From contig CAXXOU010000004.1 of assembly GCA_963677495.2 (NCBI GenBank), positions 768,001 through 832,000 of the forward strand: DNA of 64,000 bases, given 5' to 3'. Of the stretch, positions 1 to 64,000 are shown one piece after another (position 1 is the stretch's first letter; the number at the start of each line of letters is the position of its first letter). The position numbers and the translations under genes are program-made. The notes below the pieces were generated by a model that was not told where the DNA came from, made no database searches, and was given only the letters and a program-made list of their open reading frames with translations. Source of the stretch: Candidatus Cloacimonadales bacterium. Lineage in GTDB: Bacteria > Cloacimonadota > Cloacimonadia > Cloacimonadales > JAFGVF01.

Positions 1-1122
1 GCTTATTACTGTTTCTGTACTAAAGAAACTCTTGATGAGATGAGAACTAAAGCTCAGAAAGAGAAGAAATTCTTTAAGTATGACAGACGTTGTCATAAAC
101 TATCCCAAGAAGAGATTCAAGCAAAACTTGATGCCGGTGAATCATATGTGGTTCGACTTAAAATGCCGGATGAAAGAATCTTCACATTCAACGACCTTGT
201 TCGTGGTGAAGTTAGTATAGATGTTAAACAGATTGATGACCAGGTTATCCTAAAGTCAGATGGTTTCCCAACCTATCATTTAGCAGCTGTTGTTGACGAC
301 CATCTCATGAAGATTTCACACGTATTCAGAGGAGAGGAGTGGCTTTCAAGTACTCCTAAACACATATTCCTATACGAATGCTTTGGTTGGACTCCACCAC
401 AGTGGGTTCATCTTCCACTCATTCTTAACAAAGATAAGAGTAAACTCAGTAAACGTAAAAACGATGTTGCAGTTGAAACATATCTCGAGAAAGGTTATCA
501 AAAAGATGCACTCATAAACTTCATTGCTTTACTTGGTTGGCACCCTTCAGAAGACAGAGAACTTTTCTCTATGGATGAGATTATCAAAGAGTTCAGTATT
601 GATAGAGTCAACAAAGCAGGTGCTGTTTTTGATTTAACTAAGCTTGAATGGATGAGCGGTATGTATTTTAGAAGCTCTGACCTTGCTGATGTGGCTGATT
701 ATGCCAGACCTCAGTTTGAGAAAGCCGGAATCGATATCTCAGACAATGACAAGTATCTTAGAGTTATCGATAAAGCTCGTGAATATATCTCAACTATCGA
801 CCAGGTTATGGAGCATGCTGAGATGTATTATCGCCTTGGAGAGCTTAGCGAGAAAGATGCAGAGATGCTTAATAACGAAGAATCTCAGAAAGTTCTTGCC
901 TACATGGCTGAAGCCTACAATACTGATCATATACTTTCACCGGATGAACTTAATGCAATTACTAAAGGTTCTATTGGTGAAATTGGCATTAAAGGTAAGA
1001 AGTTCTACTTCCCATTACGTTTGGCTTTAATCGGTAAAGGACATGGTCCTGATATGCCGGCTATATATAGTATCCTCGGTAAAGAGGAGTTCGTGAATAG
1101 ACTTAAAAGAGCAATTAAATAG
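1..1122 (+). CDS. gltX: Glutamate--tRNA ligase (5' end truncated by window edge)
   Basis: Frame open from base 1 (AYYCFCTKE). Motifs KSDGFPTYHLAAVVDDHLM, RGEEWL, KLSKR; C-terminal PLRLALIG..HGP anticodon-binding domain. Confidence 0.96.
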   Translation, partial: AYYCFCTKETLDEMRTKAQKEKKFFKYDRRCHKLSQEEIQAKLDAGESYVVRLKMPDERIFTFNDLVRGEVSIDVKQIDDQVILKSDGFPTYHLAAVVDDHLMKISHVFRGEEWLSSTPKHIFLYECFGWTPPQWVHLPLILNKDKSKLSKRKNDVAVETYLEKGYQKDALINFIALLGWHPSEDRELFSMDEIIKEFSIDRVNKAGAVFDLTKLEWMSGMYFRSSDLADVADYARPQFEKAGIDISDNDKYLRVIDKAREYISTIDQVMEHAEMYYRLGELSEKDAEMLNNEESQKVLAYMAEAYNTDHILSPDELNAITKGSIGEIGIKGKKFYFPLRLALIGKGHGPDMPAIYSILGKEEFVNRLKRAIK

Positions 1123-1133
1123 AGGAGTACTAG

Positions 1134-1745
1134 ATGAAGTATTACAAGAAAATGATTGGTGAAAAGACTTACTTAGCTCCATTAAACATGGATGACCTTG
1201 AAAAGTATGTAGGCTGGGTTAATGACTTGCATGTGACTTTGTTCACAGGTCTTACTGACAGTATTATCGAAGAAGCTAAAGAACAAAAGCTCCTCGATAA
1301 GATGACTAATGACCCTAAAACTAAGATTATGGTTATTGTAAGTAAAGAAACAAATACTGCAATTGGTACTATTGCCCTTCATAATGTAAACTACATGAAT
1401 CGTAATGCTGAATTAGGCATTATGATAGGTGACAAGAGTCAGTGGAACAAAGGCTATGGTACTGAGGCAATAAATCTTATGCTTGACTTCGGTTTCAATG
1501 TCTTGAACCTGCACAGTATTTATCTTAGAACTCTCTCTTTCAACCAGCGTGGAATGCGTTGCTTCGAGAAGTGCGGTTTCCAGCAAGTAGGTAAATCTAG
1601 ACATGCTAAATTCGTGGGCGGTACTTACTACGATATGATTCATTATGATATCTTAGCTGATGAGTTTGAAAGTGTTTACTTCAAAGATATGGCTGAGAAG
1701 AGTATGAAAGAAGATAAATCACTCAATAAGATTTCTATTATCTAA
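1134..1745 (+). CDS. GNAT acetyltransferase, RimJ/RimL family
   Basis: AELGIMIGDKSQWNKGYGTEA (acetyl-CoA binding) and N.RG.RCFEKCGF; RBS AGGAG. Confidence 0.88.
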   Translation: MKYYKKMIGEKTYLAPLNMDDLEKYVGWVNDLHVTLFTGLTDSIIEEAKEQKLLDKMTNDPKTKIMVIVSKETNTAIGTIALHNVNYMNRNAELGIMIGDKSQWNKGYGTEAINLMLDFGFNVLNLHSIYLRTLSFNQRGMRCFEKCGFQQVGKSRHAKFVGGTYYDMIHYDILADEFESVYFKDMAEKSMKEDKSLNKISII

Positions 1746-1762
1746 AAGAGATACAATTATAT

Positions 1763-1783
1763 GGGGGCAATGCCCCCTTTTTT
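1763..1783 (+). terminator. Intrinsic terminator-like hairpin
   Basis: GGGGGCA-A-TGCCCCC followed by T6; only a few bases before the holB start, so read-through is possible. Confidence 0.55.
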
Positions 1784-1788
1784 AAATC

Positions 1789-2898
1789 ATGTTCAAAAAA
1801 ATACACGGACAAGACAAGGCGATAGAACTACTTGAAAGAGCTATTACATCTCATAGAGTAGCTCAAGCTTATTTATTCTCAGGACCGAAAGGTGTTGGTA
1901 AGTTCACAACAGCACTATACTTTGGAATGGCTCTCAACTGTTTGAACGAACAGAAACGCAGACCTTGTGGAGAGTGTGCTTCATGTCGTAAGTTTCTTCA
2001 CTATAATCATCTGGATTTCTTGTATCTCTTTCCGACTCCTAATATGGACTTTAAAGAGGATGGCTCATTTGGAAACAACAAGTTCATTAAAGAGTATGAA
2101 GCCTTTATTGATAATAAGAAGAGATCTCCTTGGCAAGAGTTCTTTTTCTCAGTAAACAGTGAGATTAGACGTGATGCGATTCGAGTTGTGCAGTATAAGA
2201 TGAGTATGGCTAACAACGAAGCTAAATACAGAATCTGTATAATAGAAGATGCTGATCTTATGAACAACAACACTGCCAATGCTTTTCTTAAGACATTGGA
2301 AGAACCACCTGATAATACAGTAATCATTCTTACAACTACTCAGCCGGAAAGACTTCTACCTACAATCACATCCAGATGCCAGCAGATTAAGTTTAATCCT
2401 GTACGTAGGCAAATCATTCAAGAACATCTCATGAAAGAGTTCGGAGCAGATCCTACGATTGCTTCCTCAGTAGCAAAGCTTGTTAACGGTAACCTGGAGT
2501 TAGCTATTAATCTATTGGAGAATAGTGATTCCGATGCAAGAGACTTTGCTCTCAAACTTGTTAAGTGTTGTGCGAATGCTGACGATGTTGAATTCTTACA
2601 TATCGTTAATGAGTTTAAAACAGGTAGAAACCCTAAGTTCCTAGTTGAGTTTATATCAAATTTATCAATCTTACTTAATGATGTTGTGATGCTTAGAAAC
2701 CATCCAGAAGAGATTGTTATGCCTGATAGTGTTGAGACTTATAAAGCTTTCTACAAGCAAAACAGTATGATTGATGAAGCTCTTATTGATTATATCCCTG
2801 AATTGGAAAGTATGAGTAAATCAGCCCGTGGTAAAGTTAATCCACAGTTAATTGTAACTGAAATCTATTACAGGATCTGTCAAAAACTTGGGCAATAG
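1789..2898 (+). CDS. holB: DNA polymerase III subunit delta'
   Basis: AYLFSGPKGVGK, Zn cluster C..PCGECASC, ANAFLKTLEEPP, LLPTITSRCQ. Confidence 0.92.
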   Translation: MFKKIHGQDKAIELLERAITSHRVAQAYLFSGPKGVGKFTTALYFGMALNCLNEQKRRPCGECASCRKFLHYNHLDFLYLFPTPNMDFKEDGSFGNNKFIKEYEAFIDNKKRSPWQEFFFSVNSEIRRDAIRVVQYKMSMANNEAKYRICIIEDADLMNNNTANAFLKTLEEPPDNTVIILTTTQPERLLPTITSRCQQIKFNPVRRQIIQEHLMKEFGADPTIASSVAKLVNGNLELAINLLENSDSDARDFALKLVKCCANADDVEFLHIVNEFKTGRNPKFLVEFISNLSILLNDVVMLRNHPEEIVMPDSVETYKAFYKQNSMIDEALIDYIPELESMSKSARGKVNPQLIVTEIYYRICQKLGQ

Positions 2899-3616
2899 CT
2901 ATACTCTTAAAAATCACTTAATTATTAAAGAGTGGCTGGATAAATACAACATTCTTGCCATATTCGGAGATAACTCAATCCCTTATAGAGAGTTTCTTGC
3001 TAATCCGGGACCTATCCAATGTGGAGACTTTGTTCTGCAACCGTATCAGTTGATAAGATGCAAGCAGACTCATTCTGATCTAGTACATATTATCATATAT
3101 AATGATGCAGGCTCCGGTATTCTAAAGGGTAAAAGGGAGATACCATTAGTCGATGGTTTCATCTGTGATACTCCATATCTTTTCCCATTCGTTGTATCTG
3201 CTGACTGTACGCCAATTCTAATCGTTGCACCTGATGTCAGAGTTATAGCTTGTGTGCATAGTGGTAGAGTAGGAACTGAGAGGAACATACTCGGTAAAAC
3301 ATTGAAGCGGCTTATAACTGAATATAAAGCTAATCCTCAAATACTTGAACTAAAGACAGGTCCGGCAATCTGTAAAGAGCATTATCCGGTAGACAAGACT
3401 ACCTTCGATAACTTTGTTTCGGCTACAGGCATAGAACAAGATTATCCATATCTTGATTTGAGAAAAGTGCAACTGCAACAAGCTTTAGCTACAGGAGTTA
3501 AACTTGAACATATTGAGATTAGTAATACTTGTACTCTTGAGTCTGATAGATGTGCATCATATCGTGAGAATGGTACCCGTGAGCGTCAGATTAATCTAAT
3601 CGGAATCTTAAAGTAG
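2888..3616 (+). CDS. pgeF: YfiH/PgeF family protein (laccase domain / purine nucleoside phosphorylase)
   Basis: QTHS, SADCTPIL, CVHSGR, GPAIC..HYPV, CT...ASYR motifs. Confidence 0.8.
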   Translation: MGNSYTLKNHLIIKEWLDKYNILAIFGDNSIPYREFLANPGPIQCGDFVLQPYQLIRCKQTHSDLVHIIIYNDAGSGILKGKREIPLVDGFICDTPYLFPFVVSADCTPILIVAPDVRVIACVHSGRVGTERNILGKTLKRLITEYKANPQILELKTGPAICKEHYPVDKTTFDNFVSATGIEQDYPYLDLRKVQLQQALATGVKLEHIEISNTCTLESDRCASYRENGTRERQINLIGILK

Positions 3617-4611
3617 ACTCTCCAGAATCTCTTTAGGATTATTTACTGGTATTATTTTAGACAGCTGATATTCTGCCCTTTTAAATCGATACTTTGCCGG
3701 TATTGGAGCTTTGTTAAGTAACTGATAGTTCCCTTCCATAAACTCATAGGAGATGTTTAATCCCTTTCCATTCCAAACAAACACCGGCTTATTAAGCTCA
3801 ATCGCATCCCTTACTGTATAGAGTGTCCCTGAATTGAGAGATGTCTGCACCACGAAAAGAGCGTCACTAATTGCACTCTGCAACCTGTCTCTAAGAATCA
3901 ACCAAGCTCTTTTAACAGAGAAGGAAGGGGGCAACTCAGAGAGAAGATATCCACCATATTCAATAATATCATTTGCAAGCTGCTTGTTCTCTGTCGGATA
4001 GGTTGAAGCATGAAGACCATTACCAATAATCGCTCCTGTATAAGCAGAATTGCAAAGACCATTCTTGAAACATGATATACTCCCGTGATGCCCGGCTGTA
4101 TCACATCCAATAGCCAGCCCACTATGATTCCAGATACCGTTTTCAGCGAAGAGCTGTCCTGCCTGGAAAGCTATTGCTCCCGCATACTTAGGATCTATTA
4201 CTCTACTACCAATAATAGCGACGCCTTTTCCATCACTGCTTTCTCAAAGTTACCTTTCCAACTTAGGAAAAGGGGAGGGATAGGGATCGATTTCATAAAT
4301 GCAGGATATTCATTCGACTCATAAGAGGTGTACCTTATATTGTATCTATCCAGAAGCGCTAACTCGTTCTCTGCAATACGCTCAAGATAGTCATCTTTAA
4401 TATTTACTAACTCGTTTAAGAGTGAGTTCTTTGTATACTCAGGTAAGAGAGACTGACGTTCAGAGACAGTCAGCTGGAATAGATTAATTGAAGAAGTAAC
4501 AGAATCCAAGATGAACTTCACATATTCACCATACTCACTTACGAGCTTCAGCTTATCGCAAAGGGCTGCAATAAGCGTCAGTTTCATGTACTCCTTATGT
4601 GTATAAACCAT
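3608..4611 (-). pseudogene. dprA: DNA-processing protein DprA, frameshifted at ~4226-4229
   Basis: Frame 1 gives YP..MK.IP.PPLFLSWKGN. After a -1 shift the second frame reads GVAIIGSR...SGLAIGCDTAGH...YPTENKQLA...GGYLLSE...RDRLQSAISDALFVVQ..LNSGTLYT, open to 3608. Confidence 0.88.
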
Positions 4612-4641
4612 CAGACCTTACTTTTACTTTGTAACTATGAG

Positions 4642-5766
4642 TTAATCTTTCTTCTCAAACTCCTTAATAAGCGTTTGAACTGCTTGTGTTGAAGTAATAT
4701 CTCCTGACATTAAACGATTTTCAATTTCCGGTAGCATAGCCTTAGTAGTAACATTATTATAGAAGGAATTCAGCAGATAGTCTTCCAGCATGAAATGCAT
4801 CCATTCCAGTTGTTGCTCTTTACGTCTGGACTCGAAAACACCACTCTCAGAGGTCTTATCTCTGAAATCCATTATACTATCCCAGATTTCGTTAACTCCC
4901 GTATTCTTAAGAGCTGAGCATGTCTTGGCAATTGTTTGCCAGCCATTGGTTGCGGGAGCGATATAATGCAGAACCTGATTGAACTCAGACTTAGTCATCT
5001 CAGCTCTTTGCTTGTTATCACCATCTGCTTTGTTAACAACAATCATATCAGCAATCTCAATAATCCCTTTCTTAATGCCTTGGAGCTCATCACCGGCACC
5101 GGCAATCTGTACAACCAGGAAGAAATCAACCATAGAACGTACAGTTACTTCTGATTGTCCTACACCAACAGTTTCGATGATTATAACATCAAACCCGGCA
5201 GCTTCGCAAAGTAAGATACTCTCACGAGTCTTTCTTGTAACTCCACCAAGTGCCCCACTAGATGGGGATGGACGGATAAAGCTCTCTTTCGCTCTTGAAA
5301 GATACTCCATTCTTGTTTTGTCACCAAGAATACTACCTTTACTTCTGGTACTACTGGGATCAACAGCCAGGACAGCCACTTTGTGACCCTTCTCTATCAG
5401 GTTCAAACCAAGTGTTTCAATGAGAGTACTCTTTCCTGCACCCGGCACTCCTGTGATTCCAATACGGATTGATTTACCGCTTTGAGGAAGTATCTTCTTT
5501 ATAAGCTCTTGAGCTTGCTGAATATGTTTGTCGGAATTACTCTCAATTAATGTAATAGCACGTGCTAGCACGATTCTATCCTGATTCATTATCCCATTGT
5601 AATAATCATCAACAGAGAGTTGGTTCCTTCGCACAGTAGGCCTGGTCTTTGTGTTAGAGTTTTTATATGGTAACCCCTCATGAGTGGATTTGACTCCCGG
5701 CATTACCTTAGTTGTGAACTCTTTACCGGCCTTTTCAGGAACCCATTCCGGTCTTTTATCTTTCAT
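4642..5766 (-). CDS. meaB: Methylmalonyl-CoA mutase-associated GTPase MeaB
   Basis: GITGVPGAGKST, AVDPSS..GSILGDKTRM, ETVGVGQSE, GDELQGIKKG, NKAD. Confidence 0.95.
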   Translation of the reverse strand: MKDKRPEWVPEKAGKEFTTKVMPGVKSTHEGLPYKNSNTKTRPTVRRNQLSVDDYYNGIMNQDRIVLARAITLIESNSDKHIQQAQELIKKILPQSGKSIRIGITGVPGAGKSTLIETLGLNLIEKGHKVAVLAVDPSSTRSKGSILGDKTRMEYLSRAKESFIRPSPSSGALGGVTRKTRESILLCEAAGFDVIIIETVGVGQSEVTVRSMVDFFLVVQIAGAGDELQGIKKGIIEIADMIVVNKADGDNKQRAEMTKSEFNQVLHYIAPATNGWQTIAKTCSALKNTGVNEIWDSIMDFRDKTSESGVFESRRKEQQLEWMHFMLEDYLLNSFYNNVTTKAMLPEIENRLMSGDITSTQAVQTLIKEFEKKD

Positions 5767-5979
5767 AGTTTATCCTTGAATGTATTGTATAAATATAGAT
5801 AAATACCTCCCAATTTCTGACAAGGAATTTCTTTCACCTGGTACGCGGACATCCCTGCTTGCACATTCCCCTCTAGCCAGTTAGGGTGACATATCAGGAG
5901 CAGTCACCAGTGCGAGTTTACGAGCTTGGGGAAATGCGGAATGCGGAACTTATACATTTCTTACTTCGGAGTCGCAATA

Positions 5980-6092
5980 AGTTGTTCGCCTATCGGCTTA
6001 CGAGCTCCTCCCACCGGTCGTCGGTTCCCCGAACTCCCGATGGTCGTAATGGTGACTGCTTTAGACTTCATTCATCTCCGCTCAGGGTGACA
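5980..6092. repeat. Partial copy of the palindromic element at 49206-49505
   Basis: AGTTGTTCGCCTATCGGCTTACGAGCTCCTCCC is identical to 49411-49443; ends CTCCGCTCAGGGTGACA as at 49490-49506. Confidence 0.85.
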
Positions 6093-6105
6093 TAGAAATC
6101 CAGTT

Positions 6106-6272
6106 CCATAGGTTGAAACCAATGGCTATTATAAGCTGACTCCTTCAGGGTTTCGAACAATGCATAAACGACATACAGGCAAACATCCTTACCCTAACAG
6201 GGTAACATTATAATAGCCATGGGCTTTAGCCCATGTGAATGTCATCCCAAAAACCCGACCCTAAAGGGGTCG
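6106..6272. repeat. Cluster of REP-like short palindromes
   Basis: Hairpins TTACCCT/AGGGTAA, CATGGGCT/AGCCCATG, CGACCC/GGGTCG; similar hairpins at 15317-15376. Confidence 0.6.
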
Positions 6273-6531
6273 CCCAACATCCTCATAACGCAATTGTTGT
6301 TTCATGCAAATGTTGTATTTAACAAAAATAATATATTTGACAAATAATACATAACATATAAAAGTCGTACATAAACAGAAAAGGAGGAATGCTTCTAACC
6401 CCTTGTTATGTGGGCACATGTTGTCCACCCTCAGTATTTATCATTTAAGGCAACTTTTACACAAAGTTTAATCAGGTCGTCGTTGTATTTACTCTGCGAC
6501 TACCGCCCACCTAGTACAAAGGAGTTTTCAA

Positions 6532-7146
6532 ATGATATATGAAATAACATGTAAGGAAAACGCTTGGATAGTCCCGGAACGGCTCAAACCGATTCTAATC
6601 ACGGAAGGCTTCAGATATGTGTTAGTAGCACTTAATACACCTTCCAAACGCATTAACTTGTTCAACTTCTTCTTTCAAAACCACACCCCACCGAATCTGG
6701 CAATCGATAAAACTAACTATGAGAAGCTCTTAGCTTTTGATAGCACATTAAACCAAAACTACAAACAGATTCAAGAGAAATCACACTTCTTTAAACTCCT
6801 GAATCTACTAAGCAAATATCAACGAAACTACAGATACCAAAGTAAAAGAAACTCTATCGTAGGAATGAAGTTTAACCATCACAGGTATTACCAAATCGTA
6901 TCTGTCTTACAGAAATATCTCTCCGAGTATTCAGGACAAGATGAGTACATTCTCACAATCAATAAATCACTACATAGCCTGATTCTTGCCACAATGTACG
7001 CCTTAAAACAGCAAGCCCCTATGTTCCATTCGCATCTGCAAAAATGCTTCAAACATGATTACTGGGTGCTCTATGAACCGACGTGTGAACCTGATTTCAA
7101 TCTGGTTATTAACTCAGTGCCTGATGGGCAGGGGAGGGGAGAATGA
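6532..7146 (+). CDS. Hypothetical protein, paralogue of 7143-7739
   Basis: 204 aa, RBS AAGGAG; shares N-terminal KPI..TEGF....AL..P.K.I and C-terminal P......K.F.....LY[ED]P with the next gene. Confidence 0.8.
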   Translation: MIYEITCKENAWIVPERLKPILITEGFRYVLVALNTPSKRINLFNFFFQNHTPPNLAIDKTNYEKLLAFDSTLNQNYKQIQEKSHFFKLLNLLSKYQRNYRYQSKRNSIVGMKFNHHRYYQIVSVLQKYLSEYSGQDEYILTINKSLHSLILATMYALKQQAPMFHSHLQKCFKHDYWVLYEPTCEPDFNLVINSVPDGQGRGE

Positions 7147-7739
7147 AATACGAACTTATCATAGGTAATGATCACTGGACTACTTCAGAATCAATAAAAC
7201 CTATCAAAAAGACAGAGGGTTTCTTCATCCTTGAGGAAGCTCTAACCCATCCCAACAAGGTAATTTCCATTACAAAGACTTTCCTTGCATATTACTTCCC
7301 GAGGTTATATGAGATTCCATATTGTGAAGTAACCCCGGGTTTCGGTACTGACTACTTGAATTCATGCTATAAGTTCGCAAAAGAGGAGCGACAAAACAGT
7401 TTATTTCTCTATAAGCAGTATATGCTCTATAGAGAGAAACTCGAACAATCAAGGAGAGTTTTATCAACTGTCGAAGCTGATATCTTTGCTGAACAGGTAG
7501 ATAAGATTGAAGAGATAATCTATAAATCTATAAATATCAATGACAATTTAGACAGCTTCATCAAAGAAGTTAATCATAAAGCATGTTGCTACGTAGTCAC
7601 TGCCCGAAACAAACTAAAGATCAAATCCCCAATCCTGTATGAATATATAATGAAGACATTCACCTTCGGCAGACTTATCCTGTATGACCCGAAGAAATCG
7701 AAAGGAATTGAACTGTCGATTCTCGAAAAGATAAACTAA
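7143..7739 (+). CDS. Hypothetical protein, paralogue of 6532-7146
   Basis: 198 aa, ATGA overlap with the upstream stop, followed by a terminator. Confidence 0.8.
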   Translation: MKYELIIGNDHWTTSESIKPIKKTEGFFILEEALTHPNKVISITKTFLAYYFPRLYEIPYCEVTPGFGTDYLNSCYKFAKEERQNSLFLYKQYMLYREKLEQSRRVLSTVEADIFAEQVDKIEEIIYKSININDNLDSFIKEVNHKACCYVVTARNKLKIKSPILYEYIMKTFTFGRLILYDPKKSKGIELSILEKIN

Positions 7740-7740
7740 C

Positions 7741-7765
7741 AAAAGCCCGAGAAATCGGGCTTTTT
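7741..7765. terminator. Bidirectional intrinsic terminator
   Basis: AAAAGCCCGA-GAAA-TCGGGCTTTTT between convergent genes. Confidence 0.85.
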
Positions 7766-7767
7766 AC

Positions 7768-7818
7768 AATGCTAAATGGTAAATGCTAAATGTCTGCACT
7801 TCGTGCAATTATGAATTA
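7768..7818. repeat. Degenerate 7-bp tandem repeat (AATGCTA type) with TGCAC/GTGCA hairpin
   Basis: AATGCTA AATGGTA AATGCTA AATGTC TGCACTTCGTGCA. Confidence 0.7.
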
Positions 7819-7833
7819 AAACACAAAAAACTA

Positions 7834-8964
7834 CTAAATTCGTTCTATAATTTTCATTTTATCTTTATCGAACTGGATGTACTCGAATGTTAAACCATTT
7901 AGATACTTGTTAAGATGATTTATATATTTCTTATCCTCAGCTGATGCCTGTACATTAGAAACTAAAACAAGCTTTTTTGTTTCTTGCACATTGGGATATA
8001 GACTATACTCTATTAATTGCCCAAGACTTTCTCTTATGCACATTCTAAGTTTTGGTAATACTTTGATTTCGTAAAAAGTCAGTTCATTGCTTTTATTAGG
8101 ATCTCTACTGATCAAGTCTATTCTTCTACCATTCGTATAACCTTCAGCTTCAACATTATTAATGCCATACTTTTTTTGCAGAAATGTTAAAAACGCATTT
8201 TGCAAGGCTATGTGATCATAACTGATTGTTATTGTTCTTCTTAATCCCGTTCGAGTTTTTTTAGGTATAGGTATTTCTTCTGTTGTTCCGTTAAAACCAA
8301 ATTTGTAGCGTTGAATTTGTTTTGTTTTTAGAAAAACGTTGACTTTTGGTGCAATCTTATCAAAGAGAATGTATCTATAGTTATTGAATAAGTTAAGTGG
8401 CAGTTTTATTGGTTCATCAAAAATAGTTATTGATTTCATAAAATTAAATCTAACATTGAGCAATTGCTTAGGCTTATTTTTATTTTTGGTTAAATAACTT
8501 CTACCTTTAGGGTTCTTAATATCACTCAAATCTTCCTTCATTTCCTCGAACCAATTTTTAGTTTTAAAAGTATTTAAGGCAGTCTTTGCAGTTATTTCGT
8601 CAATGACTTCTAAGCCACTAATTTCACAGATCAGTATAAATCTCTTTTCCCATTTGTTATATGTATAGAGAAGTAGATCGAATATTTCACCTACATGTAA
8701 ATTATGATTCTTTTCGGTATTAAATGCTTCAATAAAGCTATACTTAAACAATTCTCCATTCTCCTCAATAAGCATTCTCTTGTTTAACAACCACTCTTCT
8801 AGTCCAAAACCCCATTCATTTTCGAAATTTTTCTTTTTTACTTTTAGACCAGTTTCTTTATTAACAATAGAATAGATACCATCACTTTTCCCTTCTAATC
8901 CAGATGGTCTTTCCCAACCATTGTCATTCCAACAGATTCTTGCTAATCTTAACGGATTACCCAT
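7834..8964 (-). CDS. Hypothetical protein with C-terminal PD-(D/E)xK nuclease-like domain
   Basis: H..LQ...VEAE....RRIDL...TFYEIK.....IRESLGQLIEY; AT-rich. Confidence 0.7.
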   Translation of the reverse strand: MGNPLRLARICWNDNGWERPSGLEGKSDGIYSIVNKETGLKVKKKNFENEWGFGLEEWLLNKRMLIEENGELFKYSFIEAFNTEKNHNLHVGEIFDLLLYTYNKWEKRFILICEISGLEVIDEITAKTALNTFKTKNWFEEMKEDLSDIKNPKGRSYLTKNKNKPKQLLNVRFNFMKSITIFDEPIKLPLNLFNNYRYILFDKIAPKVNVFLKTKQIQRYKFGFNGTTEEIPIPKKTRTGLRRTITISYDHIALQNAFLTFLQKKYGINNVEAEGYTNGRRIDLISRDPNKSNELTFYEIKVLPKLRMCIRESLGQLIEYSLYPNVQETKKLVLVSNVQASAEDKKYINHLNKYLNGLTFEYIQFDKDKMKIIERI

Positions 8965-9000
8965 ACATATACTCCTTTTATATTGATTTCATTATTCACC

Positions 9001-9110
9001 ATCTATCATTCAGCATTTAGCATTGAGCTTTAGCTCAGCCATTGCACCACAGGTGCACTCATTGTGCGCCAGCACAGCCATTTAGCATTGCACCAACGGT
9101 GCAGACATTT
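9001..9110. repeat. 7-bp tandem repeats plus 28-bp and 31-bp dispersed repeats
   Basis: TAGCATT-type units; AGCATTGAGCTTTAGCTCAGCCATTGCA (9019-9046, also 10261-10288); ATTTAGCATTGCACCAACGGTGCAGACATTT (9080-9110). Confidence 0.85.
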
Positions 9111-9114
9111 ATTA

Positions 9115-9480
9115 TTAAGCATTATTAAGGTTTTTCTTAGTAGTAATAAGTATCTTCGTAATTATATTAAGCAACTCTTTTGCACTCTCAATTATTGAGT
9201 TGAACTGTTTATCATCTATGTAGTCTGTTTCATGGAGCAAACGGAGCCAGTAGATGGTCTCACGACACTCTTTTTGAGCTATACATAACTTGGAATAGAA
9301 ATCCTTCTTGGTTTGACCACCTACTGCTTCCTCTGCATTTGCACCAATTGAAGTACCATATCTTAAGACTTGTAGAGATAGAACTCTCTCATGTTTCTTC
9401 TCTTTTAAATACTTGCTCAAGTTAACTATCCGTACTGCGAATGCAAACGATTTTTCTAATACTACATTTTCTTTTGCCAT
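9115..9480 (-). CDS. Four helix bundle protein (23S rRNA IVP / bAvd-like)
   Basis: KSFAFAVRIV...QVLRYGTSIGANAEEA..GQTKKDF..KL.IA.KE..ET.YWLRLL. Confidence 0.93.
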   Translation of the reverse strand: MAKENVVLEKSFAFAVRIVNLSKYLKEKKHERVLSLQVLRYGTSIGANAEEAVGGQTKKDFYSKLCIAQKECRETIYWLRLLHETDYIDDKQFNSIIESAKELLNIITKILITTKKNLNNA

Positions 9481-9521
9481 GATTAATAAATGAATATTGA
9501 GTTCATTATGTCAAGTAAAAA

Positions 9522-9578
9522 CCATTCAGCATTTATCATTTAGCATTTAGCATTGCACCAACGGTGCACACATTTGCA
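9522..9578. repeat. 7-bp repeats plus 31-bp repeat copy
   Basis: ATTTAGCATTGCACCAACGGTGCACACATTT at 9545-9575. Confidence 0.85.
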
Positions 9579-10031
9579 TTACAAAATCCTATTGTCCAGC
9601 TGCTCTCCTCGTTTCACTGGGGCAATCACACCATTCTGAATCGCTTCCCAGACGCTTTTAATTGGCAAATCCATATCTACTACATCCTGTGGGGTTATCG
9701 TTTTCAAATCCAGACTCGGGATTGCTTGTTTGAGGGTGAATAGCATTCTCATCAATGCTGTATATCCAGATATTCTTCCACCATAACCTATTGTTGCAAG
9801 GTTATACCTATCTGCATAATCCTTCAGATCATCCATATAACCTTCACTAACACTCTTCCAGAAGACACCGATATTCTTACCGGAACTTCCAATCTCACGA
9901 TTATGTGCTGTCTTACGAGGTATCACATAATCTCGTGTCCAAACTGCACCTGATTTCTTCTCGATACAGTAAACCAACTCATCCAGTTTACCGGATAACC
10001 CGATAAACCCTTTCATGAATTTTGCTTTCAT
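9579..10031 (-). CDS. Hypothetical protein, paralogue of 14563-15024
   Basis: Start moved to ATG 10031 (RBS GGGAGG); MKAKFMKGFIGLSGKLDELVY...RDYVIPRKT. Confidence 0.8.
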   Translation of the reverse strand: MKAKFMKGFIGLSGKLDELVYCIEKKSGAVWTRDYVIPRKTAHNREIGSSGKNIGVFWKSVSEGYMDDLKDYADRYNLATIGYGGRISGYTALMRMLFTLKQAIPSLDLKTITPQDVVDMDLPIKSVWEAIQNGVIAPVKRGEQLDNRIL

Positions 10032-10089
10032 CTCTAATTTCCTCCCTTTAGTCCTACGATTTATCAGCCGTAGCTTCAGTGAAGTAGGA

Positions 10090-10326
10090 TTATTCATCTT
10101 GCATTTTAAATTTAGCATTAAGCATTTAGCATTGCACCAACGGTGCACACATTTAGCATTATTCATCTTGCATTCATACTACATATGTACTTCAAACCCC
10201 AATTCTATATTCCATTTCCAATTTTTTTAATAATAATTTAGCATTAAGCATTAAGAATTAAGCATTGAGCTTTAGCTCAGCCATTGCATCAACGGTGCAC
10301 ACATTTAGCATTCATAATTCAGCATT
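10090..10326. repeat. 7-bp repeats plus 31-bp and 28-bp repeat copies
   Basis: 31-bp copy at 10124-10154, variant at 10282-10306; AAGCATT/TAGCATT runs. Confidence 0.85.
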
Positions 10327-10342
10327 CCCCCTCCACTGCCAT

Positions 10343-10470
10343 CCCATTCAATAATCATACGACAGAAAACATTAAGTTATCCACAACTTGTGACTAACTT
10401 GATGCTTTGATCAAGAGAGTATCAAGAGAGTATCAGGTGTGTATCAAGTGTCTATCAAGAATTGAATGGG
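10343..10470. repeat. 128-bp inverted-repeat-bounded element with five 11-bp repeats
   Basis: IR CCCATTCAAT/ATTGAATGGG; ATCA(A/G)G units at 10410, 10421, 10432, 10443, 10454; includes TTATCCACA at 10377. Confidence 0.75.
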
Positions 10471-10627
10471 GGAAAGGTGATGGAAATAGGATTTATAATG
10501 CCTTGCTATAGTTATTGCTATAGTTATGTAAAACTAATAAACTTTTTTCTAATAAGATATTGACAATTATAATCTGATGAATGCAATGTAATTAATATTT
10601 GCAAGAGCAAGCAAAGGAGAGTTTTAC

Positions 10628-11944
10628 TTGAAAGCAAACACAAAATTAGGAGCTGTAAAAAAATTTTATCTATTAGATTACTTTTATGTTCTATTAGCAA
10701 GTATAAAAATGTATAGCATAGAATCAGAAGTATTTGAGGAGTTTAAGAAATTAAAGCAAGAATTCAATTTAGGTGAATCTAAATACAAAAAAATTCAAAC
10801 AGAATCTGAGAAACTTTCTGAGCCTCAGTTAAAAAGATATAAATATACATTTTATCAAGTTGTTGCAGAAGCAATAGAATACAAGCTAATCAAGGTTTCA
10901 GAAATAAAAATCTATTCAGGTGATGAGCTAATATACTTTAGATATAATGACTTTGAACTCACAAAAGATGGAATTACAGCAATTGAAATTTATAATAGTA
11001 AAGGCTCATATGAGTTTAACAGATTCATTTTTAATAGAATGGAAGATACCTATGGTGCATTTAGATACTTTCTAGATTTTTGTTATTCAAACAACAAATC
11101 GAAAAATGGATTATTAATCTTACCAATTTACTCTCCATTAAAGCTAAATATCAACAAAAAAGATATTGTAACAACGATCGATTTATTAAGGTATCTGGAT
11201 TTCTTACAAGAACAACTTGAAGATGATATTAAACAATATCTTGGACACAATATTGATCTGGAGAAATATAAACATGAGCTGATTGAGTCATTAGCATCAA
11301 TATCACTAATACCTAGGGATGTTAATAAGAAATATAAATCAAGCGATTATAATAAGATTATTAGCAGAATTAGAAGATATTGGCTTAATTTTTTTTTGAA
11401 GAAAATATACAAATTTGAATATTCGCTTACATCTTTTGAGACTTGGGTTTATAGAGCAAAGCAAATCGGAATTATTCATGCTACTGAGTTTTTCCCAGGT
11501 TTCTCTGGAAAGATTATATATCCGATATCAATACTATCAAGGAGCAAGAGCCCAAATGATTTCGTAAATATAATGAACTATGAGGATGATGATAACCTTT
11601 ACCTACATCATCCAAATATTGATAAACGAAATAATGTTGAGGACTTTGTAGACGTTCTACATGAAACATATTTGGAACAAAGAAATAGAGTAAAAAGCTA
11701 TTTCATAAATCTTTTGGATCTTAGAGAAGTTGTTTGTTACAAGCAAAGAATATCTGAAAGGATTTTTGATGAGTATTTAACAAAAGTTTATCAACTGGAT
11801 TTGGATGGACAGTTAAGGTCAATTAGTATTTCTCTTGAAGGAGATAAATTACCTAAAGAAACTGATGCAATGTACTTAAAAAGGGTACCCATACGGATTC
11901 AAAACAAAGAAAAAAATATCATAGCCATAGATTTTAGGAGATAA
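10628..11944 (+). CDS. Hypothetical protein (possible winged-helix domains), first gene of the low-GC operon
   Basis: 438 aa, TTG start with RBS AAGGAG, TTGACA at 10560; no recognised catalytic motif. Confidence 0.8.
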   Translation: MKANTKLGAVKKFYLLDYFYVLLASIKMYSIESEVFEEFKKLKQEFNLGESKYKKIQTESEKLSEPQLKRYKYTFYQVVAEAIEYKLIKVSEIKIYSGDELIYFRYNDFELTKDGITAIEIYNSKGSYEFNRFIFNRMEDTYGAFRYFLDFCYSNNKSKNGLLILPIYSPLKLNINKKDIVTTIDLLRYLDFLQEQLEDDIKQYLGHNIDLEKYKHELIESLASISLIPRDVNKKYKSSDYNKIISRIRRYWLNFFLKKIYKFEYSLTSFETWVYRAKQIGIIHATEFFPGFSGKIIYPISILSRSKSPNDFVNIMNYEDDDNLYLHHPNIDKRNNVEDFVDVLHETYLEQRNRVKSYFINLLDLREVVCYKQRISERIFDEYLTKVYQLDLDGQLRSISISLEGDKLPKETDAMYLKRVPIRIQNKEKNIIAIDFRR

Positions 11945-11945
11945 T

Positions 11946-13358
11946 ATGAGTAAAATAAATAAATATTTACAGAGACCTGAAGATGTAAATCCGGAAGTCA
12001 CAGCTTCAAGATACGAAAGGTTTTATTTAAAAGAAAATCCTTTCCCAGCTCATCCTGCGGTTCAAAAAGATTCTTCAGATTATAGAATAAATGGTAGAAT
12101 TTTTGAAGAATCAATTAGATCAAATGAACTAAAAAAAATAACTGAAAATTTTCTTAAAGTCTCACAAGCAGACTTGAATCATTTAAGATTAGGTTTCCTT
12201 AGTGATACATCATATATTGGCCGAGGAAATGGGAAAACAGCCTTTCTTGTAAATCTTGTTGATAAAATAAACGAACAATTTTGTTTAGATATATCTGACA
12301 AAAAAAACAAATGCTTTGCTGTATATTATTCACCAAAACCTGGAGGAGCGACAAAAACATTTTCACAGTTTGTTAAAGATATTTTCTATGCAATCATAGA
12401 GCAAGATTTTATAAATCTTAGCTTAGCTACTATTTATTTAAACATATTATACAAGCAAAACAAGGATATTGATTTAAGTAGCATAGTAGACGATAAGAGT
12501 TTAATTAAGTGCATGTTAGATAAAGAATGGTATGAAACAGTGGGGTGTTCTTATGAAAGTGTTTTTAAAGAGCTCTTACAGCAAAACTGGTTTCAAAACT
12601 TACCTTTTATTGATGCAAGTGATTATCTCTTTTTCTCTCATTATTCAATGATTAATCAAGATTCGTTTCTTAACTATTTTAATGAATCTGACATTGAATG
12701 CAGAATTGAGTTTTTCTTTAGTAGTCTTATTGATTTGTTCTTAAACTCAAATTTTAATGGAGTTTACATCTTTGTTGATGATTTTGAAAAGATATTGAAC
12801 TTTCAGAATGCAAAACAAATGAGAAATTTTGCTTTTGAGTTAAGATCGAGTGTCTTTGATGGATTATGTAAAAATGCTAGAATTGGCTTTTTTAACTTCT
12901 TTTTTGTAATTCATGCAGGCGTTCATAGATTGATAAAGGATGCTTGGAATTCATCTGGAATGAATAATCGTGTTCCACTTACCGAGAATACACAGGATCG
13001 CCATGTGATATCGTTTGAAAAATTAACAGCAGAGCATACAAAGTCCTTGTTAAAAAAGTATTTAAGTGAGTATAGAACTGAAGATAAACCTGAACATCCA
13101 TTATTCCCTTTCTTAGAATCTTCAATAGAGATCATTGGTAAAAGATCTGAGATGAATGCTTCAAAGATTCTAAGAATGTCACATAATTTGATAGAGAACG
13201 CAGTAATGGATGATAAAGTCGTTCAAATTGATGAAGATTTCATTAATGATTTTATAAATAAATCTAATTTTGAGGAAATAGAAGATAAAATACCATCAAT
13301 TGACAATATACAATCTGTTGACTTACAAGCAAAGGTATCTAAAAGAAATGGCAAGTAG
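11946..13358 (+). CDS. P-loop (AAA+-like) ATPase
   Basis: N-terminal FYLKENPFP, Walker A GRGNGKT, Walker B VYIFVDDFE. Confidence 0.82.
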   Translation: MSKINKYLQRPEDVNPEVTASRYERFYLKENPFPAHPAVQKDSSDYRINGRIFEESIRSNELKKITENFLKVSQADLNHLRLGFLSDTSYIGRGNGKTAFLVNLVDKINEQFCLDISDKKNKCFAVYYSPKPGGATKTFSQFVKDIFYAIIEQDFINLSLATIYLNILYKQNKDIDLSSIVDDKSLIKCMLDKEWYETVGCSYESVFKELLQQNWFQNLPFIDASDYLFFSHYSMINQDSFLNYFNESDIECRIEFFFSSLIDLFLNSNFNGVYIFVDDFEKILNFQNAKQMRNFAFELRSSVFDGLCKNARIGFFNFFFVIHAGVHRLIKDAWNSSGMNNRVPLTENTQDRHVISFEKLTAEHTKSLLKKYLSEYRTEDKPEHPLFPFLESSIEIIGKRSEMNASKILRMSHNLIENAVMDDKVVQIDEDFINDFINKSNFEEIEDKIPSIDNIQSVDLQAKVSKRNGK

Positions 13359-13698
13359 ATGTGCAACAAAACAAGAAGTTATTGATCTGCTTAATTGTAT
13401 AATAAACCAAGATTGTGAACTAGCAGAAAAAAATAAGCTGATAATTTACCAAATCAAATATTATGAAATTGAGTTAGTATTTCTAAGCTACTTTATTTGT
13501 TTGTATTTAGAAAATAATTCCAGTGTCAATATTGTCGAAAAGATACTAAAATTGTTAAATGAATACTATCTACGTGTTCAATGGTTCGATATAAACTATA
13601 TTGAAGCTCTTTACTCAAGGTTCGGTGATAAAGATTTGTGCATGGATGATAAACTGATCCAAACTCAAGAAAGAATCAATAATCATGACTACTATTAA
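13348..13698 (+). CDS. Small hypothetical protein
   Basis: ATG 13348 overlaps the ATPase stop; its own stop overlaps the PIN gene start. Confidence 0.6.
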   Translation: MASRCATKQEVIDLLNCIINQDCELAEKNKLIIYQIKYYEIELVFLSYFICLYLENNSSVNIVEKILKLLNEYYLRVQWFDINYIEALYSRFGDKDLCMDDKLIQTQERINNHDYY

Positions 13699-14113
13699 AA
13701 GATATGTTCTTGATACTACTTCAGTGATTTCTTATTTTAACAACATATTTTCAGTTAAGTCACAAATATCAAGTACAGCTCAAAAAATTATTGAAAGAGG
13801 GCTCAATGATGATGAGCATGTTGTTTTAATAGTTCCTAGTCTTTGCTTCATTGAAATCTATGATAAGTTCTGCACTGATGAAGAAAACTTAGCAAAATAT
13901 AGATATGAAGTTTTAACTCCTTTAAGGGGAAAGAATCAAATAGAAATTAGAGAGATTAATGAAGAAACACTTAAAAATTATAGTTTAATTGATGATGATA
14001 TTGTCAATTTAGAAAGTAAGGATAAGGTGTTTTTAGCAACTGCAATTGAAATGGATGCTATATTGATTACATCTGATAGAAAAATTATTAAGTATGCACA
14101 AAAAAAGGTTTAG
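13685..14113 (+). CDS. PIN domain ribonuclease
   Basis: YVLDTTSVI, VPSLCFIEI, D.VFLATAIE.DA.LITSD acidic PIN pattern. Confidence 0.88.
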   Translation: MTTIKRYVLDTTSVISYFNNIFSVKSQISSTAQKIIERGLNDDEHVVLIVPSLCFIEIYDKFCTDEENLAKYRYEVLTPLRGKNQIEIREINEETLKNYSLIDDDIVNLESKDKVFLATAIEMDAILITSDRKIIKYAQKKV

Positions 14114-14253
14114 ACATTGCAGTAATGAGATAATATCTAATAAACATCAATATTTAAGTATGAAATCCATGTCACAAGACTTAAATATCCAAAATAAAAA
14201 AGCAATTTGAAATACAGAAAGGGCATTTGGATGACAATAGAAGAGTGAAGAGA

Positions 14254-14341
14254 ATGAAAAATGCAAAATGCAAAATGAAAGATGAAGAATTAAAAATGCT
14301 GAATGCTTAATTCATAATTCCTAATTAGTAATTCGTAATTC
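14254..14341. repeat. Degenerate 7-bp tandem repeats
   Basis: AATGCAA, AATGAAA, AATGCTG units, then TTCATAA TTCCTAA TTAGTAA TTCGTAA. Confidence 0.75.
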
Positions 14342-14562
14342 TATTGGTTTCTCCTGATAGTTTCCTTTTGATGCACATAAAACAAGTTAATTGTTTTTAT
14401 CTTTACCAGTATTATACCTTAGTGCACGAGGGAAGTTGCAGTAACCCCTACTGCAAAACAACTAATCAATCTCAGTACCTCAGAAGATTGAGTGTGTGGA
14501 AGTAGCTAACCCTCATCAGTCTTCTCCACAAGGTTATGAGAGCATTCCAAAGGAGAACAACT

Positions 14563-15024
14563 ATGAAAGTCACAATGATGAAACCATTCCGATCATTCAG
14601 TGGTATAATGGATGAATTGGTTTATGCCGGTTACAACGAAGGGTACATCTGCTACAGCAGAGATTATGTGATACCCAGAGAAACAACTAACAATGAGAAA
14701 GTCGGCTCAATAGCCACAAACCTTGGTGTCGTTTATGATAGCTTCGATAGCGGATGGGTTGATGATTTGAAGACCTATACACATCGATTCATATCTGATT
14801 GTCAGACTAAAAGAGACCGCCACCCTGGCTTCTACAGCCTCTATGGCAAGATGTGGTGGAAGGTAGTTAAAGATGATCCCACAATTGACTTGAGAACAGT
14901 AACATTCGCAGATATTCAACTCCTTGATATTGGAATCCAAACAGTGAAAGATGCCATTGATAATGGCTTCCTTCCAAAGATCAAGAAATACGATGATTTA
15001 ACTAATACCTATAATGGAGCGTAG
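14563..15024 (+). CDS. Hypothetical protein, paralogue of 9579-10031
   Basis: ATG 14563 with RBS AAGGAG; SG.MDELVY...RDYVIPRET...DDLK.Y...DL.T.T..D...V..AI.NG. Confidence 0.82.
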   Translation: MKVTMMKPFRSFSGIMDELVYAGYNEGYICYSRDYVIPRETTNNEKVGSIATNLGVVYDSFDSGWVDDLKTYTHRFISDCQTKRDRHPGFYSLYGKMWWKVVKDDPTIDLRTVTFADIQLLDIGIQTVKDAIDNGFLPKIKKYDDLTNTYNGA

Positions 15025-15027
15025 GTG

Positions 15028-15054
15028 AAAAGGCCCTCGTAGAGGGCTTTTTTT
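15028..15054 (+). terminator. Intrinsic terminator
   Basis: GCCCTC-GTA-GAGGGC followed by T7. Confidence 0.85.
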
Positions 15055-15600
15055 AGCTAATAGCTTATAGCCTATAGCCTATAGCAGAATGCAAGATGCA
15101 AAATTAAAAATGAAAAATGCAGGATGCTAAATGAAAGATGAAAGATGAAAGATGAAAGATGAAAGATGCTTCATGCTAACCACGAATGGGGATCTTATTA
15201 TTTTCGTGTCTTTGGTGTGGTTCGTGGTTAAAAATCTGTTACTGTCGCGTGAAGTTCTCCACTATGAGTCCAACGTTAGCTTGCTATGACTTCTATGGAG
15301 AGATAGGGGGAAAGTTCGACCCCGTTGGGGTCGTGGTTTATTTGTGTTTGCAGACCCCACGCTTACGCATGGGGCTATTCAGGTTCAGCTAACTCCGTAG
15401 CTGATATATAAAAGAAAATGAAAGGTAGAAATGCGATAATGCTTAATGCTTAATGCTAAATGCTTAATGCTTAATGCTTAATGCTCAATGCAAAACGCGT
15501 TTCAGATGCAAAATGCAAAATTAATAATGCAAAATGCAGGATGCTAAATGAAAGATGCTTCATGCTAACCACTAAAGGCACTAAAAGCACGAAAGGGGAT
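15055..15600. repeat. Repeat-dense spacer: 7-bp and 9-bp tandem repeats, REP-like palindromes, local duplication
   Basis: (GAAAGAT)5 at 15133-15167; AATGCTT-type run 15438-15490; 9-mers 15203-15229 and 15570-15596; CGACCCC/GGGGTCG at 15317. Confidence 0.8.
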
Positions 15601-15854
15601 TGGGATATTTTTTGCTTCGGGTTTCCCATTCCTGCCCCATGCTTCACCACGGTGCAGGTCTGATAATATTGAATTAAACAAAACAGTTATAATCGATTCT
15701 TAATCCCTATAAATTATGTTGATAGCGATGGTTAGGGATAAACAGCGAAAAGCATTACAAATTATTAAGACAATGGTATAGAAATAGATATAAAAAAAGG
15801 TTGACTGTCACTACCGAAACAATGAAATTGGTAAAAAAAGAATAGGGGTTCAAT

Positions 15855-16982
15855 ATGCGTTTTTCAATAGAACTTAATCAGCTTGCTCAGCATATTCCGC
15901 ATCTAGCAGGCCTAATCCCCGGCAAAAATACAATGCCTATCCTTGAAAACTTTCTGATTGAAGCAGATGAAGAAACTAACGGTGTAGTTTTCACTGTTTC
16001 AAATCTATACATGACAGTTATTTGTCAGTTTGAAGCTAAAGTCTTAGAGAGTGGTAGAATTGCTATCCCTGCACGTGTGTTTGTTGATATGATCAGCAAC
16101 CTTGGTGACTTGGATAATCCACAGCTCAGTATCTCAAAAGATGATGAAACTGTGAATATCTTATGTGCAGGTAACAACTATCAGTTCCTTTCAGCAGATC
16201 CCAGTGAGTATCCGCTTGTGCCTAACCGCTCATTGAACAATGCATTCTCTGTTGATGCAATGGTATTCAATAAGATGGTTAACAAGACTATCTTCTCAGT
16301 GTCTCAAGAGAAATCACGTATACTCTTTACAGGTGTGTTCTGGAAGATTATTGCAGACAAACAGATTATGGCTTCCTCTGATGGTAAGAGAATTTCTGAG
16401 ATTCAGATTAACTCTAATACTGAGATTGAAGCAGAAATGGCGCATATTTTACCAATTAAATGCCTTAACTTCATGCAGAAGATAATCAAAGAAGATGATA
16501 TCGATCTTCAGGTTGTGTTCCAGGCTGCCAGAGTCATGTTTGCATATTCAAACTATACAGTTTATTCCAACATTATCGAAGGTGAATATCCTGATTACGG
16601 AAAAGTGTTCCCGGCAGAAGTAAGCTCAACACTTGAGATCAATAATGACAACTTCAAGCGTTCACTTAAGAGACTTGCTTTCTTAGCACCGGATGATAAC
16701 CATAAAGTTAAAATGAACATCACAGCTGATAATCTTAAGCTTAGTACAATGAGACCTGATATCGGTGAAGCTGAGATTCTTGTTGAGGATTTCACTTACA
16801 CAGGTGATCCAATGAAAATCTCATGTAATGCCAGATTCTTAAGATCTATCCTTGATGTGATTGATACAGAGAGTGTGAAGCTTGAGTTTGCAGGTAACAC
16901 TAAACCTTTCATAATTACAAACACTGAAGAGCCGGAAAATCAGGAATCAAGATACCTGTTGATGCCTCTACGGACCAGATAA
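15855..16982 (+). CDS. dnaN: DNA polymerase III beta sliding clamp
   Basis: MPILENFLIEA, ASSDGKRI, GEYPDY.KVFP, YLLMPLR; followed by recF. Confidence 0.95.
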   Translation: MRFSIELNQLAQHIPHLAGLIPGKNTMPILENFLIEADEETNGVVFTVSNLYMTVICQFEAKVLESGRIAIPARVFVDMISNLGDLDNPQLSISKDDETVNILCAGNNYQFLSADPSEYPLVPNRSLNNAFSVDAMVFNKMVNKTIFSVSQEKSRILFTGVFWKIIADKQIMASSDGKRISEIQINSNTEIEAEMAHILPIKCLNFMQKIIKEDDIDLQVVFQAARVMFAYSNYTVYSNIIEGEYPDYGKVFPAEVSSTLEINNDNFKRSLKRLAFLAPDDNHKVKMNITADNLKLSTMRPDIGEAEILVEDFTYTGDPMKISCNARFLRSILDVIDTESVKLEFAGNTKPFIITNTEEPENQESRYLLMPLRTR

Positions 16983-16983
16983 A

Positions 16984-18060
16984 TTGAAGGTTACAAGTCT
17001 TAGTCTTGTAAATTTTAGGAATTTCTCAAAGCTTAGTGTTGATTTTGAACCAAAGGGTTGCCTGATAACAGGTGACAATGGCAGTGGTAAGTCAAACCTG
17101 CTTGAAGCAATAGCTTACTGTGCCTTTGGTAAGTCGGTAAGAAATTTCTCGGACAATGACTTAGTGAACTTCGAATCTCAATTCTTTTATAATAAAACAG
17201 GCTTCTCCGCTGATGGAGAAGCCCTGTCTTTTGAAATAAGCTTTCAGCAAAACTCGAAAGCTATTAAACTGAATAATCGTCCGATTAGTAAGTTAAGCGA
17301 ACTTTACAAACATGTGAAGGTAATCTATTTCTCTCCGGATGATATATCTCTAATCAATAATACTCCCCGACTAAGAAGGAACTTTATTGATACAAGCTGC
17401 TCTCAGAATGATTGGGAGTATCTGCACCTTTTGAGAGAGTATCATAAAATAGTACAACAACGAAACGCGTTGCTTAAGACAGAGTTTGACGATAAGTATA
17501 AGAAAAGTTGGGACCTAAAGCTATACTCAACTGCAAATGAGATAATCAAAAGAAGAATTGAGTATTGCAAACAACTGGAAGAATTGAGTCGTGAGATCTG
17601 TGAGAACCTAACTGATAGAAAAGAGCAGATAACACTTAGCTATAAGAGTACACTTCCCATTAACATGAAACAGAATGAGTTAATGGAATTTCTGTATGAG
17701 AAAGAGAAAAGAGAAGTGGAGCAAGGTCACACGCTGTTTGGACCGCATTTGGACGATATAGTGATTAAGCTTGATGACAGACTTGCGAAGGAGTTTGCCT
17801 CTCAAGGGCAGAAACGTTCTATAGTTATATCGATGAAATTGGCTCAAGCTAAGCTCGTAAGACAGAGCTCTAAGACACTACCGATACTTATGTTTGATGA
17901 TATACTCTCTGAACTGGATGAATCGAGAACTGAAAGAATAATTCGACTTGTCGGAACAGAACATCAGGTTTTTATTGCAACACCAAATGCTAAAGAATAT
18001 GAAGCATTTGAACTGCCTAAAATAGTTTTAAAGGATGGAAAACTAATTGAAACTGAGTAA
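16984..18060 (+). CDS. recF: DNA replication/repair protein RecF
   Basis: NFRNF, GDNGSGKSNLLEAI, GPHLDD, ASQGQKR, MFDDILSELD. Confidence 0.95.
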   Translation: MKVTSLSLVNFRNFSKLSVDFEPKGCLITGDNGSGKSNLLEAIAYCAFGKSVRNFSDNDLVNFESQFFYNKTGFSADGEALSFEISFQQNSKAIKLNNRPISKLSELYKHVKVIYFSPDDISLINNTPRLRRNFIDTSCSQNDWEYLHLLREYHKIVQQRNALLKTEFDDKYKKSWDLKLYSTANEIIKRRIEYCKQLEELSREICENLTDRKEQITLSYKSTLPINMKQNELMEFLYEKEKREVEQGHTLFGPHLDDIVIKLDDRLAKEFASQGQKRSIVISMKLAQAKLVRQSSKTLPILMFDDILSELDESRTERIIRLVGTEHQVFIATPNAKEYEAFELPKIVLKDGKLIETE

Positions 18061-19285
18061 GAATGTCCTGGGTTGGATGTTATACGATTTTGCTAACTCA
18101 GCATTTACAACGATAATTGTGACAGTTGTATATAGTAGATACTTCGTGGATGCTGTTGTTGGAGACACTAACCTTGGTAGTGCCTTGTGGGGAAGAGCTA
18201 TAGCTATCTCTATGTTCTTTGTTGCTATCTCAGCACCGGTATTTGGTGCAATTGCTGATTACTCACGTAGTAAGAAAAAGTTCCTCTTTATCAATACATA
18301 TCTCTGTATAATATTCACCTCACTGTTGTTCTATGTAAGGGAAGGTGATATTTTTACCGGAATGCTGTTCTTTATATTAGCGAACATTGGTTATCATAGT
18401 GCTAATGTATTCTATAACTCGTTCCTACCCGATATTGCCAGCGAAAAAGATATAGGCAGAATTTCCGGAATGGGGTGGGCTTTAGGTTATATAGGTGGAT
18501 TGGTTGCCTTAATCTTCTCATTGATTTTAGTTAATAATAGACTCATAAACTGGGTGTTCCCCTCTGTAGCCCTTTACTTCCTTATCTTTTCAGCTTTTGC
18601 CTTCTTCTGGGTTAAGGAGTTGCGTAGACCAAGTAAACGTTCTAACTACTTCAAGATTGCCGTAAACAGAATAAAACAGTCATTCCTGAGCATTAGGAAG
18701 TTCAAGCAACTCACAAGGTATCTTATTAGCTACTTCGTGTATAATGACGGCATTACGACGGTTATAGCCTTCACTTCTATCTATGGTATGGAAAGATTCA
18801 ATATGAATACAGAGGATATAATCAGGTTATTTATCTTTGCACAGTTCACATCTGTTGCGGGAGCCTGGTTGTTCGGAGTTCTTGCTGATAAAATGAACCT
18901 TAAAATTACAATTAATATATCTCTGGTAATCTGGATAGCTGTAGTAATCTGGGCTTTTTTCTGTCAGAGTGGAAGCGAATTCTTGTATGTTGTGCTGCTT
19001 GCCGGTATTGCAATAGGTTCATCACAAGCGAATAGCCGAACCCTCTTATCAAGACTGACACCTAATGATAAACAGGCGGAGTTCTTTGGTTTCTATTCTA
19101 TAGCCGGAAGAATATCTTCAATAGTGGGACCGCTTTTGTTTGGTGAAATGAAGCGGATAACCGGAGACATAAGATACTCAATTCTGTCTGTACTTGTTTT
19201 TTTTGTTGCAGGAATTATCCTTCTGCAAAGTGTGAATGTTGAAGAGGGTATTTCTGTGGCAAAGGCTTGGGAAGGAGATAATTAA
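18047..19285 (+). CDS. MFS transporter (UMF1/Atg22-like)
   Basis: W.LYDFANSAF, GRISG.GWALGY.GG, AEFFGFY; about 12 hydrophobic segments. Confidence 0.88.
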   Translation: MKLSKNVLGWMLYDFANSAFTTIIVTVVYSRYFVDAVVGDTNLGSALWGRAIAISMFFVAISAPVFGAIADYSRSKKKFLFINTYLCIIFTSLLFYVREGDIFTGMLFFILANIGYHSANVFYNSFLPDIASEKDIGRISGMGWALGYIGGLVALIFSLILVNNRLINWVFPSVALYFLIFSAFAFFWVKELRRPSKRSNYFKIAVNRIKQSFLSIRKFKQLTRYLISYFVYNDGITTVIAFTSIYGMERFNMNTEDIIRLFIFAQFTSVAGAWLFGVLADKMNLKITINISLVIWIAVVIWAFFCQSGSEFLYVVLLAGIAIGSSQANSRTLLSRLTPNDKQAEFFGFYSIAGRISSIVGPLLFGEMKRITGDIRYSILSVLVFFVAGIILLQSVNVEEGISVAKAWEGDN

Positions 19286-20571
19286 TGAAAAAATATTATA
19301 TAGAGACCTATGGATGTCAGATGAATATATCTGACAGTGAGTTGGTGGCTACAATATTAACAGAAGCTGGATTTGAAGAAGCTGAATCGATTGAAGATGC
19401 TGATGTTATTATGTTTAATACCTGTTCTGTAAGACAGCATGCAGAAGATAGAGTTAAGGGTAGAATCTCTAACGAACAATCACGTAAACGAACAAAGAAA
19501 GACCTGCTTATAGGTGTTATGGGCTGTATGGCACAAAGACTTCAAAATCAATTGATAGATATGAAAATAGGTGTTGATTTTGTGGTTGGTGTTGATCAAT
19601 ATCATGAGATACCCAAGATTATCGCAGAGAAAGTAAAAATAACTGCTGATTTTAACTTCGATGAGGTTTATCATAACGTGTATCCTACCCGTAAAGGTAA
19701 GTTTAATGCATTTGTCACTATCATGCGTGGATGTAACAATTTCTGCACATATTGTATTGTTCCATACGTTAGAGGAAGAGAACGTTCAAGACCCTTTGAT
19801 GAGATTATGCATGAGGTAGAAGAAGCCGGGAAAAAGGGGTTCAAGGATATCACACTCCTTGGTCAGAACGTAAATTCATATGCATATCAGGGAATCAAGT
19901 TTCATGAGCTTATGAAAGAAGTAGCTCAAATCGATACTATTAAACGATTAAGATTCGTGACTTCTCATCCAAAGGACTTATCTGATGATTTGATAAGAGT
20001 GATGGCAGAAGAGGATAAAATATGCAAGCATCTGCATCTACCACTGCAGAGTGGAGATAACGAGATTCTGAAACAGATGAATAGAGGGTATACAGCAGAG
20101 CACTATTATGGAATCATCGAAAAACTAAGAGATGCTATGCCAAATATTGGTTTAACTACCGATATAATTGTTGGTTTCCCGGGTGAGACACATGAGCAAT
20201 ATATGAAGACATATAAACTTATGGAGAAGATAAGGTATGAGTATGCTTTCATGTATAAGTACTCTCCAAGGACCGGGACTAAAGCTGCAGAGTTTACAAA
20301 CCAGGTTGAGGAAGCTGTTCGTCTCGAACGGTTAAAAGAAATTATTGAGATGCAACGGGAAATTACTTTACAAAAATATAGAGAGCAGATTGGTTCTATT
20401 AAAGAAGTTTATGTAGAGAATATAAGTAAGAAGTCATCTGAAGAAGTGTCAGGTAAGACAGAGGACTTCAAGATTGCTGTATTTAAAGGGGATAAATCTC
20501 TTATTGGTAAATTTGTAGATGTCAGAATAACAGATGCAACAAGTGGAACTTTAATTGGAGAAAAGGTTTAG
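19285..20571 (+). CDS. miaB: tRNA-2-methylthio-N6-isopentenyladenosine synthase MiaB
   Basis: TYGCQMN, NTCSVR, radical SAM GCNNFCTYCIVP, C-terminal TRAM domain. Confidence 0.95.
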   Translation: MKKYYIETYGCQMNISDSELVATILTEAGFEEAESIEDADVIMFNTCSVRQHAEDRVKGRISNEQSRKRTKKDLLIGVMGCMAQRLQNQLIDMKIGVDFVVGVDQYHEIPKIIAEKVKITADFNFDEVYHNVYPTRKGKFNAFVTIMRGCNNFCTYCIVPYVRGRERSRPFDEIMHEVEEAGKKGFKDITLLGQNVNSYAYQGIKFHELMKEVAQIDTIKRLRFVTSHPKDLSDDLIRVMAEEDKICKHLHLPLQSGDNEILKQMNRGYTAEHYYGIIEKLRDAMPNIGLTTDIIVGFPGETHEQYMKTYKLMEKIRYEYAFMYKYSPRTGTKAAEFTNQVEEAVRLERLKEIIEMQREITLQKYREQIGSIKEVYVENISKKSSEEVSGKTEDFKIAVFKGDKSLIGKFVDVRITDATSGTLIGEKV

Positions 20572-20577
20572 GATATC

Positions 20578-21783
20578 ATGAGTCTCTATCGTACTAACTA
20601 CGAGGTGAAAGATTTTAAAATAATCAAGTTTATTAGAAGTGACTATTTAGGTGAACTATATATTGCAGAAGACAGTGTATTGAAGACTAAAGTATTCCTA
20701 CGAGTCTTTACGGACATATCTCTCACTTCAGAACTGGATATACCTCTTATGGAGGAAGCTAAGAAACAAGTTAAACTGCATCATGAGAATATCTTAACGC
20801 TTAATAGTATGATTATCTATGATGAGAGAATATGCTTAATATTCAGTTACTCTGAGGGCGAGTTTTTATCTGATATACTTAAAGATTATGACCAACTTAG
20901 TGAGAAGAAAACACTTACAATTGTAAGAGACCTATGCCAGTCTTTACATGATTCACACATGCATGGTTTGATCAACGGTAATCTTACTCCTGATGATGTT
21001 ATTGTCGCCAAAGATAAAAGTGTGAAGATCATGAACTTTAACTGGCGTGAACTCTTAATACCATACATGAAGAATGATGTACTAAGTGAATTTTACCTGT
21101 ATAGAGCACCGGAACTATTCAAAGAGAGTATTTTGCCAACTATAAAGAGTGATCTTTATAGTCTTGGCTTAATTATGCATCAGCTCCTGTTTGGAAAGTT
21201 GCCATATGAAAAGGGTAATAGCCTTGTTCAGCTCTATGAGAATGTTAAAACTCCAACTATTGAGAAGAGTGAAAAATTCACTCATGAAGTCTCAGCTATT
21301 TTTGATAAGTTACTTGCATATGAGCCGGGGAACAGGTATAATCAACCATTTAATTTAATTACGGTACTAAACAACTTCCTATTTATGCGTGAGGAGCTTT
21401 TCGATACACATAAATCAGAAGTTATAGATTTGCCAATTCCTGTATATAGTTCACAAGATAATGCTAAAGAAGATACTGAAGAAGTGGTAGAAAATACAAA
21501 ACCTCAGGAAGTTATCGATACAGTACAAGAATCTGAAGAGGATACGTCATCATCAGAAGAAGAATCTCAATTGGAAAGTATTGACCAGCAATCTGAGGAA
21601 GTAGTTGATGGAGAGAACGTTGGAGAGAAGCTTGAAATAGCGTTCTATAAGAATAAGTATCAGGAATTGACAGCAGGATATAAAAGAGTTCTCACTTTAG
21701 CAGGACTGGCATTTGTTCTTATGGTGTTGATGCTTGTGTTCTTTCCTGAATCTATTGGAGCCTGGTTACTGGGGCAGTATTAG
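20578..21783 (+). CDS. Hanks-type Ser/Thr kinase-fold protein, probably inactive, with C-terminal TM helix
   Basis: LHHENI, YRAPE, SDLYSLG, KLPY retained; catalytic motifs degenerate. Confidence 0.8.
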   Translation: MSLYRTNYEVKDFKIIKFIRSDYLGELYIAEDSVLKTKVFLRVFTDISLTSELDIPLMEEAKKQVKLHHENILTLNSMIIYDERICLIFSYSEGEFLSDILKDYDQLSEKKTLTIVRDLCQSLHDSHMHGLINGNLTPDDVIVAKDKSVKIMNFNWRELLIPYMKNDVLSEFYLYRAPELFKESILPTIKSDLYSLGLIMHQLLFGKLPYEKGNSLVQLYENVKTPTIEKSEKFTHEVSAIFDKLLAYEPGNRYNQPFNLITVLNNFLFMREELFDTHKSEVIDLPIPVYSSQDNAKEDTEEVVENTKPQEVIDTVQESEEDTSSSEEESQLESIDQQSEEVVDGENVGEKLEIAFYKNKYQELTAGYKRVLTLAGLAFVLMVLMLVFFPESIGAWLLGQY

Positions 21784-23678
21784 TTATACACAAATATTAA
21801 GCCACTTGTAGGAAATACCCAACTGTCACTGTCAGTTGATATCTCAATAGTATCTTCGGTCTTTACAATATTGGGATATCTGGTTTGACCTGAGAATACA
21901 GTAACAACCTCCATGTCTTTACACTTTCCCTTAAACTTTAAAGTAGTTTTAACTCCTTTAGTAAGCTCAGCTATGTAGACAGAAAACTGTTTATGTGACT
22001 TGGGATAGAAGGTTGAAGTTTTGATTTTAAAATCTACTTCTGTGTCATATAGAGAAGAGAGTATAGTGTTGGAACATATATATTTATATTCACCATCACG
22101 AGAAACTACTTTAACTTCTAATGCGATATTATTAACTGATACTTCTAGTAGGTTAAATGAATTCTCATCAATAGCAAAACCTTCATCTAAGAACCATCTG
22201 TAAATAACTTCAGGCTTAAGAAAGTATCTCTGCAAACTACTTTCGTTTTCAGTGCAAACAATAACCAGTTCTTTGTGCTTTAGCACTTTCTTAAAGCTAA
22301 GACTTGTTTCTATCCGGTAATATCCGGTTCGAGAGTTATCATCTAAGAAATTTATGTCATGAACAAACTCACTGCGATATGAAAAGTCATTGTCATATCT
22401 AAAAAAGAGATCTCGTAAGACGCTTTTATAAAGCATTTGTGAGACTTCACTTCCCTGCATACGCTCTCGCAATGCAGATTCAATAACTCCATTTAGAGAT
22501 CTGTTATTGAAGTCATGACTAAAGAAACCTCGACGCATTAATGGAGCCGAATCCACTATTACACCAGAACGTTTAAAGTATCTTTTCGCTCTTCTACCAA
22601 CTTGGCAAAGCAACTCATAGCTTAAACCATTATAATATTTTGTAAGGTTTTCAGCTCTTAACTCCAGAAATGATCCACCTATAAGAGTAACCTCTGTTCC
22701 TAAAAGGTCTCCCTGATTATCAGTAACATCTACTGTTATCATATCCATGCTAACTTTGCCTATGATAGGGTAGAGTTTGTGTTCTATCTCAACCTGACCT
22801 TTATTGGACAGAAGGAAGTCATATCCATCTGCATAACCAACAGGCAATATAGCATATCTGGTTTCCCGAACTGTTGTGTAAGTCCTATTATAACCTATGC
22901 TTTCTCCTACTCTTGCATCATGTATTTGAGATATTCTTGTTTTAAAACTAAGGACCGGTTTTAGATTTAGATGTACGATTTGAGAGATATCTGTATAAAC
23001 TCCATAAGTCAAAATCCCTAACCTCACCAGATTACAGAGCTTTGGGATTCCATTTATTACTGCCGAACTGTTAGCCTGATGAATGTATCTAGGTTTGAAA
23101 CTCAGCTTGTTTATGATATCTTCAAATCTCTCAGTCTGCAACTTAGTAAACATTGCATCGTTTTCACTTCCAGCATAATGAGAGAAAACACCCTCAATTT
23201 CTAATCCGGGTAGATTATATAACTGTTCAATAAAGTCAGTAGCATGTTGCCATTGGTAACCTGACCTGTTCATTCCTGTATCAACATTTACATGAGCTTT
23301 ACAGACTAAACCTTTCTCTTTTGCAAGCTTTGATAATGCATTAGCAGTAACGATGTCACTAATTGCGGGTGTCAGGTTGTACTCTAAAACAATATCTATT
23401 TCGTTAAGGTTGATAGGGGAAAGGACTAAAATAGGTAACTCAATGCCTTGATATCTTAGAATTGAGGCTTCATCAACATTAGCAACACCAAGCATTTTAG
23501 CACCGGCTTTTTGGGCTTCTAAAGCAATATTCCATGCAGAATGTCCATATGCATCAGCTTTTACTATCTGTAAGAAGTCTGTAGATTCAGGAATAAATCT
23601 CTTCAGTTCATCAATGTTATGATGATAGTTATCAAGATCTATCTCTACCCATGTTCTATCTTTAATATCAATACTCAT
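21780..23678 (-). CDS. alr: Alanine racemase with ~260-aa C-terminal extra domain
   Basis: IVKADAYGH, VDTGMNRSG, IGYNRTY, GYADGY, GKVSMDM, YELLC. Confidence 0.9.
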   Translation of the reverse strand: MSIDIKDRTWVEIDLDNYHHNIDELKRFIPESTDFLQIVKADAYGHSAWNIALEAQKAGAKMLGVANVDEASILRYQGIELPILVLSPINLNEIDIVLEYNLTPAISDIVTANALSKLAKEKGLVCKAHVNVDTGMNRSGYQWQHATDFIEQLYNLPGLEIEGVFSHYAGSENDAMFTKLQTERFEDIINKLSFKPRYIHQANSSAVINGIPKLCNLVRLGILTYGVYTDISQIVHLNLKPVLSFKTRISQIHDARVGESIGYNRTYTTVRETRYAILPVGYADGYDFLLSNKGQVEIEHKLYPIIGKVSMDMITVDVTDNQGDLLGTEVTLIGGSFLELRAENLTKYYNGLSYELLCQVGRRAKRYFKRSGVIVDSAPLMRRGFFSHDFNNRSLNGVIESALRERMQGSEVSQMLYKSVLRDLFFRYDNDFSYRSEFVHDINFLDDNSRTGYYRIETSLSFKKVLKHKELVIVCTENESSLQRYFLKPEVIYRWFLDEGFAIDENSFNLLEVSVNNIALEVKVVSRDGEYKYICSNTILSSLYDTEVDFKIKTSTFYPKSHKQFSVYIAELTKGVKTTLKFKGKCKDMEVVTVFSGQTRYPNIVKTEDTIEISTDSDSWVFPTSGLIFVYN

Positions 23679-25042
23679 TAGAAATACTTAGCTGCCATCT
23701 CGGCAAGTTTAGAGCGTTCACCCTTTTGTAAAGTTACGTGTCCAACCAGCTCTTCATTTTTTAGCAACTCTACAACTCTACTTAAACCATTACTCTGAGA
23801 GTCAAGATATGGCATATCTATCTGGTATGGATCACCTGTGAGTACGATTTTTGTACCTTCTCCGGCTCTGGTTATGATAGTTTTCATCTCGTGAGGAGTT
23901 AGATTCTGAGCTTCATCTATAATCATAAACTGATTTGGTAAGTTTCTACCTCTGATGTAGGTAAGGGGTTCTAATTCTATGAAACCAAAATCAAGAAAGT
24001 CATCTAAACCTATATTCTGTTTTCCGAAGACTCGAACATTATCTTTATGATATGAATCCTGATGATTGGTAATCAAGATCTCCATATTGTCATATATTGG
24101 TTGCATCCATGGGTTAAACTTTTCAGACTTAGAACCCGGTAAGTAACCAAGGTCTTTGCCAAGGGGTGAGATAGGTCGTGATATAACTAATCTCTTGTAA
24201 AAGTCATCCTCTACAACTTTTTGAAGCCCTGCAGCCATCGCTAACAACGTTTTACCTGTTCCTGCTATTCCTGATAGAGAAACCATTTTGACATCGTCAT
24301 CGAGTAATAGATCAAGAGCCATTACTTGTTCCATGTTCCTGGATGTAATACCGAACACCTCCTGCTCCATGGAGTAGTTCTTTAGCATATTGATAGAATG
24401 TTCTCTAGTATTGTATCTTCCAAGAACATAACTATCTTCAGTTGAAGGTTCATTAGTACAGGTAAGCTTCACGAACTGGTTTGGATAGAACTCACCGAAC
24501 TCCTCCTCAACAAAGATAAAACCATTAGTAAGATATAATCCAAGTTGACTTTGGCTAATCTCAAGCTCTCTAAACCCGGTATACATCTCATCAAAGTTAA
24601 CCAGGTCATCTTGATAGTTGCTGGCTTTTAAACCGATTGTATCAGCTTTAATCCTTACATTTGTATCTTTAGACAAGAGTACTACTTCAGAATCAGGATA
24701 TTTCTCTTTGAAATGAAGAGCTGTCGCAATAATGAGATTATCATTTTTATCAAGAAAGAACATGTTCTCAGGTTTAGCCATTGAATCATTCATTACGGTA
24801 ACTTGGATGATACCACCTTGCTCATTCTCAACGCCATCTTTTAGTGATCCCTTTTCTCTTAAAGAATCTAGGTATCTACCTAATTGTCTAGCATTTCTGC
24901 CCTTTTCATCAAGGCTCTTTTTGAACTGATCTATCTCCTCAATCACAACCATTGGGATGACTACTCTATCATTACCGAAACTAAAGATTGCGTTAGGATT
25001 ATGAATCAGTACATTTGTATCTAAAATGTTTATTGTACTCAC
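23678..25042 (-). CDS. PhoH-family ATPase with N-terminal PIN domain (PhoH2/YlaK-like)
   Basis: LDTNVLIH, GIAGTGKTLLA, YIRGR, IIDEAQNLT, GDPYQID. Confidence 0.92.
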   Translation of the reverse strand: MSTINILDTNVLIHNPNAIFSFGNDRVVIPMVVIEEIDQFKKSLDEKGRNARQLGRYLDSLREKGSLKDGVENEQGGIIQVTVMNDSMAKPENMFFLDKNDNLIIATALHFKEKYPDSEVVLLSKDTNVRIKADTIGLKASNYQDDLVNFDEMYTGFRELEISQSQLGLYLTNGFIFVEEEFGEFYPNQFVKLTCTNEPSTEDSYVLGRYNTREHSINMLKNYSMEQEVFGITSRNMEQVMALDLLLDDDVKMVSLSGIAGTGKTLLAMAAGLQKVVEDDFYKRLVISRPISPLGKDLGYLPGSKSEKFNPWMQPIYDNMEILITNHQDSYHKDNVRVFGKQNIGLDDFLDFGFIELEPLTYIRGRNLPNQFMIIDEAQNLTPHEMKTIITRAGEGTKIVLTGDPYQIDMPYLDSQSNGLSRVVELLKNEELVGHVTLQKGERSKLAEMAAKYF

Positions 25043-25045
25043 AAA

Positions 25046-25954
25046 CTATTCCTCTTTGTTTCGTCCTACCGCTCCTGCATAAACTAGGAATTCATCGTTA
25101 CCATCAATGTTGAGATAAGGGATTGCAAGTTCATCAAAGAATGCTCCGATTGTGCATACACCAAGATTCAGTGCTTCTCCCGCAAGATAGAGGTTTTGCC
25201 CAACGTGCCCGGCATCAAGATAGATGTATCTATGCCCACGTTGACAATATCTCCAGGTTGTTCTATAAGAAATGGCTGTCCACATGAATACTACAGCTGC
25301 TGTTTTTGCTATTGATTGCCCGGCACATAGATCAGTACATTTTTGACCATTATCGTCTGAATCACTTAAAAGAACTAAAGCATGTTTATCAGCTCTATAG
25401 AAATATAATCCAGGCTTTAAACCATTGCACCTGTTAATCTGTAGATATGTTTCAAATGGATGTCTACAACCGGCTGAAGCGACATATCTGAAACCAACAT
25501 GAATCCTTTCATTCTTAAGTTCTTTACGGATACCTTGAGTATGAAGGAGAAGATAAGAAAGCTCAGTTAAGCTTAAAGCATCATCAGAGTAATCTCTCCG
25601 ACTAACTCTTTCAAGATTGACTTTCGTAAAGCTATCATTTACAGGAGTATAATCTTTTATGTCTGGAAGCTCAATGAGCTCACCCTCAATAATTTTATAA
25701 GGTGATAAAGCTGGCTTCCCCTTCTGTTGATCAGAAACAGATTTAAACTGATAACTAGTTAACTGTCTGAACTTATCTCCGATTTGTACAGATTCTTCCT
25801 CATTCTCTTTGAGGTAGTTAAGTTGATTAGCAAAACGTTCTTCGTACTCGTTGTATTGATCCTCTGAAATTTCTAACTCTTTGATTACTGTCTCTTTATT
25901 GTACCCACTGGCACTCATATACACGTATAAAAATTCTGATTTTGATTTAAACAT
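25046..25954 (-). CDS. SagB/ThcOx-family (nitroreductase-fold) dehydrogenase
   Basis: RVSRRDY, RYVASAGCRHPFETY, LDAGHVGQNLYLA, IGAF. Confidence 0.88.
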   Translation of the reverse strand: MFKSKSEFLYVYMSASGYNKETVIKELEISEDQYNEYEERFANQLNYLKENEEESVQIGDKFRQLTSYQFKSVSDQQKGKPALSPYKIIEGELIELPDIKDYTPVNDSFTKVNLERVSRRDYSDDALSLTELSYLLLHTQGIRKELKNERIHVGFRYVASAGCRHPFETYLQINRCNGLKPGLYFYRADKHALVLLSDSDDNGQKCTDLCAGQSIAKTAAVVFMWTAISYRTTWRYCQRGHRYIYLDAGHVGQNLYLAGEALNLGVCTIGAFFDELAIPYLNIDGNDEFLVYAGAVGRNKEE

Positions 25955-26225
25955 AAATCCTCCACTAACACTTTTCTAGTTCGCATAAACTTTAAGTCAA
26001 CAAAAAACAGATGCTTTTAGGTTCATTAACCATTAATTCACAAAACAAAGCACCTATAATACGTTTCATTGCTCTCAGTCTGATTGTATTATGAACGAAT
26101 ATCGAAAAGATAACCAACCCAACCATTAGTTTAAAGTAATATGATGAATTTGAGGACTTTGTTTTGCTAACTTGTTAAGTATACCCTTTTCCACAATGCT
26201 AAACTGAGTATATGCTCTAAATAAA

Positions 26226-26259
26226 GACAAAGCTATGAATAAAATCTCATAGCTTTGTC
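26226..26259. terminator. Stem-loop downstream of the carboxylase operon
   Basis: GACAAAGCTATGA / TCATAGCTTTGTC, a 13-bp stem. Confidence 0.65.
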
Positions 26260-26311
26260 AACATTCTGAAGTCTGCAGTAAAGCAGACTATAATTTATAA
26301 TTGCTTCTGAA

Positions 26312-28297
26312 TTAGTCAGCTTTAATAACCATTAAAGCATCACCTTTAGCTACAGAGTCACCAGATGCGAAAGGCATTTCAACAACAGTACCGGATACAG
26401 GGCTTGGGATGTTATTAAACATCTTCATCGCTTCAAGTACAAGCACAGTTTCACCTGCTTCAACATGGTCCCCTACGTTCTTTTCATAGCTTACAAGCAT
26501 ACCCGGCATTGGTGCTTCTACAGCACTGCCACCTTCGGTAGCAACTGGTTTTGCTGCAGGTTTAGGAGCAGGAGCTGCTGCAGGAGCTGGTTGTGGCTTA
26601 GGTGCACTTACTTTAGGTACTGCAGGACGAGGAGCACTTGCTACGATTGCAGGCATCTCTTTGTCATCAACTTCAACTTTGAAGTAGTCACCATCAACAT
26701 AAACATCAAAAGAACGAACGTTCTCTGATTTCTCAGGAACATCTTTAGCAGGTTTAGCAGTTAACTCACCACTAAGTGCCTTCTTGATGAGTTCTTCCTC
26801 TTCTTTTACCTGTTCTAGAGTCTTTGGTTTAACATCAGCAGGAATATCTTTCTTACCATATTTCCACTCAAGGAATCTCTTACCTGTAATAGGATAAAGA
26901 GCAACGATAAGCTCATCATCAATGTCTTTAGCAAGTCCTTTCACGCTTTCTTGAACCGCAGGAAGTTCAGGCTCAATAATGTCACCGGGGCGTACACTGA
27001 TTGGTTCTTCACCACGAGGGTAGCCATTTAGTGCTTTTGCTCTAACTTCAGGATCGATATCAAGTGTGGTTTTACCATAAAGTCCGAAACAAAGGTCTTT
27101 TACTTGCTCAGTGATTGATTTATATTCACCCATCTTATCATCAAACAGAACATTATTCACAGTCTGAATACCAACAATCTGACTTGTTGGTGTTACAAGT
27201 GGAACTGTACCGAGGTCTTTTCTAACTGCCGGAAGTGTTTCGAACACTTCTTCAAGTTTATCAAGAGCATCCATTTGACGGAGCTGATTAACAAGGTTAG
27301 AAAGCATTCCACCCGGTGTCTGATGAATAATAACGTTTGTATCGATGATTGAGAACTTAGTGTTATCAGCGAACTGTTTGTACTTAGGAATCACTTTCTC
27401 AAGTTCTTTATCAATTGCCGCAAGAGCTTTTATATCAAAACCTGTGTCACGGTTTGTACCAAGTAATGATACAACAAGTGGTTCAACAGCTGCATGTGAA
27501 GTTCTATAAGCAAAAGGAGCCATACAAGTATCAATTACATCAACACCTGCTTCAATAGCTTTAAAAAGCGTCAAATCGCCCATTCCTGAAGTGAAATGAG
27601 TGTGAAGGTGGATTGGTACACTGACAACTTCTTTTAGAGCTTTAATAAGGTTATATGCATCGTAAGGTGCAATTAAACCAGCCATATCTTTAATACAAAC
27701 TGAGTCTGCACCAAGAGCTTCAAGCTGCTTAGCTTTATCAATGTAGTAATCGATATTGTAAACGTCTCCACCCATTCTCATCTCTGTGAGTGAGTAGCAG
27801 ATAGTTCCCTGGAAATGCTTATTGTTTTTCTTGATAACTTTAAGAGCTGTCTCGAAGTTACGGAAATCATTTAAAGCATCAAAGACACGGAAAATATCGA
27901 TACCATTGTCACATGCTCTTTGTACGAATGCTTCCACAACATCATCAGCGTAGTTTCTGTAACCTACAACATTTTGGCCTCTAAGCAACATTGAGAATGG
28001 TGTGTTCTTTATATATTTTTTGAGAGTTCTAATTCTCTCCCAAGGATCTTCACCTAAATAACGATGCATCACATCAAAAGTAGCACCACCCCATACTTCC
28101 ATAGAATGGAATCCGACTTTATCCATTGCTTCTGCAATAGTGATCAAGTCTTCTGTTCTACCTCTAGTAGCAAAAAGGGACTGATGTCCGTCTCTGAAAG
28201 TTACATCTTGAATTTTAATCGGGTTTTCAGCTTTTGGACGATTAGGATCGTATTTCATTTCTGCCATCTGCAGAACACCGTGTTTATCAAAATTCAT
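26312..28297 (-). CDS. Pyruvate/oxaloacetate carboxyltransferase fused to a biotin carrier (pyruvate carboxylase subunit B / transcarboxylase 5S+1.3S-like)
   Basis: RDGHQSL, EVWGGATFD, IKDMAG, HTH, PLVTPTSQIVG, Pro/Ala linker, EAMKM biotinyl Lys; start ATG 28297 with RBS GGAGG. Confidence 0.92.
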   Translation of the reverse strand: MNFDKHGVLQMAEMKYDPNRPKAENPIKIQDVTFRDGHQSLFATRGRTEDLITIAEAMDKVGFHSMEVWGGATFDVMHRYLGEDPWERIRTLKKYIKNTPFSMLLRGQNVVGYRNYADDVVEAFVQRACDNGIDIFRVFDALNDFRNFETALKVIKKNNKHFQGTICYSLTEMRMGGDVYNIDYYIDKAKQLEALGADSVCIKDMAGLIAPYDAYNLIKALKEVVSVPIHLHTHFTSGMGDLTLFKAIEAGVDVIDTCMAPFAYRTSHAAVEPLVVSLLGTNRDTGFDIKALAAIDKELEKVIPKYKQFADNTKFSIIDTNVIIHQTPGGMLSNLVNQLRQMDALDKLEEVFETLPAVRKDLGTVPLVTPTSQIVGIQTVNNVLFDDKMGEYKSITEQVKDLCFGLYGKTTLDIDPEVRAKALNGYPRGEEPISVRPGDIIEPELPAVQESVKGLAKDIDDELIVALYPITGKRFLEWKYGKKDIPADVKPKTLEQVKEEEELIKKALSGELTAKPAKDVPEKSENVRSFDVYVDGDYFKVEVDDKEMPAIVASAPRPAVPKVSAPKPQPAPAAAPAPKPAAKPVATEGGSAVEAPMPGMLVSYEKNVGDHVEAGETVLVLEAMKMFNNIPSPVSGTVVEMPFASGDSVAKGDALMVIKAD

Positions 28298-28327
28298 TAT
28301 TCCTCCGGATATATTCAATTTCTATTA

Positions 28328-28516
28328 TTATCGTTTAAGAACACGGCGTTGCATCATCTGATTATTAATCATCTGATTCTGTCTGCCGTAGAATGCCCAG
28401 CTTGTAGGCAAGTTCGGTGGTTTAATCTCAGGTGCAGGCATTTGAGCCTTTTCAGCCTGTACATATTGAAGTACTGCAGAGATAGCTGCAATCTGTTTTT
28501 TCTTCATATCTTCCAT
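28328..28516 (-). CDS. Small putative accessory (epsilon-like) carboxylase subunit
   Basis: 62 aa, RBS AAGGAG; IAAISAVL...SWAFYGR; lies between the two carboxyltransferase genes. Confidence 0.65.
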   Translation of the reverse strand: MEDMKKKQIAAISAVLQYVQAEKAQMPAPEIKPPNLPTSWAFYGRQNQMINNQMMQRRVLKR

Positions 28517-28525
28517 TACTACTCC

Positions 28526-30079
28526 TTAAACAGGGATGTTACCATGTTTCTTAGGAGGTAATGATTCACTCTTTGTGCAAAGGACATGCATAGCGTCAAT
28601 CAATCTTGCTCTTGTTTCAGCAGGTCTGATTATGGCTTCAACATATCCTCTTTCTGCTGCTCTGTATGGATTATTAAAGAGTTCTTCATATTCGTGAATC
28701 TTTCTAGCTCTTTCAGCTTCAGGGTCATCTGCATTCTTAATCTCATTTCTATAGATAATGTTTGCAGCACCCTTAGCACCCATAACAGCAATTTCAGCTG
28801 ATGGCCAGGCAAAAATCATATCTGCACCAAGGTGTTTTGAACTCATAGCAATATATGAACCACCGTAGTTCTTACGAGTAACAACTGTCATTTTAGGAAC
28901 AGTAGCTTCTGAGTAAACCCAAAGAAGTTTAGCACCATGACGGATGATTCCACTCCACTCCTGATGGCAACCAGGTAAGTAACCCGGAACGTCAACAAGT
29001 GTGAGTAATGGAATATTAAATGAATCACAGAAACGAATAAAGCGGGATGCTTTATCACTTGCATCGATATCTAGACAACCGGCAAGCACGATAGGCTGGT
29101 TAGCAATAATACCAACTGTACGTCCATCAAGTCTGGCAAATGAGATAATGATGTTCTGAGCATAGTACTCATGTGGTTCATACATATAACCATCATCAAC
29201 GATTGCCTTGATTACATCACGCATATCGTAACCCATCATTGGATTGTCAGGAATGATTTCATCGAGTTCAGGAGCTAATCTATGAGGATCATCCTGAGTT
29301 TGAACGAGTGGTGGTTCTTCCATGTTGTTACTTGGTAAGAAACCTAACAACTCACGAATGCTTTCAATAGCTTCAGCATCGCTTTCACATGCAAAGTGTG
29401 CGTTTCCTGATTTAGTATTGTGTGTCCATGCACCACCGAGCTCTTCCTGAGTTGTAACCTCTCCGGTTACTGCTCTGATAACGTCCGGTCCGGTAATGAA
29501 CATAAAACTTGAATTCTTAACCATGTAGATAAAGTCTGTCATCGCAGGACTGTAAACAGCACCACCGGCACAAGGTCCCATAATAGCTGAGATCTGTGGT
29601 ATAACTCCTGAGAACCTAGAGTTACGGATAAAGATATCACCATATCCTTTAAGTGCATCCACACCTTCTTGAATTCTAGCACCACCTGAATCATTGATAC
29701 CAACTAGTGGCACACCTGATTTACCCGCCATGTCCATAATCTTACAGATCTTAGCAGCGTGCATCTCTCCAAGTGAACCTGCTCTTGCAGTGAAGTCCTG
29801 TGCAAAAGCACAAACCGGTCTTCCATTGATGAGACCATGCCCTGTTACAACACCATCACTTGGGATATCTTTCTTTTCCATTCCAAAGTTGGTGCAGCGA
29901 TGTTTTACAAACTTGTCAATTTCTCTGAAAGTACCCGGATCGAATAATAGCCCTATTCTTTCACGAGCAGTCAGTTTACCCTTCTTATGTTGCTTCTCAA
30001 TCTGGGCTTCTCCGCCCATCATTTCAATCTTCTTTTCTTTTTCCAATAAGTTATTGATTTTGTCTTTTGTAGTTGACAT
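28526..30079 (-). CDS. Methylmalonyl/propionyl-CoA carboxyltransferase (12S / PccB-like)
   Basis: GKLTARERI, DSGGARIQEG, GPCAGGAVYSPAMTD, DVPGYLPG, KKHGNIP. Confidence 0.94.
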   Translation of the reverse strand: MSTTKDKINNLLEKEKKIEMMGGEAQIEKQHKKGKLTARERIGLLFDPGTFREIDKFVKHRCTNFGMEKKDIPSDGVVTGHGLINGRPVCAFAQDFTARAGSLGEMHAAKICKIMDMAGKSGVPLVGINDSGGARIQEGVDALKGYGDIFIRNSRFSGVIPQISAIMGPCAGGAVYSPAMTDFIYMVKNSSFMFITGPDVIRAVTGEVTTQEELGGAWTHNTKSGNAHFACESDAEAIESIRELLGFLPSNNMEEPPLVQTQDDPHRLAPELDEIIPDNPMMGYDMRDVIKAIVDDGYMYEPHEYYAQNIIISFARLDGRTVGIIANQPIVLAGCLDIDASDKASRFIRFCDSFNIPLLTLVDVPGYLPGCHQEWSGIIRHGAKLLWVYSEATVPKMTVVTRKNYGGSYIAMSSKHLGADMIFAWPSAEIAVMGAKGAANIIYRNEIKNADDPEAERARKIHEYEELFNNPYRAAERGYVEAIIRPAETRARLIDAMHVLCTKSESLPPKKHGNIPV

Positions 30080-30179
30080 TTAAACTCCTTTAGTATAGAG
30101 TCAGAATTAGCACATATAATTGTCCTTTTCAGTTATAAGTCAAGCTAAATTATTAAGTAATGAAGTGAGGAAAGCATCT

Positions 30180-31127
30180 ATGCCAACTAAAGATAATGAT
30201 AGAAAAAGTGTTGCGGTTGTGTTAGGAGGGGGTGCAGCGTTAGGTCTGGCACATATTGGAGTATTGAGTGTCATTCAAAAATATTTTAAGATTGAAGGCA
30301 TTATTGGTACAAGTATGGGTTCAATAATCGGGGGATTATATGCTTATGGGAAGACCCCTGAATGGATGTTGGAGACAATCAAAGATTATAATTTCCTGCG
30401 AGTATTCAATCCCATACATTTCGATTTCACAATGAAAGGTATATTCAATGGGAAGACAATGTTGGAAGAACTCGACAAGTTTGCTGATGGTGGTATGATT
30501 GAGAACTGTGACATACCATTCTATGCAGTGGCATATGATATTCATACTAAAAGATCAGTTATCATTCATAAAGGTCCTTTAGCGAAAGCAATGCGTGCAT
30601 CTTCAAGTTTACCGTATGTGCTGTCTCCATATAAATATGAACAATATCTTTTCTTAGATGGGGGAGTGGAGTATCCTGTACCGGTAAACTTTGCCAAACA
30701 ACTGTTCTCCAATCTACCAATTATTGCTGTAAATGTACAAGAACCATTACCTAAAACTGCAACATTCTTTAAACCTGAGAACATTAAAAGAAAGAGGAAG
30801 CTTGATATTGGTTTTGTAGAAGCACTTCTCGAAAGTGTATATGGAAATCAAGCATATCTCAGTATCAATGAGATTATCAATGAGAAACCGGATATAGTAA
30901 TAAATCCATTCAATCCTGAATATACTTTTAAAGATTTTCAAAAGGCACAGGAGTTCTATGACTTAGGAGTGAAAACTGCAGAAAATGAGATTAAAAGCTA
31001 TCTAAATAAGCCTGAAAAACTTGATAATTTAGCTATCTACAAAGATAGACTTGAACAAATACGTAAAGATATAGCAGATAAACTCCCGCTTTTTAAGGAA
31101 TTAGCTAATACTTTCAAGAAGAGCTAG
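30180..31127 (+). CDS. Patatin-like phospholipase
   Basis: GGGAALG, GTSMG, DGG motifs; start probably ATG 30180. Confidence 0.9.
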   Translation: MPTKDNDRKSVAVVLGGGAALGLAHIGVLSVIQKYFKIEGIIGTSMGSIIGGLYAYGKTPEWMLETIKDYNFLRVFNPIHFDFTMKGIFNGKTMLEELDKFADGGMIENCDIPFYAVAYDIHTKRSVIIHKGPLAKAMRASSSLPYVLSPYKYEQYLFLDGGVEYPVPVNFAKQLFSNLPIIAVNVQEPLPKTATFFKPENIKRKRKLDIGFVEALLESVYGNQAYLSINEIINEKPDIVINPFNPEYTFKDFQKAQEFYDLGVKTAENEIKSYLNKPEKLDNLAIYKDRLEQIRKDIADKLPLFKELANTFKKS

Positions 31128-31143
31128 CAGTTGCTGAGATTTT

Positions 31144-31170
31144 AAAAGGGAAGCGAAATGCTTCCCTTTT
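31144..31170. terminator. Bidirectional intrinsic terminator
   Basis: AAAAGGGAAGC-GAAAT-GCTTCCCTTTT between convergent genes. Confidence 0.85.
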
Positions 31171-31193
31171 ACTATTTATCAGATATAATCCTA

Positions 31194-31988
31194 TTAAATA
31201 TGTGAGTTAATCTCTTTACGCAACTTATCAGCTTCCTGACCGGCTACTTCTGCAAATTTCTCTGATTTATCTTTAAAGATAATGCCACGAGACGAGTTTA
31301 TTAAGATGCGTAAATCGTCAGGGTTTGCACCTGCATGTTTCACAACAGCTTCAACGCTTCCACCCTGAGCTCCGATTCCGGGAACCAAGAAGAGTGTGTT
31401 AGGCATAATTGCTCTAAGATCAGAAAGTTCTTCTGTATTAGTTCCACCCACAACTGCACCGGCTTGCTCCATTGGGAGTTCAGCAAGTTTCTCAGAAATC
31501 CTTTTATAAAGATTCTCAGGTTTAAGGTAATCTACTGAAGTAGGATTAGAAGTTAAAGCTAAAGAGAAGAAGAACTTATCTTCAAAAGCTAAAAGCGGTT
31601 TATATACATCATGTCCCATAAGGGGATTACATGTGATAGCATCAACTTTCCAAGTTTCAAAGAAAGCTTTCGCATATTGAGTCATTGTGTTACCAATATC
31701 ACCTGTTTTCACATCTAAGATTACCGGAATCTTCTCAGGGATATAGTCTAAAGTCTTCTCTAAAGCTTCAAGTCCCATTTTTCCTGCGGAAAGATAGAAA
31801 GCAAAGTTAGGTTTGTAAGCAGCAGCATAACCCTTGGTTGCATCAATAATAGCTTTATTGAATGTGAAGATAGGATTTTCAGTTTCCATTACACAGTCAG
31901 GTAACTTAGTGATGTCACTATCAAGTCCTACGCATACGTATGAGTTGTTCTCTTTAATTATGTTCTTATATTTTGTCCAAAAACTCAT
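31194..31988 (-). CDS. pyrF: Orotidine-5'-phosphate decarboxylase
   Basis: CVGLD, YKPN.AF, LDVKTGDIGNT, LVPGIGAQGG, NSSRGI. Confidence 0.95.
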   Translation of the reverse strand: MSFWTKYKNIIKENNSYVCVGLDSDITKLPDCVMETENPIFTFNKAIIDATKGYAAAYKPNFAFYLSAGKMGLEALEKTLDYIPEKIPVILDVKTGDIGNTMTQYAKAFFETWKVDAITCNPLMGHDVYKPLLAFEDKFFFSLALTSNPTSVDYLKPENLYKRISEKLAELPMEQAGAVVGGTNTEELSDLRAIMPNTLFLVPGIGAQGGSVEAVVKHAGANPDDLRILINSSRGIIFKDKSEKFAEVAGQEADKLRKEINSHI

Positions 31989-31990
31989 TC

Positions 31991-32551
<561 letters not shown>

Positions 32552-32677
32552 TTAAATAAAATGTCCTGTTAAGTTACGTCAAGCATAAATTCATTATATA
32601 TTTTCTCTTTGTAAATCACAGGATAAGTATCAACTTTGAATTCATTCAATTAATTATGAACCTGATGCAGAAATTGT

Positions 32678-32706
32678 TTGACATCTTTTATTTTACACAA
32701 TAGTAT
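32678..32706 (+). promoter_or_regulatory. Sigma70-type promoter
   Basis: TTGACA-N17-TAGTAT upstream of RBS AGGAGG and the 32725 start. Confidence 0.65.
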
Positions 32707-32724
32707 ATACTTAGGAGGTGAAGA

Positions 32725-33138
32725 ATGGACATACAAAAAGCAAAAGCTGTTCGCCTTATTTTCAATATCGTCCGTGCAGTCATGTTATTCTACACAGTGC
32801 TATTCATACTATTCTCACTCTTCTCCGGTTCAGAAGGCTATGGAGGAGGAGTTAAAGGCTTATTACGTAATTCACCCAACATGTTCCCATGGTTAGTATT
32901 GCTGCTCATCAATTTCCTGAGCTGGGGTTGGGAAAAGACCGGCGGAATTCTTTTAATCATCTACGGTTTGTTTAGTGCTTTCTTTTTTGGTGGCTTTACC
33001 GGTAACATGTTCATTGTCTTCGCTATCACTGTGCCGTTGATTGTATTTGGCATCGCTACCATAGTTTTTGGTAATTTCAAGAGTATTCATCCAAACTATT
33101 TTGCAAGGGTAAATAAGGAATATCATTTACGAGAGTAA
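32725..33138 (+). CDS. Small membrane protein
   Basis: 137 aa, about 4 hydrophobic helices, strong RBS. Confidence 0.8.
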   Translation: MDIQKAKAVRLIFNIVRAVMLFYTVLFILFSLFSGSEGYGGGVKGLLRNSPNMFPWLVLLLINFLSWGWEKTGGILLIIYGLFSAFFFGGFTGNMFIVFAITVPLIVFGIATIVFGNFKSIHPNYFARVNKEYHLRE

Positions 33139-33163
33139 ATTGTACTTCCCATTCAATTATGAG

Positions 33164-33202
33164 ACGTACATCATTGGAGTCCTAGTGGTGTACGTTTTTT
33201 TC
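33164..33202 (+). terminator. Probable intrinsic terminator
   Basis: ACGTACATCA...TGGTGTACGT followed by a T run. Confidence 0.55.
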
Positions 33203-33258
33203 TACTTATTATCTGATTTCCAAAATAAACATTAAACTCCTTTGTTCATCTTCAGTCT

Positions 33259-33386
33259 CAGCAGTAAATATTGATCCCAAACAGGTTTTAACTTGGGTAT
33301 ATGTTGGTAATTTCTTAGCAATTAGGCCAAGGATTGGCCAAGTGTTGGCCAAGTGTTGACCAAGAGTTTGGCAGGATTTACTGCTG
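33259..33386. repeat. 128-bp inverted-repeat-bounded element with 11-bp repeats
   Basis: IR CAGCAGTAAAT/ATTTACTGCTG; CCAAG at 33327, 33338, 33349, 33360 and GCAGG at 33371; homologous to 49636-49763. Confidence 0.85.
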
Positions 33387-33439
33387 GGAGATGAGGGAGT
33401 GTTGTAGGGCAAACAAGCTGCATGCCCTACGTAACAAGT

Positions 33440-36400
33440 CTAAAAGCCTGTAATGAAGAAAGTACCCGGTTCATTAACTACTACAATTGCAGAATTATTA
33501 TATCTTGAAAATTCCAGATAGAACTGATTATCACTGAACTCATCAACGTATGTGTACTCTGTGATAGCACCATTCAAGTCTCTGAAATATAGCCTAAGAT
33601 TGGAACCAACATAACTTGGTGGGAACTGAAGATATAATAGTGGGCTTTCCTCATTTGCATGATCGAATATGAAACTCGTTGTAATTGGTTGGTCATTAAA
33701 ATCTTTAAAAGCAATATCATAGCCAGCGATAGGGGAGTAGCCCGGAATTGCAATATTGTTAGATATCTGAACTCTATTACCTACTTGGAAATAGTGAGGT
33801 AAAAAGTATGCCGGAAGCATAAATTGAGTCTGATATAAGGAGACATTAACAGGTTCAGTTAGGGAAGTGATTTCATAATCTGCTATTTGTAGTGGTGTGT
33901 TTTCATCAATAGCGAAGTAGTAACCTGGATCATGGACTAAGAACATAGCTCCGTTCTCACCAATTACATAGTCATAACCGTTCAGCTCTGTTCCTAGTGG
34001 ATATGGGTATAGTCGACCACGATTATCTGGTGTAAAGTAGAAGAGGTGTGTTTGATTAGTTGAAACAATATCGACAATAGGATTTATCTCTGCTAGTAGT
34101 GTATCCAGGTTTGTTCCATTACCATCTGTTAATGAGAAATCATAAACTGAAGAAACAAGTTCACTATCATATTGATTCATTAAATCAATCGCTTCAGATG
34201 GTATTGACTCAGTAATGGAAGCATTTAAGAGAAGTCCAACCGGATATGTATTCTGAATCTCATTGTTTAAGTTGCAAAAGCAGGATAAATAGGGGTTCAT
34301 GATTGTAGTTTGCTCTTTAGCAAGTGGTATAATAACCTGATCTGCTAGCTTATTTAAGCTTGCAAATAGTTTCAGAGATGATCTATCAATACCCAAATGT
34401 AGTAAACCATCTGAGTATGAATATTTTGTATTGTCAGTGGTTTCTTCAATTGTGACTATGCTTATTGAATCATTGCTTTCAAGTATATCAATATATACAT
34501 ATTATCAGCAGGTTCAGGATGTGATCTGGAAAGAATGATTACTTCACCATCTTGCAAAGATTCCAGAGGGACATCATCAATAAAGAGATTAGCTTCATAC
34601 ACAAACTCGGGTGTATCAATATTAAGTAAATTTGGGTTGAAATATGAAGTGTTTATATTGTTTTGAGGGCTAGTATCAATATGAACCTGATGGGCAGATA
34701 CAACACTGTTTGTACTAATGAAGAAATCATCAGTCATAATCTCAACAGCACTTGGAGGAAGAAAGAAAGTGTATTCATCTAGATCTGTATCAGTATCAGC
34801 AATTACATATTTACTGCTTGAGATGGATCCGAAATAGATGAAGTTGTCTACGGATGCATAATGATTCTCATTGTACTCATCCCCGGCAGTTTGATAATAT
34901 AGTTCAAAATCGATAAGCGTGTTGTTGATAGTAAAAAGGTGTGGGTTTGTAGAGTTTATTAAATCAGAACTAAGTCCTATTTCAATAAACTCATCATCTT
35001 CTAACTCCTGAACTACTAAATCTCCATCTCTCATAATTGTATGCAAAGTGAATGGGGTAGATTCAAGTGTAAAAGGCTCACCTGCGAAGATTCTATCATA
35101 GTAGGGTATCTCAGTATCAAAGATAAGCTCGATTGATGTTAAATCATCTGTATATTCGTTATTATGGATAGTAAGGTTACCATAATCAAACCAAACATTG
35201 TCATAAGGGATATGTACGGTTTTAGATTCAAGATTAGGCTCGTAATCAGCGAAGAAATACTCACTGTTTGAGTTGACACCAAAGTAAAGAAATCCATCTG
35301 AAGATGTATAATGCTCTTCATCGTAACTATCACTTTCGGTTAGATAATCCACAGTTAGAGAATATCCATCATCTTTGTGGAAGAAGAGTAATCTGTCAGC
35401 TTTGCTTTCAGGGAAACCGACTTCGATGTACATATCATCCGGTAGCTCCGATACTAGCTCTCCATCAATTTCAAATGAAAAACCATAAATACTATTAGGA
35501 GTTGCAAGGTTATAACTCTGTGCTCCGAACTTTGAGTCCCAATCAGTTATACTGCTATCAAGATTCAAGGTAAGATAAGCATTATCAATTACAGTATTCT
35601 CAAGATTGCAGTAGAAATCACCCAGATAAATTGAAGAATATGTTCCATCTATAGGAACTTGATATGATTGTGTTTCAGGAATACTGTTGACTAAAAGGTA
35701 TTCTCCTGAACTATTTGGAAAAAGCTTTAGAGTATTGCTATTAAAACTCCATAACTCACTTGATGAGTTTAGCAATACTAAATCATGATTTTGGCTTAGC
35801 AATAAGTGCGTGGGCTCAGATTCAACTAAATCTTTGTATTGCAGGACAATATACATGTTGTCAGGGAGTTTTGTTTTAAAATCAATACTTAATGATTTGC
35901 TACTAACTAACATGTTATTGTAAAGAGCTTGAGCAGATTGAAGTGTTGGTGCTGAAATGCTAGTATCAATATCTATTGCATTTGAGAAACCAAGATCAGA
36001 TGGTAGGAAACAATTGAATCTTTTAGTTAATACATGTAGATTCTTGTTTATATAATCTATAGAATAATGTTCTCTTAACTTAGCCGTAGTATAATAGAAT
36101 CCAAATTCTTCTCCAGGAGTAAGAGGAAGTGATAAGAATGTTGATTCGGGTTCAAGAGCATTGTAGTCGAAGTCTTGTATGAATTCATCATCCCATGTAA
36201 TCATACACAATTCTGATTGGCTCTCTTCTGTTACAGGTATGAAAGCTTTGAAAGCGTTCTCAGGGAATTTAGATGAGAAATCAACAAGCATAGAATCACG
36301 ATAAACGCCAAAGAAATAAGTTGGAGTTGCTTCATTGTACTCAGGTGAAATATAGATAGTATCCCTTTCCACAAAACTTTCTACTTCCCCAAACCAAAGA

Positions 36401-36663
36401 AAGTCACCTTTTACGAGGAGAGAATCACTAATGATTTCTTTATTAACTAATAGATATGCATCTGTGTTTTGTGATGGCACATAGTAGTTCATAGTTTCAG
36501 TAATCTCAGTTCCGATGAAGTAACCGGGTATATCACTTTCTGTAATAGAGAAAGGATCAACTCCAACAGGATAATCATTGCTTTCCCTAAAGCATCCGGA
36601 TAGTGTAAGTAAAAGTAGGCTTATATATGTCAGTTTCTTTATAACTACCAAACGAAACTCCAT
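33440..36663 (-). pseudogene. Large acidic repeat lipoprotein, split by a single frameshift at ~34490 (possibly an assembly error)
   Basis: Lipobox LSGC; internal repeats (HYTSSDGFLYFG, HYASVDNFIYFG). The -1 frame after 34500 reads DILESNDS...YSYSDGLLHLGIDR, in frame with ORF 33440-34396. Confidence 0.75.
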
Positions 36664-37880
36664 TATAGTTTGAATTTGTAACCTACTGTTCCAGTGTAGG
36701 CGTATGTATCATCATTAATAGTATATGATAAAGAGAAGATAAAGCTCTTCGGAGAATATTTGAGACCTAGACCATATGATAAAATAGGCTCATCATGGTT
36801 ATCTATAACATATCCAGTCGGTGAAACGTAAAACTCTTTGTCACCCCAAAAGACGTAAGCATTTGGAGTGAAATTATATGGCAAGTAGTAGATAAGATTT
36901 GAATGGAAAAGCCAATAATCATCATCCATATCTTCTACTTCATAATCTCTGATACTGCTACTTAACTCTACTTTAAGACCAATGTTATCAAGTTTAGTTT
37001 CATACCATATAGTGTTTTGAATTGTAGAAAGAATATCATAATAGAAGTATGAAAATGCATAACCCAGTCTATTATAGCCGTATTGATTGATAAACTCCTT
37101 CTGATACATAACTGAACCACCATAAGTGTCATATAACAACTTATAATCACCTGAAATGTATGTTAAATCGATACCTGATTTCCAACCGGAACCGATAAAC
37201 TTATAACCGAGACTGTAACTGTCACGTTTTGTATCATCTGATTCGAAGTGATTATATCTCATACTGATTAGATTTGTTCTCATAGTGATATGTGTAGAAC
37301 CAAAATAGGATACATTGTCATCATCAGAAGAACTGTAACCGGAATAGATTGATGTGAAAAAAGGCATCTTCTCAAGGTAATCCAATTTTTGAGATGCAAT
37401 ATAGTTATTACTATTCACTTTAAGTGCGTTCCTAAGATAACCTTCTGCCTTAGAAAGGTAATGTAGATCTATGTAGTTCATACCAAGACCAGTAAGCTCT
37501 ATTGATCGGTCAGCAGAACCAAGAATAGCTGTTTTATAATAGTGAATACTTTTAAAGTTATTACCTTCAAGGTAATTAATGTAACCTAAGTAACTTGCAA
37601 ATATTCTGTTGGGAGAACAGCATATAAGTGCAGTACCCGCATCGACTTTTGCTCTATCTAGATGTTTGAGAGCTAGTGAAGACTCTATTGCTCCAATATA
37701 TGCATTGATATTTGTACTGTCAGCATCAATAACATCGTAATATGCATTTCGAGCAGTAAGATACTGTTTATTTAGTAATAACTGATATGCTTTTTCAATG
37801 GAAGCATTAGCCAGCAATTGTAAGGGTAAAATCAGTATTATAAGAAAGAGACTATTTCTTAATAGCTGCTTCATATTCAC
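36663..37880 (-). CDS. Secreted TPR protein with probable C-terminal outer-membrane beta-barrel
   Basis: Signal peptide, TPR-like helices, then Tyr/Gly/Ser-rich alternating strands ending GYKFKL. Confidence 0.65.
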   Translation of the reverse strand: MNMKQLLRNSLFLIILILPLQLLANASIEKAYQLLLNKQYLTARNAYYDVIDADSTNINAYIGAIESSLALKHLDRAKVDAGTALICCSPNRIFASYLGYINYLEGNNFKSIHYYKTAILGSADRSIELTGLGMNYIDLHYLSKAEGYLRNALKVNSNNYIASQKLDYLEKMPFFTSIYSGYSSSDDDNVSYFGSTHITMRTNLISMRYNHFESDDTKRDSYSLGYKFIGSGWKSGIDLTYISGDYKLLYDTYGGSVMYQKEFINQYGYNRLGYAFSYFYYDILSTIQNTIWYETKLDNIGLKVELSSSIRDYEVEDMDDDYWLFHSNLIYYLPYNFTPNAYVFWGDKEFYVSPTGYVIDNHDEPILSYGLGLKYSPKSFIFSLSYTINDDTYAYTGTVGYKFKL

Positions 37881-38457
37881 TCAGATATTTACTTGATGGT
37901 GCATACTTCTTTACAAACTCATACTGAGTTTTAGCTTTCATGAAATCAGATGAGTATGTATAGCAACCAAGTAAGTAACATCTACTATCGATATGATATG
38001 GGTAGCGAGTTAGGATTTTAGTATAAACCTTTGCTGCTTTTGTCCAATCTCCTTTGAGGAAGAAAGCATAAGCTTTATAACCAAGTGCTGTGAAGTCATA
38101 TGGATATTTCTTCAGTACTTCATCTGAGTACTTAATTACTTTATCCCAGTCAGCAGTATAATAAGCAACAAGGTTTAAACCCTCTAATGCTTCAGTGGAT
38201 TTATCCATTTTATATGCTTTTTCATAGTAGTTCTTTGCAGATACATAATCAGCACTAAGATAGCTTAGCCAACCTAATCTAATGTTGTAAAATGCATTGT
38301 TAGGATCTGACTTAATTAGGGAATGCATAGCTTCTAGAGCTGCAGTATACTGATAGTTAGTCTCATAATTATATGATCTTGTTAAAGGATTCTCATTTTG
38401 GGCATAAAGAAAGCTCATCGCAATCAATACAACAACTAATATTATTATCTTCTTCAT
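37852..38457 (-). CDS. Periplasmic tetratricopeptide repeat protein
   Basis: Signal peptide; RLGWLSYL..DY..A..YY.KA TPR pattern. Confidence 0.82.
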   Translation of the reverse strand: MKKIIILVVVLIAMSFLYAQNENPLTRSYNYETNYQYTAALEAMHSLIKSDPNNAFYNIRLGWLSYLSADYVSAKNYYEKAYKMDKSTEALEGLNLVAYYTADWDKVIKYSDEVLKKYPYDFTALGYKAYAFFLKGDWTKAAKVYTKILTRYPYHIDSRCYLLGCYTYSSDFMKAKTQYEFVKKYAPSSKYLSEYEAAIKK

Positions 38458-39405
38458 CTATTCCTCCATAAGTTTTAAATTCTTACTTAGCTCTTCAGAA
38501 AACAATTTTGCTCCTAAAGCATTTAAATGATCACCATCTCCGAAACCTTTATCAGGTAATGGAAAACGCGAAAAATCTAGGTATTTAGCATTAAATTCCT
38601 GCTTAAGATGATCATAAACAACCACATGGTTTCGTTTAAAAGCATCCGGTATTTTATTGTAATAATCGTCGTGGACAGGAGTGTTTATAAGAATTATCTC
38701 TATATTGTTTTCGTTACACATACTGCAAATCTTTTTTACGTATGAATACATGAGTTCAGATATTCCTGCTTTTGCGCCATCACTATCATAATGTGCTTTC
38801 AATGACTGTTGTATTGTATCATTCGAAAGGTTACATGTATCATTATATCGATAATATCCACCGAATGGATAGTTTGCTATGTCCGGTTTACCATTGTGCA
38901 TAAGATAGAAAAACAGGTGCATGTTATTTGAAAAGTCGAAGGGTAATCCCCAATCATACTTAAGCTTAGTATATAACCAATCACCATCTTTCTTTGATGT
39001 AAAGATATTTTCTTGATCCGAAATAATCGGGTAATATCTGTTTAAAAGAACATTGCGTCTAACTCCCAACATCTCTTCATCATACAGTGTTGAGAAGTTA
39101 TGATAGGAGAAATTGAGCAGAACTCTTTCAGGTTTGCTGTACTTGAGGAAATAAGTTAACTTCACGTACGTTAGAAAGTAATTCTCACTGTTTTTCGATA
39201 GATTTACAGAGTCCTCGATAATATCAGGATCAATTGCACACTGAGTATGAGAATCTCCCATAATGAATGTTTTTTCATCCAAGGAGAAATACTTAGGATT
39301 ATAGATAGTTGGTAAGAACACAAACTTGTTCACTAAAGTTAATCCAATTATGAAAGCACTTGTAATCAGTAAAAAAATCAGTATGTATTTAAATATATTA
39401 CGCAT
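38458..39405 (-). CDS. SGNH/GDSL-like (DltD/AlgJ-like) membrane-anchored protein
   Basis: N-terminal TM helix, MGDSH, INTPVH, FGDGDHLN..GA; adjacent to MBOAT. Confidence 0.75.
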   Translation of the reverse strand: MRNIFKYILIFLLITSAFIIGLTLVNKFVFLPTIYNPKYFSLDEKTFIMGDSHTQCAIDPDIIEDSVNLSKNSENYFLTYVKLTYFLKYSKPERVLLNFSYHNFSTLYDEEMLGVRRNVLLNRYYPIISDQENIFTSKKDGDWLYTKLKYDWGLPFDFSNNMHLFFYLMHNGKPDIANYPFGGYYRYNDTCNLSNDTIQQSLKAHYDSDGAKAGISELMYSYVKKICSMCNENNIEIILINTPVHDDYYNKIPDAFKRNHVVVYDHLKQEFNAKYLDFSRFPLPDKGFGDGDHLNALGAKLFSEELSKNLKLMEE

Positions 39406-39407
39406 AG

Positions 39408-40802
39408 TTAGAATTGGAAATAGATGAATTGGTTCTCGTTAAAGATTCCAAAACAAAAGATTATAACAACGAGAGCACTTAGAATGAAAACACGTTGCAT
39501 AGGTTTTATTGTAGTAAACTTTGAAAGGTCTGTTTCAAACTTTAGATGAATCAATCCCATCAAAGCAATGAATACGAAACTAAGAACAAGTTCTGTCAAA
39601 GTTAGTCCCGGTAAAAAACCACCCCAACTAAGAGGTGATACAATATTTTTAAGAATATAACAAGCTTCAAACAATGAATCAGCTCTAAAGAATATCCAAG
39701 CAAGACTTACAAGTGTAAATGTTATAACTACTCCAAGGAATCTCGGAATCTTAAGATTAAATGGTTTTAAGATATTCCAAAGAATTATCATAACTCCATG
39801 GATTAAGCCCCAAATCATAAATGTCCAGTTTGCTCCATGCCAAAAGCCACTTAAAGCAAAAACAATAGCAAGGTTCAGGTATTTTCTTGGAATAGAAATC
39901 CTATTACCACCAATTGGAATATATAGATAATCTTTAAACCAAGCCGATAGTGAGATATGCCAACGTCTCCAGAACTCGTTAATATTATGAGCAATATAAG
40001 GAGATTTGAAATTTTCCAGGAGTCTGATACCCATCATCCTTGCAATACCTAATGCAATATCAGTATAACCACTAAAATCACAATAGATCTGGAAAGTAAA
40101 AAACACTACACCTATTATTAAGGGTAACCCGGAGTATGCTGTAGCATGTGAGAATACTTCGTCAGAGAAAAGTGCTAATCTATCAGCAATCACTACTTTC
40201 TTAAATAATCCAAAAATAATTCTTGAGATTCCAATCAAAAAATCATCACTTTCTATATGCTTTTTTGTTCTTAACTGGGGTAACAGATGACCGGCCCTTT
40301 CAATCGGTCCGGCAACCAGTTGTGGAAAGAAAGAAACGTATAAAGCAAAATACCCTAAATGTCTTTCCGCTTTAAGTTTTCTTCTATATACATCTATTGT
40401 ATATCCCATTGTCTGGAATGTATAGAAAGAGATGCCAACTGGGAGTAGAACATCTATGAATTTATACCCTTGAGGATATGCATCAGTAAATAGTCCAAGC
40501 AGACTCCCTGAAAGGAAGTTGAAATATTTAAAGAAGAATAGCAGTCCAATATTGGTAACTATACTCAAATACAGGAACAGTTTTTTAGTTCTCTCAGAAT
40601 TACTTGATTCTATCCTAATTCCTGCAATGTAATCAACAATAATTGATGTTACAATCAGAATCAGATAAGCCGGCCTCCAAAAACTATAAAAGAGGAAGCT
40701 TGCTCCAAGTAATAATCCCCATCTACCTCTTTGAGGTACAATGTGAAAAAGAATCAATATTACAGGAAGAAACAGGGCAAATTCCAAGGAATTAAAAAGC
40801 AT
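39408..40802 (-). CDS. MBOAT O-acyltransferase (AlgI/DltB-like)
   Basis: LPVGISFYTFQ, FFPQLVAGPIER, IYCDFSGY, FWRRWHISLS, SGFWHGA. Confidence 0.95.
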   Translation of the reverse strand: MLFNSLEFALFLPVILILFHIVPQRGRWGLLLGASFLFYSFWRPAYLILIVTSIIVDYIAGIRIESSNSERTKKLFLYLSIVTNIGLLFFFKYFNFLSGSLLGLFTDAYPQGYKFIDVLLPVGISFYTFQTMGYTIDVYRRKLKAERHLGYFALYVSFFPQLVAGPIERAGHLLPQLRTKKHIESDDFLIGISRIIFGLFKKVVIADRLALFSDEVFSHATAYSGLPLIIGVVFFTFQIYCDFSGYTDIALGIARMMGIRLLENFKSPYIAHNINEFWRRWHISLSAWFKDYLYIPIGGNRISIPRKYLNLAIVFALSGFWHGANWTFMIWGLIHGVMIILWNILKPFNLKIPRFLGVVITFTLVSLAWIFFRADSLFEACYILKNIVSPLSWGGFLPGLTLTELVLSFVFIALMGLIHLKFETDLSKFTTIKPMQRVFILSALVVIIFCFGIFNENQFIYFQF

Positions 40803-42946
40803 TATTCAGTTCTTTCGACCTCTATCAGGTTCTCTCCATTTTTATCTAAGCACATTCTTGATATACCGTTTTCCTGAGAAATCTCAATCGTTCCAGTATA
40901 CTTTCTAAAAACCTTGTTAAAGATTTTTAAGTTAATGAATGATTGAATTTCTAGAACTCCCTTATTGTCAACAGCTTTATAATTAGCTTCTGTTGTAATG
41001 AATCCGGGCATGAATGCTTTTAAGAAGAGAATTGATTTCTCCATGAATGGAGAATAGAAGATTGATAATGGTGGTTTATCATTCCACTCTATCGACTTAC
41101 CTTTGAGATAGGGGAGTCTTGAAAGCAGAATTGCAAATGCATGTAAGCATGTACATCTATTACCATAATAACTGAAACAGTTATAAATTCCTTCATAGAT
41201 TGAGAAATATATATATGATTTATTGTCACTGGTGATGCTCAGATTTCCTAATAAATCCACATTTACTTCCCAGTTTTCTTTGGTAGTGCCACTTGCGACC
41301 TTTTTATTGAATACATAACTATCTTTAACTTTAAATCTCAATAGGTCTTGAAGTGAGTAATCAGGGATTAAAGGAGAGATTAAATCATCTTTTAATGGAA
41401 TTCCATAAGGAGTGAACTCATAATTCATAGTATCTTGAGTCTTCTTATAATTTACAAGATATGACTTAAGAGTTGAGGATCCCGGTTCAGGGCCTAACTG
41501 AATATTGAAATGCAGATGTGGGACTTCTGATCGACCTGTATTACCAACTGAACCAATTTTTGTTCCCTTACCGATGTAATCACCTAATTTCAGGTTAATT
41601 GTTCCTGGTTTCAAATGTGCATACATTGAATAGATACTACCCCAATGATGTACAATAACGTAATTACCCCAGTTATCTGTAGTATTTATTTGTCCAATTG
41701 GATTATCAGGAACTCCATCTAAAACTTTTGCAACATATCCAGGGGCTGATGCTAATACAGGTTTACCGTAACAGAAATAATCATTAGCATTGATTCCTTC
41801 ATTACGATACTTTTTACCCTCTTTATCTTGCATCTCAAAGTCCCATGCATGTTTCCAAAGATCTTTGTGAGTAAACTCCCCATCGTTACCTTGAGTGATA
41901 ACCCATTCTCCACTAAAAGGTAAGGCAAACTGAGATGTACCGGTTTCATAGAAACGATCAATTCTTGAGTAATAGTACTCTAGGTTTCCTTCAGGATGGA
42001 AAGCACCATAGTCTATGCTATATGGGTTCTTATTCACCAATCTAAGTCGCATAGCATATACATAGATAAACACTGTTATGCAATATGGGAATGCAAAAGG
42101 TGGTACGAAAAAGTTATAAAGCATTGTCTGGAAAGAAAATGCTATTATAATACCAGTAATCCCTGCAACCAAAGCTATAAGGTATGAGTACCAACCTGGC
42201 ACAAAGAAAACCCCGCCAATAGCTATTGAAATGAGTATCAGGTTCAGGCTTGGGAATAGTATTTCACCTGTTGGAAAATTATTAAAAACAGTCATGAAGA
42301 TAAAACTCAAACTATAACCAACTAACGATAGTACAAATCCGATTCTAGTTGTTATCAAAAGAGCAATTGCAATTAAAGCTCCTGTCACTATATTGGGTTG
42401 AAAGAAAATACTTCCTAAACTCTTGAAGTATAGCTCAATGAATTGAGGAATCTCCAGTGATATAGGGAATATAAGTGCTCTTGCTTCACCTATTAGTGTA
42501 CCACCAATTCTCAAATAGAAGAAACTAAAGAATATAGCTATGAATGAGAATGACAGACTCATCGATGGGAAGTTTAAGTATCTCGTGATTATCGAATTCA
42601 ACGCAACAAAAGTCAGCATTGTTAAGATAGAACCTATTACAAGTAAGCTACAGAAGATAAGTGGATTAAATCCGCTTGATGGATAGAAGTAACCTAGTCC
42701 AAGTGTTACCAATAAACTGTTAAAACCTAATAGACCTGAACGACTCTCCCAACCTTCAAACTTAAAGATTCTAGCAAAAGTTAGCGATATAGTAACTCCA
42801 ACTAGTCCTGAAAGACCTGTCTTCCAGTCGATAAGGGTTGAGACTAGAATTAGAAATCCTACTATCCTTTCATTGCTGAAGAGGATAGTAGAATATGAAT
42901 TAAATACTGCATCAACTAATGCAGGAATCTTAAATTTTGCTTTCAT
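40802..42946 (-). CDS. Urea-transporter-family membrane domain fused to an M23 peptidase domain
   Basis: N-terminal TM region (GLLGFNSLL, FKSLGSIFFQ); M23 motifs H..LWKHAWDF, NWGNYVIV, YAHL, PHLHF. Confidence 0.8.
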   Translation of the reverse strand: MKAKFKIPALVDAVFNSYSTILFSNERIVGFLILVSTLIDWKTGLSGLVGVTISLTFARIFKFEGWESRSGLLGFNSLLVTLGLGYFYPSSGFNPLIFCSLLVIGSILTMLTFVALNSIITRYLNFPSMSLSFSFIAIFFSFFYLRIGGTLIGEARALIFPISLEIPQFIELYFKSLGSIFFQPNIVTGALIAIALLITTRIGFVLSLVGYSLSFIFMTVFNNFPTGEILFPSLNLILISIAIGGVFFVPGWYSYLIALVAGITGIIIAFSFQTMLYNFFVPPFAFPYCITVFIYVYAMRLRLVNKNPYSIDYGAFHPEGNLEYYYSRIDRFYETGTSQFALPFSGEWVITQGNDGEFTHKDLWKHAWDFEMQDKEGKKYRNEGINANDYFCYGKPVLASAPGYVAKVLDGVPDNPIGQINTTDNWGNYVIVHHWGSIYSMYAHLKPGTINLKLGDYIGKGTKIGSVGNTGRSEVPHLHFNIQLGPEPGSSTLKSYLVNYKKTQDTMNYEFTPYGIPLKDDLISPLIPDYSLQDLLRFKVKDSYVFNKKVASGTTKENWEVNVDLLGNLSITSDNKSYIYFSIYEGIYNCFSYYGNRCTCLHAFAILLSRLPYLKGKSIEWNDKPPLSIFYSPFMEKSILFLKAFMPGFITTEANYKAVDNKGVLEIQSFINLKIFNKVFRKYTGTIEISQENGISRMCLDKNGENLIEVERTE

Positions 42947-42949
42947 ATA

Positions 42950-44296
42950 TTATGATTTAAGATGTTCTGGGATTCTCTCTTTATGCTGGATATCATTAAG
43001 ATATTCACGCTCTCTTATGAGCTCAACATCACCCGTCTCAGTAATTAGAACAACATTAGGTCTATATTCAATAAACTGCATCCATTGTGTCACATTGTAC
43101 GCGCCTACCGGATGAATAATAACTTTATCATCAACATGTAGATCAGGGAAAACACAATCAGGTTTAACTACATCAATATTCATGCAAAGAGGTCCATAAA
43201 ATACAGTACTTCTGGAAGTGCCTGATAACGGTTGAGCAGGTTTTACTGTAAGGTTATACCACCAGGCTGTAATCATAATATTTACACCACCATCAAGGAT
43301 AACAGCACGTTGTCCGGTAGGTAAATCCTTCTTTCCAAGCACAGAAGAGATGCAATATCCGGCTTCTGAAACTAACACACGCCCGGTTTCCATAATGAGT
43401 TTTGGGTTCTCTTCTCTGGTAAATTGAGCTTCATTGAATGCTCTGCCAATAGCTGCAAAGTATTGCTCTGGATTTGGAGATGCAAATTCTCCCGGAGTAT
43501 ATTGGTTATGTAGTGTGTTTTTAGAAGCGAACCCGCCGCCTAAATCGATATATTCAACTACAATACCAAACTTTTCTTTTAACTGCATTGCAAGGTCTAG
43601 GAGTGCTTTAGCTGAAAAATAATATGCAGATGGTTCAAGCATGAAAGTACCTATGTGACAATGAAGTCCTACAATCTTTAACTTGCCACCTGATACAATA
43701 CGTTGGAGCGTTCGCATTGCTTCTCCATTTTCATAATTAAACCCAAATCTTTGCCATTGCGGATAAACTCTTGTATCCATGTTCACGCGAATAGCAACTT
43801 CAGGGGTCATACTTAGCTCTTCAGCAACTTCTTCAAGAAGAACAAGCTCATCCATATGATCTATATGAATCTTAGCATTCTCAGATACTGCTTTTAACAG
43901 GTCATCTTTACGCTTACCGGGACCATTGAAGATAATATCTTCACCCTTCTGTCCTAGACCTTTTGCCATATCGTATTCCATGATGCTAACAACTTCAGGT
44001 TTCGCACCTTCCTGATGGAAGATAGAGGAGATGGCTTGTAGGTAGTTAGTCTTATATGACCAGCTTATCTCTGAGTTAGGATAATACTTCTCAAGTTCAA
44101 CTTTCATTTTACGATACTTTTCTCTAATCGCATTCTCAGAGAAGACGATTACCGGAGAACCATACTGCTCTACGATATCATTTACAGGTACATTCTCTAT
44201 TCTATCCTGATAATTTGCTACGCTTGAGAATCCAAACTTGTTTGTCATCCCTACATCATTTTTTTCTATAAAAGGTGGGTTATATTTCTTCTTCAT
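42950..44296 (-). CDS. Fold-type III PLP-dependent decarboxylase (LysA/ODC-like)
   Basis: SYKTN (PLP Lys), IIFNGPGK, GLHCHIGT, IDLGGGF, ETGR, GPLCMNID, GAY. Confidence 0.88.
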   Translation of the reverse strand: MKKKYNPPFIEKNDVGMTNKFGFSSVANYQDRIENVPVNDIVEQYGSPVIVFSENAIREKYRKMKVELEKYYPNSEISWSYKTNYLQAISSIFHQEGAKPEVVSIMEYDMAKGLGQKGEDIIFNGPGKRKDDLLKAVSENAKIHIDHMDELVLLEEVAEELSMTPEVAIRVNMDTRVYPQWQRFGFNYENGEAMRTLQRIVSGGKLKIVGLHCHIGTFMLEPSAYYFSAKALLDLAMQLKEKFGIVVEYIDLGGGFASKNTLHNQYTPGEFASPNPEQYFAAIGRAFNEAQFTREENPKLIMETGRVLVSEAGYCISSVLGKKDLPTGQRAVILDGGVNIMITAWWYNLTVKPAQPLSGTSRSTVFYGPLCMNIDVVKPDCVFPDLHVDDKVIIHPVGAYNVTQWMQFIEYRPNVVLITETGDVELIREREYLNDIQHKERIPEHLKS

Positions 44297-44298
44297 AA

Positions 44299-45372
44299 TT
44301 AGTTTTCCTTGCTGTAGTGTAATTCTCCCTGACTGGAGATTGTTCCGAATCTATCGATTGTTGAGATTATATCTTCTGAATGTCTAATAAATATTGTACC
44401 TGCTTTGTACTCTGTCATTGGCTCCACTTCTTTATCGAGAGCTTTTAAAAGGCAAGCTGCCGGAAGGTTTTGTCCTGCTCCTGATGAAAGTCTTATCCAG
44501 GCAGGGAAGCGAGGATTAATCTCAATAATAAAGATTTCACCAGCACCATTCTGAATAACTTCGAGCTCTGCCGGTCCTCGCCAGTTCAGAATTCTTATAA
44601 CTTGATGAGTAAACTCAGTTAAAGCCTGATTCTCAATCACAACACCACCAAACCCTTTACCCTTATCGGTAATTATAAGCTTGCGTTGCGGTATCATACC
44701 AAGTACTCCACCTTCACCATCACCAACAAGTGAGACATTGAATTCATCGCCAATCACTTTCTCCTGCACGATTATTGGCAGTCCCCATTTAGCTTTAAGT
44801 CTGGCAAAGACATCAAAAGCTTCGTCAATTGTACACACCTCGTATGCTTCGTACAATCTTCCCTTCACAAAGAACGGGAATGCTATTGTAGTTACAATAT
44901 TATACAACTCTTTAGCATCTGCACAGAAGAAGGTTTTTGGAACTTTGATTCCAAGCTCTCCAAACTCACGGTTAAGCCTTGTCTTATCTCTGGCAAGGAA
45001 CTGCTCTTCTGTTGGTAAGTAGAAGCTAATCCCTCGTTCTTTCAATTTATCTTCAAGTCTAATATAGTTGATTATCTCAGAATCAAGCGTAGGGATAATT
45101 ACATCTATCTTAGTTTTACTCAATATGTAATCAAGACGAGTAAGGAATATCTCTGAGCCACCGGAAGGGAAAGGCATCAGATAGATCTCATCAGCTAAAT
45201 CGTCAACAAAGATTCCCGCTTCAAGTGCATCATAAACTAGTGCTACTATTTTTCCTTTGAATCCCGCATCACGTAAACATCTGATTACGGGAGTGCCGGG
45301 TTGAGGGTTATCTCCGGTCTTTAGACCGGTAACAGCTACTGTTATGTCTAAACTACTTAAATCAATTTGCAT
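44299..45372 (-). CDS. ATP-grasp ligase
   Basis: IIPTLDSE, FPFFVKG, IVQEKV.GDE, ELE, IIEINPRFPAW. Confidence 0.85.
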   Translation of the reverse strand: MQIDLSSLDITVAVTGLKTGDNPQPGTPVIRCLRDAGFKGKIVALVYDALEAGIFVDDLADEIYLMPFPSGGSEIFLTRLDYILSKTKIDVIIPTLDSEIINYIRLEDKLKERGISFYLPTEEQFLARDKTRLNREFGELGIKVPKTFFCADAKELYNIVTTIAFPFFVKGRLYEAYEVCTIDEAFDVFARLKAKWGLPIIVQEKVIGDEFNVSLVGDGEGGVLGMIPQRKLIITDKGKGFGGVVIENQALTEFTHQVIRILNWRGPAELEVIQNGAGEIFIIEINPRFPAWIRLSSGAGQNLPAACLLKALDKEVEPMTEYKAGTIFIRHSEDIISTIDRFGTISSQGELHYSKEN

Positions 45373-45373
45373 A

Positions 45374-45619
45374 TTACTTCACCAAATGAAGGTTTTTAAG
45401 TTGAGTTAAGAAGTATGCAACATCTCTGTTCAGGTTTTCTTCTGTAACTTCATATTCTGACAGTATTTTTGCTTCAATTTCAGTGTCAGATAGGCCTGAT
45501 TTCAAAAGAGATATAATTGTTAAAGCCATATCATTACAATTATAAGATAGCCCTGTTGTAGGGTCAAAAATAAAGCCATTATCGCTAATAGCTAGTTTGT
45601 TTAAATTTGTTACGTCCAT
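45374..45619 (-). CDS. Stand-alone PqqD-family / RiPP recognition element protein
   Basis: 81 aa; GFIFDPTTG.SY.CN.....I..LL.......I...I..EYEV......RDV..FL.QL....L. Confidence 0.85.
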   Translation of the reverse strand: MDVTNLNKLAISDNGFIFDPTTGLSYNCNDMALTIISLLKSGLSDTEIEAKILSEYEVTEENLNRDVAYFLTQLKNLHLVK

Positions 45620-45656
45620 ATACTAACTCCATTTTATTGCCCGAAGAAAAAGAGAA

Positions 45657-47477
45657 TTACCCCGTAGGGTTATTCTTAAAATACTTATAAATCTCCGTGG
45701 CTAACTTAAGACTGATGCCTTTAACTTCAGTCAGTTCTCCTACTGTTGCACGTTTTATTCCATCTACTGAGCCGAATTCTTTCAATAGGAGGAATTTTGT
45801 TTTATCACCAACACCTTTAATATTGTCTAATTCTGATTTAATTGTGCGCTTACTGCGTCTCTGTCTATGAAAAGTAATTGCAAATCTATGTGCTTCATCT
45901 CTCACATCAATTAACACTCTTAACGCTCCTGAAGATCTGGGGAGGAGTATAGAGCTTGTTTGTCCTGCAACGAAGACTTCTTCGATTCGTTTAGCAAGTG
46001 AAATCATGCTAATCGAGCCGTCTGATTGTTCCCGTAATTGACTGTACGCTCTGTTTAACTGTCCCTTTCCGCCATCTATGACAATCAAGTCCGGTTTTAA
46101 CTGCTCATCTTTTTCAGTTTCATGTAAAAATCTTTCTAAAGTCTCTGCCATGGATGCGAAATCATCTTGTCCAATAACCGTTTTCATAATGAACTTACGG
46201 TACATCTTCTTCTTGGGTTTACCGTTCTCAAAAAATACTGCAGAGGACACTGTATCACTTCCTTGAATCGTCGAAATATCCATACAGACAATCTTACGGG
46301 GTAGCTTTGGTAATCCAAGTAGTTCTTTCAGTTCCTGAATCGGTACAATTGTTCTTGTTGCTTTTCTCAAATGTGCAAGCTTCTGCTCCTCAACATAATT
46401 GAAGGCATTGAGTTTGGCTACATTGATCAGTTGAGCTTTTTCACCACGCTGAGGGAGAGTTAGACGATTTCCTAACCACTCATTCAATACATCCATAATA
46501 TCCGGTTCTAACTGGAGTAATATGCTATGTGGTAACTCATCAATCTGAGCATAATATGATTGCAGGAAGAAAGACAATATCTCAGATTCAGTCGATTCTT
46601 TAACCTGCGATAGGGGATAAACCTCTTTGTGTAGCACTTTACCTTCAACCATCTTGATTACAACAACTGCAGCAATATCTTCCTCTTTCGCGAGAGCTAT
46701 AATATCTCTATCCTTGAAATCAGTAAGGAACATAGTACGATTCGATTGAACTTTCTGAAGTGCTTCAATCTTATCTCTGGTAAGTGCAGCTTTCTCAAAC
46801 TCCATCTTTTCAGCTTGTTCCTGCATCTCAGCTTTCAGTTCATCAATTATCGCATTATGCTTGCCCTTAAGGAACTTCATCATCTGATCAACAACTCGTT
46901 TATACTCATTCACAGATATTTTACCTATACAAGGTGCAGTGCAAGTACCTAATTGGTAGTTGATACAGGCTTTATCAAATACGACCTTGTCAGCAGGAAT
47001 GTTCCTTGTACATCTGCGAATAGGAAAGATCCATTCCATTAACCTCATGGTCTTACGAACAGCTCCTGCATTTGTATGAGGACCGAAGTATCTGTTCCCA
47101 TCCTTCTTATAATCTCTGGTAACAAAGACACGTGGGAATGGTTCTTTAGTAGTAACTTTTATGAAGGGATATCGTTTATCATCTTTCATGATGATGTTAT
47201 ATCGAGGTCTATGTTGCTTGATTAGGTTTGCTTCGAGCTCTAATGCTTCCGACTCTGTATTGGTGATTATATAATCCAAATCACAAATTTTCGAAACTAG
47301 TCTTGCAGTCTTGGGATCAGACGGTTTTCCATTAATATATGACATAACCCTGTTCTTAAGGTTAACTGCTTTCCCTACATATATAATCTTACCTTTCTCA
47401 TTCTTCCAGAGATAACACCCTGGTTTAGAGGGGAGAAGACGTAGTTTAGTTTTTAGTTCTTCCGAAATCTTTGCCAT
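45657..47477 (-). CDS. uvrC: Excinuclease ABC subunit C
   Basis: GIY-YIG (PGCY..IIYVGKA.NL), UVR domain, DIS, DGGKGQL, RDEAHRFA, HhH. Confidence 0.96.
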   Translation of the reverse strand: MAKISEELKTKLRLLPSKPGCYLWKNEKGKIIYVGKAVNLKNRVMSYINGKPSDPKTARLVSKICDLDYIITNTESEALELEANLIKQHRPRYNIIMKDDKRYPFIKVTTKEPFPRVFVTRDYKKDGNRYFGPHTNAGAVRKTMRLMEWIFPIRRCTRNIPADKVVFDKACINYQLGTCTAPCIGKISVNEYKRVVDQMMKFLKGKHNAIIDELKAEMQEQAEKMEFEKAALTRDKIEALQKVQSNRTMFLTDFKDRDIIALAKEEDIAAVVVIKMVEGKVLHKEVYPLSQVKESTESEILSFFLQSYYAQIDELPHSILLQLEPDIMDVLNEWLGNRLTLPQRGEKAQLINVAKLNAFNYVEEQKLAHLRKATRTIVPIQELKELLGLPKLPRKIVCMDISTIQGSDTVSSAVFFENGKPKKKMYRKFIMKTVIGQDDFASMAETLERFLHETEKDEQLKPDLIVIDGGKGQLNRAYSQLREQSDGSISMISLAKRIEEVFVAGQTSSILLPRSSGALRVLIDVRDEAHRFAITFHRQRRSKRTIKSELDNIKGVGDKTKFLLLKEFGSVDGIKRATVGELTEVKGISLKLATEIYKYFKNNPTG

Positions 47478-49039
47478 ACTTTCTTTATTGCATAGTTTGC
47501 ATAATCTATTTTAATTATTGAAGCTATTAAAATATACAACCCCATTACTATTGATGAGATAATACCAACTTTTACAAATAGTAATATTTGGTTCTCAGGT
47601 TCATACAATCCATTTAAGTAGTTGATTAATACGAAAAGGAATCCTGATAAGCCTATAGCTTTGAAGATATTAAAAGCTATACCCTTAAACTTGATTACCG
47701 GATATCGTTTCCTTATTAGGATTATCAATGTAAACGTATTTATTATTGCAGTTATGGTTGTAGAAAGTGCTAGACCTCCATGACCAAGGAACTGCATAAG
47801 AACATAGTTTAAGCTGATGTTAACTGCAACCATAACAGATGCTAGTATAACAGGTGTCTTCGTGTCCTTATTCGCATAAAACAGTGGAATAAGTGTTTGA
47901 TTTAAGCTAAAGAATAACAATCCTAAACAATAGAACATGAGCGCAAAATATGTCATATCGACAGCTTGTATTCCGAACTCACCACGCTTAAAAAGGATAG
48001 TGATTATATCTTCTCCTAGGCCAATCATAATAACAGAAATAGGTATCATAATATTTGCAAGTGATAGTATTGCAAAACGAAGACTATCAGATAGTTCCTT
48101 CCACTTCTCCTCAACTACATATCGAGAGAACATTGGTAACACTGCTGTTCCGGTAGCGATACCAAATATTCCTAAAGGTAACTGCATAAGCCTATTACCA
48201 AACATCAAAGCTGTAATGCTACCGGTTTGCAGGAACGATGCCATAAGATTATCTGCTATCAGGTTTAACTGTCTTACTCCAATCCCAATCACACCAGGAA
48301 TAAATCTTTTCCATAATGCGGTTAGTGCTTCACCTGTAACCTTAAGTGACAGCTTAAACCTATATCCTAAATTAGCAAGGAACGGGAGGTTTATTAGTAT
48401 TTGTAAGATACCACCTGTGAGAACTCCTAAAGCTGCATAATGTACTAATTGGTATGTAGATTCAACACCCATCAGCTTTGGAATAATCAAAAATGCCATC
48501 CATCCTATGTTCAGGAGTCCTGAAGACAATCCGGTCATAAAGAACTTATCATGTGAGTTAAGAATTGCAATCATCGTTGACGATAGTCCGATACAGAACA
48601 GGTAAGGGAAGAGGATTCTTGTTAAGCTGATAGTAACTATTGAAGTTCCCTCATCGAATCCCGGGAAGAATAGTCTTATCAATATTGGAGCGAGGAGCAC
48701 ACCCAATCCGGATAATATAAGTAGAAATGCCGAAAGCAAACTCATCACATTCAGAGCAAATTTGTATTGCTCTTCTTTACTTCTCGTCACACCGATTTCA
48801 TTATATATAGGCACAAATGCTGCTGATAAAGCACCCTCTCCAAACAATCTTCTTAATAGGTTGGGAAGGTTAAAAGCTGCATTGAATGCATCATTATAAA
48901 AGGTTGTACCAAAGAAGTATGCCATCACCTGATCTCGTAACAAACCGAGTATCCGACTTAGAAATACTGATGTTGACATAATTCCAATATTCTTAGCTAA
49001 TCTATTCTTGCTCAAAAGCACTCCATTAAAGATTTTCAT
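47453..49039 (-). CDS. murJ: Lipid II flippase MurJ (MviN)
   Basis: SRILGLLRD, PNLLRRLFGEGALSAAFVP, RLMQLPLGIFG. Confidence 0.95.
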   Translation of the reverse strand: MKIFNGVLLSKNRLAKNIGIMSTSVFLSRILGLLRDQVMAYFFGTTFYNDAFNAAFNLPNLLRRLFGEGALSAAFVPIYNEIGVTRSKEEQYKFALNVMSLLSAFLLILSGLGVLLAPILIRLFFPGFDEGTSIVTISLTRILFPYLFCIGLSSTMIAILNSHDKFFMTGLSSGLLNIGWMAFLIIPKLMGVESTYQLVHYAALGVLTGGILQILINLPFLANLGYRFKLSLKVTGEALTALWKRFIPGVIGIGVRQLNLIADNLMASFLQTGSITALMFGNRLMQLPLGIFGIATGTAVLPMFSRYVVEEKWKELSDSLRFAILSLANIMIPISVIMIGLGEDIITILFKRGEFGIQAVDMTYFALMFYCLGLLFFSLNQTLIPLFYANKDTKTPVILASVMVAVNISLNYVLMQFLGHGGLALSTTITAIINTFTLIILIRKRYPVIKFKGIAFNIFKAIGLSGFLFVLINYLNGLYEPENQILLFVKVGIISSIVMGLYILIASIIKIDYANYAIKKVWQRFRKN

Positions 49040-49205
49040 AACTATTTAACGGGATTAGTTATTGTCAAGCGGGATATTCATATCGACTCTTTAGAACTCT
49101 TTAACAAGTTAACCAGGTTTTGTTATCAGCTTATCCGTTTATTCAATAATCGTGTTTCTATTGATTAGGATAACTTAAGGTCGTTAGCATACAATGCTAT
49201 TTCCA

Positions 49206-49505
49206 GTCATCTTGAGCGTAATGAGGACACGAACGAAGTCGAACCGACGACCATCGGGAGGAGCTCGTAAGCCGATAGGCGAGCAACTATTTACCTCTCC
49301 GATAACTTTAGTCTCCCAGCAATAGAAGAGCTCTTTTCCGATAGGAAAACACTGAAAGATAAGTCAATACTGCAAACAGTAATCCACTAAAGTCATCCGA
49401 GCGACCCGGAAGTTGTTCGCCTATCGGCTTACGAGCTCCTCCCGATGGTCGTCGGTTCGACTTCGTTCATTTCGTTTCACTGCATTCAGCTCCGCTCAGG
49501 GTGAC
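49206..49505. mobile_element. MITE/REP-like palindromic element
   Basis: 58-bp inverted repeat 49231-49288 / 49411-49468 (1 mismatch); outer IR GTCATCTTGAGCG / CGCTCAGGGTGAC; no transposase. Confidence 0.6.
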
Positions 49506-49635
49506 ATGTATCATTACAAACTGATATTTATGGGCTTTTCTGTTCAAAAGTCTGGTAGAACCAGGTGTCATCCCTTGAATCGCTTGTGGATTTCAGACTT
49601 TTGTCCATTACTACTCTTATCCACATCGCTTCTCT

Positions 49636-49763
49636 CAGCAGTAATTAGTGATATAAAATTGGTTTTATCCTGGTGATAAGTTGGTTAAATCTTGGCAATT
49701 AGGCCAAGAATAGGCCAAGTGTTTGCCAAGGGTTTACCAAGTGTCTACCAAGAATTACTGCTG
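49636..49763. repeat. 128-bp inverted-repeat-bounded element with five 11-bp repeats
   Basis: IR CAGCAGTAATT/AATTACTGCTG; CCAAG at 49704, 49715, 49726, 49737, 49748. Confidence 0.85.
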
Positions 49764-49990
49764 GAAGATGAAGGATAAGTGAAGGAGTGTATTCAATCTG
49801 CCTTTCAGGGAGTTTATCCGATGCGAAGCGGAAACAGAGTTCCTTAAATGCACTTCGACTTTGCACGTCGAACACGCAGGAGACGCTTTCAGCTTGTCTG
49901 CATAGCTGGGATCATAGCGACCAAAGGGAGTTGGAGCGATAGCGAAAGATGGTAATTCTTTCACCACTATAAGTCCAATGATGAAAAAAA

Positions 49991-50090
49991 GTGCCGAGTT
50001 GACAGTATCACATCACAAAATTCGCTTAATGCTGCTTCCTTCCGGACCTGACATGGTTCACGACATGCAATTGCACTGGACTCGGCAGTA
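49991..50090 (-). ncRNA. ffs: Signal recognition particle RNA (4.5S)
   Basis: Minus strand contains GAACCATGTCAGGTCCGGAAGGAAGCAGCATTAAG (domain IV); closing stem TGCCGAGT/ACTCGGCA, U-tract after, TTGACA at 50120-50115. Confidence 0.93.
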
Positions 50091-50273
50091 CCAAGATTAA
50101 TTTTCTAAAGAGGCTGTCAAGGGTAATAAACAGCTTTTAAAGAATAGTAAGGCATATTCAATATGTAAAGTTAATTATTAGAAAGCTTTTTGTTGACTTG
50201 AAAATGGGGGGTATTTACTTTGTTGCTCAGAAAAGATGTATAAATAAAAATAAACGATAAATAGAGGTAAAAA

Positions 50274-50624
50274 ATGACTCTGAGAGAACTAGTTTCGATA
50301 CTTGACGCCGAAGTATTGACTCCATCTGCTAACCTTGATGCGGAAGTACCATGTGCTTTTAGTTGCGATTTGATTAGTGATATCCTAATGTGTACACAGG
50401 AATCTACTCTTTTGCTTACCGGTCTAACTAATCCCCAGGTGATTAGGCTATCTGATATGATTGACTTAGCCGGTATCGTATTTGTTAGAGGAAAGAAACC
50501 AACAGACGAGCTCGTTGAAATGGCAAAAGAGAGAGAGTTAGCTTTGATTTCAACCCAACATTCAATGTTTATGGCAAGTGGAGTACTTTTCAATGAAGGA
50601 CTCAGAAGTTGTAAGATAAAGTAG
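50274..50624 (+). CDS. DRTGG domain protein
   Basis: AFSCDLISDIL, LLTGLTNPQVIR, IVFVRGKKP. Confidence 0.85.
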   Translation: MTLRELVSILDAEVLTPSANLDAEVPCAFSCDLISDILMCTQESTLLLTGLTNPQVIRLSDMIDLAGIVFVRGKKPTDELVEMAKERELALISTQHSMFMASGVLFNEGLRSCKIK

Positions 50625-50628
50625 AATT

Positions 50629-51123
50629 ATGGCAGAATATTTAAAAGTAAATCCCGCATATCAAGAGAGAGAGAATGAGATATTCTCTACCGATAGAACA
50701 CCGGAGATAACATTAGAATTTGATATTCTCGAACATGATTTTGTTAACTCAGGAAAGGGCTCAGCTGAACTAAAGCTGACAATTAAACGTTTAGGTGTTG
50801 ATCCTGCAATAATGCGTAAAGTCGCTGTTGCAGCGTATGAAGCTGAAATCAATATTGCTGCTCATTCCAGGGGTGGAACAATGACCAGTAATATATATCC
50901 CGACTATGTGCACATAGTTTTTGAGGATCAGGGTCCCGGTATTGAAGACTTATCCAAAGCGATGACTCCAGGTTTCTCTACTGCTATTGAATTAGTTAGA
51001 GAGATGGGTTTCGGAGCCGGATTAGGTTTGCCGAACATAGATAGAAACTCAGATATTATGAGATTGAACTCAGAAAAGAATTCCCGAACAAGATTGGACG
51101 TAGTAATATTCTTTCAAAGTTGA
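50629..51123 (+). CDS. Anti-sigma / RsbT-like Ser kinase (HATPase_c)
   Basis: YEAEIN..AH, EDQGPGI, GFSTA, GAGLGLPNI. Confidence 0.88.
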   Translation: MAEYLKVNPAYQERENEIFSTDRTPEITLEFDILEHDFVNSGKGSAELKLTIKRLGVDPAIMRKVAVAAYEAEINIAAHSRGGTMTSNIYPDYVHIVFEDQGPGIEDLSKAMTPGFSTAIELVREMGFGAGLGLPNIDRNSDIMRLNSEKNSRTRLDVVIFFQS

Positions 51124-51131
51124 AGGTAAAT

Positions 51132-52394
51132 ATGGAAGATAAAAGATACTATCACGGATTTGAGGTAGTAAGAGAAAGATGTACCGGTTGCACTGCATGT
51201 GTGCGTGTTTGTCCTACAGAGGCGATGCGCGTTAGGCATGGCAAAGTTGTTATTGATGCGAATAGATGTATTGATTGTGGAGATTGCATAACTGCCTGCA
51301 AATTCAATGCATTGGTTCCAAAACCGGATGGTCTTGAAAAATTAAAAGATTTCGATTATAGAATTGCAATTGTTACATCAGCTTTTGCAGGCCAATTCTC
51401 AGCGAATATCTCTTATAAGGAGATATTGGCAGCTGTAAAAAAACTTGGTTTTGATGAAGTGATTGAAGCTAGTATGGTTACTGATTTTATGGTGAAACTT
51501 ATTAGAGAATATGTGCGAGAAAATAAGCATATAAGACCTATCCTGTCAAGTAACTGTCCGGCTGTAGTGAGGTTGATACAGGTGAGATTCCCTTCATTAT
51601 TGCCAAACCTTCTATTGCTAGAGTCTCCTATGGGTATTCTAGCTAATTACTGTAGGGAGAAGGTTGTGAAAGAGATGAATATGGATCCTGATAAAGTAGG
51701 TATTTTTAACATAGTTCCCTGTTTAGCGGATGTAACTGCTACTCATCAACCTGAAGGCTCAAAGGAACGTTTATATGATGCTGCTTTCTCAATAACTGAT
51801 ATCTATAACGAAGTTAAACAGATTCTTAATTCAGGAGTTGAGCTTGATACTGATTTTGAAACCTATGAATCAGGTTTAGCATGGACACTTTCAGGTGTTG
51901 AAGCTGATTTAGTTGATTGTGACGATATACGAACACTCTCTGTTAATGGTATTGAGAATGTTAAAGATGTACTTTCGAAGGTTGAAGATCACTATCTTGA
52001 TCAATATGATTACATTGTTGTAAGAAACTGCAAAAATGGATGTGTTGGTGGAGCATTAAATCCGGAAAATCCATTTGTAGCAATGAGTAGGATAAAGAAG
52101 CTTTCAAAAGAAGCTGAACATCATGATATTGATGATTCCGGCTTTAGAGAACTTTATGAACAGGGTGAGTTTGCAGTTGCAGCTCTTAAACCTAGGTCTA
52201 TGATGAAACTTGATCAGGATATAAAGGCAGCACTGGCAAAGATGAGAAAGATTAATGAGATTCTTACAGAGTTACCGGGTCTTAACTGCTCTGCTTGTGG
52301 GTCTCCCAATTGTGAAAGCTTAGCTGAAGACATAGTTCAAGGTAAAGCTACAGTAGATGACTGTATAATTCTATATAAACAGACAAAGGAATAA
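51132..52394 (+). CDS. [FeFe]-hydrogenase-like protein (putative sensory type) with 2x[4Fe-4S] and C-terminal FeS domain
   Basis: CxxCxxCxxxCP and CxxCxxCxxxC, SSNCPAVV, VPC, NCKNGCVGG, LPGLNCSACGSPNC; alternative TTG start at 51120. Confidence 0.85.
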   Translation: MEDKRYYHGFEVVRERCTGCTACVRVCPTEAMRVRHGKVVIDANRCIDCGDCITACKFNALVPKPDGLEKLKDFDYRIAIVTSAFAGQFSANISYKEILAAVKKLGFDEVIEASMVTDFMVKLIREYVRENKHIRPILSSNCPAVVRLIQVRFPSLLPNLLLLESPMGILANYCREKVVKEMNMDPDKVGIFNIVPCLADVTATHQPEGSKERLYDAAFSITDIYNEVKQILNSGVELDTDFETYESGLAWTLSGVEADLVDCDDIRTLSVNGIENVKDVLSKVEDHYLDQYDYIVVRNCKNGCVGGALNPENPFVAMSRIKKLSKEAEHHDIDDSGFRELYEQGEFAVAALKPRSMMKLDQDIKAALAKMRKINEILTELPGLNCSACGSPNCESLAEDIVQGKATVDDCIILYKQTKE

Positions 52395-52397
52395 ATT

Positions 52398-52742
52398 ATG
52401 GCTATTAATGTACAAACTCTTATACAGAATATTAGAATGACAAATCTTACTCCTGATATAGATGCAGAGAAGATTGAGATTGAAAGTGGTTATGTTTCAG
52501 ACCTTCTATCTGATGTAATGGGCTCAGCTCAGGAAAACCAGATATGGATTACTATTATGCGTCACTTAAATACTATTGCTGTAGCTTCAATGACAGGTAT
52601 ACCAGTAATCGTTTTTGCAAAAGATATTATCCCTGAACAATCTGTTATTGATAAAGCTAGGGAAGAGGGAATTATTCTTCTTACAAGTCCTCTTACTGTT
52701 TTCGAACTTGCCGGGAAGATTTATACTCTAATCAATAGTTAA
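52398..52742 (+). CDS. DRTGG domain protein
   Basis: GYVSDLLSDVMG, WITIMRHLNTIAVAS. Confidence 0.85.
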   Translation: MAINVQTLIQNIRMTNLTPDIDAEKIEIESGYVSDLLSDVMGSAQENQIWITIMRHLNTIAVASMTGIPVIVFAKDIIPEQSVIDKAREEGIILLTSPLTVFELAGKIYTLINS

Positions 52743-53479
52743 TGAGATTTTTTAAAGCAGATTTGCATCTGCATACAGTCCTTTCACCCTGTGGGGGTTT
52801 GGAGATGTCTCCTATTGCATTGATTGACGCTGCTATTGAAGCAGGCTTGGAGATAATAGCTGTAACAGATCATAATACCCTTAAAAATTGTAGAGCATAT
52901 ATTGAGAAGGGTATCGAACAGGGGATCACTGTTCTGCCTGGTGTTGAGATTCAGACTGCTGAAGAGATTCACTTGATAGGATTGTTCCCCAATCTGGATG
53001 TAGCTGAACAATTTGACCAACAAATCTATGACTCATTACTTCCAATTGAGAATAATCCTGATTTCTTTGGTGATCAGGTTATTGTGGATGCGGATGAGAA
53101 CATTGTGGGAATAGAAGATAGAGCATTGATTAACTCCTCAATGTGGTCATTTGATGAGGCTGTAGAAAATGTGAGATTGAATGGTGGAGTTTGTTTCCCC
53201 GCTCATGTTGATGCTACTACATATTCGCTTCTAGGGCAGTTGGGTTTTGTGCCACCTGACCTGGAACTCATGACGTTAGGTATCAGTGCTAAGTGTAAAG
53301 TTGATCGTCTTCTTGAAAAGTATCCTTTTGTAAAGAGTTTTCAGCTAATACGCAATTCTGACTCACATTACTTGAATCAGATAAATATTGGATATAATGA
53401 ACTCTACATAGAGTCTGCTTCCTTTGATGAAGTAGCACAGGCTATTAGAAAGACTAACTCACGATATATCAAGCAATAA
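52742..53479 (+). CDS. PHP domain phosphoesterase
   Basis: DLHLHT.LSPC, AVTDHN, GVE, EEIH, PAHVD, NSDSH. Confidence 0.9.
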   Translation: MRFFKADLHLHTVLSPCGGLEMSPIALIDAAIEAGLEIIAVTDHNTLKNCRAYIEKGIEQGITVLPGVEIQTAEEIHLIGLFPNLDVAEQFDQQIYDSLLPIENNPDFFGDQVIVDADENIVGIEDRALINSSMWSFDEAVENVRLNGGVCFPAHVDATTYSLLGQLGFVPPDLELMTLGISAKCKVDRLLEKYPFVKSFQLIRNSDSHYLNQINIGYNELYIESASFDEVAQAIRKTNSRYIKQ

Positions 53480-53547
53480 TTTCAACACCATACTGATTGC
53501 AACTGTTAAAGGCCGAAGAAAAAAATGCGCTAATCACCTGTTAGCTA

Positions 53548-53575
53548 TTGACAGGAATTTGTGATTTTATATAAT
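53548..53575 (+). promoter_or_regulatory. Consensus sigma70 promoter
   Basis: TTGACA-N16-TATAAT upstream of 53622. Confidence 0.7.
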
Positions 53576-53621
53576 TGTCTAACGAAGATTACATACTTCC
53601 AATAATAAATAGGCCGAATTA

Positions 53622-54905
53622 ATGAAACTTATTAGAAACGTCTACTTGCCTAAAAGCAACAAAAAACTTAAGCCAATGAATGTGCTTTTTGATGACAAGA
53701 TTGTCAAAATCACAAATGAAGAGATTGAAGATGAACAGATTGAAGAGATCATCGATGCAGAAGGGATGTATCTACTTCCTGGTGCAATTGATGCTCAGGT
53801 TCATTTCACATCAGTCGATGGTAGTGAAAACTGTATAAAAGAGATGGGTGCTTTTGCCGTTAAAGGTGGATTCACATCAGTAATCGATTCTCCAGTTGGA
53901 GAAGACGAAGCTATCATAACATCTGAACAATATTGTGATTCAAGGGACGATTTCGACGAACTCCCTGTTAATAGGGCATTGTGGTCTAAGATTGATCCGG
54001 CAGAAGCTCCATATTATTTTGAAGATATGGAGGAGATGTGGGATAAGGGAACTATTGGATTCCAAATTTATACTTTAACAGATGCGGAAGATTTAGAGTA
54101 CTTCACTTATGAGGAGATAAATGACCTTTTCTCTGATATACCGGATAAAGAGATGGTTGTATCGATTAATGCTCTTGATTATTTAAAGCTGACATCGCTT
54201 CAAGAAAGTATGGACGAGGAGACTCTTTCTCAATACCAGATGGATTCGCTTACAAAGATTGTACGTAGATCACTGGATAATCCTATACATTTTACTAATA
54301 TGACAACTTTCAAAGCAATCAACTACTTAATCTCAGCTCAGAAGCGATTTGATATTAGCTTTGATCTGAGACCTGAATATTTTATAAAACTGCATACAGA
54401 TGGACTTGTTGGTGCTATCTTCTCTCGTTCATATCAAAAGCGTAATGAAGAACGGAACAACATGAAGGATATGTTTAAATTCTGCCGTGCTAGTATACTT
54501 GCCACACATTATGGGCTTAAAGATAAGAATATGATATATAACTCTGATTTACCTGAATCCAAAGTAAATGATTATCCATATCATATACCATTTTTGTATA
54601 CAGAATTTTTCTCAAATCCTAAAGCACAAATGAGTCAGTTTATTAATCTTACTGCCGAGAATATTGCCCGGACACTCAATATTTACCCAAGAAAGGGTAG
54701 CATCGAAAAAGGGGCAGATGCAGACTTCTATCTGCTAGATCCTAACGATAGTTATACTGTTGATGATGTAGATTCAAACTATCATGGATATGAAATGAGC
54801 TGTAGATTAACTCATACATTTGTAAGAGGTGCAAAAGTTTATTCCCATTCAGAAAATGTTAAAGTTGTAAACAATGGTCAATTCTTTGAAAGGAATGTAT
54901 TATAA
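53622..54905 (+). CDS. Dihydroorotase/allantoinase-like amidohydrolase with degenerate metal ligands
   Basis: IDAEG.YLLPGAIDAQVHF, GGFTSVID, KGSIEKGADADF, TFVRG. Confidence 0.8.
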   Translation: MKLIRNVYLPKSNKKLKPMNVLFDDKIVKITNEEIEDEQIEEIIDAEGMYLLPGAIDAQVHFTSVDGSENCIKEMGAFAVKGGFTSVIDSPVGEDEAIITSEQYCDSRDDFDELPVNRALWSKIDPAEAPYYFEDMEEMWDKGTIGFQIYTLTDAEDLEYFTYEEINDLFSDIPDKEMVVSINALDYLKLTSLQESMDEETLSQYQMDSLTKIVRRSLDNPIHFTNMTTFKAINYLISAQKRFDISFDLRPEYFIKLHTDGLVGAIFSRSYQKRNEERNNMKDMFKFCRASILATHYGLKDKNMIYNSDLPESKVNDYPYHIPFLYTEFFSNPKAQMSQFINLTAENIARTLNIYPRKGSIEKGADADFYLLDPNDSYTVDDVDSNYHGYEMSCRLTHTFVRGAKVYSHSENVKVVNNGQFFERNVL

Positions 54906-55099
54906 ATTATTGCTATTCTTGGAACTATCTTAGTTAACTATTTTTATCTTTGTTAGTAGTGTTATCTGATTATGATAATGAAATCATGATTGAGATAAGA
55001 AGTAATTTAAAATCCTTATGAAAAGCTTGACTCTTAACTATGCACAGTTAATTGTTAGCCGTTGAAGTAACAAGATTAATATAAGAATAAGGGAAAGCA

Positions 55100-56758
55100 A
55101 TGATAGCAGTATATATCGATCCTGAACTATCAAAATACAATACGCACATTAATGCTGCAGTAGAGTTTCTGCTTGATACACTTGGTTATCAATTCAGAAA
55201 CATTTATGACTTTGATAGTTTGATTATTAACGATACTTTGCTTTACTATTCTAAGAAACCTCCCTCAGATGAGTTATTCATCTCTTTTGCTTTGAAACAT
55301 CCTGTTATCATTATGCCTTTCTGTAGTGAAATCTATGAGCTTGATAAGATTAAGAAAGGAAGGATTGATTCTTATAAACAATACATTAATACCGGTACAG
55401 AAGTACCTGTATTACATAATAAGAAGATTACAGAACCAGTTACTATTATGCGAAACGAGCATGTGGTTACTGCCAGATATAATTTTGACCTAATAGCTAA
55501 TGTTATGTTTTTCCTTTCTAACAAAGAGAAAGAGCTTCGAGCAGATGAGGATGAACAGTTTGATGAAACATCAAGTTATTTCTATAAAGATTTTGACCAT
55601 GCTTTTGTTGCTGAGTATTTGAATGCATTTGAATGGGTACTTGAAAATGTCCTTAAAGCAAAAGGCTTCTACCTGCTAAAGAAAGAGCTTTGGCCCCAAT
55701 CTGAGGAATATGCTTTTGCTGTAACGCATACTGTTGATAAACTTAATAAATGGACATGGGGGAAGATTTTTCATTCTTTGCTTGATGTCTTTTTACTCTT
55801 ACTCACATTAAGAATTCCAGCTTTTTTAAGACAATTCGGAAGTATGATTTACTTCATGTTCAGAGGAGTCGAGCAATATTGGTCATTTCCGGAATACTCC
55901 AAGCTTGAGCAGGATTATAGTTTGAAATCCAGTTGGTTCTTTGCTGTTAATGAAAGTGATATAACTGATTATAACTTCCTAGATAGGGAGTTGCAAGATG
56001 CGATAATTGAATTAGCGAAGACCGGTCATGACATTGGTCTTTATTCGTTTCCGAAGCAGGAGACAATTGAGAGACTTTTCCAAAATGAGAAGCGATTAAA
56101 GATTGCCTCCGGTAAAGGATCAGGTGTAAGAAACAATAGTTATTTTACTAACTCATCATCTTTGTCAAGAGCTGATAGAGCAAACCTGATATATGATAGT
56201 TCATTCTCATTCACAAAGAAATTTGGTTTCCCCAATGGAATAGTTTATCCATATAAGCCTGTTACTTCTAAGTTCCGTTCAGAAAGTTATACATATCCTG
56301 TAAATTGTAATGACTCAGCTCTCCGAATCGATAAGTATAAGGCTATTATGTTTAAGCAAGCCAAAGTTGCGTTTAAAGAGATACTTGATGATGTTAAGAA
56401 ATATAATGGGTTGCTTTGCTTGGATTTAAAACTATCAAACTATTTCGAGACCTATTATCAAAGTAAATTCACAAACTACATAATGGAGAAGCTCAAGGAT
56501 GGTAAAGTTTTCAAGGGCACTTTAACAGAGATTAATCAATGGTGGAAATCTAGGTCAGCTGTGGTAGCGTTTGAAGAAGAATATGATTTATCGATAACCT
56601 TCCAAGAGGAGTTTAAGCACATTACATTTGCAATAATTGGTAATAAGCAGATTTCTGAGATTACAGGAGTCAATGCTAAAATTGATAAAAACAAGATTAG
56701 ATTCAGTGATGTGGTTAAAGGTTCGGAAGCATTAATAAAGTTTTCTGCAAAGAAATAA
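55100..56758 (+). CDS. Polysaccharide-deacetylase-like protein with degenerate active site
   Basis: WP....AFAVTHTVD, SSWFF, GHDIGLY, YDSS....GF.NG..YPY; lies in a glycosyltransferase operon. Confidence 0.6.
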   Translation: MIAVYIDPELSKYNTHINAAVEFLLDTLGYQFRNIYDFDSLIINDTLLYYSKKPPSDELFISFALKHPVIIMPFCSEIYELDKIKKGRIDSYKQYINTGTEVPVLHNKKITEPVTIMRNEHVVTARYNFDLIANVMFFLSNKEKELRADEDEQFDETSSYFYKDFDHAFVAEYLNAFEWVLENVLKAKGFYLLKKELWPQSEEYAFAVTHTVDKLNKWTWGKIFHSLLDVFLLLLTLRIPAFLRQFGSMIYFMFRGVEQYWSFPEYSKLEQDYSLKSSWFFAVNESDITDYNFLDRELQDAIIELAKTGHDIGLYSFPKQETIERLFQNEKRLKIASGKGSGVRNNSYFTNSSSLSRADRANLIYDSSFSFTKKFGFPNGIVYPYKPVTSKFRSESYTYPVNCNDSALRIDKYKAIMFKQAKVAFKEILDDVKKYNGLLCLDLKLSNYFETYYQSKFTNYIMEKLKDGKVFKGTLTEINQWWKSRSAVVAFEEEYDLSITFQEEFKHITFAIIGNKQISEITGVNAKIDKNKIRFSDVVKGSEALIKFSAKK

Positions 56759-56759
56759 G

Positions 56760-59099
56760 ATGAAAATAGCAATAATAACAAACTCTCACAGAATTGATGA
56801 CACACGACTGTTCTGGAAGATTGCTAGTACGTTAGCAGGAACGAATGAAGTTACTATCTTCGGTTTTAAGGGTGAAGTAGTTGAAAATACGAATGTTAGG
56901 TTTGTGAAGAAACAGGAACTGGATACTTTTGATAATCTTATAGAACTTTATCGTTGCACTAAGAAGTACAATCCAGATTTGCTTATTTGTGTTGAGCCTT
57001 TAACTTTGGTTGTTGGTAATATTTTAAAGAAAAAACTTCATTTGAAACTTGTTTACGATTGTCATGAGTTTTTCGGTGATGCATTTGCTGAACGTTTTAA
57101 AGACCCACTGAGTTTGATAATGAAACGCTTTTACCTCTCTGTTGAAAACTATATGTGTCGTAAGGTCGATTCAATATGGGTAGTTAATTCATTGTTGCGA
57201 AACAGATTCAGAAAGAAAGGGAATGTTGAAATAATCAGTAATTACCCGATCAGTGTTAATGATACAATTACCAGTGATTACAAGTATGATGTAATCTATG
57301 CAGGAGGAGTTACAGTTGAACGTGGTGTCTTTAAGCTGATAAAAGCAACTTCGATAATTAAAAAGTCTCTTCCTGAAATCAAAGTCTTAATTTTGGGAAG
57401 AGTTAAGAATGAACTTATTATTGAGTTACAAGAAAAGATATTAGCTTTGAATCTTGTAGACAATGTCAAACTACTTTCTGAAGTATCTGCCGATAAGGCT
57501 CAGGAGTATATAAGCAATTCGAAAGTTGGTATATCGCTCTTAGACCCAAACGTTAAGAGATATAAAAAGGCTCTTCCATTGAAGACACTTGAATACTTAT
57601 CCCATGGATTACAAGTAATTACAAACGATTTTGATTTTCAGAAAACGTTTCTCAAAGAATTAGGAGATAGTGTTCAATTTATTGAATATAATTCCTTAAC
57701 ATTAGCAAAAGCTATTGGAAGCGCAGTATCTAAATCACCAATAGACTTAGACGAGATTTCAAAACAAAATAAGGCGTTTGTTAATGGAAAAGCTCATTGG
57801 TCAGGTGAAGCAAAAAAGCTGAACACTTTCATAAACTCAATTAGTCTTGAAAAAGAGTTGCTTTTCTGCACATATTTCTATCCACCATTGGGTGGACCCG
57901 CGGTTCAAAGACCATGTAAAACAATCAAGTACCTAACAAAGCTTGGTTGGAAATGTGATGTTTTGACTGTAGATAAAGTTTTCTACCATTCAGAAGATAA
58001 AACTCTTCTTACTGAGTGTATGGAAAGAAATCTTTTTAGAACACCCTCATTAGATCCGATGTCAGTAACAAAAGCAATTAAGACGGAAGCTCCTACAAAA
58101 AATAGTTTTTACTTCAATGCACCTGAAAAAATGAAAGTTTTTATCAAGAAATTCTTCCCAATTGATGATAAAATCGGATGGCTGCTTCCAGCTGTAATAA
58201 AAGGTGTCAAAGAAGCCCGAAAGAATAATTATAAATATGTGATATCAACAATGGGACCATATACAACAGGTTTGATTGGTTACTATATATCCAAGATATG
58301 TAATATCCCTTTAGTAATAGATTATCGCGATCACTGGACAATAAACCCCTATGATGATAATTTAAAGATATTACGACCGCTCTCTGTTTATTGGGAAAAG
58401 AAACTTCTCAACCACTCGTATCTTGTGACAGTTATTGGAAAAGTCATGAAAGAACAGTTGTGTCAAAGATTTGGTGAAGATTTGAGCGAAAAGATAGAAG
58501 TTTTATATAATGGTTTCGATGAAAGTGATTTTACAAATTATGTACCCTCAGAGAGTTCTGAAACTGTTGTGCTTAGCTATTTAGGAAACTTCTATCGGAA
58601 TAGAACACCTAAGTATTTCTTGAAAGCCATAAATGAATTAAAAGCTGAAGGGTATGACTTTAGTCGAATAAAAGTTAATTTTGTTGGTAACTACTATAGA
58701 GAAGCTATGGAACTTCTGAAAGACAAGAGCTTATCTGATATTGTAGAAGTTATCCCTCAAGTAACCCATGATAAAGTTATTCAACATTTTGAAACAACAT
58801 CTGCTTTAATTCTATTTATTGCAAACGAAAATGGAAAGGGAGTGTTAACAGGAAAGCTGTTTGAATACTTACGATCCGGCTTACCAATCTTAGCTATGGT
58901 TCCACCGGACGGAGAAGCAGCAGAAATTCTAAAAGAGAATTATCAAGAATTCATTTGCAAAATTGATGATGTACCTATGATCAAAGAGACTTTGAAACAG
59001 TTGATAGATTCCATCCACACTAAAAGAAGGAATCTGATTCCCACCAATAAATATAGTAGAGAAACACAGATTAACGAGCTAAATAAAAGGCTAGTATAG
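56760..59099 (+). CDS. Tandem glycosyltransferase family 4 fusion
   Basis: Module 1: SH..DDTRLF, YDCHE, PLKTLEYL. Module 2: TYFYPPLGG.AVQR, DYRDHW, GKLFEYL. Confidence 0.85.
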   Translation: MKIAIITNSHRIDDTRLFWKIASTLAGTNEVTIFGFKGEVVENTNVRFVKKQELDTFDNLIELYRCTKKYNPDLLICVEPLTLVVGNILKKKLHLKLVYDCHEFFGDAFAERFKDPLSLIMKRFYLSVENYMCRKVDSIWVVNSLLRNRFRKKGNVEIISNYPISVNDTITSDYKYDVIYAGGVTVERGVFKLIKATSIIKKSLPEIKVLILGRVKNELIIELQEKILALNLVDNVKLLSEVSADKAQEYISNSKVGISLLDPNVKRYKKALPLKTLEYLSHGLQVITNDFDFQKTFLKELGDSVQFIEYNSLTLAKAIGSAVSKSPIDLDEISKQNKAFVNGKAHWSGEAKKLNTFINSISLEKELLFCTYFYPPLGGPAVQRPCKTIKYLTKLGWKCDVLTVDKVFYHSEDKTLLTECMERNLFRTPSLDPMSVTKAIKTEAPTKNSFYFNAPEKMKVFIKKFFPIDDKIGWLLPAVIKGVKEARKNNYKYVISTMGPYTTGLIGYYISKICNIPLVIDYRDHWTINPYDDNLKILRPLSVYWEKKLLNHSYLVTVIGKVMKEQLCQRFGEDLSEKIEVLYNGFDESDFTNYVPSESSETVVLSYLGNFYRNRTPKYFLKAINELKAEGYDFSRIKVNFVGNYYREAMELLKDKSLSDIVEVIPQVTHDKVIQHFETTSALILFIANENGKGVLTGKLFEYLRSGLPILAMVPPDGEAAEILKENYQEFICKIDDVPMIKETLKQLIDSIHTKRRNLIPTNKYSRETQINELNKRLV

Positions 59100-60200
59100 A
59101 TGAAGATAAAGATTGCCCATATACAGTTATTACCAATAATGTCAGGAGTGCAGAAGATAAGTTATAGCATTTTTAAAGGACTTGATACTGATGAGTACGA
59201 TGTCCATTTAATATGTTCAGATGACCCTTATAAAAGAGAAGAATCATTGATAAACAAGGCGGAAGCTCTTGGAGTTAAAGTTCATGTTATAAAACATTTA
59301 AAGCGTGAGATTAGTTTGAAGGATATATCAGTTTTCAAACAGGTTAGAAAGATTTGCAAAGAAGAGAATTTTGATATAGTTCATACACATACAACAAAGA
59401 TGGGATTCATCGGACGCTTAGCTGCTAAATCAGCTGGGATTAAGAAAGTAATTCATACATTGCATGGCATAGCTTTTCATCCTTTTGAAAGTAAACCAAA
59501 GAGAGTTTTGTACTTCCTTTGTGAGGTATTATCATCCTTTTTCTGTGATAAGCATGTATTGGTAAACAGAGGGTATAGAAAAACATTCTGGTTTACTTTA
59601 AGAAACTTGATTACTATATATAACGGAATTAGCTTTGCTGATTTACAGGTTAAAGAAGTGTATGGTAATGAATTAAAACTGATTTTTATTGGGAGGCTAG
59701 ATTCTCAGAAGGATCCATTAACCTTGTTAAAAGCAATTAATCTTGTAAAGATTCAAGGTTATAGTATAGAAGCAAAACTGGTTGGAGATGGTGAACTGAT
59801 GAAGCAGTGTATGGAGTTTGTAAACAAAAAAGGCTTGAATGAGATGGTTGAACTTTGTGGTTGGAGAGACGATATTTCTAACTTACTAGCTGAATCAAAT
59901 GTGTTTTGTTCAAGCTCTTTATATGAAGCTTTACCACTCTCATTTCTTGAAGCAGGATATTCCGGATTAACTACTATCGGTACAGATATTATTGGAGTAA
60001 GAGAGGTTGTTGTAAAAGATACGACAGGTTATCTGTTTAATACAAAAGATTATGTTAAATTGTCTGAACTTCTGGTTAGGTTAATTGAGAAGCCGGAACT
60101 AATAGAAAATATGGGTAGAAATGCTCATAAGTTTGTTAAAGAGAACTTTCAAGAAGAACGAATGATTGAGGAATATCTTGAGTTATATAGAAATATTTAA
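59100..60200 (+). CDS. Glycosyltransferase family 4
   Basis: DIVHTH, IGRL..QK, GWRDD, YEALPLSFLEA. Confidence 0.92.
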   Translation: MKIKIAHIQLLPIMSGVQKISYSIFKGLDTDEYDVHLICSDDPYKREESLINKAEALGVKVHVIKHLKREISLKDISVFKQVRKICKEENFDIVHTHTTKMGFIGRLAAKSAGIKKVIHTLHGIAFHPFESKPKRVLYFLCEVLSSFFCDKHVLVNRGYRKTFWFTLRNLITIYNGISFADLQVKEVYGNELKLIFIGRLDSQKDPLTLLKAINLVKIQGYSIEAKLVGDGELMKQCMEFVNKKGLNEMVELCGWRDDISNLLAESNVFCSSSLYEALPLSFLEAGYSGLTTIGTDIIGVREVVVKDTTGYLFNTKDYVKLSELLVRLIEKPELIENMGRNAHKFVKENFQEERMIEEYLELYRNI

Positions 60201-61230
60201 ATTCTCTGCAGTTTTTATCGGTGTTTTTCTTGGCACTCTGATAATGTTACCTATAAGCAGAAAAACTGTAGCAATATTGGGAGTTGTAGATAATCCAGAA
60301 AAACGTAAAGTCCACAAAGTTCCAATACCAAGTGGGGGAGGAATTGCGTTCGGTATTCCGATCATCATAGCTCAATTTTTATTCTATATGATTTATCCAG
60401 ACTTTCAATATAAAAACCAAGTAGGTGCTTTGGCGGTATGTGGCCTTTGGGTGATGATACTTGGTATTATAGATGATAGATATAAAGTTAAAGCTTATAC
60501 AAAGCTGATATATCAAGCCATTTTGGCTATTTTCCTGTACTTCTCGGGTTTTAGAATTATGGAGATAACAAACCCGTTTGGTACTGAATTTCAATTAGGA
60601 CTTTTGTCTTTTCCTGTAACCGTTTTTTGGTATTTACTAATCATCAACTCAATAAATCTTATAGATGGAATTGATGGATTAGCAGCAGGTATTGGCAGTG
60701 TTGCATCAACAATATTATTTCTAGTAGGAGTTAAGTATAATAATATCTATGTCATGTATCTTTCTATGGTATTAATCGCCGGATCTACAGCATTCTTGAA
60801 AGACAATTTCTATCCGGCAAAAATGTTTATGGGTGACACCGGTAGCATGTTTATAGGGATGAACTTAGCATCAATAGCGACAATTGGAACTGGGCAGCTT
60901 AAAGGAATAACCGCGATAACTCTTATTATACCAATTACAGTTATGGGTGTACCTCTCTTAGATACATTCTTAGCTGTTTTCAGAAGATTGAAAGATAAGA
61001 GAAATATCTTCTCAGCAGATAAAGAACACTTTCATCATATACTGTTGAATCATGGGTTATCACACAAAGCTATTGCCTATATCTCCTATTTGTTTACTTT
61101 ACTCTTTGGATTGATTGCTCTTGGTTTTTCATTCTCTTCAAAGAAAATTATGCTATCAGTCATGGTACTACTATTGTTAATCATAATGGTAGTACTTTAT
61201 TCAACATTAAAAAGGGAGTCTGATAAATGA
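60166..61230 (+). CDS. Undecaprenyl-phosphate GlcNAc-1-phosphate transferase (WecA/TagO family)
   Basis: RKVH..PIP..GG, GIIDD, NSINLIDGIDGLA, FMGDTGS, DKEHFHH. Confidence 0.92.
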   Translation: MRNILSYIEIFKFSAVFIGVFLGTLIMLPISRKTVAILGVVDNPEKRKVHKVPIPSGGGIAFGIPIIIAQFLFYMIYPDFQYKNQVGALAVCGLWVMILGIIDDRYKVKAYTKLIYQAILAIFLYFSGFRIMEITNPFGTEFQLGLLSFPVTVFWYLLIINSINLIDGIDGLAAGIGSVASTILFLVGVKYNNIYVMYLSMVLIAGSTAFLKDNFYPAKMFMGDTGSMFIGMNLASIATIGTGQLKGITAITLIIPITVMGVPLLDTFLAVFRRLKDKRNIFSADKEHFHHILLNHGLSHKAIAYISYLFTLLFGLIALGFSFSSKKIMLSVMVLLLLIIMVVLYSTLKRESDK

Positions 61231-63776
61231 AAAAGACTGCATTAATTATACAGATATTACTTATTCTAACAGCTAATTATGCAATGAGTAATACATGGAA
61301 ATCCTACACAAATACAACACATATACATGATTTTGATTTAATCAATAACAAACTGTATCTCGCTACATGGGGTGGACTTGAAGAATACAACATTGAAGGT
61401 AGTAACTTCACGAAAAGCAACATCCAACATAGCAAGAAATACAACAATATCAATGGGCTTGCAGGTAATGATCTTCGTACGGTAGTACATGATCCATTTG
61501 TTAACTCGATCTGGATGAGTGTCTACAATCAAGGAATCAATCTTTTACATGATACAGGAAAGATTACTCTTATCGACCAAGATCTTCTTGGTTTACCATC
61601 TAATAAAGTCTCAAAGGTAATTGTAGATACTTTGTTCTATGTTGCAACAGACAATGGACTCTGTACTTATGATAGCTTTGATAATATTCCTTTCCCTCTG
61701 TTAATGAGTACATATGATGACGAGTTGCTAAGCACTGAGATCAGGGATATGGAGTTAACTGTAAATGGTTACTTAGTAATTGCAACCTCGTTAGGTGTTA
61801 ATTATGTCCATAAAGATTCAATGGATTATTCAGCTGCATGGCACAATTGGACATTCGAAGGGAATCAGTTACCTGATAATGATGTGAGTAGTCTTGATGT
61901 TTATGGTGAAGGAGTAGTTATAGCTACTTTAAAAGGTTTGGTTCGTGTTACTGGTTTCCCTTCTAATCAAGAATTCTCAATTCTTTCTCAATTCGAAGAA
62001 CTTGAATCACCAGCCATTTCTGAAGTTTATATCGATTCTGAGAACAGAATATGGATTAGTTTTGGCAGTTGGAAAGAGGAATCCATGAGCTTTATCGAAA
62101 GCCAAGACTATTCAATAATGGTTCTTAACTCTGATGGGACAGTACTCGATACTTGGAAAACAAATGAAGAAGGTTTGTTATCCAGTGATATTACTGCTAT
62201 TAAAGAAATTGATAATAAGATATGTATTGCAACTTGGGGACAAGGTATCTTCATTCGTGAAGATGGATTCTGGCACCAGATTATTGAGGAGAGTATCGGT
62301 TTCAATTCAATAAAAAGCATCGAGACAGATAAAAATAACGTACTTTGGTTCTCCTCTGGAGTGTGGGCTGATTCTAAGACAAAAAAAGGCACTAGAGGTG
62401 TTAGCTCATTTGATGGAGAAACCTGGGTGACTTACAATGTAGATAACTCACCATTAAATAGTGATAATATTAACACTATAGCAGTAGATGCTCTAAACAG
62501 GAAGTGGTTTGGTGCTTGGGCTGCCGGAAGTAGCAATGAGTTTGGATGGCGAAGTGGAATCAGTATATTAGATGATTCAGGAGATGAGAAGATCTGGTAT
62601 CGATTAAATGGAAATGGGTTGAGTGTCTACGATGATGTTGATGGCCAATTTGTTACTCTTGATACTGATATCGGACTAGCCAGTTCAACAGTCCCATATA
62701 TATTGGTCGATAACGAAGACAATGTTATTGTTAGCTGCTTTGATAGTGGTATGTCTATCTATTCAATTGCTGATAACAGTAATAACTTAGAAAAAATTGA
62801 TGATGTACGAATAGAAAGTAATCCGGGTCAAAAGACAACCTATTCTGTTCAATCTGGAGATAAGTATTTCTTTGCTCTAAACAGGTCACTTGTTTCTGAT
62901 GGAGAAGTGTACTGTTGGGACAATTCAGGATTACCTCAATCTAATTCAGAATCTGACTGGTCCAATGTTCCTATCTCTGAACTCAGGGATTGTACAATGA
63001 ACTCTATCGTTTCTTTCGAAGATCCTTTCGGGAGAACTCAAACCTGGTTTGCAGCAAATACTGGTCTTTTTACTTACATAGATAGTAACCAATCTGATGA
63101 AGGCTGGTATAAATGGGGCACAAGTATCAAACGTGAAAAGTGGACTGGGTACACATGGACTCATCAGACCTATGACCTTTACTATATTGATGAAGAAAGA
63201 CTGTTTGGTGCGAATGAATCTGAAGCATTCTCACTCTATTATGATCCTTTTGGCATACTCTGGATAGGTTCTAATGGACAAGGTTTGTCATCGTTTGATC
63301 CATATACTGAACGTTTTACTAATTACTCTACTTCCAATACTAAAATGATTTCTGATGTGGTAGCAACTATAGGACATGATCCAGTGAGTGGTAGGTTACT
63401 TATCGGTACTCCTGAAGGTCTCAGTTCCTTTATCATCGGTGTCTCTGATAATAAGGAGAAAGACTTAAACTCTGTTATAGCCTATCCGAATCCCTATTAC
63501 CCTAATGAAAACCCTGAAGATGTAATTAGAATCGTTAATAGTGATACAAAAAGAATATCTGATGCTAATTCTTTAGCTTTCCCTGATGCAGCTGAAGAGT
63601 GCAGAATATACGACACTGGTGGTGACTTAGTTGTAGTTCTCCCTCTGAGTAATCAAAAGATTTTTACATGGGATGGAACTAATGAAATCGGTGAAGAATG
63701 TAGTTCCGGAATCTATTTCTATGTTGTCTCCGGTGATGGTGAAGGAACAAGAGGCAAAATTGCCTTAATCAGGTAA
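61227..63776 (+). CDS. PorZ-like beta-propeller protein with C-terminal T9SS-type/FlgD-Ig domain
   Basis: Signal peptide, WKSYT, repeated L.SN.I..I..D....WF propeller blades; AYPNPY...IYD..G.LV...WDG.N..G....SGIYF...GKIALIR. Confidence 0.78.
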   Translation: MKKTALIIQILLILTANYAMSNTWKSYTNTTHIHDFDLINNKLYLATWGGLEEYNIEGSNFTKSNIQHSKKYNNINGLAGNDLRTVVHDPFVNSIWMSVYNQGINLLHDTGKITLIDQDLLGLPSNKVSKVIVDTLFYVATDNGLCTYDSFDNIPFPLLMSTYDDELLSTEIRDMELTVNGYLVIATSLGVNYVHKDSMDYSAAWHNWTFEGNQLPDNDVSSLDVYGEGVVIATLKGLVRVTGFPSNQEFSILSQFEELESPAISEVYIDSENRIWISFGSWKEESMSFIESQDYSIMVLNSDGTVLDTWKTNEEGLLSSDITAIKEIDNKICIATWGQGIFIREDGFWHQIIEESIGFNSIKSIETDKNNVLWFSSGVWADSKTKKGTRGVSSFDGETWVTYNVDNSPLNSDNINTIAVDALNRKWFGAWAAGSSNEFGWRSGISILDDSGDEKIWYRLNGNGLSVYDDVDGQFVTLDTDIGLASSTVPYILVDNEDNVIVSCFDSGMSIYSIADNSNNLEKIDDVRIESNPGQKTTYSVQSGDKYFFALNRSLVSDGEVYCWDNSGLPQSNSESDWSNVPISELRDCTMNSIVSFEDPFGRTQTWFAANTGLFTYIDSNQSDEGWYKWGTSIKREKWTGYTWTHQTYDLYYIDEERLFGANESEAFSLYYDPFGILWIGSNGQGLSSFDPYTERFTNYSTSNTKMISDVVATIGHDPVSGRLLIGTPEGLSSFIIGVSDNKEKDLNSVIAYPNPYYPNENPEDVIRIVNSDTKRISDANSLAFPDAAEECRIYDTGGDLVVVLPLSNQKIFTWDGTNEIGEECSSGIYFYVVSGDGEGTRGKIALIR

Positions 63777-63848
63777 TGGTAAATAATTACACTTTTGAAC
63801 CAAAAGCATATAAAACTGAAGTCGAATCTCTTCAGTTAGATAAACTTT

Positions 63849-63882
63849 ACAATCTCCTTCTGAGTAAGAGGGAGATTGTTTT
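63849..63882 (+). terminator. Probable terminator
   Basis: ACAATCTCC...GGAGATTGT followed by TTT. Confidence 0.55.
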
Positions 63883-64000
63883 CATTATTGATTCGCTTAT
63901 CAAGGATAAATATCCTGATTTATTAAACTCTTTGAACTCAAAAATCACCTATATTTTTACTGCGAAAGAATCAAATAAGAATCTAAAGAACGTAGAGCAA

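Follow-up and report, generated by a model that had tools for sequence, protein, structure and literature searches.

A conserved AT-rich four-gene cassette of Candidatus Cloacimonadales as a likely unnamed anti-phage system

Introduction

The pairing of a triple-wHTH protein with an Orc/Cdc6 ATPase drives SspBC, BREX and predicted capture systems, in which invader recognition and the passing of the signal are unsettled. Other immune systems, PrrC/RloC and PARIS, join ABC-type ATPases to HEPN or TOPRIM nucleases. In 2024, Rakesh, Aravind and Krishnan predicted, in the accessible part of their report, that operons of a triple-wHTH protein and an Orc/Cdc6 ATPase are counter-invader systems (PMC10853773). 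Here we describe a four-gene cassette, A-B-C-D, found in a window of 64,000 nucleotides (the whole stretch of DNA analysed) from a Candidatus Cloacimonadales genome, and compare it with these systems.

As far as the accessible part of PMC10853773 goes, the cassette shares with the Orc/Cdc6 and DndG-like triple-wHTH operons the two-gene sensing core, the mobile operon form and the lack of a modification enzyme; however, the partners given there are an ASCH-REase, HerA/FtsK and a KAP NTPase, and not a PIN protein with a small helical protein. Like PrrC/RloC and PARIS, described in the accessible part of PMC12707154 as ATPase-controlled RNases that abort infection and have links to restriction systems, the cassette would place an RNase under an ATPase, but here the ATPase is of the AAA+ type, the wHTH reader is a separate protein and the nuclease is a PIN protein. 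As in VapBC, a small gene precedes and overlaps the PIN toxin gene, although C has no VapB match and is always accompanied by A and B.

Membership in SspABCD was rejected, since neither A nor B (about 465 aa) has a PADLOC match to SspB or SspC and no sulfur genes were found, a PAPS reductase (SspD) and a cysteine desulfurase both being missing from the recurring neighbours and the Pfam labels of the flanks; the effector, a PIN protein with a small partner, differs as well. The cassette also lacks PglZ, the PglX/BrxX methylase, BrxB, BrxL and a helicase, no PADLOC BREX match was obtained for the proteins of the window or for 17 clade I homologues of B, and BREX membership was rejected as the core PglZ, BrxC and BrxX/PglX genes are absent from the locus. 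MANTIS / Gao_RL (DUF499) was rejected likewise, for the methylase, co-regulator, DUF499 ATPase and helicase-nuclease named in the accessible part of its description are all absent from the cassette. That the cassette would be novel had been proposed in a first-pass annotation of this DNA, and indeed it matches no PADLOC system. In the literature covered we found no description of A-B-C-D as a gene set; this literature took in neither subscription papers and big catalogues built by machine learning nor two supplements in which the cassette may be listed, those of PMC10853773 and of PMC12839542.

Results and Discussion

ORF analysis confirmed a four-gene operon, all on the + strand, at 10628..14113 (Table 1). 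The tight coupling claimed at first pass is borne out by the coordinates, with a gap of 1 bp between A and B and overlaps of 11 bp (B/C) and 14 bp (C/D). The start given for C is the position from which its homologues align, the ORF tool also offering an upstream TTG at 13300. One contig spanned 10443-14877 with zero differences in each of four runs of one sample, which is probably the source sample. Promoter and terminator scans stayed at chance level. GC content is 28.5% in the cassette (27.3-29.4% per gene) and 37.0% in the whole genome, in which no other 3.5-kb stretch is richer in AT; only 1 of 6791 equal-sized windows is this low. The low GC noted earlier thus holds, but the figure of about 42% that had been set beside it for gltX does not, as bases 1-1000, covering most of that gene, have 38.5%.

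Table 1. Positions of the cassette genes and of the two flanking genes in the window.
Feature	Coordinates	Strand	Remarks	Method
Gene A	10628..11944	+	438 aa; TTG start preceded by GGAG
Gene B	11946..13358	+	470 aa
Gene C	13348..13698	+	116 aa
Gene D	13685..14113	+	142 aa
Left flank gene	9582..10034	-	~150 aa, multicopy family; outside system	tblastn vs own genome
Right flank gene	14563..15024	+	inverted paralogue of left flank gene (36% identical); outside system	tblastn

The view that the block is a repeat-bounded island could not be upheld. The repeats consist of 7-mers in degenerate tandem arrays, which lie around a TIGR02436 four-helix-bundle gene and around the multicopy family of ~150-aa genes, whose right-hand member gave 23 tblastn matches in genome G000; arrays of this type occupy 17 five-kb bins of the genome by a rough pattern search, and are therefore not unique insertion ends. 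Nor did the adjoining nuclease gene hold as a partner. The ORF at 7834-8964 (-) carries what we take, judging by eye, to be a PD-(D/E)XK-like motif, its product has no real match in Pfam, PADLOC, NCBIfam, PDB or PHROGs, and its family does not recur beside the cassette; it was rejected as a fifth part. No tRNA gene lies within the window, and neither an integrase nor a restriction-modification gene was seen among the ORFs of 4000-22000. A clean empty site was not found; dnaN is common to three congeners whose sequences upstream of it differ, and genome G001 has meaB ~88 kb away.

A single-sequence search returned no further loci, and it was an alignment-based search that recovered them. In clade I (GTDB), the A-B-C-D order was kept in 52/52 assessable loci, that is, those in which 2.1 kb or more follows A; among the 64 loci, nine were cut by contig ends and three were decayed remnants. 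The distant clade II kept the order in 55 of 55 assessable loci, out of 80. Ten clade II loci were flagged by the script only because B begins within the end of A. The two clades are linked by profile in all four proteins (A 2.5e-34, B 1.3e-68, D 2.7e-12, C 3.6e-4), and C-D was accompanied by A and B in every one of the 107 assessable loci. The pairwise distances of the four proteins are correlated (rho 0.60-0.75, 48 loci), to a degree that common ancestry alone could yield. The four genes move together as a single unit. An apparent similarity between A and D in clustering proved to be an artefact of a natural deletion remnant (L062).

The cassette is present in at least 15 phylum-level groups, and its GC lies below that of the flanks in 43/43 clade I and 24/28 clade II loci. 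Among relatives it is patchy: of 61 genomes, only G000 and G012 gave a full-length B match, and none of 11 others of the family did. The tree of B is largely sorted by phylum (15 changes against a minimum of 14), which fits long residence with few jumps across phyla better than it fits very rapid spread.

Restriction, defence or toxin-antitoxin Pfam labels were carried by 34/190 nearest neighbours and by 9/136 genes farther away in the same loci (p 0.003), and restriction-modification labels alone by 15/190 and 2/136 (p 0.01), in a test whose labels were assigned by reading Pfam names and whose genomes are related to one another. In clade II, five of six hand-picked long neighbours match HmaA/B/C, BrxC or type IIG models. 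On the question raised at first pass, whether homologues lie in defence islands, restriction and toxin-antitoxin genes are enriched close to the cassette; at 35/59 clade I loci the nearest genes show no defence label.

It is quite unlikely, in our judgment, that the cassette serves other ends than defence against phages, as a toxin-antitoxin, addiction or DNA-damage dormancy module with C as the antitoxin and A-B as a sensor or regulator of DNA state. C and D do resemble an antitoxin-toxin pair, many loci lie amid housekeeping genes and the tree is sorted by phylum, yet the constant company of A and B and the restriction genes nearby speak against such a module. Addiction modules are common on plasmids, and A, B and a clade II A gave no match in 72,556 PLSDB plasmids. 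Searches of viral sequences were also negative, for A in INPHARED phages, for B and the clade III patterns in IMG/VR, and in PHROGs.

The AF2 model of A (pLDDT 91.8) has a wHTH at about residues 7-126, a middle domain at 127-330 and another wHTH at 331-438, and A is predicted to be a triple winged-helix protein of the BrxA/FokI kind, with a putative role as DNA reader. Its best VIA match is BrxA 7zge (Z 8.9, rmsd 4.3, 165 aligned), a likeness to BREX at fold level only and with a modest Z, barely above the level that arises from common arrangements; the recognition domains of PaqCI, FokI and BpuJI follow at Z 7.5-7.9. In ESM space the closest named clusters are FokI/DpdG/BpuJI_N (0.77-0.80), which is a lead only. 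As there was also no Foldseek match at E <= 0.001, predicted DNA binding by A rests on its winged-helix class and its charge; A is basic (median pI 9.0) and the other three proteins are acidic, a contrast seen in clade I and clade II alike. PDB profile searches with A, B and C gave nothing useful.

B is predicted, from its model (AF2 pLDDT 90.8), to be an AAA+ ATPase of the ORC/Cdc6 clade that resembles BrxD, BrxC and TnsC. It aligns with Cdc6 (Z 17.7, rmsd 3.1, 263 aligned), ORC2 (Z 17.6), TnsC (Z 14.9) and BrxC (Z 12.0), and a further likeness to BREX is that its neighbours in ESM space carry PF10923 BrxC_BrxD (0.95-0.96). B stands alone as an ATPase and has no additional DNA-binding domains, as described for BrxD in the accessible part of 10.1101/2025.10.09.681413. 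The AAA+ core has a lid, Walker A and B motifs, and a sensor I and arginine finger whose roles follow from position; G92-K97, D278, E281, H323 and R342 are invariant, and the LKENPF, GRGNGKT and VDDFE motifs read at first pass are present and nearly or fully invariant in 120 homologues. B also has a helical insert and a conserved DLxxK tail, and the C-terminal winged helix of ORC/Cdc6 is absent, the model ending in a short helical tail. In clade I, Ile replaces the first Gly of the P-loop and Walker B is DD rather than DE; ATP turnover may therefore be low. With TnsC and MuB together spanning Z 13-15 and with repeats on both sides of the block in this window, B might be taken for a TnsC-like loader and A for a TnsD-like target selector of a mobile element. 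This is hardly credible, since the flanking repeats belong to other elements and the recurring families are the four cassette genes only, any neighbour family being found in at most 6/65 loci; with no recurring transposase or integrase, a transposon role was rejected.

VapC proteins are RNases, and D is a predicted VapC-like PIN nuclease and the putative effector. Its assignment to PIN at first pass was right, the score lying above the Pfam cut-off (25.4 against 23.6 bits). Residues D10, E57, D113 and D131 are invariant in 49 sequences, and the clade II consensus has acidic residues at matching places. A machine akin to McrBC, in which A would read modified phage DNA, B would move along it and C-D would cut DNA and not RNA, is suggested by the combination of a reader, an AAA+ ring and a nuclease with no methylase, and by the FokI/BpuJI-like character of A. 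We nevertheless regard it as very unlikely, as D is a minimal, VapC-sized PIN protein whose PIN relatives in the PDB are VapC proteins only, at weak E values (0.05 and 0.72).

C is small, acidic and fast-evolving, with 24% mean pairwise identity and zero invariant residues. It is likely an inhibitor or adaptor of D and possibly a catalytically dead PIN copy, a role for which the grounds are the place of its gene, a single probable fusion and a marginal profile match. The probable fusion is at L154 of clade III, where the PIN protein bears a C-sized N-terminal extension; longer fused forms of C were looked for and not found, which is itself weak evidence. Clade I C matched PIN (D) profiles weakly and in register (E 0.006 and 0.005; best of 43 controls 0.0097), and clade II C did not match (E 0.07 and 0.25).

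In clade III, and not in clades I or II, A-like domains are fused to restriction-modification enzymes. C-terminal fusions of such a domain were found with a type I HsdS (P0336), with type IIG/DrmMI-like enzymes (P0337, P0342 and L154), with a type ISP-like methylase (P0356) and, as a weak match, with a IIG tail (P0339). At L154, the sole clade III locus with genomic context, a B-like ATPase (E 2.7e-31) and a longer PIN protein (E 3.8e-6) are encoded after the fusion; the clade III B has a weak BrxD match (E 4.6e-4). Searches for clade III gave one new full match in 401 Chloroflexota genomes (sampled twice, with overlap) and 401 of another phylum. The fusions favour the main rival to a DNA trigger, in which A docks on a resident restriction-modification complex or reads its state, and B sets off the PIN RNase once the complex has been put out of action by a phage inhibitor. 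PrrC and PARIS are such guardians according to the accessible part of PMC12707154, and restriction-modification genes are among the nearest genes at 13/59 clade I loci. Most clade I loci lack such a neighbour, however, and none was seen here; moreover, in P0326 the domain is joined to a PNP-NACHT-TPR protein, and seven proteins of clade III are either fragments or carry no fusion, so that fusion may merely follow from adjoining defence genes. We hold a guard function to be unlikely.

The proposal of a novel anti-phage system is supported by the gene order kept across phyla and in a diverged clade, by AT-richness, patchiness, defence neighbours and the clade III fusions. The cassette is very probably an anti-phage defence system, and likely an unnamed one. 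That it acts by abortive infection on a DNA trigger has, we believe, a little less than an even chance. Here we infer the physical contacts, the trigger, the RNA target and the protection against phage. Winged-helix A would bind a feature of invading DNA, ORC/Cdc6-like B would assemble on the A-bound DNA, and this assembly would free the PIN nuclease D from C, its likely inhibitor. The freed D would cut host RNA, perhaps tRNA or rRNA by analogy with VapC, and stall the infected cell. As A is ~50% identical between phyla and the cassette has no methylase of its own, an unmethylated sequence motif is a less likely trigger than a conserved structure, modification or mimic of DNA.

Conclusions

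A broader reading, offered tentatively and in our view rather doubtful, is that the cassette is an immune system, old, widespread and so far unnamed, whose alarm is a DNA-loading machine of the ORC/TnsC type. In it the triple winged-helix reader, attachable to restriction enzymes, would nucleate the AAA+ assembly, and the tail of B would pull the PIN RNase off its dead PIN twin; such a system would have been overlooked because model hosts and plasmids almost entirely lack it. The 3.5-kb cassette is a minimal version of the reader-ATPase pair; as it has no modification enzymes and only one output, which is easy to assay, the trigger and hand-over are directly testable. It is a candidate defence system that lacks a PADLOC 2.0 model despite its phylum-level breadth, and the fusions to restriction enzymes provide a natural test of the origins of guard systems. 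If the alarm reading is true, surveillance of DNA or of restriction enzymes would be joined to RNA destruction in one portable module.

The cassette and its conservation

The first-pass annotation described four coupled genes (A-D), and these were found as claimed, joined by one 1-bp gap and two overlaps; the motifs it named for the ATPase are present in B, and the assignment of the last gene, D, as a PIN nuclease holds at the Pfam cut-off. The block was also said to be AT-rich, and at 28.5% GC vs 37.0% for the genome it is matched by only 1 of 6791 equal-sized genome windows. The host probably belongs to Cloacimonadota, judging by its closest relative in B and by the match of L042, which falls at the identical place as that of G012, a genome from the same order.

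Features of the window discussed in the text
Feature	Position	Strand	Remarks
dprA-like gene	3608-4611	-	apparently split
Palindromic repeat element	5880-6240		45-nt inverted repeat at 6107-6235
Tandem pair of ~200-aa paralogues	6532-7739	+	another unannotated family, a few more genome copies
Degenerate 7-mer tandem arrays	about 7760-10330 and 14250-15580
Nuclease-like gene	7834-8964	-	376 aa, single-copy, 30% GC
TIGR02436 four-helix-bundle gene	9115-9480	-	amid the 7-mer arrays
~150-aa family paralogue	9582-10034	-	inverted pair around the cassette
Gene A	10628-11944	+	1-bp gap before B
Gene B	11946-13358	+	overlaps C
Gene C	13348-13698	+	overlaps both B and D
Gene D	13685-14113	+	passes Pfam PIN cut-off
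~150-aa family paralogue	14563-15024	+	inverted pair around the cassette

At E <= 0.001, 269 homologues of A and 259 of B were found; the best 120 of each were 41-54% identical to the window proteins, and almost none of these carried a Pfam label. Searching GTDB with an alignment yielded 64 loci of the window type (clade I), of which 9 were cut by contig ends and 3 were decayed. The order A-B-C-D was kept in all 52 loci having enough sequence, L054 with its 5'-truncated A among them. Of the decayed loci, L063 is a short remnant, L064 carries frameshifts throughout, and L062 has lost B and C, along with the first catalytic residues of the PIN, to an in-frame deletion (L062:77-406) that runs mid-A straight into the final third of D. 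Like clade I, a distant second clade reached by profile search (clade II, 80 metagenome loci) showed A-B-C-D order in 55 of 55 assessable loci, and profile comparison between the clades gave firm links for A, B and D and a weak one for C. Since every further neighbour family is limited to at most 6 of 65 loci, a methylase is not part of the unit. Together with the high conservation of A (mean pairwise identity 50%, 48 sequences), this argues against sequence-based self marking.

The four proteins and a proposed mechanism

The model of A is confident and consists of winged helices. Structurally it came closest to BrxA (Z 8.9); next were domains of the PadR/MarR type and the PaqCI, FokI and BpuJI recognition domains. 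A Foldseek search with the model returned no match at E <= 0.001. A is basic in clades I and II. In clade I the Walker B motif of the ATPase is DD, a form also seen in STAND switches; clades II and III have DE. In D, residues D10, E57, D113 and D131 are kept in 49 of 49 aligned sequences. In C no residue is invariant. That C may be a dead PIN is a tentative lead, since in clade I it matches PIN profiles in register hardly better than controls do, and in clade II no such match was seen.

The best reading, which we hold at a little under even confidence and in which every contact is predicted, is that A would bind some feature of invader DNA, B would assemble with ATP on the bound feature, and D, once released from C, would cut RNA and bring the cell to a standstill. 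That the cassette cuts DNA instead is improbable. A guard variant, which draws its case from fusions of the A domain (clade III) and is fitted by fewer clade I loci, is unlikely. A dormancy module with no defensive role is quite unlikely, and mobile-element machinery very improbable.

In clade III the A domain forms the C-terminal end of HsdS, type IIG/DrmMI-like and ISP-like enzymes; a PNP-NACHT-TPR protein carries it in the same position. In L154, the sole clade III locus seen, a B-like ATPase comes after the fusion, and then a 333-aa protein that ends in a PIN; the similarity of this protein's N-terminal part to C was weak (E 0.06 and 0.04). The order at L154:5552-18728 is a 1963-aa type IIG enzyme with the A domain, ATPase, long PIN, LexA-like regulator (by eye) and PLD-SNF2 helicase, so that the cassette is integrated into a restriction locus. 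A genome from the host's taxonomic order encodes a distant BrxD-like ATPase (L147:445-2851) that matches the B profile at E 9e-7 and has another gene downstream; it may represent a different system that uses this core.

Flanking elements

It had been proposed that the cassette lies in a repeat-bounded island next to another nuclease gene. The island is not supported, nor is the nuclease as a part of the system: the repeats on either side are arrays of degenerate 7-mers, present elsewhere in the genome and tied to the TIGR02436 gene (at least 4 further copies) and a multicopy ~150-aa family, and the nuclease-like gene does not recur among cassette neighbours. The ~150-aa family gave 23 tblastn matches in its own genome (26-76% identity) and no real match in Pfam, NCBIfam or PHROGs. 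The nuclease-like protein, PD-(D/E)XK-like by eye at its C-terminus and with an N-terminal domain without known match, had no match in the libraries searched; it is possibly a stand-alone restriction nuclease.

The split of the dprA-like gene is probably an assembly error, as an extra base at 4229 was present in 3 of 4 sequencing runs. The palindromic repeat element, with high summed contig depth and many loose ends, is multicopy. Immediately upstream of dnaN-recF (dnaN at 15855) the ORFs include no dnaA, and this region is not alike in three congeners.

Evidence for a probable role in defence

Compared with the flanking sequence, the cassette has the higher AT content at 43 of 43 loci in clade I and at 24 of 28 in clade II. 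Of the 61 genomes sampled from the order, 2 carry a full match, the window's own included, and there was one weak distant match besides. The B tree (quick, 48 rows) groups mostly by phylum with a few close cross-phylum pairs, which suggests long residence with occasional jumps. Across 59 non-independent loci, and by the analyst's own reading of labels, restriction, defence or toxin-antitoxin labels fell on 34 of 190 nearest neighbours (193 listed, 5 dropped, 2 added) vs 9 of 136 distal genes, and restriction-modification labels alone on 15 vs 2. Such a neighbour was present at 24 of the 59 loci, and 35 were without one.

The first-pass annotation could assign this gene order to no named system. 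PADLOC 2.0 gave no real match for the window proteins or the clade I and II homologues, only scattered ones at E 0.001-0.01; B of clade III matched BrxD weakly. Cores of triple-wHTH and Orc/Cdc6 proteins are described for SspBC and for predicted operons in which REase, HerA or KAP is the partner (PMC10853773). In the sections of that paper compared, PIN is named solely as an accessory of Dnd loci, and in those of 10.1101/2025.10.09.681413 (PMC12839542) as a backup effector only. The sections covered of 10.64898/2026.10.19.760177 and PMC12458937 held no matching system, and guardian systems are treated in the part compared of PMC12707154. Of the proposal of a candidate novel anti-phage system, the unit itself stood, as a real, strictly conserved four-gene system that apparently has no name among the PADLOC 2.0 models and the parts of the literature compared. 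The cassette joins a known sensing core to a new effector arm, and its predicted role is probably anti-phage.

Follow-up and report, generated by a model that had tools for sequence, protein, structure and literature searches.

The RRE encoded in this cassette very probably binds the decarboxylase's own Tyr-x-x-Pro-x-Ile tail in the way that a lasso RRE binds its leader, because the tail copies the lasso docking signal and co-varies with the RRE. An earlier note on the window (the whole stretch of DNA analyzed here, 64,000 nucleotides) had proposed that the RRE docks on the enzyme itself, and this proposal is supported by motif conservation, the RRE pocket, co-variation, a complex model, and the finding that no small precursor is conserved.

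The peptide singled out in that note (MKKKYNPPFIEKNDVGMTNKFG) indeed corresponds to the first 22 codons of the 448-residue decarboxylase ORF; its strand, left unstated there, is the minus strand (Table 1). The genes follow one another in the order RRE, ATP-grasp, decarboxylase, and urea-transporter/M23 fusion. There are 37 nt between the upstream uvrC and the RRE, with core gaps of 1 nt (to the ATP-grasp), 2 nt (to the decarboxylase), and 3 nt (to the channel). The decarboxylase start lies 2 nt past the ATP-grasp stop and has AAGGA 9 nt ahead of it. Of 69 related loci, 63 have a chosen start that overlaps the ligase stop or sits at most 15 nt away.

Table 1. Features of the cassette, with positions in the window
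Feature	Position	Strand	Basis or remark
Fold-type III PLP decarboxylase, 448 aa	42950..44296	-	Pfam/NCBIfam profiles, alignments; closest is FslC
N-terminal decarboxylase tail resembling a leader (residues 1-22)	44231..44296	-	Sequence and structure model
Recognition motif Tyr5-x-x-Pro8-x-Ile10, lasso register -17/-14/-12	44267..44284	-	Sequence
Lys20, putative acyl acceptor; at +15 relative to Tyr5, in the register of lasso Thr(-2)	44237..44239	-	
ATP-grasp ligase, CPS-like/ATPgrasp_Ter type	44299..45372	-	
Stand-alone PqqD/RRE, lasso-B1 type	45374..45619	-	PF05402
RRE Asp66 codon	45422-45424	-	Pocket residue
Urea-transporter-like membrane protein fused to M23 peptidase	40802..42946	-	
TPR protein, usually next after the channel gene	37852..38457	-	
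TPR-containing protein, accessory; from its sequence, probably an outer-membrane protein	36663..37880	-	No Pfam match
MBOAT plus SGNH-like pair, local insertion in the cassette	38458..40802	-	

The nearest relatives of the locus are Cloacimonadota, and the cassette is common, being present in 159 of 401 sampled genomes of one Bacteroidota order. Among the 182 loci with room, the pair of ATP-grasp and Orn/DAP/Arg decarboxylase was found in 179 and the RRE lay directly upstream in 174. Five of the eight exceptions were searched genome-wide and all five had an RRE. In three it lies beyond an insertion; in the other two, which are split genomes, it sits on another contig together with the ATP-grasp, away from the decarboxylase. 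The MBOAT/SGNH pair was rejected as a core member, as it is present in 2 of 79 related loci, the two closest. Some loci depart from the usual layout: L265:395-3061 and L267:1293-3997 consist of RRE, ligase, and decarboxylase, and the 2.2 kb that follow contain no channel gene, and at L028:4712-7744 about 1.8 kb of other DNA interrupts the ATP-grasp gene. Elsewhere in the window (50274-53479), DRTGG-like, anti-sigma kinase-like, Fe-S hydrogenase-like, and PHP genes are clustered, presumably after the manner of hydrogenase sensory modules.

The tail had been described as an extension ahead of a LysA-like fold. It is indeed an extension, since FslC and LysA align only from residues 31 to 37 onward and the Pfam PLP domain starts at residue 56. 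In the AlphaFold2 monomer, the core had a mean pLDDT of 91.8, residues 11 to 25 were below 50, and the first ten were at about 62, with no secondary structure up to about residue 30; the tail is predicted to be disordered. The motif [YFW]xxPx[ILV] was found near the start of 23 of the 2,220 ORFs of at least 150 aa in this genome (the decarboxylase is alone among them in having also a Lys at +15), so that the motif is frequent by chance and its conservation serves as the test. The channel protein also begins with a comparable motif, which 1 of 73 homologues has and which was set aside as chance.

The YxxP conservation that the earlier note had wished to see checked was found throughout. The motif was present in 115 of 120 protein matches (the other 5 were without an N-terminus), and [YF]xxPx[ILV] was kept in all 253 genome loci with a complete N-terminus. 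The latter belong to a set of 260, including some duplicates, that comprised 79 related loci, 150 fetched with tail-less queries, the window, and 30 recounted where they repeated earlier loci; most had been found with the decarboxylase core alone as query, the tail being omitted. The seven loci dropped were two LysA-like genes, two fragments, and three whose N-terminus was truncated, frameshifted, or unanchored. When 130 diverse proteins were placed on a tree, 26 of the 41 rows of one clade carried the motif (4 of the 15 motif-less rows are fragments), as did 2 of the 89 rows outside it.

The comparison group lacking an RRE is thin. The 3.6 kb of contig L278 carry a ligase and a decarboxylase of the family but no RRE, and this decarboxylase begins directly at the core. 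In eleven phage loci, where the decarboxylases are distant (24 to 29% identity) and the ATP-grasps are others, neither the tail nor the RRE was matched, and PF05402 was found in none of the 5 of those phage records searched whole. The phage loci L348-L358 (ca. 4900-8000) have a tail-less LysA-like decarboxylase beside one or two ATP-grasp genes and a conserved gene of 241 to 249 aa, with packaging-like genes nearby, which we take to resemble a DNA-modification cluster.

The RRE matched PF05402 with 36.9 bits (cut-off, 23.4) and fell below every NCBIfam subfamily cut-off; its nearest solved relatives were the lasso RREs TbiB1 (E 4e-10) and TfuB1 (E 1e-9). In LppB (PMC13381572), N33, Y60, D70, and F74 contact the leader, with D70 hydrogen-bonding the leader Tyr, and these residues align without gaps to N29, Y56, D66, and F70 of our RRE. 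With conservative swaps counted, the pocket is kept at Asn29 in 225, at Tyr56 in 228, at Asp66 in 165, and at Phe70 in 227 of 228 cases. No natural RRE fusion was seen among the loci, and the search for RREs fused into longer proteins returned one chimeric-looking fragment, which is weak evidence of absence.

Tail residue 5 and RRE position 66 vary together. In 228 distinct pairs (of 232), Tyr/Asp was found 165 times, Tyr with another residue 12 times (always Asn or His at position 66), Phe/Asp never, and Phe with another residue 51 times. The corresponding figures for 63 metagenome pairs, a few of which may share organisms with the previous set, were 55, 2, 0, and 4, plus 2 Trp/Ala; they derive from 80 metagenome loci, 17 of them without tail or RRE sequence. 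Across 284 loci, Tyr5-Asp66 was the top of 65,819 inter-protein column pairs (RRE columns against tail, decarboxylase, and ligase columns), with a z of 14.1, the next being 8.9. RRE position 66 shared 8 of 11 tail changes when the decarboxylase tree was used and 6 of 10 with the tree of the ligase, ranking 1 of 666 and 1 of 665 columns, respectively. A strict independent-pairs sign test on strongly supported branches gave 5 same, 0 opposite, and 2 unchanged on the decarboxylase tree (median p 0.0625, not significant) and 3 pairs on the ligase tree (p 0.5, not significant); the strict test agrees with the co-variation in direction yet falls short of significance. The column-pair scan and the trees gave no tree-supported co-variation of the tail or the RRE with the ATP-grasp. 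The pair formed by tail residue 18 and ATP-grasp residue 289 (z 10.7) was rejected, as it separates one large clade from the rest and has no tree support.

Modeling of the RRE with the tail, also called for in the earlier note, placed the RRE on residues 2 to 16 of the enzyme. The complex of RRE and full-length enzyme scored 0.76, and the best of three controls scored 0.00; the mark for such models is reached by 116 of 157 solved pairs and 2 of 215 mismatched pairs, counts that hold only roughly with our own alignments. The runs had at least 63% of contacts in common and a partner pLDDT of at least 83, and the modeled RRE contacted only residues 2 to 13 and 16 of the 448, through the canonical cleft. 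The model possibly passes from its likeness to the solved lasso RRE-leader complexes. The co-variation, as read from the aligned sequences, is docking evidence independent of that likeness.

Alternatively, the target of the RRE might be a free precursor from another locus or, if the RRE acts as a winged-helix protein, DNA, leaving the tail as a structural part of the enzyme. Two published observations speak for this: in the fosfazinomycin cluster, YxxP precursors of 21 to 22 residues once escaped automatic searches (PMC13622209), and RRE-like folds include DNA-binding false positives (PMC7470986). Since short YxxP precursors can escape detection in this way, we scanned ORFs of 8 to 70 aa. The loose motif was present in 289 of them in the 79 loci plus 22 kb of the window, and the recurring motif-bearing ORFs were rejected as precursors because they were antisense or off-frame shadows of conserved genes. 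A genuine precursor, named beforehand as the finding that would speak against docking on the enzyme, did not emerge: none was conserved in the 79 loci plus the window, and a profile of the tail matched the decarboxylase only, genome-wide (99%-complete genome). There are 137 intergenic short ORFs with the loose motif in the genome, 5 of them with a ribosome-binding-like site, which were not individually excluded and count in favor of a free precursor; none is similar to the tail. The genome also holds a single PqqD above the cut-off, and a precursor or DNA target would leave the Tyr5/Asp66 co-variation unexplained. We consider this alternative very improbable. During the genome-wide search, a duplicated 35-aa motif ORF was rejected as a precursor, as it overlaps in antisense the start of a duplicated long gene. 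In addition, a dispersed intergenic DNA repeat yields near-identical short ORFs, in tandem with ca. 247-nt spacing at G000:C3:79668-80519 and with further copies at C1:925117, C1:928633, C2:51467, C4:659006, and C4:841043.

Both enzymes appear equipped for catalysis. Lys82, His214, Glu303, and Cys371 of the decarboxylase are intact, and the PLP Lys and catalytic His/Glu/Cys are kept in 282 to 284 of 284 loci. Its scores fell below the cut-offs for LysA (TIGR01048, 214 bits against 297.9) and the rhizoferrin decarboxylase FslC (NF041039, 237 bits against 500); FslC (7kh2) was the closest in sequence and fold (E 4e-61, TM 0.81). The catalytic Cys is followed by Met372 in 283 of 284 loci; LysA has there a Glu that binds the far amine of the substrate. 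Given that role, Met372 would suit a substrate whose far end is an amide and not a free amine. The ATP-site Lys residues and the E-x-N-x-R motif of the ATP-grasp are invariant (284/284). Fold and sequence searches with it returned generic CPS, biotin-carboxylase, RizA, and PylC matches at 12 to 19% identity, and for that reason its substrate is not called. A search of a plasmid collection returned one archaeal LysA and nothing else. With the decarboxylase profile, no canonical LysA was found in the G000 genome, which has one other fold-type III decarboxylase (C4:17959-19119, ornithine-decarboxylase-like). One 871-aa protein (P0131) is an ATP-grasp/decarboxylase fusion, possibly a read-through artefact, with the motif kept internally and Arg at +15.

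The tail carries a second conserved element, Lys20. A Lys at +15 from the tail aromatic was found in 310 of 319 distinct loci; the remainder had a Lys within +14 to +17 (5 loci), an Arg (3 loci), or neither (1 locus). In 27 divergent tail-bearing representatives, fragments included, position +15 was Lys in 15, Arg in 4, and another residue in 8. Lasso leaders have a Tyr at -17 and a conserved Thr at -2 (PMC10368454). With Tyr5 set at -17, Lys20 falls at -2 and Gly22 at +1, and by this analogy the stretch from Lys20 to Gly22 would match the segment that lasso RREs offer to their partner enzymes. Lys20 lies beyond the RRE footprint predicted by the complex model.

Downstream of the decarboxylase, 131 of 159 long loci had room for the channel count, and these showed the channel followed by M23 in 115, the channel followed by a sirtuin in 13, and no channel in 3. 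M23 and sirtuin never occurred together in one locus, and the 13 sirtuins had intact motifs. Because the sirtuin loci form a single clade, the swap counts as one event. One of them, L281, has no Lys at +14 to +17. Sirtuins strip acyl groups from lysine, and urea transporters have both termini in the cytoplasm. We also noticed a variant cassette (L260, L263, L264, L268, L273, L274, L280, L283, L287, L289, L306, L309, and L311) composed of a large TPR gene, an RRE, two ATP-grasp genes, the decarboxylase, and then, where the sequence reaches, urea transporter and sirtuin as a fusion or a pair. The RRE often begins with a Cys/His-rich extension, the second ATP-grasp gene is often degenerate, L287 has the two ATP-grasp genes fused, and L273 adds a GNAT domain.

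Taken together, the Lys20 register, the RRE-ligase pairing, the catalytic residues, Met372, the M23/sirtuin swap, and the precedent of CtaD/CtaF suggest that the tail lysine may replace a carrier protein. The RRE, docked also on the ATP-grasp, would present Lys20 to this ligase, making the tail a built-in carrier arm. The ligase would join the side-chain carboxyl of an Asp- or Glu-type diacid amino acid to the epsilon-amine of Lys20, and the PLP site would strip the alpha-carboxyl; as with CtaD/CtaF, there might be several such rounds. Finally, the channel-fused hydrolase (M23, or the sirtuin in one clade) would release the product at the membrane so that it can pass the channel. We hold this whole chain, from docking through ligation and decarboxylation to release, tentatively and give it slightly less than an even chance. 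The full version, in which the RRE-loaded tail replaces an acyl-carrier protein, an (oligo)amide of beta-alanine or 4-aminobutyrate is built up on Lys20 through ligation/decarboxylation cycles, and the arm is reused after M23 or the sirtuin has released the product for export, is rather doubtful. No carrier-protein (phosphopantetheinyl) domain was found among the 12 neighboring proteins in the window. CtaD/CtaF build beta-alanine chains only on a carrier, and the logic of butirosin is alike (PMC7183216, in part). Judging from the homologous sequences, the frequent lack of Lys20 in divergent homologues is a point against the carrier step; by analogy, so is the annotation of FslC, the nearest solved decarboxylase, for free, small N-citrylornithine. 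The origin of the sirtuin swap in a single event, the Lys-less sirtuin locus L281, and the absence of tree-supported co-variation between tail or RRE and the ATP-grasp weigh on the same side.

Much of this evidence would also suit a non-covalent tether, in which the RRE holds the tail and the ATP-grasp together and an FslA/FslC-like amide intermediate (of a diamino or diacid amino acid) is channeled free, residue 20 being a mere basic contact. All of the RRE-tail binding evidence applies equally to it, as do the closeness of FslC in structure, the Arg in place of Lys in 3 loci and 4 of the 27 representatives, and the motif kept in the P0131 ligase-decarboxylase fusion. However, a tether has no need of a Lys conserved at 99% and at fixed spacing beyond the RRE footprint, nor of a lysine deacylase in the hydrolase slot, and P0131 (again, a possible read-through artefact) keeps the tail although tethering would then be redundant. 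We regard the tether as fairly unlikely. A regulatory tail, which would gate or block the decarboxylase through residue 20 as a mimic of a basic product, with RRE binding, acylation/deacylation, or cleavage near Phe21-Gly22 as the switch and the channel fusion as a sensor, is improbable. It would account for the Lys or Arg at +15 and the lasso-like register with Gly at +1, and one sirtuin fusion carries a GNAT acetyltransferase while two such loci have an acetyltransferase-like gene upstream; on the other hand, a lasso B2-type protease is absent among the neighbors, and the monomer model leaves the tail off the enzyme. As for the two uses of docking put forward in the earlier note, an adaptor coupling decarboxylase and ATP-grasp or modification of the tail, Lys20 and the M23/sirtuin swap slightly favor modification over a pure adaptor.

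An RRE is taken as a sign of a peptide natural-product cluster, and for many RREs no precursor lies nearby. That a leader can sit on a large enzyme is a possibility overlooked by mining tools, and the carrier arm, if true, would be categorically new. No description of the cassette was found in the open literature, subscription papers and most supplements lying outside that scope. It is not mentioned in the main text of PMC7470986 or in the main text and one supplement of PMC12710340 (its larger data sets are separate), and the part of PMC10849128 available has nothing specific to it.

Among known systems, the N-citrylornithine decarboxylase FslC/FigC likewise has Met in place of the LysA Glu next to the catalytic Cys, but here there is no siderophore synthetase among the 12 neighboring proteins, and ATP-grasp, RRE, and channel are found instead. 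The pairing of an ATP-grasp ligase with an Orn/DAP/Arg-family decarboxylase is that of closthioamide (CtaD/CtaF/CtaE) and butirosin (BtrJ/BtrK/BtrI, as named in PDB titles), in which a tethered amino acid is ligated, decarboxylated, and religated (PMC7183216). There, the tether is a phosphopantetheine thioester on a separate carrier protein, whereas the one proposed here would be a tail lysine presented by the RRE. As in fosfazinomycin biosynthesis (PMC13622209, in part), where FzmZ and RREs provide a YxxP peptide scaffold for a small non-peptide product, the peptide would serve as a scaffold; unlike FzmZ, a free 22-mer modified at its C-terminus, the 22-mer here is fused to a pathway enzyme. 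The closest parallels are the lasso and LPP RREs TbiB1 (5v1u/5v1v), TfuB1/FusB1 (6jx3), PbaB1 (9x90), and LppB (9x8z), which are likewise stand-alone (PMC13381572 and PMC10368454). Their RRE-leader pairs share with ours the [YFW]xxPx[ILV] motif, the Asn/Tyr/Asp/Phe pocket, the Asp-Tyr pairing, a conserved residue at +15, and a Gly at +17, and differ in that our leader is the N-terminus of a 448-aa enzyme with Lys, not Thr (or Ile/Val), at -2. Unlike in lasso clusters, the B2 protease and lasso cyclase are absent among the 12 neighboring proteins, and there is no conserved short precursor. On sequence grounds, the system is one that appears to work like lasso leader recognition yet is not a lasso system.
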